This document shows, one piece after another, positions 1-64,000 of a stretch of 64,000 bases of DNA. The notes under the pieces are model-generated. The model had not been told where the DNA came from. It did no database searches and saw nothing but the letters and a program-made list of their open reading frames with translations. Position 1 is the stretch's first letter. The number at the start of each line of letters is the position of its first letter. Where the stretch lies: contig NIVC01000463.1 in the NCBI GenBank assembly GCA_002269645.1, forward strand, positions 1 to 64,000, given 5' to 3'. This DNA is from Macrostomum lignano. Taxonomy: Eukaryota. The position numbers and the translations under genes are program-made.

Positions 1-879
1 TTCTGCTTATGCATTGTTTTTTTATAACTGCGCTTAATTGCTTATAATTTGGAAGCTGGTTTAAATAGGCAGTTTCTTTAAGTCGCCCGCTTTTTCTTGT
101 ACGCTTTTGAGGAACTGCGGTCAGTAAACTTCCTGCTAGGTAGAAAATTTTATCTATTTTCAGGGTTTTTCTGGTACGATAGTTTCAAAAATTTTATTTT
201 AGGTGCAGATGCAAAGCAAGATCCCCTAATGTGCATGTTAAGTTCAATAAATCGACGGCTATACTTACTCTTTTGTGAATTCCATCTATCAATCCTTGTA
301 GTTTACTTCGAACGCAAACTGTTTCTTCAATCCATAATACTAGACTGTTCTAACAGGCGTTAATTGAAAACAACACAGAACTAAAATCTATGTTAACAAA
401 TTTGCTTAAGCACACGAAGCAGTTACGTCGTAAGAGATAAGCATGAGAGCTAGGGCAATTTTGTAAGAGAATCTATTTTTTAACAGATTCGGCAGACAGC
501 ACAGCAACAATACACGCCCACTCAGGCACGCGTTAGGCGCATCGCTCAAGTGTATAGTGTACACACAGACTATTTTACCCCCAGTTACTTCGAGACTGTG
601 CTCATGAGTGTACTCGCCAAAAATTAAAAGAAAAACTGAGAAGTTGGGGTTTGAAAAATGAAATTAGCGCACAAGATGTAGTACGCGTTTTGTAGTGAAG
701 GTCAAACTGTACAGTGTTCTGCTAAATTTGGACAGCTTCAAAAAGGAAAAGAAGAGAAGAGAGTGGGTGGCTGCCTGCCTGTGTCACACCACCCGATGTT
801 TTGCGCATTAGTACGAAGGTATAATACACTGGAGCAGTCCGAAAGCTTGCATGCATATATATATAATACACATGTAGTG

Positions 880-1565
880 GGGTCGCCATCATAAGCTCGA
901 AAAATCACAAGCTCGAAAAATCATATCGTCGAAACTGATTTAGCAACCACCATCACAATCTCGAAAAGTCATAAGCTCGAAAAATCATAACGTCGAGAAG
1001 TTTAGCAACCACCATCACAAGCTCGAAAAATCACATCGTCGAAAAGTTTAGCAAACATCATCACAAGCTTGAAAAGGCACAAGCTCTAACCCTAACCCCA
1101 AGGCACTAACCCTAACCCTAAGGCACCAGTACCCTAGCCTAACCCTGAACCATAACCCTAACCTAACCCTAAACCCTTAACTTAAAGGCACTAGTTCTAA
1201 CCCCGACCCTAACCCTAAGCCCTAACCCTAAGGCACAAGCTCTAACCCTAACCCTATTCAAGCTTGTGATGGTGGTTGCTAACCTTTTCGACGATGTGAC
1301 TTTTCGAGCTTGTGAATTTTCGAGCTAATGATGGTGGTTGCTGGACTTTTCGACGATATGATTTTTCGAGCTTATGACTTTTCGAGCTTGTGATGGTGGT
1401 TGCTAAACTTTTCGACGATGTGATTTTTCGAGCTTATGATTTTTCGAGCTTGTGATGGTGGTTGCTAAACTTTTCGACAATATGATTTTTCGAGCTTATG
1501 ACTTTTCGAGCTTGTGATGGTGGATGCTTTTCGACGATGTGATTTTTCGAGCTTGTGATGGGCCC
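880..1565. mobile_element. Non-autonomous foldback/MULE-like inverted-repeat element (MITE) with internal telomere-like tract
   Basis: Left arm (CATCACAAGCTCGAAAA / CATCGTCGAAAAGTTTAGCAACCAC subrepeats, 880-~1080) is the reverse complement of the right arm (~1260-1565). Termini GGGTCGCCATC...GATGGGCCC. Direct repeat CATGTAGTG at 871-879 and 1566-1574 (9-bp TSD). A related copy lies at 56143-56511. Confidence 0.8.
1085..1255 (+). repeat. Degenerate (CCCTAA)n telomere-like tract inside the foldback element
   Basis: Many CCCTAA/CTAACC units interspersed with AGGCAC. Confidence 0.8.
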
Positions 1566-2347
1566 CATGTAGTGTATCCTGTTGTTCTTGCGGTCACCGT
1601 ATCCAGATCCAGATCTTCTGTGCTATGATCTCTGTTGGATATAGGAATTTGTTGATAAACGTATTAGATGTAAAATGCTTCTGAAAATATGAAGTTTCCT
1701 TGCTTGATAATATCTTCCATAGGTTGTGAGATCTTCCCTGCTAAATATAAGAGATTTTTCGGCTAGATGTGATAAAATATCATAAAAGTGAATCATCTCT
1801 ATACTATCTTTTCGAAATAGCTTAGTCTTAACTATACACAAATCTGCATTAAAAAGTACAAGCCAAAATTTGAACAGTAGAATCAGTTCTTATAATATGA
1901 GCTTTATTTACGTCAAAAATCATTGCAAATTTCATCCCACTAAGCCAGTTATTTTATGGTGGATCAATCAATCGATAATAACTCTGCTACCCTGCACTGC
2001 AGAATCCGTCTTTCTTACCGAAAAACTTAATAAGAAACAGAAAGCAGAGTGAAAATCAAAGGATTGCAAGGCTTGGCCTATCGGCTTTAATAAATATTTT
2101 ATTATATATATCAGAGACAGCCGTAGGGGATCTCGCGAACTCATTAGTTATTCCTCTGATCAGATTAAAATTATAAATTCAGAGCAAATAGTGGCTGCAT
2201 ATTGTGTAATTTTAAATCGAAAAATACAAGAACTGTTTCTTGATAAATCTTAGTTTATATCGTATAGGTTTCATCAAATTTATTGATACCGCCAATATAT
2301 TGGTATCAAGCCAAAGCCAAGCCAAACTTATTGAACTTTGGCCAGAT

Positions 2348-2938
2348 TTAGATTTCTCTCATTGCTTTATGCAGGTATTCGTAGCCTCGCTTGCTCAGCA
2401 TGGCGTCCCTCAGGTAGTTGTAACCTCGCTTGCTCAGCATGGCGTCCCTCAGGTAGTTGTAACCTCGCTTGCTCAGCATGGCGTCCCTCAGGTAGTTGTA
2501 GCCTCGCTTGCTCAGCATGGCGTCCCTCAGGTAGTTGTAGCCTCGCTTGCTCAGCATGGCGTCCCTCAGGTAGTTGTAGCCTCTCTTGCTCAGCATGGCA
2601 TCCCTCAGGTAGTTGTAGCCTCGCTTGCTCAGCATGGCGTCCGTCAGGTAGTTGTAGCCTCTCTTGCTCAGCATGGCATCCCTCAGGTAGTTGTAGCCTC
2701 GCTTGCTCAGCATGGCGTCCGTCAGGTAGTTGTAGCCTCTCTTGCTCAGCATGGCGTCCCTCAGGTAGTTGTAGCCTCTCTTGCTCAGCATGGCGTCCCT
2801 CAGGTAGTTGTAGCCTCGCTTGCTCAGCATGGCGTCCCTCAGGTAGTTGTAGCGTCGCTTGCTTTCGTGAGCCTCGACCGTCAAGAAGCAGACAACGGCA
2901 ATGACTGCCATAGCAAAAGCCGTTCCATAACGCACCAT
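2348..2938 (-). CDS. Multi-copy neuropeptide precursor (196 aa)
   Basis: ATG and hydrophobic signal peptide MVRYGTAFAMAVIAVVCFLTVEA. Then 12 KR-delimited 13-aa units (1x RYNYLRDAMLS, 9x GYNYLRDAMLS, 2x GYNYLTDAMLS) and a diverged last peptide GYEYLHKAMREI before the stop. Minus-strand AATAAA at 2279-2284. Possible upstream UTR exon donor (CAG|GTAAG) at ~3468. Confidence 0.9.
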   Translation of the reverse strand: MVRYGTAFAMAVIAVVCFLTVEAHESKRRYNYLRDAMLSKRGYNYLRDAMLSKRGYNYLRDAMLSKRGYNYLTDAMLSKRGYNYLRDAMLSKRGYNYLTDAMLSKRGYNYLRDAMLSKRGYNYLRDAMLSKRGYNYLRDAMLSKRGYNYLRDAMLSKRGYNYLRDAMLSKRGYNYLRDAMLSKRGYEYLHKAMREI

Positions 2939-3821
2939 GCTTGAATTAGCGTCAACGATATCTCAAGGTGCACGCGGTAGTTAATCCTTCGTGTGGATGT
3001 TGCTGTTGTTAAGAAGGAAATGGTGGCTAGATTTACTTACTCGCAGCTTATATTTTACAACTTAATCCTGTGGGGTGCATATTTAATGAGAGAGTCGGTA
3101 AAATATGCCAATGTGCCATATGCCGTATGGCTCGCGGTGCGTCACCGATTAATAGGAAAAATCATTTTTATGTTTGCTCTTGTTTTTCTAATCTATCGAA
3201 TTTGAGACCGCGTCACTACGACCAGTTCGATCTAGCAAGCACTAAACTGAATCCATTATGCTAATCCATGCTCCATCCAAGCCTCAAGGGAACTCAAGCT
3301 GCTGGCTTGGATAATATCAAATAATTTGATTTATTTGCCGCCTAAAGCGCGAATTTTTTGCAGCTATGAAAAACTGAGCGAATTTCATGATGCAGCCTGT
3401 CTGAGAGCATGTATTAATATGCTCTGTTGATCTTTCTATAACATTCAATATATATCAGCAAAACTTACCTGTTAGTACGTTGAGACAAGCTCCAGTTCAA
3501 GAGAAGTTCTGGACTAAAAACCCGCTTCGTGCCGCTGGAGGACCTGCGTCTCGAGCTGTTATAAGCTTTCAATAACAAAATTTGAGAGAATGAAACGACT
3601 GAACTGGATTTGATGCCAACCGATCGTGATTGGTTCTGGAGTTAATGAAAGCTTTGAACACGGGATGAGAGTGGGCTGTGAGGAGATTTTTCTGTCCTTA
3701 GGTAGTAGGGAATTCTCCTTCTCTAAAAATCCAAAGCCTGATGCTTCTAATCCATCTCAGACTAGGGAATTTAAAAAACCACCGCTTTTCAAAGATAGCA
3801 AATCCTTTATTAATAAGTCTT

Positions 3822-3853
3822 CTGTCTCTATCTGTCTGCCCGTCTGTCTGCCC

Positions 3854-3945
<92 letters not shown>

Positions 3946-3972
3946 TGGTGTCTGTCTTAGTGTCTGTCTTAG

Positions 3973-4022
<50 letters not shown>
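3822..4022. repeat. (CTGT)n microsatellite
   Basis: Direct inspection. Confidence 0.95.
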
Positions 4023-4023
<1 letters not shown>

Positions 4024-4374
4024 GTAACTAGCTGGCTGCTCTTAGGAACGGCTAGTTTGATTGTGCGTCTCAAAATTGCTCATAGAGTTCCACTCGAGAT
4101 GGCCTCAGGCATGCTCAATTTTCTTCACTTGGGAGTTCGCAGGTGCTCAAGAAATGTTTCATTAATTCAAGCCTTCAAAAGACTCGAACTAGTTTGCTTA
4201 CAAGCGTACTTACAACGTACTTCCCTTACTTTCTCAGAACCGTTAAAATCGGCTCATCTTCTCCGAGTTCTTATTAACCTGCCTTGATTCATTCTATAAG
4301 ACTCTGTCGAATCTTTTTTCACAAAATTTTCAGATTTTTTTGATGAGACCAACATGTCCTAATGGTTCTATCTG

Positions 4375-5806
4375 CATCTATCTACACGGTGTCACTGTCG
4401 ATTGTGTCTGATCTACACTGTCACTGTCGATTGTGCCTGATCTACACAGTGTCACTGCCGATTGTGTCTGATCTACACAGTGTCACTGTCGATTGTGTCT
4501 GATCTACACAGTGTGTCTAATCTACAAGGTGTCACTGTCGATTGTGTCTGATCTACACAGTGTGTCTAATCTACAAGGTGTCACTGTCGATTGTGTCTGA
4601 TCTACACAGTGTGTCTAATCTACAAGGTGTCACTGTCGATTGTGTCTGATCGACATACACAGTGTCACTGTCGATTGTGTCTGATCTACACAGTGTCACT
4701 GTCAATTGTGTCTGATCTACACAGTGTCACTGTCGATTATGTCTGATCTACACGGTGTCACTGTCGATTGTGTCTGATCTACACGGTGTCACTGTCGATT
4801 GTGTCTGATCTACACTGTCACTGTCGATTGTGTCTGATCTACACTGTCACTGTCGATTGTGCCTGATCTACACAGTGTCACTGCCGATTGTGTCTGATCT
4901 ACACTGTCACTGTCGATTGTGTCTGATCTACACTGTCACTGTCAATTGTGTCTGATCTACACAGTATCACTGTCGATTGTGTCTGATCTACACAGTGTCA
5001 CTGTCGATTGTGTCTGATCTACACAGTGTCACTATCGATTGTGTCTGATCTACACAGTATCACTGTCGATTGTGTCTGATCTACACAGTGTCACTGTCGA
5101 TTGTGCCTGATCTAGACGGTGTCACTGTCAATTGTGTCTGATCTACACAGTGTCACTGTCAATTGTGTCTGATCTACACGGTGTCACTGTCGATTGTGTC
5201 TGATCTACACAGTGTGTCTAATCTACAAGGTGTCACTGTCGATTGTATCTGATCTACATACACAGTGTCACTGTCGATTGTGCCTGATCTACACGGTGTC
5301 ACTGTCGATTGTGCCTGATCTACACAGTGTCACTGTCGATTGTGCCTGATCTACACGGTGTCACTGTCAATTGTGTCTGATCTACACAGTGTCACTGTCA
5401 ATTGTGTCTGATCTACACAGTGTCACTGCCGATTGTGTCTGATCTACACAGTGTCACTGTCGATTGTGTCTGATCTACACAGTGTCACTGCCGATTGTGT
5501 CTGATCTACACAGTGTCACTGTCGATTGTGTCTGATCTACATAGTGTCACTGTCGATTGTGCATGATCTACACAATGTCACTGTCGATTGTGCCTGATCT
5601 ACACGGTGTCACTGTCAATTGTGTCTGATCTACACAGTATCACTGTCGATTGTGTCTGATCTACACAGTGTCACTGTCAATTGTGTCTGATCTACACAGT
5701 GTCACTGTCGATTGTGTCTGATCTACATAGTGTCACTGTCGATTGTGCATGATCTACACAATGTCACTGTCGATTGTGTCTGATCTACACGGTGTCACTG
5801 TCAATT
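4375..5806. repeat. 31-bp minisatellite GTGTCACTGTCGATTGTGTCTGATCTACACA
   Basis: Period 31 (for example 5401 to 5432). Confidence 0.95.
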
Positions 5807-5965
5807 GCCTCTGGTACCATTGTCGACAGTTTGAGACTTTGAGACTTTTTGATGCCATCTTTTTGAGTAGCTGGATCTGGTCTCTTTCTAAGTTTCGTAC
5901 TATACTGTTTTGTTTAAACTTCTGAAAGAATTTCTGATTTTTATTATCCAGGAGTATTATAGTCT

Positions 5966-8766
<2,801 letters not shown>

Positions 8767-8889
8767 TTGATTTGATACTGCAGTCTGATGTACGAGCTAC
8801 CGTTTACAGTTGTGGACTTGGTGTAGGGTTGCGGAAGGGTCTGGACTGTTTTGCGATCCTGTTTATTGCCTCTATTTAGCTTTGTGTCC

Positions 8890-9590
8890 GTGTCTGTCTC
8901 TGTCTGTCCCTGTCTGTCTTTCCCTGTCTGTCTTTTCCTGTTCCTATCTTTGTCTTTCCCTGCCTGTCTCTGTCTGTCCCTGTCTTTGTCTGTCCCTGTC
9001 TGTCTTTGTCTGTCCCTCTCTGTCTTTGTCTGTCCCTGTCTGTCTTTGTCTGTCCCTGTCTGTCTTTGTCTGTCCCTGTCTGTCTTTGTCTGACCCTGTC
9101 TGTCTTTGTCTGACCCTGTCTGTCTTTGCTGTCCCTGTCTGTCTTTGTCTGTCCCTGTCTGTCTTTGTCTGTCCCTGTCTTTGTCTGTCCCTGTCTGTCT
9201 TTGTCTGTCCCTGTCTGTCTTTGTCTGTCCCTGTCTGTCTTTGTCTGTCCCTGTCTGTCTCTGTCTGTCCCTGTCTGTCTTTGTCTGACCCTGTCTGTCT
9301 TTGTCTGACCCTGTCTGTCTTTGCTGTCCCTGTCTGTCTCTGTCTGTCCCTGTCTGTCTTTGTCTAACCCTGTCTGTCTTTGCTGTCCCTGTCTGTCTTT
9401 GCCTGTTCCTGTCTTTGTCTGTCCCTGTCTTTGTCTGTCCCTGTCTTTGTCTGTCCCTGTATTTGTCTGTCCCTGTCTGTCTTTGTCTGTCCCTGTCTTT
9501 GTATGTCCCTGTCTTTGCCTGTCCCTGTCTTTGTCTGTCCCTGTATTTGTCTGTCCCTGTCTGTCTTTGTCTGTCCCTATCTGTCAGTGT
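8890..9590. repeat. Compound CTGT/CTTTGT/CCCTGT simple repeat
   Basis: Direct inspection; explains many spurious ORFs. Confidence 0.9.
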
Positions 9591-11279
9591 CCTCTGTTCT
9601 CTTCCCTCTTCTATCTTCTCCCCCTGTACCTTGCCAGTTTTCTCCCACTGCATGGCAGTGACTTATTGTTTAACCCCGGCCACATCCCCCAGCAAAGCAT
9701 GTAACGAACTGCAGGCGCACAGTCAGCGAGAGCTTCGCTTCACCTCAGCCATGCATAATGCACGGCTGGTGAAGAAATTTCTGCCGTGTTTTACGACCTC
9801 CAAAACTATTATTATGGCCGCTGCACCGTGATCGGGAGTCGGTTACGCATTAGTTAATAATAAATCAGACATTGTTAACATGAGCACAGCGGCTTGTTCC
9901 ATGGGCTCTGGCTAAACGGGCTTAGTGACAGACGGGATGCTGCCCATGGGCCAACTAAAATAAGCCAGAAGCTAAGGACGTTGTAAAATTAGCTATCGAG
10001 ATTTCGGAAATTTTCAGTTCTTTTTTTAGCACTACGAAGCCGAACTGCCTATAGCTTCACCTTACTAAACTTCTGAATTGTAAACTGAACAACTGTGTGT
10101 TTTGTCAACCTACATGTATTTGCAAGTTCAGTTCACGGTGAGATGTGTTCTAGTTATTGTTAAATAAAACAGCAATTTCTGTCAACATTTTGCAGCAACA
10201 ATCCGGACTTCACAGCTATGAAAGCCAAACCCCTCCAAGGCACTGCATGGTGCTGTGTGACGATATCTGATTTGCTTTGCATCAAACCTTTGCATCAAAG
10301 AGCCGAATGCTCAGTTCAAGTAAGGAATGTAAAAGGCAGCACGAGCTGATAACTTGATTGCTCAATTGTTTGATCTCAGCACGCACGCAAACTCAGTCTC
10401 TGAGCTGTCTGGCTCATGTCATGTCCTCACGTCTAAATATGGCCGGATGTTTTGGCACTGCATTGGCGCACTGCTTTGTTGTCAAAAATAGCTTTCGAAC
10501 CTGTAAATCTAAACTCTATCTGATCCAAATTTTATCGATTTAATAAATTTTAAACTTTGAGCAGTGAGTTGTGGGATCTCAGCTCTAGGCAGGTATGCTG
10601 ACTGCTTCAACTTGAAGCGTAAACTATAATGAGACGTGGCATCTGAGCAGGTGCATTGCGGGCGCCTCAACTTTGCGAAGATGCGTTCTGCATGACTATA
10701 ATTTAGCAATTTTCCTAGGAACTGCTGCTCGCTTGTTGTTTCTTCCTGAATAGCAATGGCCCCGGCTATTGTCGCAAAATTTGCTGCAACGATTTTGCAG
10801 ACAGCCTTCCTTCTGCCTTCTGCATGTAGCGGTCATATAATTACAGACTGTTTGAGCCCAGGTAAGACTCGAAGTTCTGCCTATAATTAACATTCTGTCA
10901 AACAGAATTTCAGACTGTCTTCAGAAATTTTCTTCGAATTGATGCCGACAACTACAAGATCGAATTCGAATTTTAATCTGACTGAGTGGCATCTTGTCAC
11001 TCGAGAATTGTTTTGAGTAGGACGAGGCTGCAGAGCTTCATTCAGACTGAGTGCAGATTGGTTGGGCTTATTTGCATTTTCGGGAGAACAGTAGTATTTG
11101 CTAATTAACTTGTTGAGCAGTGGGCGCTGAGAAACCGTAGTCTGAATAACCGCTGATAAAGATTCATTAAGGAAAAAGGAGGTAGCCTAAGTATACATAA
11201 TCAAACTTCGAACTAAGGACCACTGGAAGTTACCGTTACAATATACAACACCACAGTGTTATCTTGTAAATTGGAAACC

Positions 11280-11900
11280 TGCGGTGCTTCTTAGAAAACT
11301 CTATGGTACATCTAGAAAGCATTTATAGGTTTCTTAAGAGAAACCCACGAAGTTTCTTAGAAATCCAGTGAAACCTTATCAAAACCCGGTGATATCTCTT
11401 CAACTGTCTACGATGCTTCTTAGAAAACCCAGCATATTTCTTAGAAATCCTTAGATACTTCATTGAAACCCGATGATGCTTTTTTTGTAAGAAGGCCCAA
11501 GATACTGCATCGAAACCTCGGGATTATTCGTGAAAAGTTAGCGATTATTTTTTAACGGGATATTATTTCATAAAAAACCTACCGATATTTCTTAGAAATC
11601 ATGCGGATACTTTATCACAAGACCGACGATCGTATCTCTTAGCAGGCCTATAATGAGTTTTAAAGAACTCTGAAATTTTTGTAATAAATCCACGATTATT
11701 CTTAGAAATCATAATAACGTCATTAAAAATCGACGGTCTCTTAGAAAGCCAATTAAAATTCTTAGAAAAACTTATGTTCTAAGTTTAACGTTTTTCCTCA
11801 GAAAACCCGAGTCGTTTCTTAGAAACGATTTTCTAAGAAGAATCGTGGATTTTCTCTCAGAAATCCCTAGTAGAAAATTCTAAAATATGTTTTGATAAAT
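11280..11900. repeat. Old degenerate repeat with recurring TTTCTTAGAAA core
   Basis: The motif recurs about every 30-40 nt with diverged spacers. Confidence 0.6.
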
Positions 11901-12186
11901 CCTACCTAAATTTTTTAAAAGATCAAGACTTTTTTTAAAATATGAGCGTTTACACGTTTTCCTAAACTTAAAAAATCTGGATTAGTAGGATACTATAGTC
12001 AGAATATTTTCTGTGAATCCTGTGCAAAACCTGCGACAGTCTCTTTGCCTAATTTAGTAATAGAAAATACGAGCCACCTTCGATCCCAGTCACCGATCTC
12101 AATCCCCATTGGTCAGGGCCACGCCTTGCTGACAATTATATCTATCAGCTAGTCTCTCTATAAAAAGCATGCTAGAAAATCTCGCT

Positions 12187-12425
12187 TTAGAGACGCCGAC
12201 TCTTGACAGTACAAGACAAAATCTGAGCAATCGTTGCGCGGTTACTGAATTCTCGATCTTTACCCAATATAATCCTGTGAACCATTTTCTTATTGGTAAG
12301 TTTGACAAGGCGGATTTGATTTAGAACTTTTGCATATGCTTTTGTGTCTCTTCTGGAGCGATGAAGCATATTACTTGTATCTATCTGCTTATTTTCAAAT
12401 TCCAATCCGTATTGATTGACAGAGT
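12187..12425 (-). CDS. Candidate terminal exon of a peptide precursor (RSRR-DTKAYAKVLNQIRLVKLTNKKMVHRIIL-GK)
   Basis: Strong acceptor CTGTTTCTTTCCCAG at 12426 (phase 1) and an open frame to TAA at 12187. Furin-type RSRR site and G-K amidation motif. The upstream signal-peptide exon was not found. Confidence 0.35.
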
Positions 12426-12869
12426 CTGGGAAAGAAACAGAAGCGGTTTAAGCGATCAAATCAATTGCCATTATCCGGGGGGGATTACAGAGGGGACCAG
12501 CTGCCACAAGTGCAATGGACAGGCCGGTCCGGCCCCTTCTTGTTGCTTCTAGTTATTTTTCTTGCATCAATTTCTTGCAGTTGAGTTTGGCCTAAGCCGC
12601 TTGCAGAACCAGCTTAAAAGTAAAAATTTTTGCCCGGATATGCTTAAAACATTGTTGGAACAGTTACCAACTATGTAAGAAACTTTTTGTTTCTCAGCTG
12701 AGTGCTGTGAAGCTCGTGGCTTTGTTTAGCGTTTTGTTATCAAAGTTTTTCTCAGATTTTTAGCTACAGTACACTTGAAATTTTACGCTTCGTTTACATG
12801 AATTCGGTGGGTGTCTGAAAGGATGCAAAATGCAAGAAAAACATGGAGTCCTTTAAAAGAAGAATTGAA

Positions 12870-13535
12870 AATCAATTGGGGTTGTCGGCACATCAAAGGA
12901 CTTGAAATCAATGGGAGGGTGTCGGCACATCAAAGGAAGGACCTGAAATCAATGGGAGGTTGTCGGCACATCAAAGGAAGGACCTGAAATCAATGGGGGT
13001 TTTTCGGCACATTAAAGGAAGGACTTGAAATTAATGGGGGTTGTCGGCACATTAAAGGAAGGACTTGAAATCAATGGGAGTTGTCGGCCCTTCAAAGGAA
13101 GGACCTTAAATCTATAGGATTGTCGGCACTTCAAAGGAAGGACTTGAAATCAATGGGGGGTTGTCGGCACTTCAAAGAAAGGACCTGAAATCAATGGGGG
13201 ATTGTAGGCACTTCAAAGAAAGGACCTGAAATCAATGGGGGGGTTGTAGGCACTTCAAAGAAAGGACCTGAAATCAATGGGGGTTGTAGGCACTTCAAAG
13301 AAAGGACCTGAAATCAATGGGGGGTTGTAGGCACTTTAAAGAAAGGACCTGAAATCAATGGGGGGGGTTGTAGGCACTTCAAAGAAAGGACCTGAAATCA
13401 ATGGGGGGTTGTAGGCACTTCAAAGAAAGGACCTGAAATCAATGGGGGGTTGTAGGCACTTCAAAGAAAGGACCTGAAATCAATGGGGGGGGGTTGTAGG
13501 CACTTCAAAGAAAGGACCTGAAATCAATGGGGGTA
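12870..13535. repeat. ~41-bp minisatellite TGAAATCAATGGGGGTTGTAGGCACTTCAAAGAAAGGACC
   Basis: Direct inspection. Confidence 0.9.
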
Positions 13536-13606
13536 GGTGGCCTTAAGAGTCACAAACTTACGCTTGCACTATGCTTTCGTTCATGCAGGATCTGAACTTT
13601 GCAAGA

Positions 13607-14445
13607 ATGCTCGGTCAGCAACACAAAAGCGGCACGGGATGCGTCATCATGATTGCTTGTTTTCTCATCATGAGCTTTATCTCAGCTACCTGTCTGGCTC
13701 TGCCTCAGCAGAGTCGAGATGGCGCTTCGAACGTAGTCGACTTTGAAAACGAGGGCGACTTCTCGGACGCTGCTAGCTCTGTTCCGACTGACGACCAGTT
13801 CGAGCGCGTGAGTAAATAGTTTACTTACTCAGGTGGGTTCGTAGAGAGCCTCTAATACGAGCGTCTTATACGTGCATCATCGTAGATTTACAGAACAGGC
13901 GAGAGCCTAAACTCTCTAAAGGTCCGATCGTGGAGAGCCCCGATTTTTTGGGAGACTCGTAGGAGTCCAAAACTTTTGGAGGCTTCGTTGAGAGCTTTTG
14001 TTGCAGCTATTAGAGATGTTTATAGATAGAGAGCCTCAACGCGTAGAAAGATTCGTCTTGCAAAGAAGTAGGAGCCTAAATAAGGTCTACATAAATGTAA
14101 GAGCGTCGAGAGCCTCAAAGTAAATGGAGAGTGAAAATTCTGTCTGTCGATTTTTCGAAAATCTCCTGAAATCTCCGTAATTCCATTACGATGAGAGCCT
14201 CAACTCTTCAAACAGTTCGTAGGGAGCCTCAACTCTAGGGCCTTTGGTACGTAAAATAGCAAGAAACATAAGAAGCCAATTCAATAATCCGATTCCAGCG
14301 TCGTGAGCTGATGCAGAAGATTCGCAGCTTCCTGCTCCATCATCGGGGCCAATCGCCGAGCAATCAGGAGCTGCGGAAGCGCCACTCTGGCACAATGTCA
14401 ATGAAGAAGATTCGGACGATGTTCGACATGCTTCGCACCGGTTGA
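13607..14445 (+). CDS. Two-exon amidated neuropeptide precursor (115 aa)
   Basis: join(13607..13807,14299..14445), donor CGC|GTGAGT, acceptor TTCCAG|, phase 0. Hydrophobic signal CVIMIACFLIMSFISATCLA, acidic spacer, RRR-ELMQKIRSFLLHHRGQSPSNQEL-RKR-HSGTMSMKKIRTMFDMLRT-G-stop. Upstream acceptor at 13588; AATAAA at 14647-14652. Confidence 0.8.
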
Positions 14446-14869
14446 GATTGAGAACATCTATCAAATAGTTGAGGCTCTACTCAATTATTGATCGTCTAAT
14501 TGGCAAACAGATTTTTAACTAACCTTCGTGTTGCTTGCTGACAGCTATTTTATTAACCATCCTCGCTAGCTCCGTCTCGCTTAAACTTAGACCAGCGTAT
14601 CCATAGCGACTGTAGAAGCTGAGTAATGTTCAACTTTAGACAGAAAAATAAACCCGTGTACTGGCGATTTTGCTTTGCCATGTTGTAGGCCCCGAGTCGG
14701 GAACCTATTGCCTCACTTCAGTTGAGCATTCACTGATTTTTTCTTTTGACTACAACGGAGTCACTTCCGGGTTTTTAAAGCACATGCAGTACTTTTCATT
14801 TATCGCAAATGACACAGCTTCGATCACAGATTTTACTCCAAAGTTCACTTAGCAGTGAACGCAAACAGA

Positions 14870-15445
14870 TCACCCAAGAGTGGCACACAGATCACCCAAG
14901 AGTGGCACACAGAAGTCACTCAAGAGTGTCACACAGAATTCACTCGTGAGTGTCACACAAGTTACCCAAGAATGGCACACAAAAGTCACTCAAGAGTGTC
15001 ACACAGAATTCACTCGTGAGTGTCACACAAGTCACCCAAGAGTGGCACACAAAAGTCACCCAAGAGTGGCACACAAAAGTCACTCAAGAGTGTCACACAG
15101 AAGTCACCCAAGAGTGTCACACAGAAGTCACTCAAGAGTGTCACACAGAAGTCACCCAAGAGTGTCACACAGAAGTCACTCAAGAGTGGCACACAGAAGT
15201 CACTCACGAGTGTCACACAGAAGTCACTCAAGAGTGGCACACAAAAGTCACTCGCGAGTGTCACACAGAAGTCACCCAAGAGTGTCACACAGAAGTCACT
15301 CACGAGTGTCACATAGAAGTCACTCGTGAGTGTCACACAGAAGTCACCCAAGAGTGGCACACAGTTACTCAAGAGTGTCACACAGAATTCACTCGTGAGT
15401 GTCACACAGAAGTCACCCAAGAGTGGCACACAGTTACTCGAGAGT
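14870..15445. repeat. 24-bp minisatellite GTCACACAGAAGTCACTCAAGAGT
   Basis: Period 24. Confidence 0.95.
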
Positions 15446-16108
15446 GTCAAGTAGGCCCTAATCAAGTCAAAGTAATTTCCTACATGTACTGCAATCATAT
15501 TGACTTCATATTTTCCAGAATCTTCCCTCAAACACAATAGCCATTTGCGTCAGACTGAGGTCTAACCGAACAGATAATGACAGACAATGCGACACAAAAC
15601 TCAAAGGCAGCCTGAGAGACAAGGGCGAAAAAATCAAGAAAACTCAGTTATGTGATTTTTGCTTTTTGCTTAACTGCATGTTTATTAAAGGATAGAATTC
15701 TGTCAGGTAGGGGAAGTCAAGGCGCAAAAACTAGACAAATTGTAGTGCGCGTGCACACTTCTACCGTATTAGCGTTGAAGATCTACCTTCTGAAAAAGAA
15801 ACTAGATTTCGTAAAAACAGCACTTTTCATTCCGGAAAATTACCCTATCTAAATTTTATCTAAACATTTTCTGGATTCCAAATTCAAAGCAATAAAAAGT
15901 CTATATATTTTTTCGACCAAAAATACGTGAAAAGCTATCACTTAATCGCTTGTTGAGAGGACATGCGCTTTTAAAGGGCTGTCTATTACAGCACTAGCGT
16001 AATAATAGAACCCAAGGCAAAGTTAATTAGCTATATTCCTTTGCAACGACTGTCATCGCAAAAAAGTATTCACTTTTTTTCAGAGATTTTCTTCTTGCGT
16101 CTTCCGGT

Positions 16109-19100
16109 TCAGTAGGCCGAACCAGACTTCATTATTCTGCCTTGGATTGTGTTGGGCACGACTGGAATGCGAAGAAATTATCGTTATAAATTACGGATTC
16201 TTGTGATAATAAATTTCTGTTATAACCATGCCCTTCTTCTATTACTATCAGTAGGAACTTTGCGAATGACTTAAATAGAACGCGACTCTAGAAGCCTGTT
16301 TGAATAGGACTGTATGAAAAGAACAGTTAGACATGACAAGCTACATAGTGAAGGTGAGAAGCTACCTGTTAGGGACATGAGAAAGCCACCAGTTAGAGAC
16401 ATGAGAAGCCACCTGTTAGAGTCATGAGAAGCTACCTGCTAGAGACATGAGAAGTTACCTGCTAGAGACATGAGAAGCTACCTGTTAGAGACATGAGAAG
16501 CTACCTGCTAGAGACATGAGAAGCCACCTGTTAGGGACATGAGAAGCCACCTGCTAGAGACATGAGAAGTTACCTGCTAGAGACATGAGAAGCTACCTGC
16601 TAGAGACATGAGAAGCTTCCTGTTAGACACACTGACTAAGCTAACCTGAAGCAGTTGGTTATGAATGCATGGGCCTGATCTGACCCCTTAACCACAGCTC
16701 CCCCCTCAGCTCACGCGGTGCGGGCTGCCTATCTTCGAACCAGTACTTGGTTCCAGTTTTGGCACGTTGCAGCGCCTGCGATCTGTACAAATCGCCTCGG
16801 CTGGCGGAGCCCAGAGGGATTCCGGCGGCGTTGCGCGGCTGCACCTTTGGCGCCAGGCGGCTGTTGACGCTGAGGCCGCCGAACCCGGCAGCTCCCGGGT
16901 AGCCGTGCGGAGGAAAGCGGCGACAGTCGTCCTCCTTGACGTTGCCTGGTCGGGGGGGAAGGGGGGTGAGTTGCTGCTGAAACTGTGACTTTTTGCTACT
17001 AATAGTAGTTGCCCATTTTAATTAGATTCGATAAATATGCTGAAAAATTCCAGTGTAAAAAGTCAGATGTCAGTGTCAGAGGTCAGATGTCAGTGTCAGA
17101 AGTCAGATGTCAGTGTCAGAAGTCAGATATAAGTGTCAGAAGTCAGATGTCAGTGTCAGAAGTCAGATATAAGTGTCAGAAGTCAGATGTCAGTGTCAGA
17201 AGTCAGATATAAGTGTCAGAAGTCAGATGTCAGTGTCAGAAGTCAGATGTCAGTGTCAGAAGTCAGATGTCAGTGTCAAAAGTCAGATGTCAGTGTCAGA
17301 AGTCAGATGTCAGTGTCAGAAGTCAGATATCAGTCTCAGTGTCAGATGTCGGTCAGTGTCAGTGTCAGTTTTAGTGTCAGATGTCGGTCAGTGTCAGTGT
17401 CAGTTTCAGATGTTGGTCAGTGTCAGTGTCAGATGTCGGTGTCAGAAGTCAGGTGTCGGTGTCAAAGGTCAGATACAGTGTCAGAAGTCAGGTGTCGGTG
17501 TCAGAGGTCAGGTGTCGGTATCAGAGGTCTGATGTCGGTGTCAAAGGTCAGATGTCAGTGTCAGAAGTCAGATGTCGGTGTCAGAGGTCAGATTTCAGTG
17601 TCATCTTTTCATATCTTCGCACAGAAACCCGGTAGGTAGAGGCAGCGCCACTCACCGTCGATAAACATGATATTGTTGCCCAAATTGCCGGTGCACTGCC
17701 GCACGTGTCGCCAGCAGCTGCCGTTACGACCCGAACGAAACACCGGCGATCCATCCAGTGGATGCGCCTGCTGCTGCGAGCGCGACTGCGACAGCGCCGG
17801 CTCAAGGAGGCGCAGCTGAGCCGGGTCCAGCACCGGCAGGGTCTGGTAGCCGGGCAGTTGCCATGGAGACAAGAGCACGAATGGCTGCTGCTGCTTCTGT
17901 CCGTTGCCAGCAGTCGGTCCGCTCTGAACTCCAGGCACATAGTAGGGGTAGAAAAGGGCGCCACCGGCTGACGCCAGGCCGCCCGGCTGATCAGCTTCGG
18001 TGCCCTGGCTGGCGCTGACACCCATGGCCGGCGGCAGGGCCGCGTCGGTCTGCGTTTAATTAATTATTATAGTGGGGATTAACTACTTAGTAAATTGAGT
18101 TTATTAGTAGTATAAAAGAGTTTAATTCACTAAATATTATGGTTACCTAATTTGATTTTTGAAATTCAGATATGCGAATATGTTGCTGGTTGAACTCTCG
18201 ACTTACAGAGAATTTTTAGAATCCGGATAATTATCGAAGAGAGAGAGAGAGTTAGGAAATCCAGGTGATTATCGAATAGCGACTTAAATTCTCACCGAAA
18301 AAACCCAAGGAATCGAAAACTAGAAAATCATCAGAAGATCCGCTTCTCATCACACCCTACCTGAATCTCCATATTTCTCTTCATCGCGCTGGGCGCCCGC
18401 CGGATGGGCACGTACTGCGGCCAGCAGGAGGCGTCCGCGGTGGATCTCAGCGACATCTGGGATCCGGATCTGGAGTGGGGAAAAGTGCAACACGATGACT
18501 CAGCAATAGCTTACTGCTAGCAGAGGGTGCGTGATGTGCCATGCCAGCGGCCCAGGCTCGATTCCAAGTGCAGTCGCATTAATTTGGGGCTGAATTGGAA
18601 TCTCGGCTTGGCTCTGCGCGTGCAATTAACGGCCTTGATACCAATACCCCCCAAGGCACAGATTGTGTACATGACTGACGATTAAAAAGTCAGTGGGCAG
18701 CTGTACACCTTGTGTGAGCGCGTGTATGAGAGTGCCTGCTGGCTAAAGAAATGCAAAACCCAATCCAACTCATTAAGCGAAGTGAAAGTCTAGACTGCAG
18801 CTGCGGACCTCTGTTTGAGCAATGCCGTGTTTAAACAAAAACTGTCTACGAAATTGGAGCTGCATGGTCTCAGAACTAAAGTGCAATATTCTAAGCTAGA
18901 GGCAGGATTCAATGTAGGATTCCAGGAATTTCTAAGACACTTAGCGCCTGCATTTCTAAGAAAATTGCTGCTAATTATATTACTAAGATAGTTGACGCTT
19001 ACATTTCTAGAACAGTTGACGCTTACATTTCTAAGACAGTTGACGCTTACATTTCTACCACAGTTGACGCTTACATTTCTAAGACAGTTGACGCTTACAT

Positions 19101-19980
19101 TTCTACCACAGTTGACGCTTACATTTCTAAATCAGTTGACGCTTACATTTCTAAAACAGTTGACGCTTACATTTCTACCACAGTTGACGCTTACATTTCT
19201 AAAACAGTTGACGCTTACATTTCTAAATCAGTTGACGCTTACATTTCTAAAACAGTTGACGCTTACATTTCTACCACAGTTGACGCTTACATTTCTAAAA
19301 CAGTTGACGCTTACATTTCTAAATCAGTTGACGCTTACATTTCTAAAACAGTTGACGCTTACATTTCTACCACAGTTGACGCTTACATTTCTAAAACAGT
19401 TGACGCTTACATTTCTAAAACAGTTGACGCTTACATTTCTACCACAGTTGACGCTTACATTTCTAAAACAGTTGACGCTTACATTTCTAAGACAGTTGAC
19501 GCTTGCATTTCTAAGACAGTTGATGCTTGCATTTCTAAGACAGTTGAAGCTTACATTTCTAAGACAGTTGACGCTTACATTTCTAAGACAGTTGATGCTT
19601 ACACTACTAGGACAGTTGACGCTTACATTTCTAAGACAGTTGACGCTTACATTTCTACCACAGTTGACGCTTACATTTCTAAGACAGTTGATGCTTACAC
19701 TACTAGGACAGTTGATGCTTACATTTCTAAGACAGTTGATGCTTACAATTCTAAGACACTTGGCGCTTACACTTCTAAGACACTTAGCGCTTACATTTCT
19801 AAGACAGTCGGTGCTTACAATTCTAAGATAATTGACGCTTACTTATCTAAGACAGTTGACTTAAGACCAAACCAACTGTACATGCATTTACCTTCTCGGC
19901 AGCCCGCCAGCCTCAGTTCGCTGCTGCAAGCCAACTCCACTCGGGCCGGCAGTTTTCGGCCGTTGAATTCCACTGCTCAT
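16109..19980 (-). CDS. Uncharacterised Pro/Gly/Gln-rich protein (~291 aa, 5 exons)
   Basis: complement(join 19980..19892, 18469..18361, 18049..17656, 16945..16715, 16161..16109). All junctions GT-AG with consistent phases (2,0,1,1). MSSGIQRPKTAG...CWRHVRQCTGNLGNNIMFIDG...KYWFEDRQPAPLVPNTIQGRIMKSGSAY*. Minus-strand AATAAA near 15685. Confidence 0.7.
16345..16625. repeat. 23-bp minisatellite GAGACATGAGAAGCTACCTGCTA
   Basis: Direct inspection; intronic. Confidence 0.9.
17060..17600. repeat. 20-bp minisatellite AGTCAGATGTCAGTGTCAGA
   Basis: Direct inspection; intronic. Confidence 0.9.
18540..18745 (+). mobile_element. SINE family copy (5'-truncated)
   Basis: Near-identical to 34250-34430 (GCTCGATTCCAA...ATTAATTTGGGGCTGAATTGGAATCTCGGCTTGGCTCTGC...GTGTACATG...GCTGTACAC). 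Confidence 0.8.
18930..19860. repeat. 24-bp minisatellite CAGTTGACGCTTACATTTCTAAGA
   Basis: Period 24; source of the LTLTFLRQ pseudo-ORF. Confidence 0.95.
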
Positions 19981-20689
19981 GCCTTTTTCGAGAATTATTC
20001 CAGTTAGGTTAATTAGACTAATTAGTCCTCTAAGCACTGCTCTATATATCAGCTTATAATTTTATCTACGGCTACTGCTACGGCTACGGCAGGTTTTAGG
20101 GACAGCAGAGCTTCAGAAGAAAACGGTCCTCAGAATTTAGTGCCAATCAGAGCTAGAGGCATGATGAAGGAGAAACTGGGAGAGAGGCGGAGAGAGAGGG
20201 ACTGTAAACTGCACAGAGTTTAAGAAATATATCTGATAGCTAGACAAAAAAGAACAATAGAAACCTATGCTTGCTGCAAGGGGGGTTAATTCTTTGCATG
20301 GAGCCTAGGCGAGAGAGTGGAATGACAATATGACGGTTTGCCGGTTTTCATTCAAGCTACCTGCAGTTGCTGGGCAGAGCTGGGAGGGGAGGTGGGTTGG
20401 CGTCACAGAGCGGCAGGTTGGTCCTAAGCAACAGGCCTGAGAAAATATGAAAATTAAGATACTGACTGCCCGATGAAGCTGCATTTTAACTGTCTTGTCA
20501 ATGTACTCTGTACTCTGCTTCGCTCAACATTTTAAGCAGGTGCAATTTTATCTCAACGGTGAGAAACAGTGCAGGCTCAAATTCGTTAACACGTATTGAT
20601 GAGGCCAAGAAGTTCTGCAGCTAAAGAAGTGAATTTAGAATTTTGTCTGCTAAACTGGGTGCATTTCAACGTCAGTCGATTTCATAATG

Positions 20690-20790
20690 AGCCGGGGGTC
20701 CGGAGACCCGGGGGTCAGGAGACCCGGGGGTTAGGAGACCCGGGGGTCAGGAGACCCGGTGGTCAGGAGACCCGGGGTCAGGAGACCCAG
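20690..20790. repeat. 17-bp repeat GGGGTCAGGAGACCCGG
   Basis: About 5-6 units. Confidence 0.8.
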
Positions 20791-21969
20791 ACGTTCTCAA
20801 AGAAAAAGTCAAATGTTTTAAATCAAGGCACGCTTCAATTTGATATAAACATTATCAAAGCAAAATTAAATTTATCCACTAAAATTTTATTTACTTTATA
20901 GATAATTTCCTATAGGGGTCTCAACAAAGGAGAATCACAAAAAGAGCTTTAAAAAATAAGATATACTTTTTAAATTACAACCTACCCAGCAGCAAACAGA
21001 GCAAATTAAGGGTAGGAATGAAAATAAGCTAATTGTATCGTATGCACATACTGTACTACTTGTGTGCAATATAATTCGCGTGTTAACAAGAATTTTAACC
21101 GCAAAACAATAAATATTAATTACACTATCTGAAAATGTTGATTCCAAAATAGCAAGGAAAAAGTAGCTTAGCAATAAAATGAAAAATGCGACACAAAAGT
21201 ATTTGAGAAAATAAAAATACAACAGAACGATATCAGCTAATTTTAGCAATTAGTGATATTTCTTTTTTTCTAAATTCAGAACAACATAAAATACTACTTA
21301 GTGCTGTGGCACAGCAGTAGTTTAGATTGATATTATGAGAATCTGGTGATTTACAAGATACATATAGACTACTATTATTACAATATATGGACTAGATTTG
21401 AGAAATATACTAATCTATTAAGAATTCAGTAAAAAACAATTCAGAATTCAAGCGCCTATCATACTACTAACAGTGAAAATTCCTCGAATATATAAAAAGG
21501 AAGAAATTAATATCATTAATTATAGTTTGTGATACAGCTTAAAACGTTAGTTTAAACAAAAATAAATTTATTTACGATATGAAATTTGAACAATTTGAAA
21601 GTGTGCAATTGCAAGCGATGATTCAGTAGTATATTATGCACATATGTTTATAGTGTTCTTCGAGCGCAATAAATACGCAATACTTAAAGTGAAAAATAGA
21701 ATGCTGTGCATAACAGAAAATCGTGAATTGCATTGACTTTGTGAGATCGGCGCAAATCTACCAATAGACTATGAAATAACAGAAGTGCACAGTGCTCTGG
21801 CATGCTGGTCCAGCTCTCTGTCAAGGGTGAGTCCTGTAAGCCAAATTATAAAAATGCAGCAACTCGCTTTCGTCTCGGAAGGAGGGCAGAAATTCGAGCT
21901 GTCAATGGGTCTGAAGAGGTAAATAGTTGTAATAATCTGGTTAGGTGCGAAGAAGTGAGGTCTCCTGAG

Positions 21970-22300
21970 GGGACATTTTATGACACTGATCCCATTATAC
22001 TATAAAGGGATACTTTATGAAACTATAATCCCATTATAATTTAAAGGGATACTTCATCACACTATAATCACATCATACTATAAAGGGGATATTTTATGAC
22101 AATAAAATCCCATTATACTTTAAAGGGATATTTTATGACGCTATGATCCCATTTTACCATAAAGGGGATGTTTTATGACACTATAATCCCATTATACTTT
22201 AAAGGGGATAATTTATGACACTATAATCCCATTATATTTTAAAGGGATACTTTATGACACTATAATCCCATTATACTATAAAGGGGATATTTTATGACAC
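21970..22300. repeat. ~38-bp minisatellite TATGACACTATAATCCCATTATACTATAAAGGGATATT
   Basis: Direct inspection. Confidence 0.85.
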
Positions 22301-22344
22301 CAGAGCAGTAGTATAATACGCGCATACCCTCTATAACAAAGAGC

Positions 22345-22571
22345 TCAATCCACAGTAGAATACTGTAGCTGTTGTAATTCTTCAACTAGGCCACCAATCG
22401 CAGTGGACACATCGTCCGCGGCATGGAACAGATGCCGCACTGGGTCTTGCTGTTGATGCTGTTGTTGCTGTTGTTGCTGATGTTGCTGATGATGTTGATG
22501 ATGCATAATTTGCAAACTATGGTAAGGATGCTGCTGCTGCTGTTGCTGGGCATAATAATGAGGATATTGTG

Positions 22572-22603
<32 letters not shown>

Positions 22604-25600
22604 ATGTTTGGCAGAGCTGCTGGCACCGAACGCGAGGCGGCCGCGGCAGACTGAGCCCGATAATAGGTATCGGCCATAGACAGTCTGGCCATCAGCTGTT
22701 CAAGCTGCTGCATAAGATCTCGCCTGGACTCCTGCAGACGGCCCATCCTGTCCTCAAGTTGATCTTTGCGCTGTCTGAGATGTCGCAACTCGCCAAGGAG
22801 GCTGTTCTGATTTATGATCAGCTGATCCTGGCTGTGACTCTGCTGTTCCCGCAGCTGAGCCGACTGCAATTTTAACTGTTCAATCTCTGCAAGCATGCGT
22901 TCGTTTTGACGTTCCAAGTCGCGAATTTTGCGCTCCTGAGCTCGCGCCTGCGCCAGATCGGCAGCCGAAGCGGCTAAAGCGGCCGCGCCGCCATCGCCGC
23001 CAATGGCGCCGACTGGAAAAGCGCCGGAATTGGCGCCGGCTGCGCCATTTAATTGTAGAGCGGCCGCGTACCTTGAGGGTTGGCGCCGAGGGGGCTTCAT
23101 CAGAAAAGAACGTCTGTTTTCTAAGAATGGCGTCTATTTCTAAGAATGGCGTCTATTTCTAAGAATGGCGTCTGTTTCTAAGAATCACGTCTGTTTCTAA
23201 GAATCACGTCTGTTTCTAAGAATCACGTCTGTTTCTAAGAATCACGTCTGTTTCTAAGAATCACGTCTGTTTATAATAATTACGTCTGTTTCTAAGAATC
23301 ACGTCTGTTTCTAAGAATCACGTCTGTTTATAAGAATTACGTCTAGTCCAAGAATTACGTATGTTTCTAAGAATGACGTCTGTTTCTATGAGTGACGTCT
23401 TTTTTCTAAGAATCATGTCTGTTTCTAAGAATGACGCCTGTTTCTAAGAATGACGCTTGTTTCTAAGAATGACGCCTGTTTCTAAGAATGACGCCTGTTT
23501 CTAAGAACGACGCCTGTTTCTAAGAATGACGCCTGTTTCTAAGAATGACGCCTGTTTCTAAGAATGACGTCTGTTTCTATGAGTGACGTCTATTTTCTAA
23601 GAATCACCTGTTTCTAAGAATCACGTCTGCTTCTAAGAATGATGTCTATTTTCTAAGAATTACGTCTGTTTTTAGAAACGACGTCTATTTCTAGGAATGA
23701 CATCTGTTTTCTAAGAATAAAGCTTAGTTCTTAAAATTAACTCCATTTTTAAGAACATTTTTAGTACAAAACTTTCTAATAATATTGTAGCTGTTTTTGA
23801 AACAACGAAATTTTTATAAAAAAAGAAACGACTTGCTCTATTTAAAAAAAACATTACTTTTTGTCGATATTAAACCTTCAAAAAGAGACTCAGGTTGGTC
23901 TTCAAGAAACACGGTCAAGAAGAGAGTAATTTTTGACCCCCTACCTGGCAATTAACCGATGTTCGTCATCCAATCGCTGTTGCTGCTGTTGTTGTTGCTG
24001 CTGCCCAGACACAAAGGCATTCGTAGTCACAGTCAGTGCACCAGTAGCGAGACTTGCTGGAGCCCACGCGTTAATCCCTTGCTGCTGCTGGTGCTGCTGA
24101 TGCTGCACTGCTTGCATAGCCAGCCCATCCGACATCATTGGCTGAGCTATTGAAGCCGCAGAAAAAGGCGCAATACTAACAGAAGCAGCTGTAGCAGCAA
24201 TTGATGGCATTGCTGAAGTCCCACCGTCAACATGCTGCAGACTGTGCGACAGCTGGGTGAGCTTGCCGGGTCTGCCCAGGCTGCCTCCTGCGGGTGGTTG
24301 TGGGGGGGAGGCCCCGGGTTCGATTCCTCGTTAATTTCGAAGGACCCGGGCTCGATACCAGATATGGCGTAAGAGGACCCAGGTTTGATTCCGGGTAGGG
24401 TGTCAGAGGGCCCGGGTTTGATTCCATGTAGGGTGTCAGAGGGCCCGGGTTTGATTCCAGGTATGGTGTCAGAGGGCCCGGGTTCGATTCCAGGTAGGGT
24501 GTCAGAGGGCCCGGGTTCGATTCCAGGTAGGGTGTCAGAGGACCCGGGTTCGATTCCAGGTAGGGTGTCAGAGGACTAGTTTTAAACTTAGAAAATCTGA
24601 TGTAACTAAGGAAAATAGGAGAGGGTGCATCAGTCTATATCTGCACTTTATTATTGACAGTACTTGGATTGCATTAGAGCACAGTCTTAGACTATGCATG
24701 CATATATATATATATAATGCATATGGATAGTTCTCAATTTTCACCCAAAACTATAAAAGCAAACGCCCAGCAAAGTCAAGCATTCGTAATGAAATCAAGG
24801 AGAGACAGGGGGTGAGAGAGGAATTCGGAGAAATTCAATTTACTGCAACTCTGAGCGACACTGCCACAACCGCAGCCATGGGGCTAACAAATCACTTTTT
24901 TTGAGACTGTGCACCGCTTCATTAGCCCTTTGGGACAGGGCGATTGACAGTAAATAGTGCATTTTAGCTGCGGGATGGATAGAGTACCTCATAACTCATA
25001 GTTATCCCGAATCTCCCAGATCCCCTCCTAGCCATCCAAATCTCCCAGATCCCTTCATAGTCATCCCAAATCTCCCAGATTCCCTTCTAGTCATCCCAAA
25101 TCTCCCAGATTCCCTTCTAGTCATCCCAAATCTCCCAGATTCCCTTCTAGTCATCCCAAATCTCCCAGATTCCCTTCTAGTCATCCCAAATCTCCCAGAT
25201 TCCCTTCTAGTCATCCCAAATCTCCCAGATCCCCTCCTAGCCATCCAAATCTCCCAGATTCCCTTCGTCATCCCAAATCTCCCAGATTCCCTTCTAGTCA
25301 TCCCAAATCTCCCACATTCCCTTCTAGTCATCCTAAATCTCCCAGATCCCCTCCTAGCCATCCAAATCTCCCGAATCCCCTCCTAGTCATCCCGAATCTC
25401 CCGAATCCCCTCCTAGTCATCCCAAATCTCCCGAATCCCCTTCTAGTCATCCCAAATCTCCCAGATCCCCTTATAGCCATCCGAAATCTCCCAGATCCCC
25501 TCCTAGCCATCCCAAATCTCCCAGATCCCCTTCTAGTCATCCGAAATCTCCCGAATCCCCTTATAGTCATCCGAAATCTCCCGAATCCCCTTATAGTCAT

Positions 25601-25900
25601 CCCAAATCTCCCAGATCCCCTTATAGTCATCCCAAATCTCCCAGATCCCCTTATAGTCATCCCAAATCTCCCAGATCCCCTTATAGTCATCCGAAATCTC
25701 CCGAATCCCCTTATAGTCATCCGAAATCTCCCGAATCCCCTTATAGTCATCCCAAATCTCCCAGATCCCTCTCCATCAGCCTCACCAGTGGCAGTCAGAC
25801 TCTGGTTCATTGACGCGGGCGGAGGCGGAGGCGGTACAATGTGAGTCAGGTCAAGCATCGGGCCGCTGTCCTGTGGATCCAACAGCGCCGCGGCCGTCGT

Positions 25901-25939
<39 letters not shown>

Positions 25940-28900
25940 GCCGCCCATCAACATCATCGGAGCGGCGCCGTGCCCGCGCCCTCGGACGGACGCCGAGCGC
26001 TCCAGAGACGCCGTCGGTTGGCCGCTGAAGTGGCGGCTGCGGCCCTGGTGAGGCGAAGCGGACGAGGCGGCGGCTCCCGAGTGAAAACCGCGTCGCAGAG
26101 TTGAAGCCAAGCTGGATTGCTTGCCCGGCTGCTTCTAGAAGATAAAAAATGTAAAAAAAGCATAAGACACTGTCAGGGTGCCAATGCGATACATTTGTAC
26201 ACTAAAGCGTCAAATTGTCCACCAAGGCGCTAAATTGTTCACTAAGGCGCCAAATTGTCCATTAAGGCGCCAAATTGTCCACTAAGGCGCCAAATTGTCC
26301 ACTAAGGCGCCAAATTGTTTACTAAGGCGCTAAATTCTCCACTAAGGCGCTAAATTGTCCACTAAGGCGCTAAATTGTTCACTAAGGCGCTAAATTGTCC
26401 ACTAAGGCGCTAAATTGTTCACTAAGGTGCTAAATCGTCCACTAAGGCGCTAAATTGTCCACTAAGGCGCTAAGAGATTGTCCACTAAGGCGCTAAATTG
26501 TCCACTAAGGCGCTAACAGATTGTCTACTAAGGTGCCAAATTGTCCTCTAAGACGCCAACAAATTGTCGACTAAGGCGCCGCCAAATTGTCCGCTAAGGC
26601 GCCGAAAAATTGTCCACTAAGGTGCCAACAAATTTTCCACAAGGCGCCGACAAATTGTCACTAAGGCGCCAAACTGTCTGTCACAAGCGTCAAATTCGGC
26701 AAGCCAGAAGCGCCAAATTGACCAAAATGCGCAGTGTAAGACGGAGGATCCGTACTGCCTCATTCCAAACAGCAAGCTCATCACTCTGCAGTAAAGTTTG
26801 TCTTTCACTCATTACAGTCAGTCACTGTCTCCCTCTCTCATCAGCAACCAACTCTCTTGGGATTTTAAAAGCTAATAAGAAGAGAAACATCCTCATTTTT
26901 TGCTTTCCACTTATACTTGCAGGCCAGGCAAAGGCATCAGGGGCGAGTTATTTAGACAGATCATAATAGTTCCCCCGGGGTAAATGGCGGAGCTGTCTGT
27001 CTGACTTGTGCCGTCTCAGTCAGTCAGCCAGTCTATCTAGATCCGTTTGTCTAGAATAGATGTTAACTTCTCTCGTCTTTCTCTCGATCAGCAAGCGGCG
27101 CGCACATACTGTATGCACACAGCATGACGCTAAATTGTTCGATGCAGCAGCAGCAGCTGCAGTTGCAGCCTCCCCCACCCCATCGCCCGCCTCTCCATCA
27201 ATACAGGCATATAATATATATATAGCTATAAGCCTTTCTATAAAAATCTCCCAGGAAGGCGAGAAAGCGAAAAATATGGGAAATAGAGTGGCGCAGCGCC
27301 TTAACCCCCCCCTCCCGGGGGGCTCATAGATCCCATATCTCCTTGCTCCCCCTCCCTAGCAGCGATATCTGCAAAACGAGAAATCCCCCCACACACACAA
27401 ATGCTTCCTTAATACTTACATATAGTTATCAGGGAAAGAAGGATGCCATTACCAGTGAACTCGGGTAGAGTTAAGAATCCATTTAGAAGCTGGGGAATTC
27501 TATAGAAACTTGGGGAATTCTATTAAAAATTAGGGATCTCTACTTAAAGTTTGGGAATTTTACTAAAAATTAGAGAATTCTACGGAAAATTGAGGAATTC
27601 TATTGAAACTTGGGGAATTCTACTTAAAACTGGGAAATTCTACTGTAAATCTGGGGAATTCTATTTGAAACTTGTAAATAATTTATTGTAATTGGAAAAA
27701 AACATTCTATCACAGATTGGAGTAAATTTCCATCACAGCTTGGGTACTTATAAGGAAGACTTTGATCGAGAATCCTATGAAAGCTTGCATCATTTCTACG
27801 AGTATAATGTGAGCTTCAAGACTAAGGGATATACAGCAGATTAGTTAATTACATAGGCTGCATGCCATCTAGCAACCAAGGCCCTTAAAAAACGAGTAGA
27901 GCGAATAGACAGACGAGCGTAGAGCCGGTCAATGAAAGTCTCATAATTATAATTAGATACAAAAATAAATAACATGGAAATTATACTAAGCCGCTAACCC
28001 ATAATACTATATTTAATAACGACTATAAAAGTACAGAAGCTTCGTGTGTAAAAAAAAACACACCCGAAGATGAGTGGAACAGCTAGAAATCGATTGGCAA
28101 AGACACGGCATTTTCAACTGGCCCTAATAAGACACACACACAACACACACACAGACAGTAAGCAGTATTGCTTTTGTCAGCCTAACTGAGAATAAAGCCA
28201 TCCAAAGTGAGAACCGATTGGTCTATGCGTCGTATTCTTTTATTTTTATACCTTCTGAGCCATATGACTAGCCAATAGCTTGAACGGAATAACGGAAACA
28301 GGAACACACTGGATGATTTCTTTTTAAAACTTTGCTTGTCCTTTATAGTCTATGGCTCATAGACTAGGCTGGACGCAGCTAGGCCCTTCGTATTCAGCGT
28401 AGGCAGGATTCTCACATTGGATGGCTTTTTATCACTTTGCTTGTCCTTTATAGTCTATGGCCCATAGACTAAGGCTGCACGCAGCCAGGCCCTTCGCAGT
28501 CAGCGTAGGCAGGATTCTCACTTTGGATGGCTTTATTCTCAGTTAGGCTGACAAAACCAATACTATATGCCTTGCATTTTGTTTCAGTCGTTTCAGTGCA
28601 TCTTACTACACCGTAACCGTAGATAGATATCTCGATAGGCAAGCGCTGTTATCAAATATATCTATGGGCATCCGGGGGTGGCGCTTTGCACTAATTGAGC
28701 AGGACAGACTAAGGGGCCTTGGTTGAAGAGGAGCTCCGGTTACAACTCAGTGAGCGACAGTAAAGTGCTCAAGAGCTTGACTGTAGAGACAGTTAACACT
28801 GCCAACGGGTGAAGAGAGACCACTATGGATATAGTGAGATTGCTATTGGGAGAGGCTGGCTTGTAGATTGGCGGATAATATGGCTGAGACAGACTTAAGA

Positions 28901-29052
28901 CATTAAAATGGCAACACGAACCGACAAACTGAGTAGACAAAAAGACAGACAGGCAGACACACACACACAGACACTAAGGCAGACAGACAGAAAGACAGAC
29001 AGACAGACTGGCCGACAGACAGGCCGACAGACAGACAGACAGACAGACAGAA

Positions 29053-29103
<51 letters not shown>

Positions 29104-32100
29104 CAGACAGACAGACACAAACAGACAGACACACAGACAGACAGACAGACACACAGACAGACACAAACAGACAGACACAAACAGACAGACAGACACACAG
29201 AAGCGGCACTCACGGAGCGGGGCAGCAGCATTGAGGTGAGGCGGGAGGTGAAGCTCTCCGACCGTTTAACCGGACGCGGCGGTGGCCGGCTGTTTTGCTG
29301 CTTCTGTTCGGCGGATTGCGGCGCAGAAAAAGCAGAAGAATTCGATGCGGAAGAAGACAAAACAGCCGAAAAAGATTGCGGCAGAGAAGGCGGAGACGGC
29401 CGGGTCTTCAAGCAGCGCGGGCAGACAACTGCGGCGCGAGAAGCTGGGAAAGCTTCATCGCTGGGATTAACCGCTACAGAAGTTTTACCTTCCTTATTTG
29501 GCATGATCTGCTTTTGGACAGATTAAATAGAAAGCTGCAGAATCTCTCGATTTAAACGGGACTGAAGTTTTGCGTCTGTGTGTCCCGGCAGCCAGTCGCC
29601 CCTCCGCCAGCTTTTATCCCCTTTCTATACAGCCAGCTGACTGTGCAGGTCGGAGAGACAGAAAAAACGGGAAGACACCGAAGAAAGAAATGATGTAGAA
29701 GCCTTGCCCAGCAACACCCTCACTCTAACTGAATCTGGTGCAGGTAAAAAAAGTTGCACGCAGAAACCCACCATCTGGCTCTTGTTGGACCTGCACGGTT
29801 CGAACATTCGGGCCCAATAACGGTAGCCCCACCCCCTGCAGCTCCCCTCCACCTTCTTCGCCATTCTAAATTATCCCCAACTACCTTAGCAACACCCCCT
29901 GTACAACGGGAAAGATTTTCCCTATAAACCTTATGCCTATGAAGTTGGAGAGAGGAAGAGAGAAACGTCAAGGAGATAAGATAAGCGATCCGGATATGAA
30001 AGGTAAACGAAGGGAAACTTTGGGCTTAGTAGAGCTTTTATATGCTTGTATGTGTAACGGATTCTAACACGTGTTTTCAATTAATATGCGTGAGCCAGTC
30101 AGTCAGTCAGTCAGTCAGTCAGTCAGTCAGTCAGTCAGTCAGTCAGTCAGTCAGTCAGTCAGTCAGTCAGTCAGTCAGTCAGTCAGTCAGTCAGTCAGTC
30201 AGTCAGTCAGTCAGTCAGTCAGTCAGTCAGTCAGTCAGTCAGTCAGTCAGTCAGTCAGTCAGTCAGTCAGTCAGTCAGTCAGTCAGTCAGTCAGTCAGTC
30301 AGTCAGTCAGTCAGTCAGTCAGTCAGTCAGTCAGTCAGTCAGTCAGTCAGTCAGTCAGTCAGTCAGTCAGTCAGTCAGTCAGTCAGTCAGTCAGTCAGTC
30401 AGTCAGTCAGTCAGTCAGTCAGTCAGTCAGTCAGTCAGTCAGTCAGTCAGTCAGTCAGTCAGTCAGTCAGTCAGTCAGTCAGTCAGTCAGTCAGTCAGTC
30501 AGTCAGTCAGTCAGTCAGTCAGTCAGTCAGTCAGTCAGTCAGTCAGTCAGTCAGTCAGTCAGTCAGTCAGTCAGTCAGTCAGTCAGTCAGTCAGTCAGTC
30601 AGTCAGTCAGTCAGTCAGTCAGTCAGTCAGTCAGTCAGTCAGTCAGTCAGTCAGTCAGTCAGTCAGTCAGTCAGTCAGTCAGTCAGTCAGTCAGTCAGTC
30701 AGTCAGTCAGTCAGAGTAGAACTGCTCTGCCCTCTGACACTTTACACAGGCTATTCAAATGCACAGATTCAAGTTGAAGAGTCTCTGATAACATTTCAGT
30801 AAACGGATTAATAATAAAATTATTCCAAAAACAACTGATTCGCAAACAATGAATAGTTAGCCAAACTAAAAGAAGAAAATGCCTGCAATATAAAAGCATA
30901 GAAACAGAAGCTATGAAGCAAAACCGATGAACGAGATGGATAGAAAAGCACAGAGCAACAGGCCTAGCAAGCGGAACAGCAATGTTTGCTGTATATAAAT
31001 ATTTATACCGAGTCCCATGCGGATAAAAGTGGAGCATAGGCTTAAAAGGTTTACAGCTTATTCATTCTATTCTAGGACTTTACAAGTGCCCAACTACATA
31101 GTATTAAACCAACCGCCCTGTTGAGCGAGGACGCGGTTCATTCATTCTCATTTTTCAAGAGTTGCTGCACTTTATACACACCGCAAATTTAGCGATTGAA
31201 TGTCCACTTAAAGCTCCACAAAAAAAGCAATCACGTGGCTAACTGATCCTCAATCTCGTCTCCGACACGTACTCGCTTCATCCCCAAGCTCTGCCAATGC
31301 AAACAAAGTTCATGGCATGTTTCCAAGCGTTATATGAACTGCTGCTATAGGATTTATTACAATACGGTAGCTCAAAGGACTTATTGATCACTAGAAGGAA
31401 TATAAAATAGAGAAATGTTCTATGAAGAACTGATACTTTCTTCGTAGCGAGATTAGAATTTCTGCGATTGATATGAGGGTTGCTGCGATCGATATGGAGG
31501 TTGCTGCGATCGATATGGGTGGGGGTTGCTGCGATCGATATTGGGGTTGCTGCGATCGATATGGGTGGGGGTTGCTGCGATCGATATGGGTGGGGGTTGC
31601 TGCGATCGATATGGGTGGGGGTTGCTGCGATCGATATGGGTGGGGGTTGCTGCGATCGATATGGGTGGGGGTTGCTGCGATCGATATTGGGGTTGCTGCG
31701 ATCGATATGGGTGGGGGTTGCTGCGATCGATATGGGGGTTGCTACGACCGATATGGGTGGGGGTTGCTGCGATCGATACTGGGGGTTGCTTCAATCGATA
31801 TGGGGGCCACTTAGATCGATACTGGGATGTTGCTGCAATTGTGATTGAAATTTCTGCTTTTCTGAAGCCTCTAAGATCTTAGATGGAGGTTAATTTATAA
31901 ATTTAATTTTTTTCTGAGACTAAGATTAGGGGGTTACAATAATCGACGCAATGGAGTTTCTAAATTGAAACACAGGCATCGAGAGAGTACAGACATGCCT
32001 GACGATTAGAAAGTCAAAGGGCCCGCTGTACACCCTGTGTGAGCGTGTGTATTCGAGTGCGCGCCTAAGTACAGTATTGGCGCGCATTTATGCGTGCTCA

Positions 32101-33160
32101 GGTGTCAGCGGAATAAGCAGAATTGCCTCAGCGCTGGGCATAACCCACTTTATGTAAACTTCGAGCAACCTGCTGGCCAAGCGCCACTCACCCAGCTGGT
32201 GTACTCCTTAACCTCGTGGTTGAGCGTGTGCCCGCCAGCAGTCACCCCGGTCCAGAAGCACTCCTGGCACAGATTAAACGAACCGATGCACTGTTGGCAT
32301 TTGTACCGAAAGCCCAATATCGGCTCCTGGCCGCACACCGAGCACCTCACTGGATGGCTGGCGGTAGTCTGCAGCCGATGAAATGTCGTCAGCCAGAGCA
32401 GCGGCTGTGGAGCGGCGTCTTCGGCTAGAAGAATTTCCAAGAAATGCAACAGACCGGCGCACTGAGACAGAAAGCAGCAGGTGTCCGGCTGGTAATAGAA
32501 ATTATTCTGTTCGAATACTCCGGCAGGTAAGGATAGCAGTTCGATGGTGTAAGCCTGGGCTTTAGTGCGATCTAGCACCCCAGTAACCGGGTCGCATATG
32601 AGCGTGAAATGATAGCGCAATTTATCAATAGGCTTAGCGTTGCACAGTACAGACATGGCCACTTTAGCGCCTAGTGCGGTCATTCGCTGGCCGAAGCCGA
32701 ACTGCGATCTGGCAAACAGCCAAGCGTGCAGCATGCCGGCCAGTTCCTGCAGGTAGTTCTCGTGAGCGCCGGCCACTTCGGCTGAGTTGGCCAGCCCGAG
32801 CCGCTTGTTCAACTGATCGTACAGGGTGCATAGCAACTGTTCGAGCTGTTCCGGGCTCAGCTCGGCATCATATTCGAGCACGTGAAAATGGGCCAGTCTG
32901 AAGCATTCGATCAAGGTGTACAGGTCAACCAGGTGGAGGCTGACTCGACGTTGGATGAAGCGCAGTTTCATTGCTGTTCGATAGGCGGCGAAACGGATGC
33001 GATCTAGCTGGGACTGTTCTGTTTGAGTTGCATGAGGATAGAACGCTAATTGCAGATCCAACTAAAACTATTACTTTAAAATTAAATAGGGTTTTGAAAA
33101 AACCTGCTACTTACTTAAATCCTGCAGTAGCTTTTTGTAGTACACGGATGATGATGTCAT
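22345..33160 (-). CDS. dyb: Dystrobrevin
   Basis: complement(join 33160..33115, 33018..32192, 26134..25786, 24287..23945, 23071..22345), phases consistent; the exon-2 acceptor could alternatively be ~33046. Hallmarks: [19 protein letters not shown] (EF-hand region), ZZ finger HPVRCSVC...GFRYKCQQC...LCQECFW...[31 protein letters not shown], and coiled coils [36 protein letters not shown]. No WW domain or spectrin repeats. Confidence 0.93.
23110..23720. repeat. 19-bp minisatellite TTTCTAAGAATCACGTCTG
   Basis: Direct inspection; intronic. Confidence 0.9.
24305..24575 (+). repeat. 33-bp minisatellite built from a tRNA T-arm/B-box (GGCCCGGGTTCGATTCC)
   Basis: Period 33 (24481 to 24514). Each of ~8 units carries GGTTCGATTCC or a close variant. 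Confidence 0.85.
25003..25770. repeat. 30-bp minisatellite TCATCCCAAATCTCCCAGATTCCCTTCTAG
   Basis: Period 30; intronic. Confidence 0.95.
26215..26700. repeat. 20-bp minisatellite CACTAAGGCGCCAAATTGTC
   Basis: Direct inspection. Confidence 0.9.
27490..27660. repeat. 21-bp degenerate repeat TTGGGGAATTCTATTGAAAC
   Basis: About 8 imperfect units. Confidence 0.75.
28950..29200. repeat. (GACA)n microsatellite
   Basis: Direct inspection. Confidence 0.95.
29214..29507 (-). CDS. Probable alternative (cassette or alternative first) exon of dystrobrevin, 98 codons
   Basis: AAGCAG| acceptor, open frame IMPNKEGK...CPRC...[17 protein letters not shown], consensus donor TCC|GTGAGT. Phase 0/0 matches the host intron (TSW|KQPGK). 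Confidence 0.55.
30096..30711. repeat. Perfect (CAGT)n microsatellite, 154 units
   Basis: Direct inspection. Confidence 0.98.
31470..31830. repeat. 25/19-bp minisatellite GTTGCTGCGATCGATATGGGTGGGG
   Basis: Direct inspection. Confidence 0.9.
31985..32140 (+). mobile_element. SINE family fragment (central/3' part)
   Basis: ACATGCCTGACGATTAGAAAGTCAAAGGGCCCGCTGTACACCCTGTGTGAG core shared with the other copies. Confidence 0.75.
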
Positions 33161-34202
33161 GGTGGACCAGAGAGAGATTCCCTGCCCTGAAATAATTCAT
33201 ACCATAAATTATCTGTGATAAATTCGGTGAAAGCTAAAGTCTTTCTCTAAATTTAAAAATTATATTTGTATACAAGTTGCAAAAAATTGAAATCATAAAA
33301 GACATATGTTAATATCACGGTTGTAATAAAGTTAAACCTTAGCAGTAAAATTGATCTTTACAATTTATATTTTTCATTGTCATTATTTATAAATAAAATG
33401 TACTTTAATGATATTAAACAGTAAACACAAAAAGTACAAATTATTTTATATATTTTTGCTGCTTAAAATGATATAAAACTTTTAGAAATTAGTTTTAGAA
33501 ATCTCTAGGCCTGCTATGGAATTATTAGTAGACCATAGTTCATAGCTTAGAGTACAAATAATGAAAGACAAATTCCATCTAAGAAATTAAAAATCACATA
33601 GAAGTAATGCTATCTTGATTTTAGTTTAATTGTGAATTTTATTTCATAGATTTTATAACAAAAATTACCAACAAACTATCTATAAAACATGCTATTTCTT
33701 ATTTTAGGATTTATGCCTAGGCTAAAAAATATTATAATACAATGTATCAAAGGTAGACCTAGAGTATAAAGGCCAAGGGGACTAAGGACCCATTTGCTAT
33801 GGCCAGAAATAGATCATAATTTCTTTGGCTTGTATTTTTTACCTTATTTTGCCTGTTCTAGTTGATTGGTATAGCTTGCCTCCCCAGAAAAAACTTTTTA
33901 GGTAGGTCCAAGTCCACCCTTAATTACCAAAAATTTTTTATTTAACCTAAGCCAAGATATTTCTTTGTCAATTGAAGTCTAAGTTAAATAAAGAACGCTT
34001 AAATTTTTTTTCAGCTAGATCTTCATATGTTAGCTAATAGCTATTATCTAGTCGAAAAACTAGAAAATTAGGAATAGATTGTGATATTATTATTGTCATT
34101 GAGTCCTTTGCTCAAAAATTTTGGATAATTAAAGAGTATTCAAAAAGCGCAATATTCGCATCAAAATTTTTAAAAATCATGCTATGACTAAACCTGTGGT
34201 TC

Positions 34203-34569
34203 AGGGGGGGGGGGGGCGTAGCCCAGCGGTCTAGCGCAGGCTCTTGTGTGCCAGCGACCCATGCTCGATTCCAATTGCAGTCACATTAATTTGGGGCTGA
34301 ATTGGAATCTCGGCTTGGCTCTGCTCGTGCAATTAACGGCCTTGAGAGCCAACCCCCCAAGGCGCAGTGAAGTGTACATGCCTAACGATAAAATAAAGTT
34401 TAGGGCCGCTGTACACTCCTGTGTGAGTGTGTGACTGCGTACGTATCCGCGCGCTTGTATGCCTGCTCAGGGGAGTCGGTGGAATGGGCAATAATGCTTC
34501 TCGCCGGTTGTGTGCCTATGTCGCTTAAAGTGCGCCAGAGTGCACACAACCCCTCTGCCTCTAATAAAA
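34203..34569 (+). mobile_element. Full-length tRNA-derived SINE
   Basis: A box TAGCCCAGCGG (34219-34229), B-box-like GCTCGATTCC (34263-34272), AATAAAAAA tail, 13-bp TSD AAACCTGTGGTTC (34190-34202 and 34570-34582). Four related partial copies in the window. Confidence 0.9.
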
Positions 34570-35200
34570 AAACCTGTGGTTCTAACTAGACACAAAAGAC
34601 TTCAGCACTTAGCAAATCGTTGAGGCGCGATAACTCAATTTGAGATATTTAAGTCTTTCGTAGAAAAATGTAGTTTTGAAATCTATACTTATTTGCTTGT
34701 TCAAGAATTTGTCTTGTAAATAAAGAGTTAAAAAATATTTTTATTCAACTTGTAGTTATTTACCTTTTGGACAATTTAACATTTTAAGAAAGTTGTTTTA
34801 TTACTTTTTGAGGAAATTTGCTTTCCAAGAAATGTTTCTAAAAATAACACTTGTCAAGAGTCACGTATTGGCATTCACACTTTCTTTAAGTTTAATGAAC
34901 TGTAATAATTACCAGGTAGACTACACTGCTTTAACTGTATTCGTATCTGAAGTCCGTGTTTGTTTAATTTTTAATTAAAATATTGATTTTTAGCATACAT
35001 TTATTATTATTATTACTAATGCATATCTGCATTTTGTATAGTCTATAGAATCTGTTTCACTGTTTGACTGTCTTCTGTCTGCCTTAGGCCTATTTTTTGC
35101 TTTCCGAACAAGCCTAGCAGTAAGCCCTAGCAGGTTTGTTTTTGCTGTCATTGTCTTAAAACCGAATAAACTAGTCTATCTACATAGATAGCATTTCCAT

Positions 35201-38200
35201 ATGCCTATTGATTCTAGAATGCAGAGTTTTGAAATAGGCATCAACCTGCGAGTAACAGAATGCATGAATCAGGGTATGCGTGCATACATGGAAGATTTTG
35301 CAACATATTACTTTGAAAAGTGCCCAGACAAGCCTGAATCTGATCGCATTAAATTTGCCTACTTTGGTGTTTTTGATGGTCATGGTGGAGCTGAAGCAGC
35401 TAAATTTGCTAAGTCTCATCTATTGAGTGAAATAAAGAAGATTGATGGCTTTTGGTCAAATGATGACAATGCTGTTCTTGAAGCTATAAGACAAGGCTTC
35501 ATTAATACCCACAAAGCAATGTGGAATGAGCGAGGTAAGCTCTATACTAATTTTTAATTTTTGTTTAAAAAATGCTAATAGGCCTAGCATTGACTAAATC
35601 TTTTTGCATTTTATAAGGCTTATTTTAAAATATAAAAATGTTAGTTCCAATCAATTACTTTTTATTTTTTACTCTATTGTACAAAGCATTATATAAACCA
35701 TTAGGGCCTAGGCATTATATTATAATAAACTATTTTAAATATATGGTTTAATTTTTGATAAAAATAAAGAATATTATTATTAAAAAGTAAGCAAAAAGAC
35801 AGATATAATTATTAATGTGACTATGAGCATAAAATAAAATATAAAATATATGATGAACTATGCCTTATATAGGATATACTATTATATATATTATGATATG
35901 TCATGTCAATACACTACACTGTCTAAATCTATATTAATATATGGCACCTTTTTTGTCTAAACCAAATGCATATCTAGGTCTAAGAGAAAAACTTTAAGTG
36001 TGCTATATGATTTTAAAATAGAAAATTGCATACAATTTTTATTATAAAATATACAAGTTTTTGTTTGGCATTTGAATTTTATAAGCAATTCTTTATAGGC
36101 TTTTCTATACAAAGTAATGAATATCTAAAAAGAAATGTTATAATTCTTTCTTTAATATTAAAATAGTACTCATTGACTTTGCTTTTAAATTCATAACAAA
36201 TGCAATATGTTTATACTAGATGGATCTAGTTAAACAAGTTTGTTAGTAAATGTGCATAACTAAATTACTTTATCAACAATATCTAGGCTATTAGCTAATA
36301 AGTTAACAACTATAGATATATAAAGTATTAACAATGATGTATTATTATGTATTATGATGTATTAATGTATTATTACTTTTCTATTGTTCTTCTTTCTTCT
36401 AACTGCCTACAAATCTATTACAATTATTTCCCTAATTTATCCTAAAAATAGCAACTAATCTACCCCAAAAATTGCCAATTCTAATGAACAATCACCTTCA
36501 AATTGCTGAGGCTAACTATGAGGTCCCAAATCTATTGAAAGAATTGCTACAAATCCACCCTAGAAATAGCCCTAAATTCACTAAAAAACTCTAATTAATT
36601 ACAATTATTGCTAAGGCTCACTCACTAAAATTGCCCTTATAGATCCCAAGAATCATCCTTAATTCTTCATTACAATCGCTCTTAATCCCCCATTGGAATC
36701 ACCCTAATCCACCCCAATAATCACTCTAATCCACCTCAAGAATCACTCTAATCCACCCCAATAATCACTCTAACCCACCAGGAATCGCCCCTAATCTCCC
36801 CATTTGAATCACTAATCCACCACAAGAATCGCTCTAATCCACCCCAGAAATCGCCTCTAATCTTCCCATTTGGATCACTGTAATACACCCCAAGAATCGC
36901 CCCTAATCCCCCAAAAAGAATTGGCTTTGATCCACCCCAGGAATTGCCCTTAATCTCCCTTTAGAATCGCCCTTGATCCCCACTAGAATCACCGCTTAGA
37001 GTCCCCATGAACCGAGCCGAACTCTTAAATGCGGAAGAATATTTCTTGACCAATTTAGAATCTCTATAAAATCAAGCTTAAGATAGGCTAACATAGTTAA
37101 CCAATCAATGTTGAATAGCCACAGAGTCACGTGACGCACCCACAATTGTCCCCTACAACAACCCGCCAGGCAACTGGGCCAAGACTTCGCGCGGTTTAGA
37201 CAGCACAGCCGGCACCACAGCCTCCATTGCTATTGTGCGCAATCGTAAACTCTACACTGGCCACGTTGGCGACTCGGCCATTGTGCTGGGCTGTCGGGAC
37301 ACCCGCGAACAATCCCGCGATCTGTGGCACGCTCAAGCACTCACGGTTGAGCACAAGCCGTCAAACCCGAAGGAGCGAGAGCGTATCGAACGGGCCGGCG
37401 GCAGTCTGATGCGCAAAGGCGGCGTCTATCGGGTTGTGTGGCGCCGGCCAGCTCAGTCGAGCGGCGCCGATTCGTCTCCTCAGCAACAGCAGCAGCGCCA
37501 GTTATTTGAATCGGTGCCATTCCTAGCCGTAGCCCGTTCCCTGGGCGATTTATGGTCCTACGATAAAAACTCTTCGGAATTCCACGTTTCCCCAGAGCCG
37601 GACGTGCAGTGCATCAATTTGGATTATAGCAAGCACAAGTGCCTCATATTGGGTTCCGACGGATTGTGGAATATGGTTGCCCCGATAGCGCCGTTGAGAT
37701 GGTGCACATCTGCGAGAGATCCACAGAGAATAAGGTATTGTTATTGGAATTTGCTTTGTTTATATAAGATTTCTATAAGAAAATGGGTCTGTATTCTAAG
37801 AAACAGAGCTGCTATTTCAAGAAATTGGGTCTGTATTCTAAGAAACAGAGCTTCTTTTCCGAAAACTGGGTCTGTATTCTAAGAAACAGAGCTGCTATTT
37901 CAAGAAATTGGGTCTGTATTCTAACAAACAGAGCTTCTTCTCCGAAAACTGGGTCTGTATTCTAAGAAACAGAGCTGCTATTCCAAAAAACTGGGTCTGT
38001 ATTCTAAGAAACAGAGCTACTATTCCAAGAAACTGGGTCTGTATTCTAACAAACAGAGCTTCTTTTCCGAAAACTGGGTCTGTTTTCTAAGAAACAGAGC
38101 TTCTTTTCCGAAAACTGGGTCTGTATTCTAAGAAACAGAGCTGCTATTCCAAAAAACTGGGTCTGTATTCTAAGAAACAGAGCTTCTATTCCAAGAAACT

Positions 38201-39391
38201 GGGTCTGTATTCTAAGAAACAGAGCTTCTATTCCAAGAAACTGGGTCTGTATTCTAAGAAACGGAGCTGCTATTCCAAGAAACTGGGTCTGTATTCTAAG
38301 AAACAGAGCTGCTATTCCAAGAAATTGGGTTTGTATTATTTAACTCAAGAAACCGAGTTACTGTTCTAAGAAACCCGGACACAATTTTAACAAATTAAAT
38401 ATCCATTTAAAAAAGCGGGGACCATTTTAAGAAACAAAGTTTCTGTTTAAGAATTAAGAGACAAAGACATTCAGAGATTAAACCTCTTTGTCTGCCGCCC
38501 TCTCTGCCGCAGGTATTCACCGACCCGGACGTGCCGCAGAATTTCTTTTACAATCCAAGCGGCAGCCTGGTTCAGATGGCGATGCAACGCTGGATGCGAG
38601 CCGACCTGCGGGCTGACAACATCACCGCTCTGGTGGTGATGCTGGACCCGCCGGGCAGGCCCATGTCGCAGCTGCGCAGCGAACAGCGCGACTTGACGCT
38701 AGCCAGGCTGGGACTGCAGCGAGAGTCGCCGACTGTAGTTGAAGGCGGCTTCTCAGACGATGCCGAACGACAGCAGAGTCAGCAGCAGCAGCCGCTTCGC
38801 CTGCACGATCTGTTGGTCCAGTGCGACAAATGGCAGAACGCCAACAGGCCCGGCGCCAATGCTCACGGCCACGCCAGGCACGCGCCGGCAGCCGCCGTCG
38901 AGCCGAGCGGCAAGCTGACTGGCCAGGCAATGGTGAAACGGCAGGCCGGCAGCGATCGGACCCTGTTCTCGCCCGGCTTCAAACGTTCCCCGGCTCCGCC
39001 CCCGTTGTCGGGCTCGGCGACAGCGTCGGCTCCAGCATCGCAGGCTGCTGGCGTCAGCTTCTACCTGCCAACGACTCCAACAATTGATTCTACTTCTCCG
39101 TCGGCAAAGCGGCAGACTCGATCTACCGCGGCGTCTCCTGCTGCTGCTGCTGCCGCCGCCGCGCCGTCAAGTCCTGCTGGTAAAAAGCAGCAGAAACAGC
39201 AAAAGCAGCAACAATTGAAGCTGAAAAAGTCCGGCTCTGCCGCTGCTGCTGCTACTGCTGCTGCTGCTTCCACTTCTGCAACACCGGTTGCTGCTAAACG
39301 CCGGCGCCTGTCAATGGGCTCCTCGGTGCCGGGAGCTTCGGCTGTTGAAAGCTGTTTAAAACGGCTTCGTAAGCGAAAGAGTGTGCGCTAA
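35201..39391 (+). CDS. PPM1D: Protein phosphatase 1D (Wip1, PP2C family); 1-nt frameshift at ~37680-37683 as assembled
   Basis: join(35201..35534, 37170..37734, 38513..39391). Motifs QGMRAYMED, FGVFDGHGG, W.KT..GL.ST.GTTAS, HVGDS..VLG, LT.EHKP, RVVWRRP, PFLAVARSLGDLWSY....EF.VSPEPDV, ILGSDGLWN, RADNIT. Low-complexity basic C-tail. Confidence 0.95.
36640..36990. repeat. Degenerate ~23-bp repeat (AATCGCCCTAATCCCC...)
   Basis: Direct inspection; resembles the reverse complement of the 39590-40215 array. Confidence 0.65.
37780..38370. repeat. 42-bp minisatellite GGGTCTGTATTCTAAGAAACAGAGCTGCTATTCCAAGAAACT
   Basis: Period 42; fills PPM1D intron 2. Confidence 0.95.
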
Positions 39392-39589
39392 CGGTTTCCC
39401 GGACTTCTGCTGCTAATCGTAATAATGTTTTTTTAACTTTTGTCTATTGCATTCATTCTATCGCGTTACAATACAGCTTTCTGCTTTCTGCAATAATATT
39501 TGCTTCTGTTGGGCCTAGCGGAACAGTGGAAATGCAAAACAGGAGTTTGACGCATCCTGATTGCTATAGCCAAGTTTTATGATTGCAAC

Positions 39590-40215
39590 GATTCTAGGGG
39601 AGGTTTGGGGGCGATTCTAGGGGAGGTTTGGGGGCGATTCTAGGGGAGGTTTGGGGGCGATTCTAGGGGAGGTTTGGGGGCGATTCTAGGGGAGGTTTGG
39701 GGGCGATTCTAGGGGAGGTTTGGGGGCGATTCTAGGGGAGGTTTGGGGGCGATTCTAGGGGAGGTCTAGGGGCGATTCTAGGGGAGGTTTAGGGGCGATT
39801 CTAGGGGAGGTTTAGGGGCGATTCTAGGGGAGGTTTAGGGGCGATTCTAGGGGAGGTTTAGGGGCGATTCTAGGGGAGGTTTAGGGGCGATTCTAGGGGA
39901 GGTCTAGGGGCGATTCTAGGGGAGGTCTAGGGGCGATTCTAGAGGAGTTTTAGGAGCGATTTTAGGGGAGGTCTAGGGGCGATTCTAGGGGAGGTTTAGG
40001 GGCGATTCTATCCATTGATTAGGTGCGATTCTATCTATTGATTAGGAGCGATTCTATCTATTGATTAGGAGCATTCTAAGAGTGGATTAGTGGTGATTCT
40101 AGGGGAGGTTTAGGTGCGATTCTATCCATTGATTAGGTGCGATTCTATCTATTGATTAGGAGCATTCTAAGAGTGGATTAGTGGTGATTCTAGGGGAGGT
40201 TTAGGTGCGATTCTA
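39590..40215. repeat. ~23-bp G-rich minisatellite GATTCTAGGGGAGGTTTAGGGGC
   Basis: Direct inspection. Confidence 0.9.
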
Positions 40216-41344
40216 ATGGTTTTATACGTCGTTTATGAGCGTTTTTTATATACTGTGTATCGAAGTAATCTGGGTTGCCATTCTTTTTACTCTCCGTTTT
40301 GCGTTTCCACTGTTTATTAAAATAAAAATATTGAAATGGTTTAATGCCTTGAATATCTAAAACATGTTTAATTGTTTAATTAACGAAAACACTTAATGAA
40401 AATTACCGGGATAAACTCATAACTTAGTTAAATACTAATTAATAATTAAGAGGCGTCTGATTCAATATTTTGTCTATGGCCGAAACCAAATGGCTTGGGA
40501 TTTAATTTATTAAACGGGGCACAAAATTCCTCATTTACATAATTGTAGTTTAATTGTGCAAATTGAATCTTATGCGTTACTTACTACTTACAGTAGTTTG
40601 CTATATCAGTGTTTTAGTTAATGTATTTTTGTTTTAATGTAATCTAAAAATATCAACTATCAGTTTTGTTTTACCTGTTGTCTGCGTTTTTATCTTTGGG
40701 GTGTAATAATTTATGCTAAGAGTTATTTATTGCTGTAAATATTAATTTGCTTTATGTATCCTTTTTTAGTTTGAATCTTTACAGTAATACATTTTGCAAT
40801 TTCAATTTATTTGATTACTAATTTGCGTAGAAAAGTTGTGTGTTTTATGTAAACTTGTAATGATTAGTAGTTTTGTAATGATTTGAGTTTTAATAACTAA
40901 TATAATGCTAAATGCTGTTACTAAATAGTGGGTTTCCTGTGCATAAACTGCATTTATTTAATTATTTATTGTCACCTATCACTAATGCAACTCTAAGTGT
41001 CTCCAACACTCTACACGCTATACAGCTGTAAGAATAATAAGTTTTATAAGCTTAAAATACAAAATCCAATGTTTAATCTGCCTTGGTTAGTAACTACAGT
41101 CAGCAAAGTAAGTTAATGAACTCCAAGGGTATACTGATCAAATTTTATTAGTCGGCTAACGCTTATTTCCTGTTTTATTTGCTTTTATTTTTACTTAAAG
41201 TAGACGAATTCGCTTATTAAGGAAAAGAAAAGGTAAAAGCGAAAGAAAAAAAGACACTATAAAAACAAAGACTTTTTATAGTGTCTGTAGCTCAGTCTTC
41301 ATACACGTGTAGTCTAGCTATAGGCAAGTTAGATACAGGCAAAG

Positions 41345-42510
41345 CTAGTGTCATTGAGTCGGCTAAAATTAGTGTCATTGGGGGCGCTTAAATTAGTGTC
41401 ATTAGGTCCGCTAAAAGTAGTGTCATTAGGTCCGCTAAAATTACTGTCATTGGGGTGCTAAAAGTAGTGTCATTAGGTCCGCTAAAATTACTGTCATTGG
41501 GGTGCTAAAATTTGGTGTCATTGGAGCGCTAATATTAGTGTCATTAGGTCCGCTAAAATTAGTGTCATTAGGTCCGCCAAAATGTGTCAAATGGGGTGCT
41601 AAAATTAGTGTCATTAGGTCCGCTAAAATTAGTGTCATTAGGTCCGCTAAAGTTAGTGTCATTAGGTCCGCTAAAATTAGTGTCATTAGGTCCGCTAAAA
41701 TTAGTGTCATTAGGTCCGCTAAAATTAGTGTCATTAGGTCCGCTAAAATTAGTGTCATTAGGTCCGCTAAAATAAGTGTCATTAGGTCCGCTAAAATTAG
41801 TGTCATTAGGTCCGCTAAAATTAGTGTCATTAGGTCCGCCAAAATGTGTCATATGGGGTGCTAAAATTAGTGTCATTGGGGTGCTAAAATTATTGTCATT
41901 TGGGTGCTAATATTAATGTCATTGGGGTGCTAAAATTGGTGTCATTGGGGTGCTAAAGTTAGTGTCATCGGGGTGCTAAAGTTAGTGTCATTAGGTCCGC
42001 TAAAATTAGTGTCATTAGGTCCGCTAAAATTAGTGTCATTAGGTCCGCTAAAATTAGTGTCATTAGGTCCGCCAAAATGTGTCATATGGGGTGCTAAAAT
42101 TAGTGTCATTGGGGTGCTAAAATTATTGTCATTTGGGTGCTAATATTAATGTCATTGGGGTGCTAAAATTGGTGTCATTGGGGTGCTAAAGTTAGTGTCA
42201 TTGGGGTGCTAAAGTTAGTGTCATTAGGTCCGCTAAAATTAGTGTCATTAGGTCCGCTAAAATTAGTGTCATTAGGTCCGCTAAAATTATTGTCATTTGG
42301 GTGCTAAAATTAGTGTCATTGGGGTGCTAAAGTTAGTGTCATTGGGGTGCTAAAGTTAGTGTCATTGGGGTGCTAAAGTTAGTGTCATTAGGTCCGCTAA
42401 AAGTAGTGTCATTAGGGTGCTAAAGTTAGTGTCATTGGGGTGCTAAAGTTAGTGTCATTGGGGTGCTAAAGTTAGTGTCATTAGGTCCGCTAAAAGTAGT
42501 GTCATTGCAG
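41345..42510. repeat. 24-bp minisatellite GTCATTAGGTCCGCTAAAATTAGT
   Basis: Direct inspection. Confidence 0.95.
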
Positions 42511-42697
42511 CCCTAAAAATGAGTCGCATGTGTTAAAAATTAAGCCTCATACATGCACGTACAACTCAGGTGCCATGCTGAATCAATAAAATACGCGCAA
42601 AAATTATTTACAAGTATATTATTTAGCAAACTAAAAAAATTCAACCAAGGTTTGAAATGTTTTGAAGACCGATTTCTCAATAAGCCGCGCAGGTCAA

Positions 42698-50775
<8,078 letters not shown>

Positions 50776-51534
50776 TGCTGCTTTTATTTTATTATTGAAG
50801 TGAAAAGACACGATAGGAAGACGCAACCGTCACCGCCAACCCCAACGCCGGAGCTACAATGCTAGTATGGAATAGTCGTTATAGTTGCGTAGCTTCTTCC
50901 TTAACAACAGAGCTATAGGAATATTGGATCGAAAAGCTCCCGCCTAGCAGCTGTTAGTGGCCGTGCACTGACGGGGGTCTGACTGAAGTTGCAACTGTGA
51001 ATGAACGATCGTCCAATTGACAAGTTTAAAATTATATATTCAACTCTGACTGTGAGTATATATAGCGCGTAACGTGTGTGTGTTAGGGGTGTCACGCAGT
51101 GAATATTGCGAACTCACGATATATGCACAAGAGTTGGTTACACAAGTCAACTCGCTGACCACCTCCTAATAGCTTAGCTCTGTTGCTAGACAGAGAAGGG
51201 AGAGAAAGAGAGAGAGAGAAAAGAGTAGAAATTGAAAGAAGGAGCTCAGGAAAAAAAGCAAGGGAAGAGAGAAATTGCATTGACAGTGTCGGGGGTAGGT
51301 ACGTGTATAGGCAGATATCGACCCGCAATAGGAGAAATAACTCCCGCGTTCTTAGCGACTTCCTATTGATTGTACAGCCGGGAAGAATATCTAAATGTAT
51401 TCGAAATTGTTGTCTCGATTCGGAATGCAAGAAAACAGACTGATTTTTTCGCTCGAATACTACTTATAGTATACGCCAAAGTTGAGAATGTAACGCTGGA
51501 AAAAAAGCTGTTAGGCAGTTGTTAGAGTAATCAT

Positions 51535-52090
51535 GTGACACATTGTCTACATCGTGTGACACATATTGTCTGCATCGTGTGACACATTGTCTACATCGTG
51601 TGACACATATTGTCTGCATCGTGTGACACATATTGTCTACATCGTGTGACACATATTGTCTGCATCGTGTGACACACATTGTCTACATCGTGTGACACAT
51701 ATTGTCTACATGGTGTGACACATATTGTCTGCATCGTGTGACACATATTGTCTACATCGTGTGACACATATTGTCTGCATCGTGTGACACATTGTCTACA
51801 TCTTGTGATACATATTTTCTCCATCGTGTGACACATATTGTCTACATCGTGTGACACATATTGTCGACATTGTGTGACACATTGTCTACATGGTGTGACA
51901 CATTGTCTACATTGAGTGACACATATTGTCTACATTGAGTGACATATATTGTCTACATTGAGTGACACATATTGTCTACATTGTGTGACACATATTGTCT
52001 ACATTGAGTGACCCAGTTTGTCGACATTGAGTGACACATATTGTCTACATCTTGTTACATATTGTCTAAACTGTGTGACACATGCTGTCT
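51535..52090. repeat. 23-bp minisatellite GTGTGACACATATTGTCTACATC
   Basis: Direct inspection. Confidence 0.9.
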
Positions 52091-52825
52091 ACAAAAAACA
52101 AACAGATTTTTTGTGAAAAACTCCAGCTAGTAGTATAGAGTCGAATTTATGCAAGTTCATCAAACATCAGGGTGTCCACTTGGTATTTGAACACTGTCGT
52201 TGGGATATAACCGTACACTTTGTCTGTGACTTTGTCTTTGAGATTTCACTGCAATAAATTGCAATAAAGTAATGCAAGTAGATTACAAAATTGAACACTC
52301 CTTTCTCAACTCAACTCTATGCATCCAATCTCAGCTATATAAAGACGTCCTTTTATACTAACCATGTAAGACGCAGATACGCAACTCAAAAAAGCCATTA
52401 GTCTCTATGAGTCAAGGGAATTCGTTAAGTACTTAATCTTCCCCTGTAATCTGCAGTGAGAAATCTGATACAGCTTCAAGCTTATGGATTGGCTAAATGG
52501 TCAATAATGCATTCCTATAATTCTAAGGCTTTGGCTAGAGCTATAGGGGAGAGAAATCCTGCCTGTTAATCTCCCACGCAGTGCATTTTACATAGGATTA
52601 ACTAAATGAAGGGGAAGAGAGGGTGAAGCAAGATGACTGGATCAAAGAGCTGAACTATATAGCTCAGAAATGTACATCCAATAAATGAAATATGAGCACA
52701 TGCCGACCGCTTCCATGTCAACATACATTCTGCTCTGAGCAATAAATAGGCCCTACTCACAGCTACACAAAGCTCAAGAGAGGAATCAAACCGTCAGTTC
52801 TATACAAACCGCCATCTCAGTTGTC

Positions 52826-55257
<2,432 letters not shown>

Positions 55258-55664
55258 GCTTGTCGTGAGCCAACTTTTAATACATTAGGATGGCTACTGT
55301 GAAAAAATAATTGGACTTTTATCAGCTATATCTGAAAATATCAGCGAGAATCAATTAGTTAAATTAAACATAGATTTAAATTTAAAAAATTTTAGAACTA
55401 TTCTGAAAGGTAAATCGATAAATAACGAGTACTCGTATTATTTTGCCTATGTCGAACCAGAGATGAGCCTGCGTGCCGCACACTCTTCGCCAGATATAAA
55501 TTTGAATGAACTAATATAATTTGATTTGAATTTATATGAATGAACTTTCAGGAAGCTAAACAAAATCACTTTATGTACGAGCGTAGCTTCGATTCATTGA
55601 TACCGCCTGATCAAGTTGTTTTGATTGTAGGATATGAGCCCAATGTATAGATATATGTAACTAT

Positions 55665-56075
55665 AGGGGTGGGTGTCTGCCCTAGATAACTGGGGTGAGT
55701 GTCTGCTCTAGATAACTGGGGGTGGTTGTCGGCCCTAGATAACTGGGGATGGGTGTCGGTCCTAGATAACTGGGGGTGGTTGTCGGTCCTAGAAAACTGG
55801 GGCGGGTGGTGTCGGCCCTAGATAACTGGGGTTGGGTGTCGGCCCTAGATAACTGGGGATGGTTGTCGGCCCTAGATAACTGGGGATGGGTGTCGGTCCT
55901 AGATAACTGGGGGTGGTTGTCGGTCCTAGAAAACTGGGACGGGTGGTGTCTGCCCTAGATAACTGGGGTTGGGTGTCGGCCCTAGATAACGGGATGGTTG
56001 TCGGCCCTAGATAACTGGGGGAGGGTGTCTGCCCTAGATAACTGGGGGTGGGTGTCGGTCCTAGATAACTAGGGG
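55665..56075. repeat. 27-bp minisatellite (same family as 54035-54450)
   Basis: Direct inspection. Confidence 0.9.
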
Positions 56076-56142
56076 AAGGGTTCTGTCCTTGGGGATGGGG
56101 TGAGGGAAGGAATGCTACAGTGAATAATTATACCTCAAAAAG

Positions 56143-56511
56143 GGGGCCCATCATAAGCTCGAAAAATCACATCGTCGAAAAGTTTAGCAACCACCATCAC
56201 AAGCTCGAAAAGTCACCAATCTCGAAAAACCCAATTCTCGAAAACTGATTTAGCAGCCATTTATTAAAATTATGTAAAAAGTAAACTTCCACTAATGTTG
56301 TTTTATTTTTCAGTTTTTTAAGCGGTTAAGCGAAATAGAGCAGTTAAATTCTTTAGCGTCTTTTATCTCTTAAGTGAAAACGAAACTTAAATTATGTAGG
56401 GCAGCGTAATACTATGTTATTGTACTGTACTACAATGTAATTGTGACTTTTCGAGCTTGTGATGGAGCCCTGTTTCGACGATGTGATTTTTCGAGCTTAT
56501 GATGGCGACCC
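56143..56511. mobile_element. Second copy of the foldback/MULE-like MITE (opposite orientation, different interior)
   Basis: GGGGCCCATCATAAGCTCGAAAAATC...TTTTTCGAGCTTATGATGGCGACCC. TSD CTCAAAAAG at 56134-56142 and 56512-56520. Confidence 0.8.
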
Positions 56512-56927
56512 CTCAAAAAGCACGCTGTCAGTTTATTAAAAGTTTGAACAAATCAAACACGCGGACAGATTCAAAGTTCATTCAAAATAGTATTTCTGCT
56601 CAAATTCCCTCTCTTATTTACAAGAAGCAGTGCTGTAGTTCATAAAAAAATCGACCAAATACAGTACTTAACCAGTTTGAAACGAAGTTTTACGAACAAG
56701 CGAGCAATCGCTTCCATTTAACTGTTTTATTTCAAATTGTTTGTTTTTTGTTTAAGATCGGATGTAAATAAAGGGATATTCAGAGAAAAATACACGTAAA
56801 AACTTAGCGGACAATAAAGAATTGCGAGAGCAAGTGCTGCTGCGTTTCATCGGTATACAAAACACCAAAATAGAGCAAAATGAATCAGTTGACAGGTGAG
56901 GTTCAGTTGAAAAAATTACCACCATTT

Positions 56928-59900
56928 TTAGCGCCGCGTCGGTTTCTCGTTGAGCACGGTTACCTTTTTAGTAACTTTCTTTTGAGCAGCCTGCGTAGCA
57001 ACCGTTTTTTCTATTTTGCTATCAGCCGATCCGGTCTCATTGTCCGATTCGCACTCGATTAGCAGCGAGGCGGCGTCTCGATCTCCGACAGCGTTCGACT
57101 GACCGCTGTTAACGGCCAGAGCGGCGCTGAACTCGTCATTTTCGTCGGCGTTGTCTTCAATCAGGTGCTGCTTCTTCTCAATATTAGCCGTGTTGGTCAT
57201 GATGGTCTTGGTTGACTCGGCCGGGAACTCCATCCGGTCCATGTAGTACCGGTTGGCGGGATCGTCGCGTCCTTCACCGCGAACTCTCGGTCCGCCAATC
57301 ACCGTGGCTGCCGGCTTCAATTTCTCACCCTTGGGCAAGTTGACGTACAAAGTGACCGTGTCGTCGTTGCACTGCACCAGGCGTTGCAGTATGGCATTGT
57401 TCTTAATATCGTTGACATCCTTGATCTCCGCTCGGAGTCGATTGTCGGTGAAAAAGTCGCCCAAATTGTAGCGATTCTCGAACACGGTGATCTTGACGCA
57501 CTCTCGAACGTAGCCGAAAATCTCCGGCCGGAAGCGCAACTTCTCGGCGTCGTCGATGCCCATAAAGTAGTCCCGGAACTCGTGGTCGCTAATCCGGCTG
57601 AAATAATCCAGCCAGCCGCCGTCCGCCAGGGTTTTCGTTGCCAACTGCAGCGCCGCGTGGAAGGAAGTCTTTTTGTCCAGCCGGTGGCACTTGGACAGCA
57701 GGCCGCACAGCAGGGCGATGCAGCAGTCGCAGTCGAATTCGTACAGAGCGCTGGGCCACTCGGTGTTCGGCTCGCGATTCCTTGGCTTGAACGGCGGCAG
57801 GGCTTCAAGACGTTTTCGACGGCCCTCCTTGGGATTGAAGGGCAGCATTGGTTCGCCGCTCAGCTTGAAGATGCCTTCGTTGATGAAGGTCTCGGCAGCT
57901 TTGATCAAGTTGACGGTGGATTTCAACTTCTTGTCGGCGTAGTAGGCGCTTCGGAGAAGACGGCGCGGATAGGACTTGCAGTTGTTGATGACCTGCAATG
58001 CGGCTGTCAGTCTGTTAGTCTAGTGTGCAGGGGTTCTGGCCTAGCGACATGGGGGAGAGTGGCTCAGTGGTAACCGCGCCTGACTCCCGAGCTACAGTGT
58101 ACATGCCTGACGATTAGACAGTCAAAGGGCCGCTGTACACCCTGTGTGAGCGGGTGTGTGAGTGCGTGCCTGCGTACAGTATTGGCACGCTTGTATATTC
58201 CCACTTGATGCTGTGAGCAGGCAAGAACTCGCACAGGGCCCTAATGGGATACGAGGGCTTGTAGAGTACATGTACACCCTTGATGTACAGCAAGAATGCC
58301 TTACATCAAACATTCTTATTTGGCCAGCTTATTCATTACCTTTTCAGCATCCCGGACCAGAGTGATTTTCATAGCCCTGGTTGGCTGGCAAAGATAGTTC
58401 AAATTGAAGTGCTCTGTTGGTCGTTTGAGCACAGCGCTAGCAAGTCGAGCCACGTTCATTGAGCTCCGCTTAGTAAACAATATGTAAAAAGCGTAATCCA
58501 TGAAATCGTCGAACCACATGTTGGTCTCAACGAAGCGTTTCCTATATACTAAGCGAAACGGTTCCATTGGGAACCAATTGTTGTGCACGAGCATCAGGTG
58601 CAGGATATCGTAGGCTTCGCATAGCATAGCCAGGTTGTGGTCGTACATGCACATTAGATCGCCGTAGCGGTCACCGAAGCAGGTCACAAACTGTGGCTGT
58701 CTGCAACAGTTTCAAATATTAGGGGTTTTAGCCTTTGAAGATGGGTTAGATTATGGTCCAGGTTAGGTACTTGAGTAACATAAACGACTCTATAAAGCGA
58801 CGGGAGACACAGAGATGATGGAAAAGACACCAGAGTGACGTGGAAGACAACAGAGTGACAAGGGAGACATTAGAGTGACGGGGGAGACATTAGAGTTACG
58901 TGGATGACAACAGGGTGACGGGGGAGACACCAGAGTGACGTGGAAGACAACAGAGTGACGGGGGAGACATTAGAGTGACGGGGGAGACATTAGAGTGACG
59001 TGGATGACAACAGGGTGACGGGGGAGACAACAGAGTGACAGGGGAGACAACAGAGTGACGGGGGAGACATTAGAGTGACGTGGATGACAACAGGGTGACG
59101 GGGGAGACAACAGAGTGACCGGGGAGACAACAGAGTGACAGGGGAGACAACAGAGTGACAGGGGAGACAACAGAGTGACGGGGGAGACATTAGAGTGACG
59201 TGGATGACAACAGGGTGACGGGGGAGACAACAGAGTGACAGGGGAGACAACAGAGTGACGGGGGAGACATTAGAGTGACGTGGATGACAACAGGGTGACG
59301 GGGGAGACAACAGAGTGACGGGGGAGACATTAGAGTGACGTGGATGACAACAGGGTGACGGGGGAGACAACAGAGTGACCGGGGAGACAACAGAGTGACA
59401 GGGGAGACAACAGAGTGACGGGGGAGACATTAGAGTGACGTGGATGACAACAGGGTGACGGGGGAGACAACAGAGTGACCGGGGAGACAACAGAGTGACA
59501 GGGGAGACAACAGAGTGACAGGGGAGACAACAGAGTGACAGGGGAGACAACAGAGTGACAGGGGAGACATTAGAGTGACGTGGAAGACAACAGAGTGAAG
59601 GGGGAGACATTAGAGTGACGTGGATGACAACAGGGTGACGGGGGAGACAACAGAGTGACAGGGGAGACAACAGAGTGACAGGGGAGACATTAGAGTGACG
59701 TGGAAGACAACAGAGTGACAGGGGAGACACCGAATGGATATGGAGACACTACTCGTATGTGACGGCGAAGACACCGGGAACGAAAGGACAGACGGCAGAA
59801 TCACCTGGCCAAAATGTGCTTCTTGTTGGTATCCCTATTGATGCACTCGACCAGCTGCCTGGCGGCTTTCATCTTGCCCAGGTAGATGGCCAGCCCCAGC

Positions 59901-60475
59901 GGCGTGAGGTACATGACGGTGTGCCGTCCGAACAGAGAACCAGCCGAACTGGAAGTGTCGTACATCTCCGGCCGGTCGAGTATCTGGAAGTACTTTGACT
60001 TGGTGACGACAAATTGTTTGTTGCCTTTCATCATGGTATGCTGCTGCTGAATAGCGTTCGGGTCCGGGTCGAAGCGAAGCAGACTATTCGTGACCTTGTC
60101 GGACAGAACACGATCGAGTTCCTTCTCGTTCTCGCTGACTACGGTGTTAATTAGCCAAGTAGTTGTCGGATGATACATGTCGAAAAATCTTGGCACCATT
60201 AAGTAGGGCGTTTTATTGGCCTTCTCAAATTTTTGCAATTTCCGCGCGGTATGCTTCCGGTACCTGTGCACCTGCGGCTCCGGCAGGCGGACCATGGTTC
60301 GAGTCATGCCGACTTCTGCTCGATTAAGTAAATAATTGGAAACACAAACTCGACAATTCGCTTTCTTATAGCTCTTAGCGGCACTCTCGTTAATTAACCA
60401 ACTATTGCACGAACTTTGATTGAAGTTGGCGAAAGGTGCCCCCCCCGAGGCCGATTGTACAGAGGCCATAGACAT
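56928..60475 (-). CDS. Uncharacterised ~700-aa protein with one ankyrin-like motif
   Basis: complement(join 60475..59805, 58700..58340, 57992..56928), GT-AG, phases 2 and 0 consistent. Three long GC3-rich open exons. YLTPLGLAIYLGKMKAARQLVEC resembles an ankyrin repeat; acidic then basic C-tail. Confidence 0.8.
58051..58215 (+). mobile_element. SINE family copy with tRNA-like head (internally deleted)
   Basis: GGGGGAGAGTGGCTCAGTGGTAACCGCGCCTGACT (A box), then the GTGTACATGCCTGACGATTAG...GCTGTACACCCTGTGTGAG core. Confidence 0.75.
58810..59730. repeat. 20-bp minisatellite GGGAGACAACAGAGTGACAG
   Basis: Fills intron 58701-59804. Confidence 0.95.
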
Positions 60476-60964
60476 ATCAAGCCGGTAGCTGGTTGCCGAG
60501 GCTCAATGCCGCTCAACGATATTTACCATAGATTTTCGTTAATCATAGATAAGTCGAAGCTAGAAATTACTGACAGCAATTCTTTTATTGTTATAAAAAT
60601 CTCAATTATAATGCAGCAAGTCTCTAAATGGGCAATCAATGAAAATGTAATATATTTGAGTGTTTATCATAAGCATAAGAATTGCATCAATATATAAGGA
60701 TTAATTAGACAAGTAAGAATTCATAAATTGACTAAATAAACCGAGCAGATCAAATGAAACAAGAATATTTAGTTTGTTTTAAGAAGCTTGTTTAGTTAGT
60801 AAATTACACACTACCGATTAGCATTAGTGTTCCTGCTTTTTATTAGCTAGAAATCCTGTTTGAATAGCATTCAAAACGACGGCGAATAAATATATTTGGA
60901 GAATAACAAGTGTTTGTTTTCGATGCCTACAATCTATATACATGCAAACTCCCAACATGATTAA

Positions 60965-62210
60965 GGGAGGCTGGCCTAGCAACTGAGGATCTGGGAGGCT
61001 GGTAGGGCCCAGCAACTGAGGATCTGGGAGGCTGGTGGCTCAGCAACTGAGGATCTTGGAGGCTGGTGGCCCAGCAACTGAGGATCTTGGAGGCTGGTGG
61101 CCCAGCAACTGAGGATCTGGGAGGCTGACCCAGCAACTGAGGATCTGGGAGGCTGGTAGGGCCCAGCAACTGAGGATCTGGGAGGCTGGTGGCTCAGCAA
61201 CTGAGGATCTGGGAGGCTGGTGGCTCAGAAACTGAGGATCTGGGAGGCTGGTGGTTCAGCAACTGAGGATCTGGGAGGCTGGTAGGGCTCAGCAACTGAG
61301 GATCTGGGAGGCTGGTGGCGCAGCAACTGAGGATCTGGGAGGCTGGTGGCTCAGAAACTGAGGATCTGGGAGGCTGGTGGTTCAGCAACTGAGGATATGG
61401 GAGGCTGGTAGGGCTCAGCAACTGAGGATATGGGAGGCTGGTAGGGCTCAGCAACTGAGGATCTGGGAGGCTGGTGGCTCAGCAACTGAGGATCTGGGAG
61501 GCTGGTGGTTCAGCAACTGAGGATCTGGGAGGCTGGTGGCTCAGAAACTGAGGATCTGGGAGGCTGGTGGCTCAGCAACTGAGGATATGGGAGGCTGGTA
61601 GGGCCCAGCAACTGAGGATCTGGGAGACTGACACAGCAACTGAGGATCTGGAAAGCTGGCAGCCCAGCAACTGAGGATCTGGGAGGCTGGCCCAGCAACT
61701 GAGGATCTGGGAGGCTGGCACAGCAGCTGAGGATCTGGGAGGCTGGCACAGCAACTGAGGATCTTGGCGGCTGGTACAGCAACTGAGGATCTGGGAGACT
61801 GACACAGCAACTGAGGATCTGGGAGGCTGGTGGCCCAGTAACTGAGGATCTGGGAGGCTGGCACAGCAGCTGAGGATCTGGGAGGCTGGCCCAGCAACTG
61901 AGGATCTGGGCGGCTGGTACAGCAACTGAGGATCTGGGAGGCTGGCCCAGCAACTGAGGATCTGGGAGGCTGGCCCAGCAACTGAGGATCTGGGAGGCTG
62001 GCCCAGCAACTGAGGATCTGGGAGGCTGGCCCAGCAACTGAGGATCTGGGAGGCTGGCCCAGCAACTGAGGATCTGGGAGGCTGGCCCAGCAACTGAGGA
62101 TCTGGGAGGCTGGCCCAGCAACTGAGGATCTGGGAGGCTGGTGGCTCAGAAACTGAGGATCTGGGAGGCTGGTGGCTCAGCAACTGAGGATCTGGGAGGC
62201 TGGCCCAGAA
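60965..62210. repeat. 28/31-bp minisatellite CAGCAACTGAGGATCTGGGAGGCTGG(TGG)C
   Basis: Direct inspection. Confidence 0.95.
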
Positions 62211-62294
62211 ACTAAGAATCTGATGACCCAACCTAGAATAATTTCGAAAAAAATTGAAATCTACAGCATCAGAAGCTACAATTCTTGTCAAAAA

Positions 62295-62681
62295 TCAGAC
62301 TCCGCGAAAGAACTCGTCGAGCATTCGCTCCACATCGTCCTTGGTGAACTTGATGTACTTGTCCTTCTTGGACGTGAACGGCACGTTGGCATACTTGTCC
62401 CGAAACATGGCGTACCGATCCAATAGGAAAGCTTTGTTCTCGCGAATGAGATCCTGTCGGAGTTCGGGATCGGGCACCGAGTAATTGACCTGGGTCTTGT
62501 GGACCGCTTGGAATTCTTCGTTGAAGCTCTGCGCGAATTTATTTTGTTTAAATTGACTATTGATGCTACTTTAAGTAGTGAAAATAAACGAAGAAATGAA
62601 AATAATATAGTTTTCAGTACAAATCGATAGGACATTTACCTTAAACTTCTCTTTAATCAGAGCCTTATCCTTCTCGGATAG
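62295..62681 (-). CDS. EXOC7: Exocyst complex component 7 (Exo70), last two exons
   Basis: complement(join 62681..62640, 62528..62295): LSEKDKALIKEKFK|SFNEEFQAVHKTQVNYSVPDPELRQDL...Y..F.DKY..VPFT....KYIKF....V..M...FF, the Exo70 C-terminal domain. Upstream exons not identified in the window. Confidence 0.9.
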
Positions 62682-62884
62682 CTAAAATTATAAAAGAAAA
62701 TTTTTTTTTGATTATTAATTGTGTTAATAAAAACTTATGTATTTAAAGCATAAAAATGTGCATCAAAAATGCTAGGGCAATGTAAATATAGGCGATTGGA
62801 TGAAAAATGCTGTGGTACAACTTAATTAAGACGATTTTAAATACTCATCTGATTCCATATGGGATTTCATAGCTTCTCTGAGCC

Positions 62885-63865
62885 CTCACTGTCTAACCCA
62901 GCCCAGCCCTCACTGTCTAACCTAGCCCAGCCCTCACTGTCTAACCCAGTCCAGCCCTCACTGTCTAACCTAGCCCAGCCCTCACTGTCTATCCCTGCCC
63001 AGCCCTCACTGTCTAACCCTGCCCAGCCCTCACTGTCTAACCTAGCCCAGCCCTCACTGTCTAACCCAGCCCAGCCCTCACTGTCTAACCTAGCCCAGCC
63101 CTCACTGTCTAACCTAGCCCAGCCCTCACTGTCTAACCTAGCCCAGCCCTCACTGTCTAACCCAGCCCAGCCCTCACTGTCTAACCTAGCCCAGCCCTCA
63201 CTGTCTATCCCTGCCCAGCCCTCACTGTCTAACCCAGCCCAGCCCTCACTGTCTAACCTAGCCCAGCCCTCACTGTCTATCCCTGCCCAGCCCTCACTGT
63301 CTAACCCTGCCCAGCCCTCACTGTCTAACCTAGCCCAGCCCTCACTGTCTATCCCTGCCCAGCCTTAACTGTCTAACCCAGCCCAGCCCTCACTGTCTAA
63401 CCCAGCCCAGCCCTCACTGTCTATCCCTGCCCAGCCCTCACTGTCTAACCCTGCCCAGCCCTCACTGTCTAACCCTGCCCAGCCCTCACTGTCTAACCTA
63501 GCCCAGCCCTCACTGTCTATCCCTGCCCAGCCCTCACTGTCTATCCCTGCCCAGCCCTCACTGTCTAACCCAGCCCAGCCCTCACTGTCTATCCCTGCCC
63601 AGCCCTCACTGTCTAACCCTGCCTAGCCCTCACTGTCTAACCTAGCCCAGCCCTCACTGTCTATCCCTGCCCAGCCCTCACTGTCTATCCCTGCCCAGCC
63701 CTCACTGTCTAACCCAGCCCAGCCCTCACTGTCTATCCCTGCCCAGCCCTCACTGTCTAACCCTGCCCAGCCCTCACTGTCTAACCTAGCCCAGCCCTCA
63801 CTGTCTATCCCTGCCCAGCCTTAACTGTCTAACCCAGCCCAGCCCTCACTGTCTATCCCTGCTTA
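62885..63865. repeat. 24-bp minisatellite CCCAGCCCTCACTGTCTAACCTAG
   Basis: Period 24; in an EXOC7 intron. Confidence 0.95.
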
Positions 63866-64000
63866 CTCCTCCCCCTCTATCCCTACCTCTATCCTATATG
63901 CCACAGTAAAGTGCATAGATACAATGGGAGATGCCAGATCAAATGGTAATCAACGTCAATCTACGGGCGTAAAAATAATTGAAGACAGACCTAACAGACT

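What the first reader, a model, noticed from the sequence alone, without database searches (positions are those of the whole stretch)
2348..2938. Single-exon neuropeptide precursor yielding 13 non-amidated GYNYLRDAMLS-type peptides
Seen: signal peptide, 39-bp units each beginning with KR, synonymous variation between units (for example TCG/TCT on the + strand at Arg codons), a diverged terminal peptide GYEYLHKAMREI, and a polyA signal. These features separate it from the many non-coding minisatellites here. Established: KR-flanked tandem paracopies are the hallmark of prohormone-convertase substrates. I do not recognise the peptide. The aromatic N-terminus and unamidated hydrophobic C-terminus loosely recall pedal-peptide/orcokinin-like families (inference only).
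Basis: partly seen in the sequence, partly recalled or inferred. Interest (0 to 1): 0.75.

Follow-up and report, generated by a model that had tools for sequence, protein, structure and literature searches.

The report
Orphan multi-copy secreted peptide gene (flatworm)
This is a small gene of the flatworm Macrostomum lignano that encodes a signal peptide followed by 13 near-identical short peptides separated by Lys-Arg cutting sites, the usual layout of a neuropeptide or hormone precursor; the peptide matches no described family, and whether it is made in neurons is untested.

Summary
Window 2348-2938 (-) is an uninterrupted 196-codon ORF: a signal-peptide-like N-terminus (MVRYGTAFAMAVIAVVCFLTVEA|HES), 12 homogeneous 39-bp units encoding KR+(G/R)YNYL(R/T)DAMLS, one diverged unit (KR+GYEYLHKAMREI), then a stop. 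A TATA-like box lies upstream and AATAAA downstream. The window is Macrostomum lignano contig NIVC01000463.1:1-64000. 36% of it is tandem repeats and 4 of the unit's 6 frames are open, so the ORF alone proves little. What sets this array apart from 15 control arrays is an ATG plus hydrophobic leader directly before it, one KR per unit, GC of 0.46/0.33/0.92 by codon position, and variation that is mostly synonymous only in this frame. Two more genomic copies exist (13 and 8 units), and both keep the frame. GenBank's transcript-derived annotation calls the gene at all three loci; one model (PAA57452.1, Mlig028694.g1, "hypothetical protein") is a repeat-collapsed transcript. No homologue was found among 1.84 billion representative proteins, 5.8 billion clusters or JGI metagenomes, and no paper searched mentions it. 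The pedal-peptide/orcokinin link is not supported. Verdict: a real, lineage-restricted multi-copy peptide precursor, a new member of a known kind. A neuronal role is likely but unproven.

The parts
3047..3052 (-). TATA-like box (TATAAG), 114 nt upstream of the ATG; candidate core promoter
   Evidence: Read; identical in the other two genomic copies. Function not tested.
2348..2938 (-). Complete coding sequence, 196 codons plus TAA, no intron in the CDS. Kozak-like context (A at -3, G at +4); in-frame TGA 9 codons upstream of the ATG
   Evidence: GenBank-derived gene call of 196 aa at this locus and at NIVC01001526.1.
2870..2938 (-). Predicted signal peptide MVRYGTAFAMAVIAVVCFLTVEA: n-region with Arg3, hydrophobic core residues 6-19, V at -3 and A at -1 before the predicted cut
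   Evidence: Kyte-Doolittle profile peaks at 3.2-3.5 over residues 10-19 and drops after residue 18. The -3/-1 rule was applied by eye; SignalP was not available.
2861..2869 (-). Three-residue spacer HES between the predicted signal cleavage site and the first KR
2393..2860 (-). Twelve homogeneous 39-bp units, each KR + 11 residues: (R)YNYLRDAMLS x1, GYNYLRDAMLS x9, GYNYLTDAMLS x2
   Evidence: GC by codon position 0.46/0.33/0.92. Across the 31 units of the three copies, 7 sites vary: 4 synonymous and 3 non-synonymous.
2351..2392 (-). Diverged terminal unit KR + GYEYLHKAMREI. It keeps G-Y-x-Y-L-x-x-A-M, including a synonymous GCC>GCA at Ala
   Evidence: identical in copy C.
2348..2350 (-). Stop codon TAA
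2279..2284 (-). Polyadenylation signal AATAAA, 64 nt after the stop
   Evidence: Read; conserved in copies B and C. The polyA site itself was not observed.

Best explanation
This is a real, transcribed, single-coding-exon gene of Macrostomum lignano (gene cluster Mlig028694) that encodes a secreted polyprotein.

Proposed mechanism, step by step. The 23-residue signal peptide takes the protein into the secretory pathway (inferred from sequence). A prohormone convertase of the PC2/PC1 type cuts after each of the 13 Lys-Arg pairs, and a carboxypeptidase trims the basic residues (inferred from established prohormone processing). None of the sites has the R-x-x-R furin motif, which points to the regulated pathway rather than the constitutive one. 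The products would be 9 x GYNYLRDAMLS ([M+H]+ 1302.615), 2 x GYNYLTDAMLS (1247.561), 1 x YNYLRDAMLS or RYNYLRDAMLS, 1 x GYEYLHKAMREI (1509.752) and the tripeptide HES. All would have a free C-terminus, because Ser, not Gly, precedes each KR.

The peptides most likely act as extracellular signalling peptides, and a neuropeptide is the most probable kind.

The array is kept homogeneous and changes copy number by unequal exchange, like the minisatellites around it: 13, 13 and 8 peptides in the three genomic copies.

My estimates: a real secreted-protein gene about 0.85-0.9; cleaved at KR into 11-mers about 0.75; neuronal about 0.5-0.55.
For: (1) Anatomy: ATG in good context, a hydrophobic leader, KR once per unit, a diverged last unit directly followed by a stop, a TATA-like box and AATAAA.
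(2) Controls within the window. Of 119 ATG-ORFs of 50 aa or more, this is the only one that combines a strongly hydrophobic N-terminus with many dibasic sites (13). Of 16 arrays with a period divisible by 3, only 5 are open in any frame. None of the others has an ATG plus leader in front, one dibasic site per unit, or marked 3-periodic GC.
(3) Codon signature: GC 0.46/0.33/0.92 by codon position in the unit. Bona fide exons in the window also have position 3 above position 2.
(4) Variation among the 31 units of the three copies is 4 synonymous to 3 non-synonymous in this frame, against an expected synonymous fraction of 0.22 (P=0.048). This is the best of the six frames. Copy B differs from the window copy by one synonymous change in the CDS.
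(5) Three loci keep the ORF intact with different unit numbers.
(6) Transcript-based annotation. The Mlig_3_7 gene models were built only from RNA-seq and transcript assemblies (PMC5730564). The model at copy C (PAA57452.1, 53 aa over 396 nt) skips exactly 234 nt = 6 x 39. That is what a repeat-collapsed de novo transcript mapped back to the genome would give.
(7) M. lignano has a PC2 homologue with a nervous-system in situ pattern (PMC4490696). Non-amidated KR-flanked peptides have been confirmed by mass spectrometry in the planarian Schmidtea (PMC2953531 supplements).
(8) Multi-copy peptide precursors restricted to one species are common in neuropeptidome surveys (PMC6188537).
Against: I saw no direct RNA reads, no expression site and no peptide. 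There is no homologue in any other species, so there is no evolutionary conservation to lean on. The synonymous-excess test is weak: 7 sites, P=0.048, uncorrected for six frames. The unique coding parts are identical between copies A and C, but the flanks differ by only 1-3%, so this is not significant. The gene sits in a stretch that is 36% tandem repeats, and its array behaves like its non-coding neighbours in copy-number change. The signal peptide was judged by heuristics, not by a trained predictor. The gene was not found in the supplementary expression tables of four M. lignano papers, though these tables may be truncated or list only selected genes.
Confidence: 0.6

Rival explanations
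1. The gene and its KR processing are real, but the peptides are made by non-neuronal secretory cells (epidermal or rhabdite glands, pharyngeal, adhesive or prostate glands). They would be released to the outside or to a mating partner as a pheromone, a seminal-fluid peptide or a defensive peptide, not as a neuropeptide.
For: Nothing in the sequence says 'neuron'. Multi-copy KR-delimited precursors also serve for pheromones and skin or defence peptides in other organisms (established knowledge). The gene is lineage-restricted, as fast-evolving reproductive and defence genes often are. In planarians several prohormone genes are expressed in glands, gut, pharynx or reproductive organs as well (PMC2953531).
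Against: The peptide is neutral (pI 5.8), so it is not a typical cationic antimicrobial peptide. The sites are plain KR without a furin motif, which fits PC2, and the PC2 homologue of M. lignano shows a nervous-system pattern. The gene was not found in the supplementary files of the reproduction-related and positional gene study checked (PMC7336406), which is weak evidence.
Confidence: 0.2
2. It is one more minisatellite that happens to be open in frame next to an ATG. Any transcript would be noise, and the GenBank models would be TransDecoder calls on such noise. No functional peptide is made.
For: 36% of the window is tandem repeats. 4 of the 6 frames of the unit are open. The array changes copy number like its neighbours. 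There is no homologue anywhere. The selection tests are weak.
Against: This rival would need several independent features to coincide by chance, in the same frame of the same strand: a hydrophobic leader with a V-x-A cleavage motif directly upstream, a KR in every unit, a stop right after a diverged unit that still keeps GYxYLxxAM, GC3 of 0.92, a Kozak context, a TATA-like box and AATAAA. None of the 15 control arrays and none of the other 118 ATG-ORFs shows the combination. All three copies keep the frame.
Confidence: 0.1
3. It is a secreted repetitive protein that is NOT cleaved at KR, for example a structural or matrix-like protein with a 13-residue repeat.
For: Processing was not observed. 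Many of the HMMER look-alikes are long proteins with 13-residue repeats and no cleavage.
Against: An invariant KR at the same place in all 13 units (with CGA/AGA synonymous changes preserving Arg), a KRR at the first site, a small total size (196 aa), and no Cys, Pro or Gly-rich structural motif.
Confidence: 0.07

Closest known systems
Lineage-specific multi-copy peptide (MCP) proneuropeptides, as catalogued in xenacoelomorphs (Thiel et al. 2018, PMC6188537) and in planarians as 'secreted peptide prohormones' (spp genes; Collins et al. 2010, PMC2953531)
   Same: A signal peptide followed by many dibasic-flanked copies of one short peptide; often no orthologue outside a narrow clade; non-amidated products such as SPP-16 QSNPYFLSDIRSI and SPP-18 GYHFFRL confirmed by mass spectrometry.
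   Different: The peptide sequence GYNYLRDAMLS matches none of them. The DNA units are 95-100% identical, which points to very recent homogenisation. Expression and peptides are untested.
Pedal peptide / orcokinin-type precursors (e.g. Elysia crispata KAK3754513.1 = P0084, PFDPLGSGFIS x n; Haliotis XP_046370799.2 = P0096)
   Same: A 13-residue period (11-12-mer + KR), many tandem copies, and in the Elysia P0084 copies with free C-termini. These precursors appear in the HMMER list of the query.
   Different: The defining x-F-D-x-L/I-...-G-F-x motif is absent. The weak scores (E about 4e-4 to 8e-4) come from the shared KR/G periodicity, as they do for unrelated MIP precursors (P0045, P0058). No homology is supported.
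Flatworm SPP-18/SPP-19/NPP-28 peptides ([G/A]YHFFRL)
   Same: A non-amidated flatworm peptide starting G-Y-x-aromatic-hydrophobic-R after a KR site (GYHFFRL against GYNYLRD).
   Different: Those precursors carry one copy (plus one related peptide in SPP-19) followed by a Cys-containing C-terminal peptide. There is no tandem array, and the peptide ends at RL. The HMMER search did not connect them. The resemblance covers only 3 identical residues.
Unnamed JGI metatranscriptome protein P0046 (170 aa; signal peptide + KR-GLDHIGSSLLD x 6-7)
   Same: The same architecture, the same 11-residue non-amidated peptide length, and the shared pattern G-hydrophobic-[DN]-x-[IL]-x-x-[SA]-[LM]-L-[DS].
   Different: Only 2 of 11 peptide residues are identical. 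The E-value (1.6e-7) is inflated by repetition, and the organism is unknown. This is a lead, not a demonstrated relative.

Membership tests
Prohormone-convertase-processed multi-copy peptide precursor (proneuropeptide class) | N-terminal signal peptide | tested here: met
   Arg3, hydrophobic core residues 6-19 (7-residue-window Kyte-Doolittle mean up to 3.46), V-E-A before the predicted cut. Heuristic only; no trained predictor was available.
Prohormone-convertase-processed multi-copy peptide precursor (proneuropeptide class) | Repeated short peptides each flanked by dibasic (KR/RR) sites | tested here: met
   13 KR sites at an exact 13-residue spacing; Arg kept through the CGA/AGA synonymous change.
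Prohormone-convertase-processed multi-copy peptide precursor (proneuropeptide class) | The gene is transcribed | tested here: inconclusive
   Indirect only. GenBank models at all three loci come from a purely transcript-based annotation, and the 53-aa model skips exactly 6 units, like a collapsed transcript. No reads were seen. The databases showed no Macrostomum hits even for the dystrobrevin exon, so the lack of Logan (assemblies of public sequencing runs) hits is uninformative.
Prohormone-convertase-processed multi-copy peptide precursor (proneuropeptide class) | Expression in neurons or endocrine cells and packaging in dense-core vesicles | not testable with these tools
   No expression data for Mlig028694 in the text or supplements searched.
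Prohormone-convertase-processed multi-copy peptide precursor (proneuropeptide class) | Mature peptides detectable; lost on PC2 knock-down | not testable with these tools
   Predicted masses are given. A PC2 homologue exists in M. lignano.
Amidated neuropeptides (FLP/NPF and most flatworm npp families) | Gly immediately before the basic cleavage site (amidation donor) | tested here: not met
   Ser precedes KR in all 12 homogeneous units; the last peptide ends in Ile before the stop.
Pedal peptide / orcokinin family | Peptide motif with N-terminal x-F-D-x-[LI] and C-terminal G-F-x | tested here: not met
   GYNYLRDAMLS has neither. True members P0084 and P0096 align only through the KR period.
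SPP-18/19 / NPP-28 ([GA]YHFFRL) family of flatworms | A single [GA]YHFFRL copy after the signal/pro region, followed by a Cys-containing C-terminal peptide | tested here: not met
   The precursor sequences in the PMC2953531 supplements have a different architecture; there is no Cys-containing tail and no FFRL here.
Non-coding minisatellite | No frame-specific signal: even base composition over the three positions, variation indifferent to any frame, no gene signals at the borders | tested here: not met
   GC 0.46/0.33/0.92 by codon position; the control arrays show far weaker differences between codon positions (at most 0.23). Synonymous excess only in this frame (P=0.048, weak). ATG plus leader and stop/AATAAA sit at the borders.

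The most novel reading that the evidence does not exclude
The gene is a very young, Macrostomum-restricted signalling-peptide gene. Its peptide array arose from, or evolves exactly like, the minisatellites that fill this genome. Unequal exchange changes the peptide dose (13, 13 and 8 copies in three recently duplicated loci), while homogenisation keeps the units 95-100% identical. It would then be a tractable case of the birth and dosage evolution of a neuropeptide gene, in an animal with working transgenesis and RNAi.
Probability: 0.2. Interest if true: 0.6.

Novelty: new member of a known kind. Interest (0 to 1): 0.35.

Why it matters
If confirmed, it adds an undescribed, non-amidated peptide (GYNYLRDAMLS) to the flatworm peptide repertoire. 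Pattern searches aimed at amidated peptides (G-[KR]-[KR]) would miss it. One of its three GenBank models is truncated to 53 aa because the repeats collapsed in the transcript, which shows how short-read transcriptomes under-report multi-copy precursors. M. lignano has transgenesis and RNAi, so the peptide's cells and function could be found quickly. The copy-number difference between the duplicated loci offers a small natural experiment on peptide dosage. It does not open a new category: orphan multi-copy peptide precursors are found in most invertebrate neuropeptidome surveys.

Tried and rejected
(1) Word-indexed homology search with the full ORF gave only P0001, a Logan ORF with RGYNF repeats. 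It has no signal peptide and no dibasic sites and lies in an AT-rich repeat. I rejected it as chance.

(2) The full HMMER scan of 1.84 billion representatives gave 97 hits. On inspection all except P0012 are proteins with a repeat period near 13 residues. They include unrelated real precursors (MIP, pedal-peptide-like) and translated repeats. I rejected them as periodicity artefacts.

(3) The Pfam hits of the ORF (YqbF, zf-NOSIP, DUF559 and others) have no single stretch that passes. They are repeat-summed artefacts.

(4) Searching with the non-repetitive P0012 against 5.8 billion clusters and JGI metagenome contigs found nothing but P0012 itself.

(5) Literature: the peptide strings, the gene and accession ids, and the supplements of PMC5730564, PMC5816591, PMC12896417 and PMC7336406 gave nothing. 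McVeigh 2009 and Koziol 2016, the flatworm neuropeptide catalogues most likely to include M. lignano, are not held. Prior description there cannot be excluded.

(6) Comparing the copies for purifying selection: the unique coding parts are identical, but the flanks are only 1-3% diverged, so there is no power.

(7) The telomere-like repeat near the gene suggested a chromosome end. I rejected this because copy C continues into a cPLA2 gene.

(8) Calibration of the negative Logan result: even the dystrobrevin exon finds no Macrostomum proteins, so absence there says nothing about transcription.

Full report
**1. What is in the sequence**

On the minus strand, window 2348-2938 is an uninterrupted ORF of 196 codons. 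Translated unit by unit, it reads:
- MVRYGTAFAMAVIAVVCFLTVEA-HES;
- twelve 39-bp units, each encoding KR plus an 11-mer: RYNYLRDAMLS once, GYNYLRDAMLS nine times, GYNYLTDAMLS twice;
- a diverged unit, KR-GYEYLHKAMREI, followed by TAA.

Tandem Repeats Finder (TRF) reports the array at 2372-2863: period 39, 12.6 copies, 95% matches, no indels. A 33-nt unit pattern finds 12 matches where shuffles give none, and none elsewhere in the window.

Several gene signals flank the ORF (read):
- The ATG has A at -3 and G at +4.
- An in-frame TGA lies nine codons upstream.
- TATAAG lies at 3052-3047.
- AATAAA lies at 2284-2279, 64 nt past the stop.

**2. Where the window comes from**

The exact protein is called on two contigs of GCA_002269645.1. 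The reverse complement of window 1-7938 equals NIVC01000463.1:1-7938. NIVC01 is the Mlig_3_7 assembly of the free-living flatworm Macrostomum lignano (PMC5730564), and the organism name is confirmed by the GenBank and UniProt entry of a paralogue. That paper reports 15% simple and tandem repeats and 180 Mb of blocks at least 95% identical, because the sequenced line carries extra large chromosomes. This explains both the repeat-rich window (36% tandem repeats) and the extra gene copies.

**3. Is it more than a minisatellite that happens to be open?**

The question is fair. Four of the six frames of the unit have no stop codon, and the window holds dozens of arrays. Four lines of evidence say it is more.

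(a) Of 119 ATG-initiated ORFs of 50 aa or more in the window, this is the only one that combines a strongly hydrophobic N-terminus with many dibasic sites (13).

(b) Of 16 arrays whose period is a multiple of three, only five are open in any frame. None of the others has an ATG plus leader directly in front or a dibasic pair in each unit.

(c) GC content by codon position in the unit is 0.46/0.33/0.92. The control arrays show far weaker differences between positions (at most 0.23). Genuine exons in the window (dystrobrevin, PP2C and others) show the same direction, with position 3 above position 2.

(d) Across the 31 homogeneous units of the three genomic copies, seven sites vary. In this frame four are synonymous (CGA/AGA, GGC/GGT, TAC/TAT, GAC/GAT) and three are not (G>R in unit 1, giving KRR; R>T; L>P in one unit of copy C). 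The expected synonymous fraction is 0.22, giving P=0.048. No other frame does as well. This is weak on its own, with few sites and six frames tried.

In addition, the diverged last unit keeps G-Y-x-Y-L-x-x-A-M while 15 of its 39 bases differ. Taken together, the chance-ORF reading needs too many coincidences. I give it about 0.1.

**4. Other copies, and evidence of transcription**

Copy B (NIVC01001526.1; L002) is 99.7% identical over 1.2 kb. Its only coding difference is a synonymous AGA/CGA.

Copy C (NIVC01002487.1; L005 3001-3396) has the same leader, seven homogeneous units and the same terminal unit, 131 aa in all. Its flanks differ from the window copy by 1-3%.

All three copies share the same neighbourhood of minisatellites. 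Those arrays also differ in copy number between loci: the 31-bp array has about 47, 52 and 10 copies, and (ACAG)n has 49, 54 and 121. So the coding array expands and contracts like its neighbours, but always in frame, because the unit is 39 bp.

The annotated product at copy C is PAA57452.1, 'hypothetical protein BOX15_Mlig028694g1', UniProt A0A267E9S5. It is 53 aa long: leader, first unit and last unit. It spans 396 nt of genome, so the model skips 234 nt = 6 x 39. The Mlig_3_7 annotation was built only from RNA-seq and a de novo transcriptome mapped back to the genome. This 'intron' is therefore best read as a short-read transcript in which the repeats collapsed. That is indirect but real evidence that the locus is transcribed.

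I could not see reads. The protein databases returned no Macrostomum hits even for the conserved dystrobrevin exon. The absence of hits from Logan (assemblies of public sequencing runs) is therefore uninformative.

**5. Relatives**

None was found.
- The word-indexed search gave one chance hit, P0001, a translated AT-rich repeat.
- The exhaustive HMMER scan of 1.84 billion representatives gave 97 hits. Apart from P0012, which is the copy-C model, they are proteins with a repeat period of about 13 residues. They include true but unrelated precursors: MIP (Lygus AHK09726.1 = P0058; P0045), pedal-peptide/orcokinin-like (Elysia P0084, PFDPLGSGFIS; Haliotis P0096), and an amidated GHPSFDEFIAG precursor (P0015). 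The rest are many translated repeats.
- The non-repetitive P0012 finds only itself among 5.8 billion clusters and nothing in JGI metagenomes.
- P0046, from a metatranscriptome, has the same build and a faintly similar 11-mer (GLDHIGSSLLD). Only 2 of 11 residues are identical, so it is a lead only.
- The Pfam hits of the ORF are repeat artefacts with no passing stretch.

**6. Literature**

No held paper contains the peptide strings or the gene, protein or UniProt identifiers. Four M. lignano papers' supplements do not list Mlig028694.

The planarian catalogue (PMC2953531) has no such peptide in its text or supplements. Its nearest is GYHFFRL (SPP-18/19; NPP-28 in schistosomes). That peptide comes from single-copy precursors with a Cys-containing tail, a different architecture.

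The same supplements show that non-amidated, KR-flanked peptides are genuine mass-spectrometry-confirmed products in flatworms. Thiel et al. 2018 (PMC6188537) show that species-restricted multi-copy peptide precursors are a regular finding.

McVeigh 2009 and Koziol 2016 are not held, so a prior mention there cannot be excluded.

**7. How it most likely works**

- Shown: the ORF, its repeat anatomy, three genomic copies, and the existence of annotation.
- Inferred from sequence: co-translational removal of a 23-residue signal peptide (V at -3, A at -1).
- Inferred from established prohormone biochemistry: cleavage after each KR by a PC2/PC1-type convertase and trimming by a carboxypeptidase.

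None of the sites has an Arg at P4, so they are not furin sites. This favours the regulated secretory pathway. M. lignano has a PC2 homologue with a nervous-system in situ pattern, whose knock-down is lethal in juveniles (PMC4490696).

The predicted products and [M+H]+ values are: GYNYLRDAMLS 1302.615 (x9), GYNYLTDAMLS 1247.561 (x2), YNYLRDAMLS 1245.593 or RYNYLRDAMLS 1401.694, and GYEYLHKAMREI 1509.752. There is no amidation, because Ser precedes each KR. The main peptide is neutral (pI 5.8), which argues against a cationic antimicrobial role.

Whether the producing cells are neurons is the main open point. I put neuronal at 0.5-0.55 and a non-neuronal secretory cell at about 0.2-0.25.

**8. 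Verdict**

The precursor architecture holds. 'Neuro' is unproven, and the pedal-peptide/orcokinin link is rejected.

This is a lineage-restricted multi-copy peptide precursor. It is already in GenBank as hypothetical proteins, once in truncated form, but was not described as a peptide precursor in anything I could search. It is a new member of a known kind. Interest is moderate to low (0.35): useful for flatworm neurobiology and as a caution about repeat collapse in transcriptome-based annotation, but not surprising in kind.

The most novel reading still open is a very young peptide gene whose dosage evolves by minisatellite dynamics (probability about 0.2).

Noticed in passing
window 886-1558; L002 6379-7133; L005 4184-4800: An interstitial telomere-like block, (CCCTAA/TTAGGG)n of about 170 bp (window 1086-1256). 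It is flanked on both sides by arrays of the same ~62-bp satellite in opposite orientation (886-1082 and 1257-1558), which gives a palindromic arrangement. The same structure lies about 0.8 kb downstream of the peptide gene in all three genomic copies. In copy C the contig runs on to a cPLA2 gene (C2 + PLA2_B), so this is not a chromosome end. Two of the three contigs end at or near this structure.
   Followed up: partly
window, whole: 36% of the 64 kb is tandem repeats by TRF, mostly minisatellites of 13-62 bp roughly every 1-2 kb. There are also perfect or near-perfect tetranucleotide runs: (CAGT)155 at 30096-30714 with 100% matches, (GATA)98 at 54701-55091 and (TAAC)88 at 49451-49801.
   Followed up: partly
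L005 3001-3396 (NIVC01002487.1): The GenBank model PAA57452.1 (53 aa) of the third gene copy skips exactly six 39-bp units. The genomic ORF is 131 aa. This looks like an annotation artefact of a repeat-collapsed transcript.
   Followed up: yes
window 32150-33061 (-) and 22345-23100 (-): A dystrobrevin-like exon (EF-hand_2, EF-hand_3, ZZ; best hits animal dystrobrevins at 35-41% identity). Further along is a poly-Q, coiled-coil-looking ORF on the same strand that may be the C-terminal part of the same gene.
   Followed up: partly
window 37235-37882 (+) and 38531-39391 (+): A PP2C phosphatase exon (Pfam E=5e-30). Its ORF runs into the 42-bp minisatellite at 37777-38337. The next long ORF on the same strand is Ala/Ser/Gln-rich and has no Pfam match.
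   Followed up: no
window 45976-46587 (+): An ORF with a [19 protein letters not shown] motif that recalls, from memory, the RNase H domain of retroelements. There was no Pfam match at E<=0.01.
   Followed up: no
window 56928-57998 (-) and 59801-60475 (-): Two long ORFs (356 and 224 aa) of normal-looking composition. GC by codon position is coding-like (0.54/0.39/0.74 and 0.47/0.39/0.65). Neither has a convincing Pfam match, so both are unidentified.
   Followed up: no
P0046 (JGI metatranscriptome contig, 969 nt): An unnamed 170-aa protein with a signal peptide and 6-7 KR-flanked copies of the non-amidated 11-mer GLDHIGSSLLD. It has the same build as the gene studied, a faintly similar residue pattern, and an unknown source organism.
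   Followed up: partly

Follow-up and report, generated by a model that had tools for sequence, protein, structure and literature searches.

In the planarian Schmidtea mediterranea, 51 prohormone genes have been described (Collins et al., 2010; PMC2953531), the products of which combine a signal peptide, an acidic spacer, basic sites and a Gly donor. Processing of flatworm prohormones is PC2-dependent (PMC2953531, PMC4490696), and knock-down of the pc2 homologue of another flatworm, Macrostomum lignano, causes a severe phenotype (PMC4490696). No published neuropeptide catalogue for M. lignano was found in the literature searched. Among the spiralians, the PDF/cerebrin precursors of Platynereis, nemerteans and brachiopods (PMC3890597, PMC8557429) are small proteins with a signal peptide, an associated peptide, a basic site and, at the extreme C-terminus, an amidated peptide of 17–20 amino acids starting x-x-G-[TV]. 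Peptides of the CRF family (CRF/DH44/ELH) measure ~36–46 amino acids, being shorter in annelids, and nearly all of the members that we aligned display the N-terminal motif P-x-[LF]-S-[IV]-[DN]. Repeated motifs occur in lophotrochozoan DH44 precursors (PMC6425005), and insect DH46 retains an internal RRR uncut (P0022).

The product of the gene Mlig009841 of the free-living M. lignano has the same signal peptide, acidic spacer, basic sites and Gly donor as the planarian prohormones. It differs from them in its peptides, as the 4-mers KIRT, KIRS, MLRT, LRTG, KRHS and FDML are all absent from the supplementary sequences of the planarian set (PMC2953531), and its predicted LRT-amide end fits none of the planarian amide families (RL/RM-, RF-, RRVV- and W-amide; PMC2953531). 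We consider that Mlig009841 probably encodes a lineage-restricted, prohormone-like precursor of which a basic, amidated peptide of 19 amino acids is the likely active product.

Mlig009841 lies on the forward strand of contig NIVC01000463.1, within the stretch of 64,000 nucleotides analysed here (positions 1–64,000; referred to as the window), and comprises two exons separated by a GT-AG intron, with a spliced product of 115 amino acids. Exon 1 (13607–13807, 201 nt) starts with an ATG at 13607 and ends in phase 0, and exon 2 (14299–14445) ends CGC ACC GGT TGA, the TGA occupying 14443–14445. The intron between them (13808–14298, 491 nt, GTGAGT…TTCCAG) is also implied by the annotated 115-amino acid product, contains at least seven copies of the degenerate motif GTTCGTAGAGAGCCTC, and is bounded by a donor (13807/13808, GAGCGC/GTGAGT) and an acceptor (14298/14299, TTCCAG/C) that are both canonical and strong. 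A previous reading of this DNA, made from the sequence only, had joined 13807 to 14299; this splice and its frame were exact on translation, and the same splice is found in the public transcript-based annotation. The sequence-only reading was mistaken in stating that the open reading frame track shows exon 1 alone, since the mechanical list also holds exon 2 as a 44-amino acid open reading frame (14311–14445).

Upstream of 13607 there are in-frame ATGs at 13571 and 13583 and an in-frame stop at 13544. At 13575–13588 of the same strand, ctttcgttcatgcAG/G may be an acceptor for cis- or trans-splicing and, if used, it would remove the ATGs at 13571 and 13583 and possibly make 13607 the first AUG; spliced-leader trans-splicing concerns ~39% of M. 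lignano genes (PMC5730564). Some 200 nt past the stop lies a candidate polyadenylation signal (AATAAA, 14647–14652, forward strand), the sole AATAAA or ATTAAA between 14446 and 15500. The surroundings of the gene are repeat-rich, with large tandem-repeat arrays on both sides, and an Rfam scan of the whole 64-kb window detected no RNA family.

The gene had been presented as hidden, but its two-exon model is already public in GenBank at the same coordinates, where an identical 115-amino acid product is annotated at 13607–14445 of NIVC01000463.1 as a ‘hypothetical protein’ (BOX15_Mlig009841; assembly GCA_002269645.1). An exact look-up of the protein retrieved PAA57451.1 and PAA82544.1 (BOX15_Mlig009841g3 and g2, respectively) and UniRef100_A0A1I8HJI8. 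The annotation of this assembly was built from RNA-seq with StringTie/TACO and from a de novo transcriptome, with open reading frames called by TransDecoder (PMC5730564). Because this RNA-seq-derived annotation contains the same product, the 13807/14299 junction is indirectly backed by transcripts, and the annotation thereby lends indirect support to Mlig009841 being transcribed and spliced as proposed. Literature look-ups of its locus tags and accessions returned no paper citing them; the gene model is public and uncharacterised.

Three copies of the gene are present in the partly duplicated assembly, on NIVC01000463.1, on NIVC01002487.1 (identical protein) and on NIVC01001526.1 (98% identical protein), with 97–98.5% identity over the exons, the intron and the near flanks. 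All three have an intact open reading frame and an identical mature region, and the only amino acid differences, C18S and F19L, are both located in the signal peptide. While 15 of the 491 intron columns vary among the copies, none of the 147 columns of exon 2 does, for which our own arithmetic gives a Poisson probability of ~0.01–0.04 at the intron's rate; the copies are too alike for this invariance to be more than weak evidence or for the comparison to be decisive about selection. The three-copy pattern is thus compatible with constraint, in what is a weak test.

In order, the 115 residues read MLGQQHKSGTGCVIMIACFLIMSFISATCLA, LPQQSRDGASNVVDFENEGDFSDAASSVPTDDQFE, RRR, ELMQKIRSFLLHHRGQSPSNQEL, RKR, HSGTMSMKKIRTMFDMLRT, G and stop, so that translation of the spliced exons reproduced every element of the layout first proposed (signal peptide, acidic spacer, RRR, RKR and Gly-stop). 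All of these features are on the forward strand. The predicted signal peptide, with the start codon, covers residues 1–31 (13607–13699), with predicted cleavage after CLA; this is a heuristic call, made by eye from hydrophobicity and the −3/−1 rule (C, A). Kyte–Doolittle means in a 15-residue window are 2.0–2.7 over residues 10–33, and residues ~12–31 form the sole strongly hydrophobic segment, with no other membrane segment in the protein. The acidic spacer that follows (residues 32–66; 13700–13804) has a net charge of −8 and leads to the RRR site (residues 67–69), which is interrupted by the intron: the first Arg is the last codon of exon 1 (13805–13807) and the remainder lies in exon 2 (14299–14304). 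Predicted peptide 1 (23 amino acids, not amidated; 14305–14373) has a predicted monoisotopic mass of 2747.429 and is followed by the RKR site (residues 93–95; 14374–14382), a putative cleavage site. Predicted peptide 2 (19 amino acids; 14383–14439) is basic and Met-rich, with a predicted C-terminal amide, a predicted monoisotopic mass of 2269.132 in the amidated form and a pI of 11. The Gly codon (G115, the putative amide donor) and the TGA complete the coding sequence (14440–14445).

Charge is segregated along this precursor, from −8 in the spacer to +10 in the C-terminal peptide part, and there is no Cys past the signal peptide. When the pro-region was shuffled at constant composition, at least two tribasic runs arose in 1.8% of cases, and in 0.11% together with a terminal Gly. 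The prohormone-like layout is more than chance. As judged from the translation, the precursor appears to contain all the elements of a generic neuropeptide or peptide-hormone precursor, i.e. a signal peptide, flanking basic sites and a Gly donor.

Helix positions, the only feature that we take from a single-sequence AlphaFold model (mean pLDDT 62.9), are predicted with moderate confidence. The model places a helix over residues 10–30, matching the signal peptide, and a second one over residues 62–82 (pLDDT ~82), which runs from the end of the spacer through RRR into ELMQKIRSFLLHH; a non-helical GQSPSN loop and a short helix at residues 89–95 come next, and a last helix, at residues 102–114 (SMKKIRTMFDMLR, pLDDT ~80), falls in peptide 2. 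With pLDDT below 50 at residues 32–51, the model suggests disorder over the first two-thirds of the spacer. Amphipathicity of the helix attributed to the peptide on first reading is modest and unremarkable, the 19-mer having a hydrophobic moment of 0.41 vs. 0.24 ± 0.12 after shuffling, with 7.6% of the shuffles equalling or exceeding it.

A putative internal repeat is shared by the two peptides. Copy 1 (ATGCAGAAGATTCG, encoding MQKIR; 14311–14324) and copy 2 (ATGAAGAAGATTCG, encoding MKKIR; 14401–14414), both found on the forward strand by a repeat search, match at 13 of 14 nt and are spaced exactly 90 nt apart, a score that 47 of 5000 codon shuffles (0.9%) reach. At the protein level, the alignment of MQKIRS with MKKIRT scores 21, which is attained by 4.4–7.4% of shuffles. 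The M-x-K-I-R-[ST] on which an internal duplication had been proposed is indeed shared, but it is short and within reach of 0.9–7.4% of shuffles; such a duplication is possible and weakly supported by these comparisons.

Relatives of the precursor were detected in M. lignano alone. A word-indexed search of 5.8 billion proteins gave a single match, BOX15_Mlig009841g1 (115 amino acids, 98% identical over the full length), and an exhaustive phmmer search of 1.84 billion representative proteins detected nothing outside this species. In Pfam, no family matched the full precursor at E ≤ 1, nor did any hormone family match C-terminal fragments at E ≤ 10, the Hormone_2 (PF00123), CRF, ELH, Pigment_DH, calcitonin and PTH families giving no match even at E ≤ 10. 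GIDA_C_1st was the only Pfam match (E = 0.048) and was judged spurious. Nothing was retrieved by a PDB sequence search with the 46-amino acid C-terminus (E ≤ 10), and motif look-ups in planarian and schistosome prohormone papers produced no match.

UniProt automatically names UniRef100_A0A1I8HJI8 a ‘CRF domain-containing protein’, for which reason the CRF/DH44/ELH family was tested directly. Our CRF/UCN/DH44/ELH HMM was made from family members taken from databases, retrieved with a seed alignment (Aplysia ELH and human UCN3 were used only as seeds or as single rows beside database sequences), and scored the precursor at 2.3 bits, with 74 of 3000 shuffles scoring equally well or better. A lophotrochozoan DH44/ELH profile, built from 25 Platynereis DH44 repeats (PMC3890597 supplement) and gastropod ELH peptides, returned 0.1–2.1 bits, equalled or bettered by 9–34% of shuffles, and hhalign against an alignment of 18 CRF-family sequences gave a probability of 0.33%. 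The UniProt label was thus not reproduced by Pfam, by the custom profiles or by hhalign. The P-x-[LF]-S-[IV]-[DN] motif (in ELH, [IL]-S-I-[NT]) is absent from both possible N-termini, which read ELMQKI after RRR and HSGTMSM after RKR. What likeness there is to this family (PF00473, PF02323) concerns size, as a 45-amino acid amide would fall within the family's range if RKR were left uncut, and the internal repeat, which recalls the repeated motifs of lophotrochozoan DH44 precursors; in contrast, a Gly/Pro loop is predicted in the middle of the peptide.

Peptides of the secretin/glucagon/VIP/PACAP family start H-[SA]-[DEQ]-G-[TI]-F-T-[SD], with the N-terminal His-Ser following a basic cleavage site, and VIP and PACAP carry a C-terminal amide. 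Peptide 2 shares with secretin, VIP and PACAP a His-Ser right after a basic site and a putative C-terminal amide, but it lacks the F6/T7/D8–9 core, is 19 rather than 27–44 amino acids in length and has no Hormone_2 match at E ≤ 10. The HS-x-T start in which the sequence-only reading saw an echo of secretin comes down to agreement at H1 and S2. Published searches encountered no PACAP/secretin-family peptides in protostomes, 41 flatworm transcriptomes included (PMC7251081).

The PDF/cerebrin family was tested because of its identical precursor layout and a suggestive alignment with Platynereis PDF. Of the spiralian PDF precursors compared, 13 are short (72–97 amino acids in length) and two, from Phoronis, are longer. 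Mlig009841 appears to share their arrangement up to the amidated C-terminal peptide and its x-x-G-[TV] start, a layout that alone is not family-specific. By eye, the helix of the PDF associated peptide is also similar (RQEIM..KILRIAL, against RRELM.KIRSFLL here), and the best local alignment with Platynereis PDF pairs KRHSGTMSMKKIRTMFDMLRTG with KRNPGTLD--AVLDMPDLMSLG, a score that 0.9% of shuffles reach with the mature peptides alone. An HMM of 15 spiralian precursors (PMC8557429 supplement) gave only 1.7–2.6 bits, with 2.7–3.6% of shuffles equal or better, and the hhalign probability against spiralian PDF/cerebrin was 0.7%. The PDF core x-G-x-x-D-[SA]-[LV]-x-x-[LM]-P-x-x-[LF] is absent, the positions of D-S-L and L-P being taken by S-M-K and M-F, and agreement with the mature PDF peptide is restricted to G3, T4 and, at the tail, a loosely matching M-x-D-[LM]-[ML]-x-x-G. 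Besides missing the D-S-L-[WFY]-x-L-P core, peptide 2 is strongly basic, whereas the PDFs compared have few basic residues. A PDF/cerebrin identity, attractive by eye in its helix and peptide ends, is at noise level in the profile test.

Taken as an assignment to the class-B GPCR ligands, the family placement offered by the sequence-only reading found neither a Pfam match nor a profile score above noise, and the family profiles indicated membership of neither CRF/DH44/ELH nor PDF; its own caution that the placement was inferred is justified. With several families tried, nominal probabilities of ~0.01–0.04 are expected from chance and multiple testing. No membership of a hormone family is demonstrated by these sequence comparisons, which lowers the case for any statement that the peptide ‘is an X’ and leaves action on a class-B receptor a speculation.

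The preferred reading, that of a lineage-restricted prohormone, can be set out as follows. The N-terminal signal peptide would direct the precursor into the secretory pathway, and a convertase of the PC2 type would cut it after RRR and RKR in regulated-secretory cells, either neurons or endocrine-like cells. A carboxypeptidase would then trim the basic residues, and peptidylglycine alpha-amidating enzymes would convert the C-terminal Gly. The expected products are the acidic spacer, the 23-amino acid ELMQKIRSFLLHHRGQSPSNQEL and the basic, Met-rich and partly helical 19-amino acid HSGTMSMKKIRTMFDMLRT-NH2, of which the last would be the likeliest bioactive product, acting as an intercellular signal on some receptor. 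Secretion, cleavage, amidation, cell type and signalling role are all inferred. Variants in processing are conceivable, as RKR might be left uncut, and the KK within peptide 2 might be cut. Calculated monoisotopic masses are 5438.847 for the 45-mer amide and 1281.669 for IRTMFDMLRT-NH2, and a further predicted product has a mass of 3772.63 Da.

Three other explanations were weighed against this one. The protein might be an effector that is secreted but not hormonal, such as a cationic peptide with an antimicrobial or defence role or a product of glands or seminal fluid, in which the acidic propiece would neutralize the basic peptide until processing; this strikes us as unlikely. Pairing of an acidic propiece with a basic peptide also occurs in antimicrobial-peptide precursors, and here the charges (−8 and +10) would suit such a pairing, a helix is predicted in the C-terminal peptide, and no homologue was detected outside M. 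lignano, whose small orphan secreted proteins might just as well come from glands or seminal fluid; reproduction-related secreted genes are described as fast-evolving in Macrostomum (PMC7336406). A membrane-active peptide is nonetheless poorly matched by the unremarkable amphipathicity (7.6% of shuffles) and the mean hydrophobicity of −0.17, and it is in the regulated neuroendocrine pathway that tribasic sites with a Gly-stop are most characteristically found. Another possibility is a young, lineage-specific transcribed open reading frame that is functionless and prohormone-like by accident. The combination of signal peptide, two tribasic sites, terminal Gly and charge segregation, rare by chance, weighs against it, since the sites and Gly alone would arise in 0.11% of shuffles. 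Such an origin would be in line with the orphan status of the protein among 1.84 billion representative proteins, with its position between large tandem-repeat arrays and with three copies too alike for selection to be measured, but the open reading frame is intact and the mature region identical in all of them and the intron has strong, canonical splice sites; we hold it to be very improbable.

That the precursor yields a strongly diverged class-B1 (secretin-type) GPCR ligand, of either the CRF/DH44/ELH or the PDF/cerebrin type, we consider decidedly unlikely. In its CRF/DH44/ELH version, the whole 45-amino acid stretch after RRR (ELMQ…MLRT-NH2) would be one peptide with RKR uncut, for which the UniProt name, the amide and a length within the 36–46 amino acids of the family, and the precedent of the internal RRR in insect DH46 (P0022) can be cited. 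Its PDF/cerebrin version, with signal peptide, helical associated peptide, basic site and short C-terminal amidated peptide, draws on the likeness in layout to short spiralian PDF precursors (~70–100 amino acids) and on the Platynereis PDF alignment, the score of which 0.9% of shuffles reach. Suitable receptors would be at hand, as flatworms retain secretin-type receptors, the sole one of Fasciola being PDF-receptor-like (E = 9e-46) and S. mediterranea having up to 20 (PMC6114109). Against both versions stand the absence of any Pfam match at E ≤ 10, the noise-level results of hhalign and of the CRF/DH44/ELH and PDF profiles, and the missing P-x-L-S-[IV]-[DN] (CRF/DH44) and D-S-L-x-x-L-P (PDF) cores, while the loop rich in G, P, S and N at residues 84–88 would, on the model, break a continuous CRF-type helix, and the nominal probabilities (~0.01–0.04) are those that multiple testing would yield.

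At present, Mlig009841 counts as a further uncharacterised prohormone candidate that public databases already contain, and as an orphan neuropeptide-like precursor of a familiar kind in a flatworm model. There is only a slim chance that a conserved secretin-type receptor of the PDF or CRF/DH44 type, for which no flatworm ligand was found in the literature searched, has the HSGTMSMKKIRTMFDMLRT-amide or the uncut 45-mer amide as its strongly diverged flatworm ligand. Should this less likely case hold, a conserved secretin-type receptor of flatworms would have its ligand, and the peptide would illustrate the extent to which class-B ligands can change without their receptors becoming unrecognisable. 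M. lignano is a transgenic and regenerating flatworm model, in which an orphan precursor that has indirect transcript support and cleanly arranged processing sites offers a candidate prohormone for functional study; pairing of the amidated peptide with an orphan flatworm GPCR, if it occurs, would mean an additional, lineage-specific signalling system.

The intron of Mlig009841, the gene encoding a 115-aa prohormone-like precursor, is 491 nt long. A degenerate motif, GTTCGTAGAGAGCCTC(AAC), occurs in it at least seven times between positions 13837 and 14230, at irregular intervals of 29–89 nt. The motif is found once more in inverted orientation shortly past the stop codon, in the 3' UTR (14464–14478); this copy shows 93% complementarity to the one at 14194–14208 in the intron. 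All four exact matches to GAGAGCCTC in the 64-kb window fall inside this intron (4 observed vs 0.46 expected), a count reached in none of 100 shuffles. The cluster could be a decayed minisatellite or a group of binding sites, or it could provide the basis for pairing between the intron and the 3' UTR.

Tandem arrays lie on both sides of the gene. Upstream, 15.6 copies of a 41-bp unit, AAAGGACCTGAAATCAATGGGGGGTTGTAGGCACTTCAAAG (91% matches; 12895–13533), stop 74 nt before the start codon, and any core promoter or splice acceptor would therefore be confined to the last 74 nt or to the array itself. Downstream, an array of about 24 copies of a 24-bp unit (14870–15433) starts approximately 425 nt beyond the stop codon; on each strand it gives rise to long ORFs that are spurious, several in all (149–196 aa in the mechanical ORF list). 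Short-period tandem repeats make up much of the 64-kb window (e.g. 2240–2944, 8670–9831, 18992–19831, 30042–30802, 41346–42506 and 54595–55247) and dominate its list of long ORFs. No RNA families were found in an Rfam scan of the whole window (1–64000) at gathering thresholds. The extreme GC skew at 42–46 kb (+0.54 to +0.58, with negative AT skew) is due to a 13-bp satellite of about 150 copies (43225–45158; unit GGGGGTTGATTGT). Directly downstream of this satellite is an ORF on the forward strand (45976–46587), in which a 20-residue stretch resembles, by eye, a retrotransposon RNase H region.

Conserved neighbouring genes are represented by ORFs or exons at 32150–33061 (reverse strand) and at 35201–35557, 37235–37882 and 38531–39391 (forward strand). 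One of these exons contains dystrophin/dystrobrevin-type EF-hand_2 (E = 1e-21), EF-hand_3 (E = 7e-13) and ZZ (E = 1e-10) domains, the ORF at 37235–37882 matches protein phosphatase 2C (PP2C; E = 5e-30), and the other two look, on visual inspection, like putative PP2C-type exons.

The assembly contains three copies of the whole Mlig009841 locus: the one at 13534–14860 of the window and two more, L001 (NIVC01001526.1) and L002 (NIVC01002487.1). The three copies share 97–98.5% identity and have collinear flanks; from approximately position 14760 onward identity falls sharply and tandem-repeat content differs among them. For the DV1 line, 180 Mb have been reported to lie in duplicated blocks of at least 95% identity, and the triplicated locus agrees with these published blocks.
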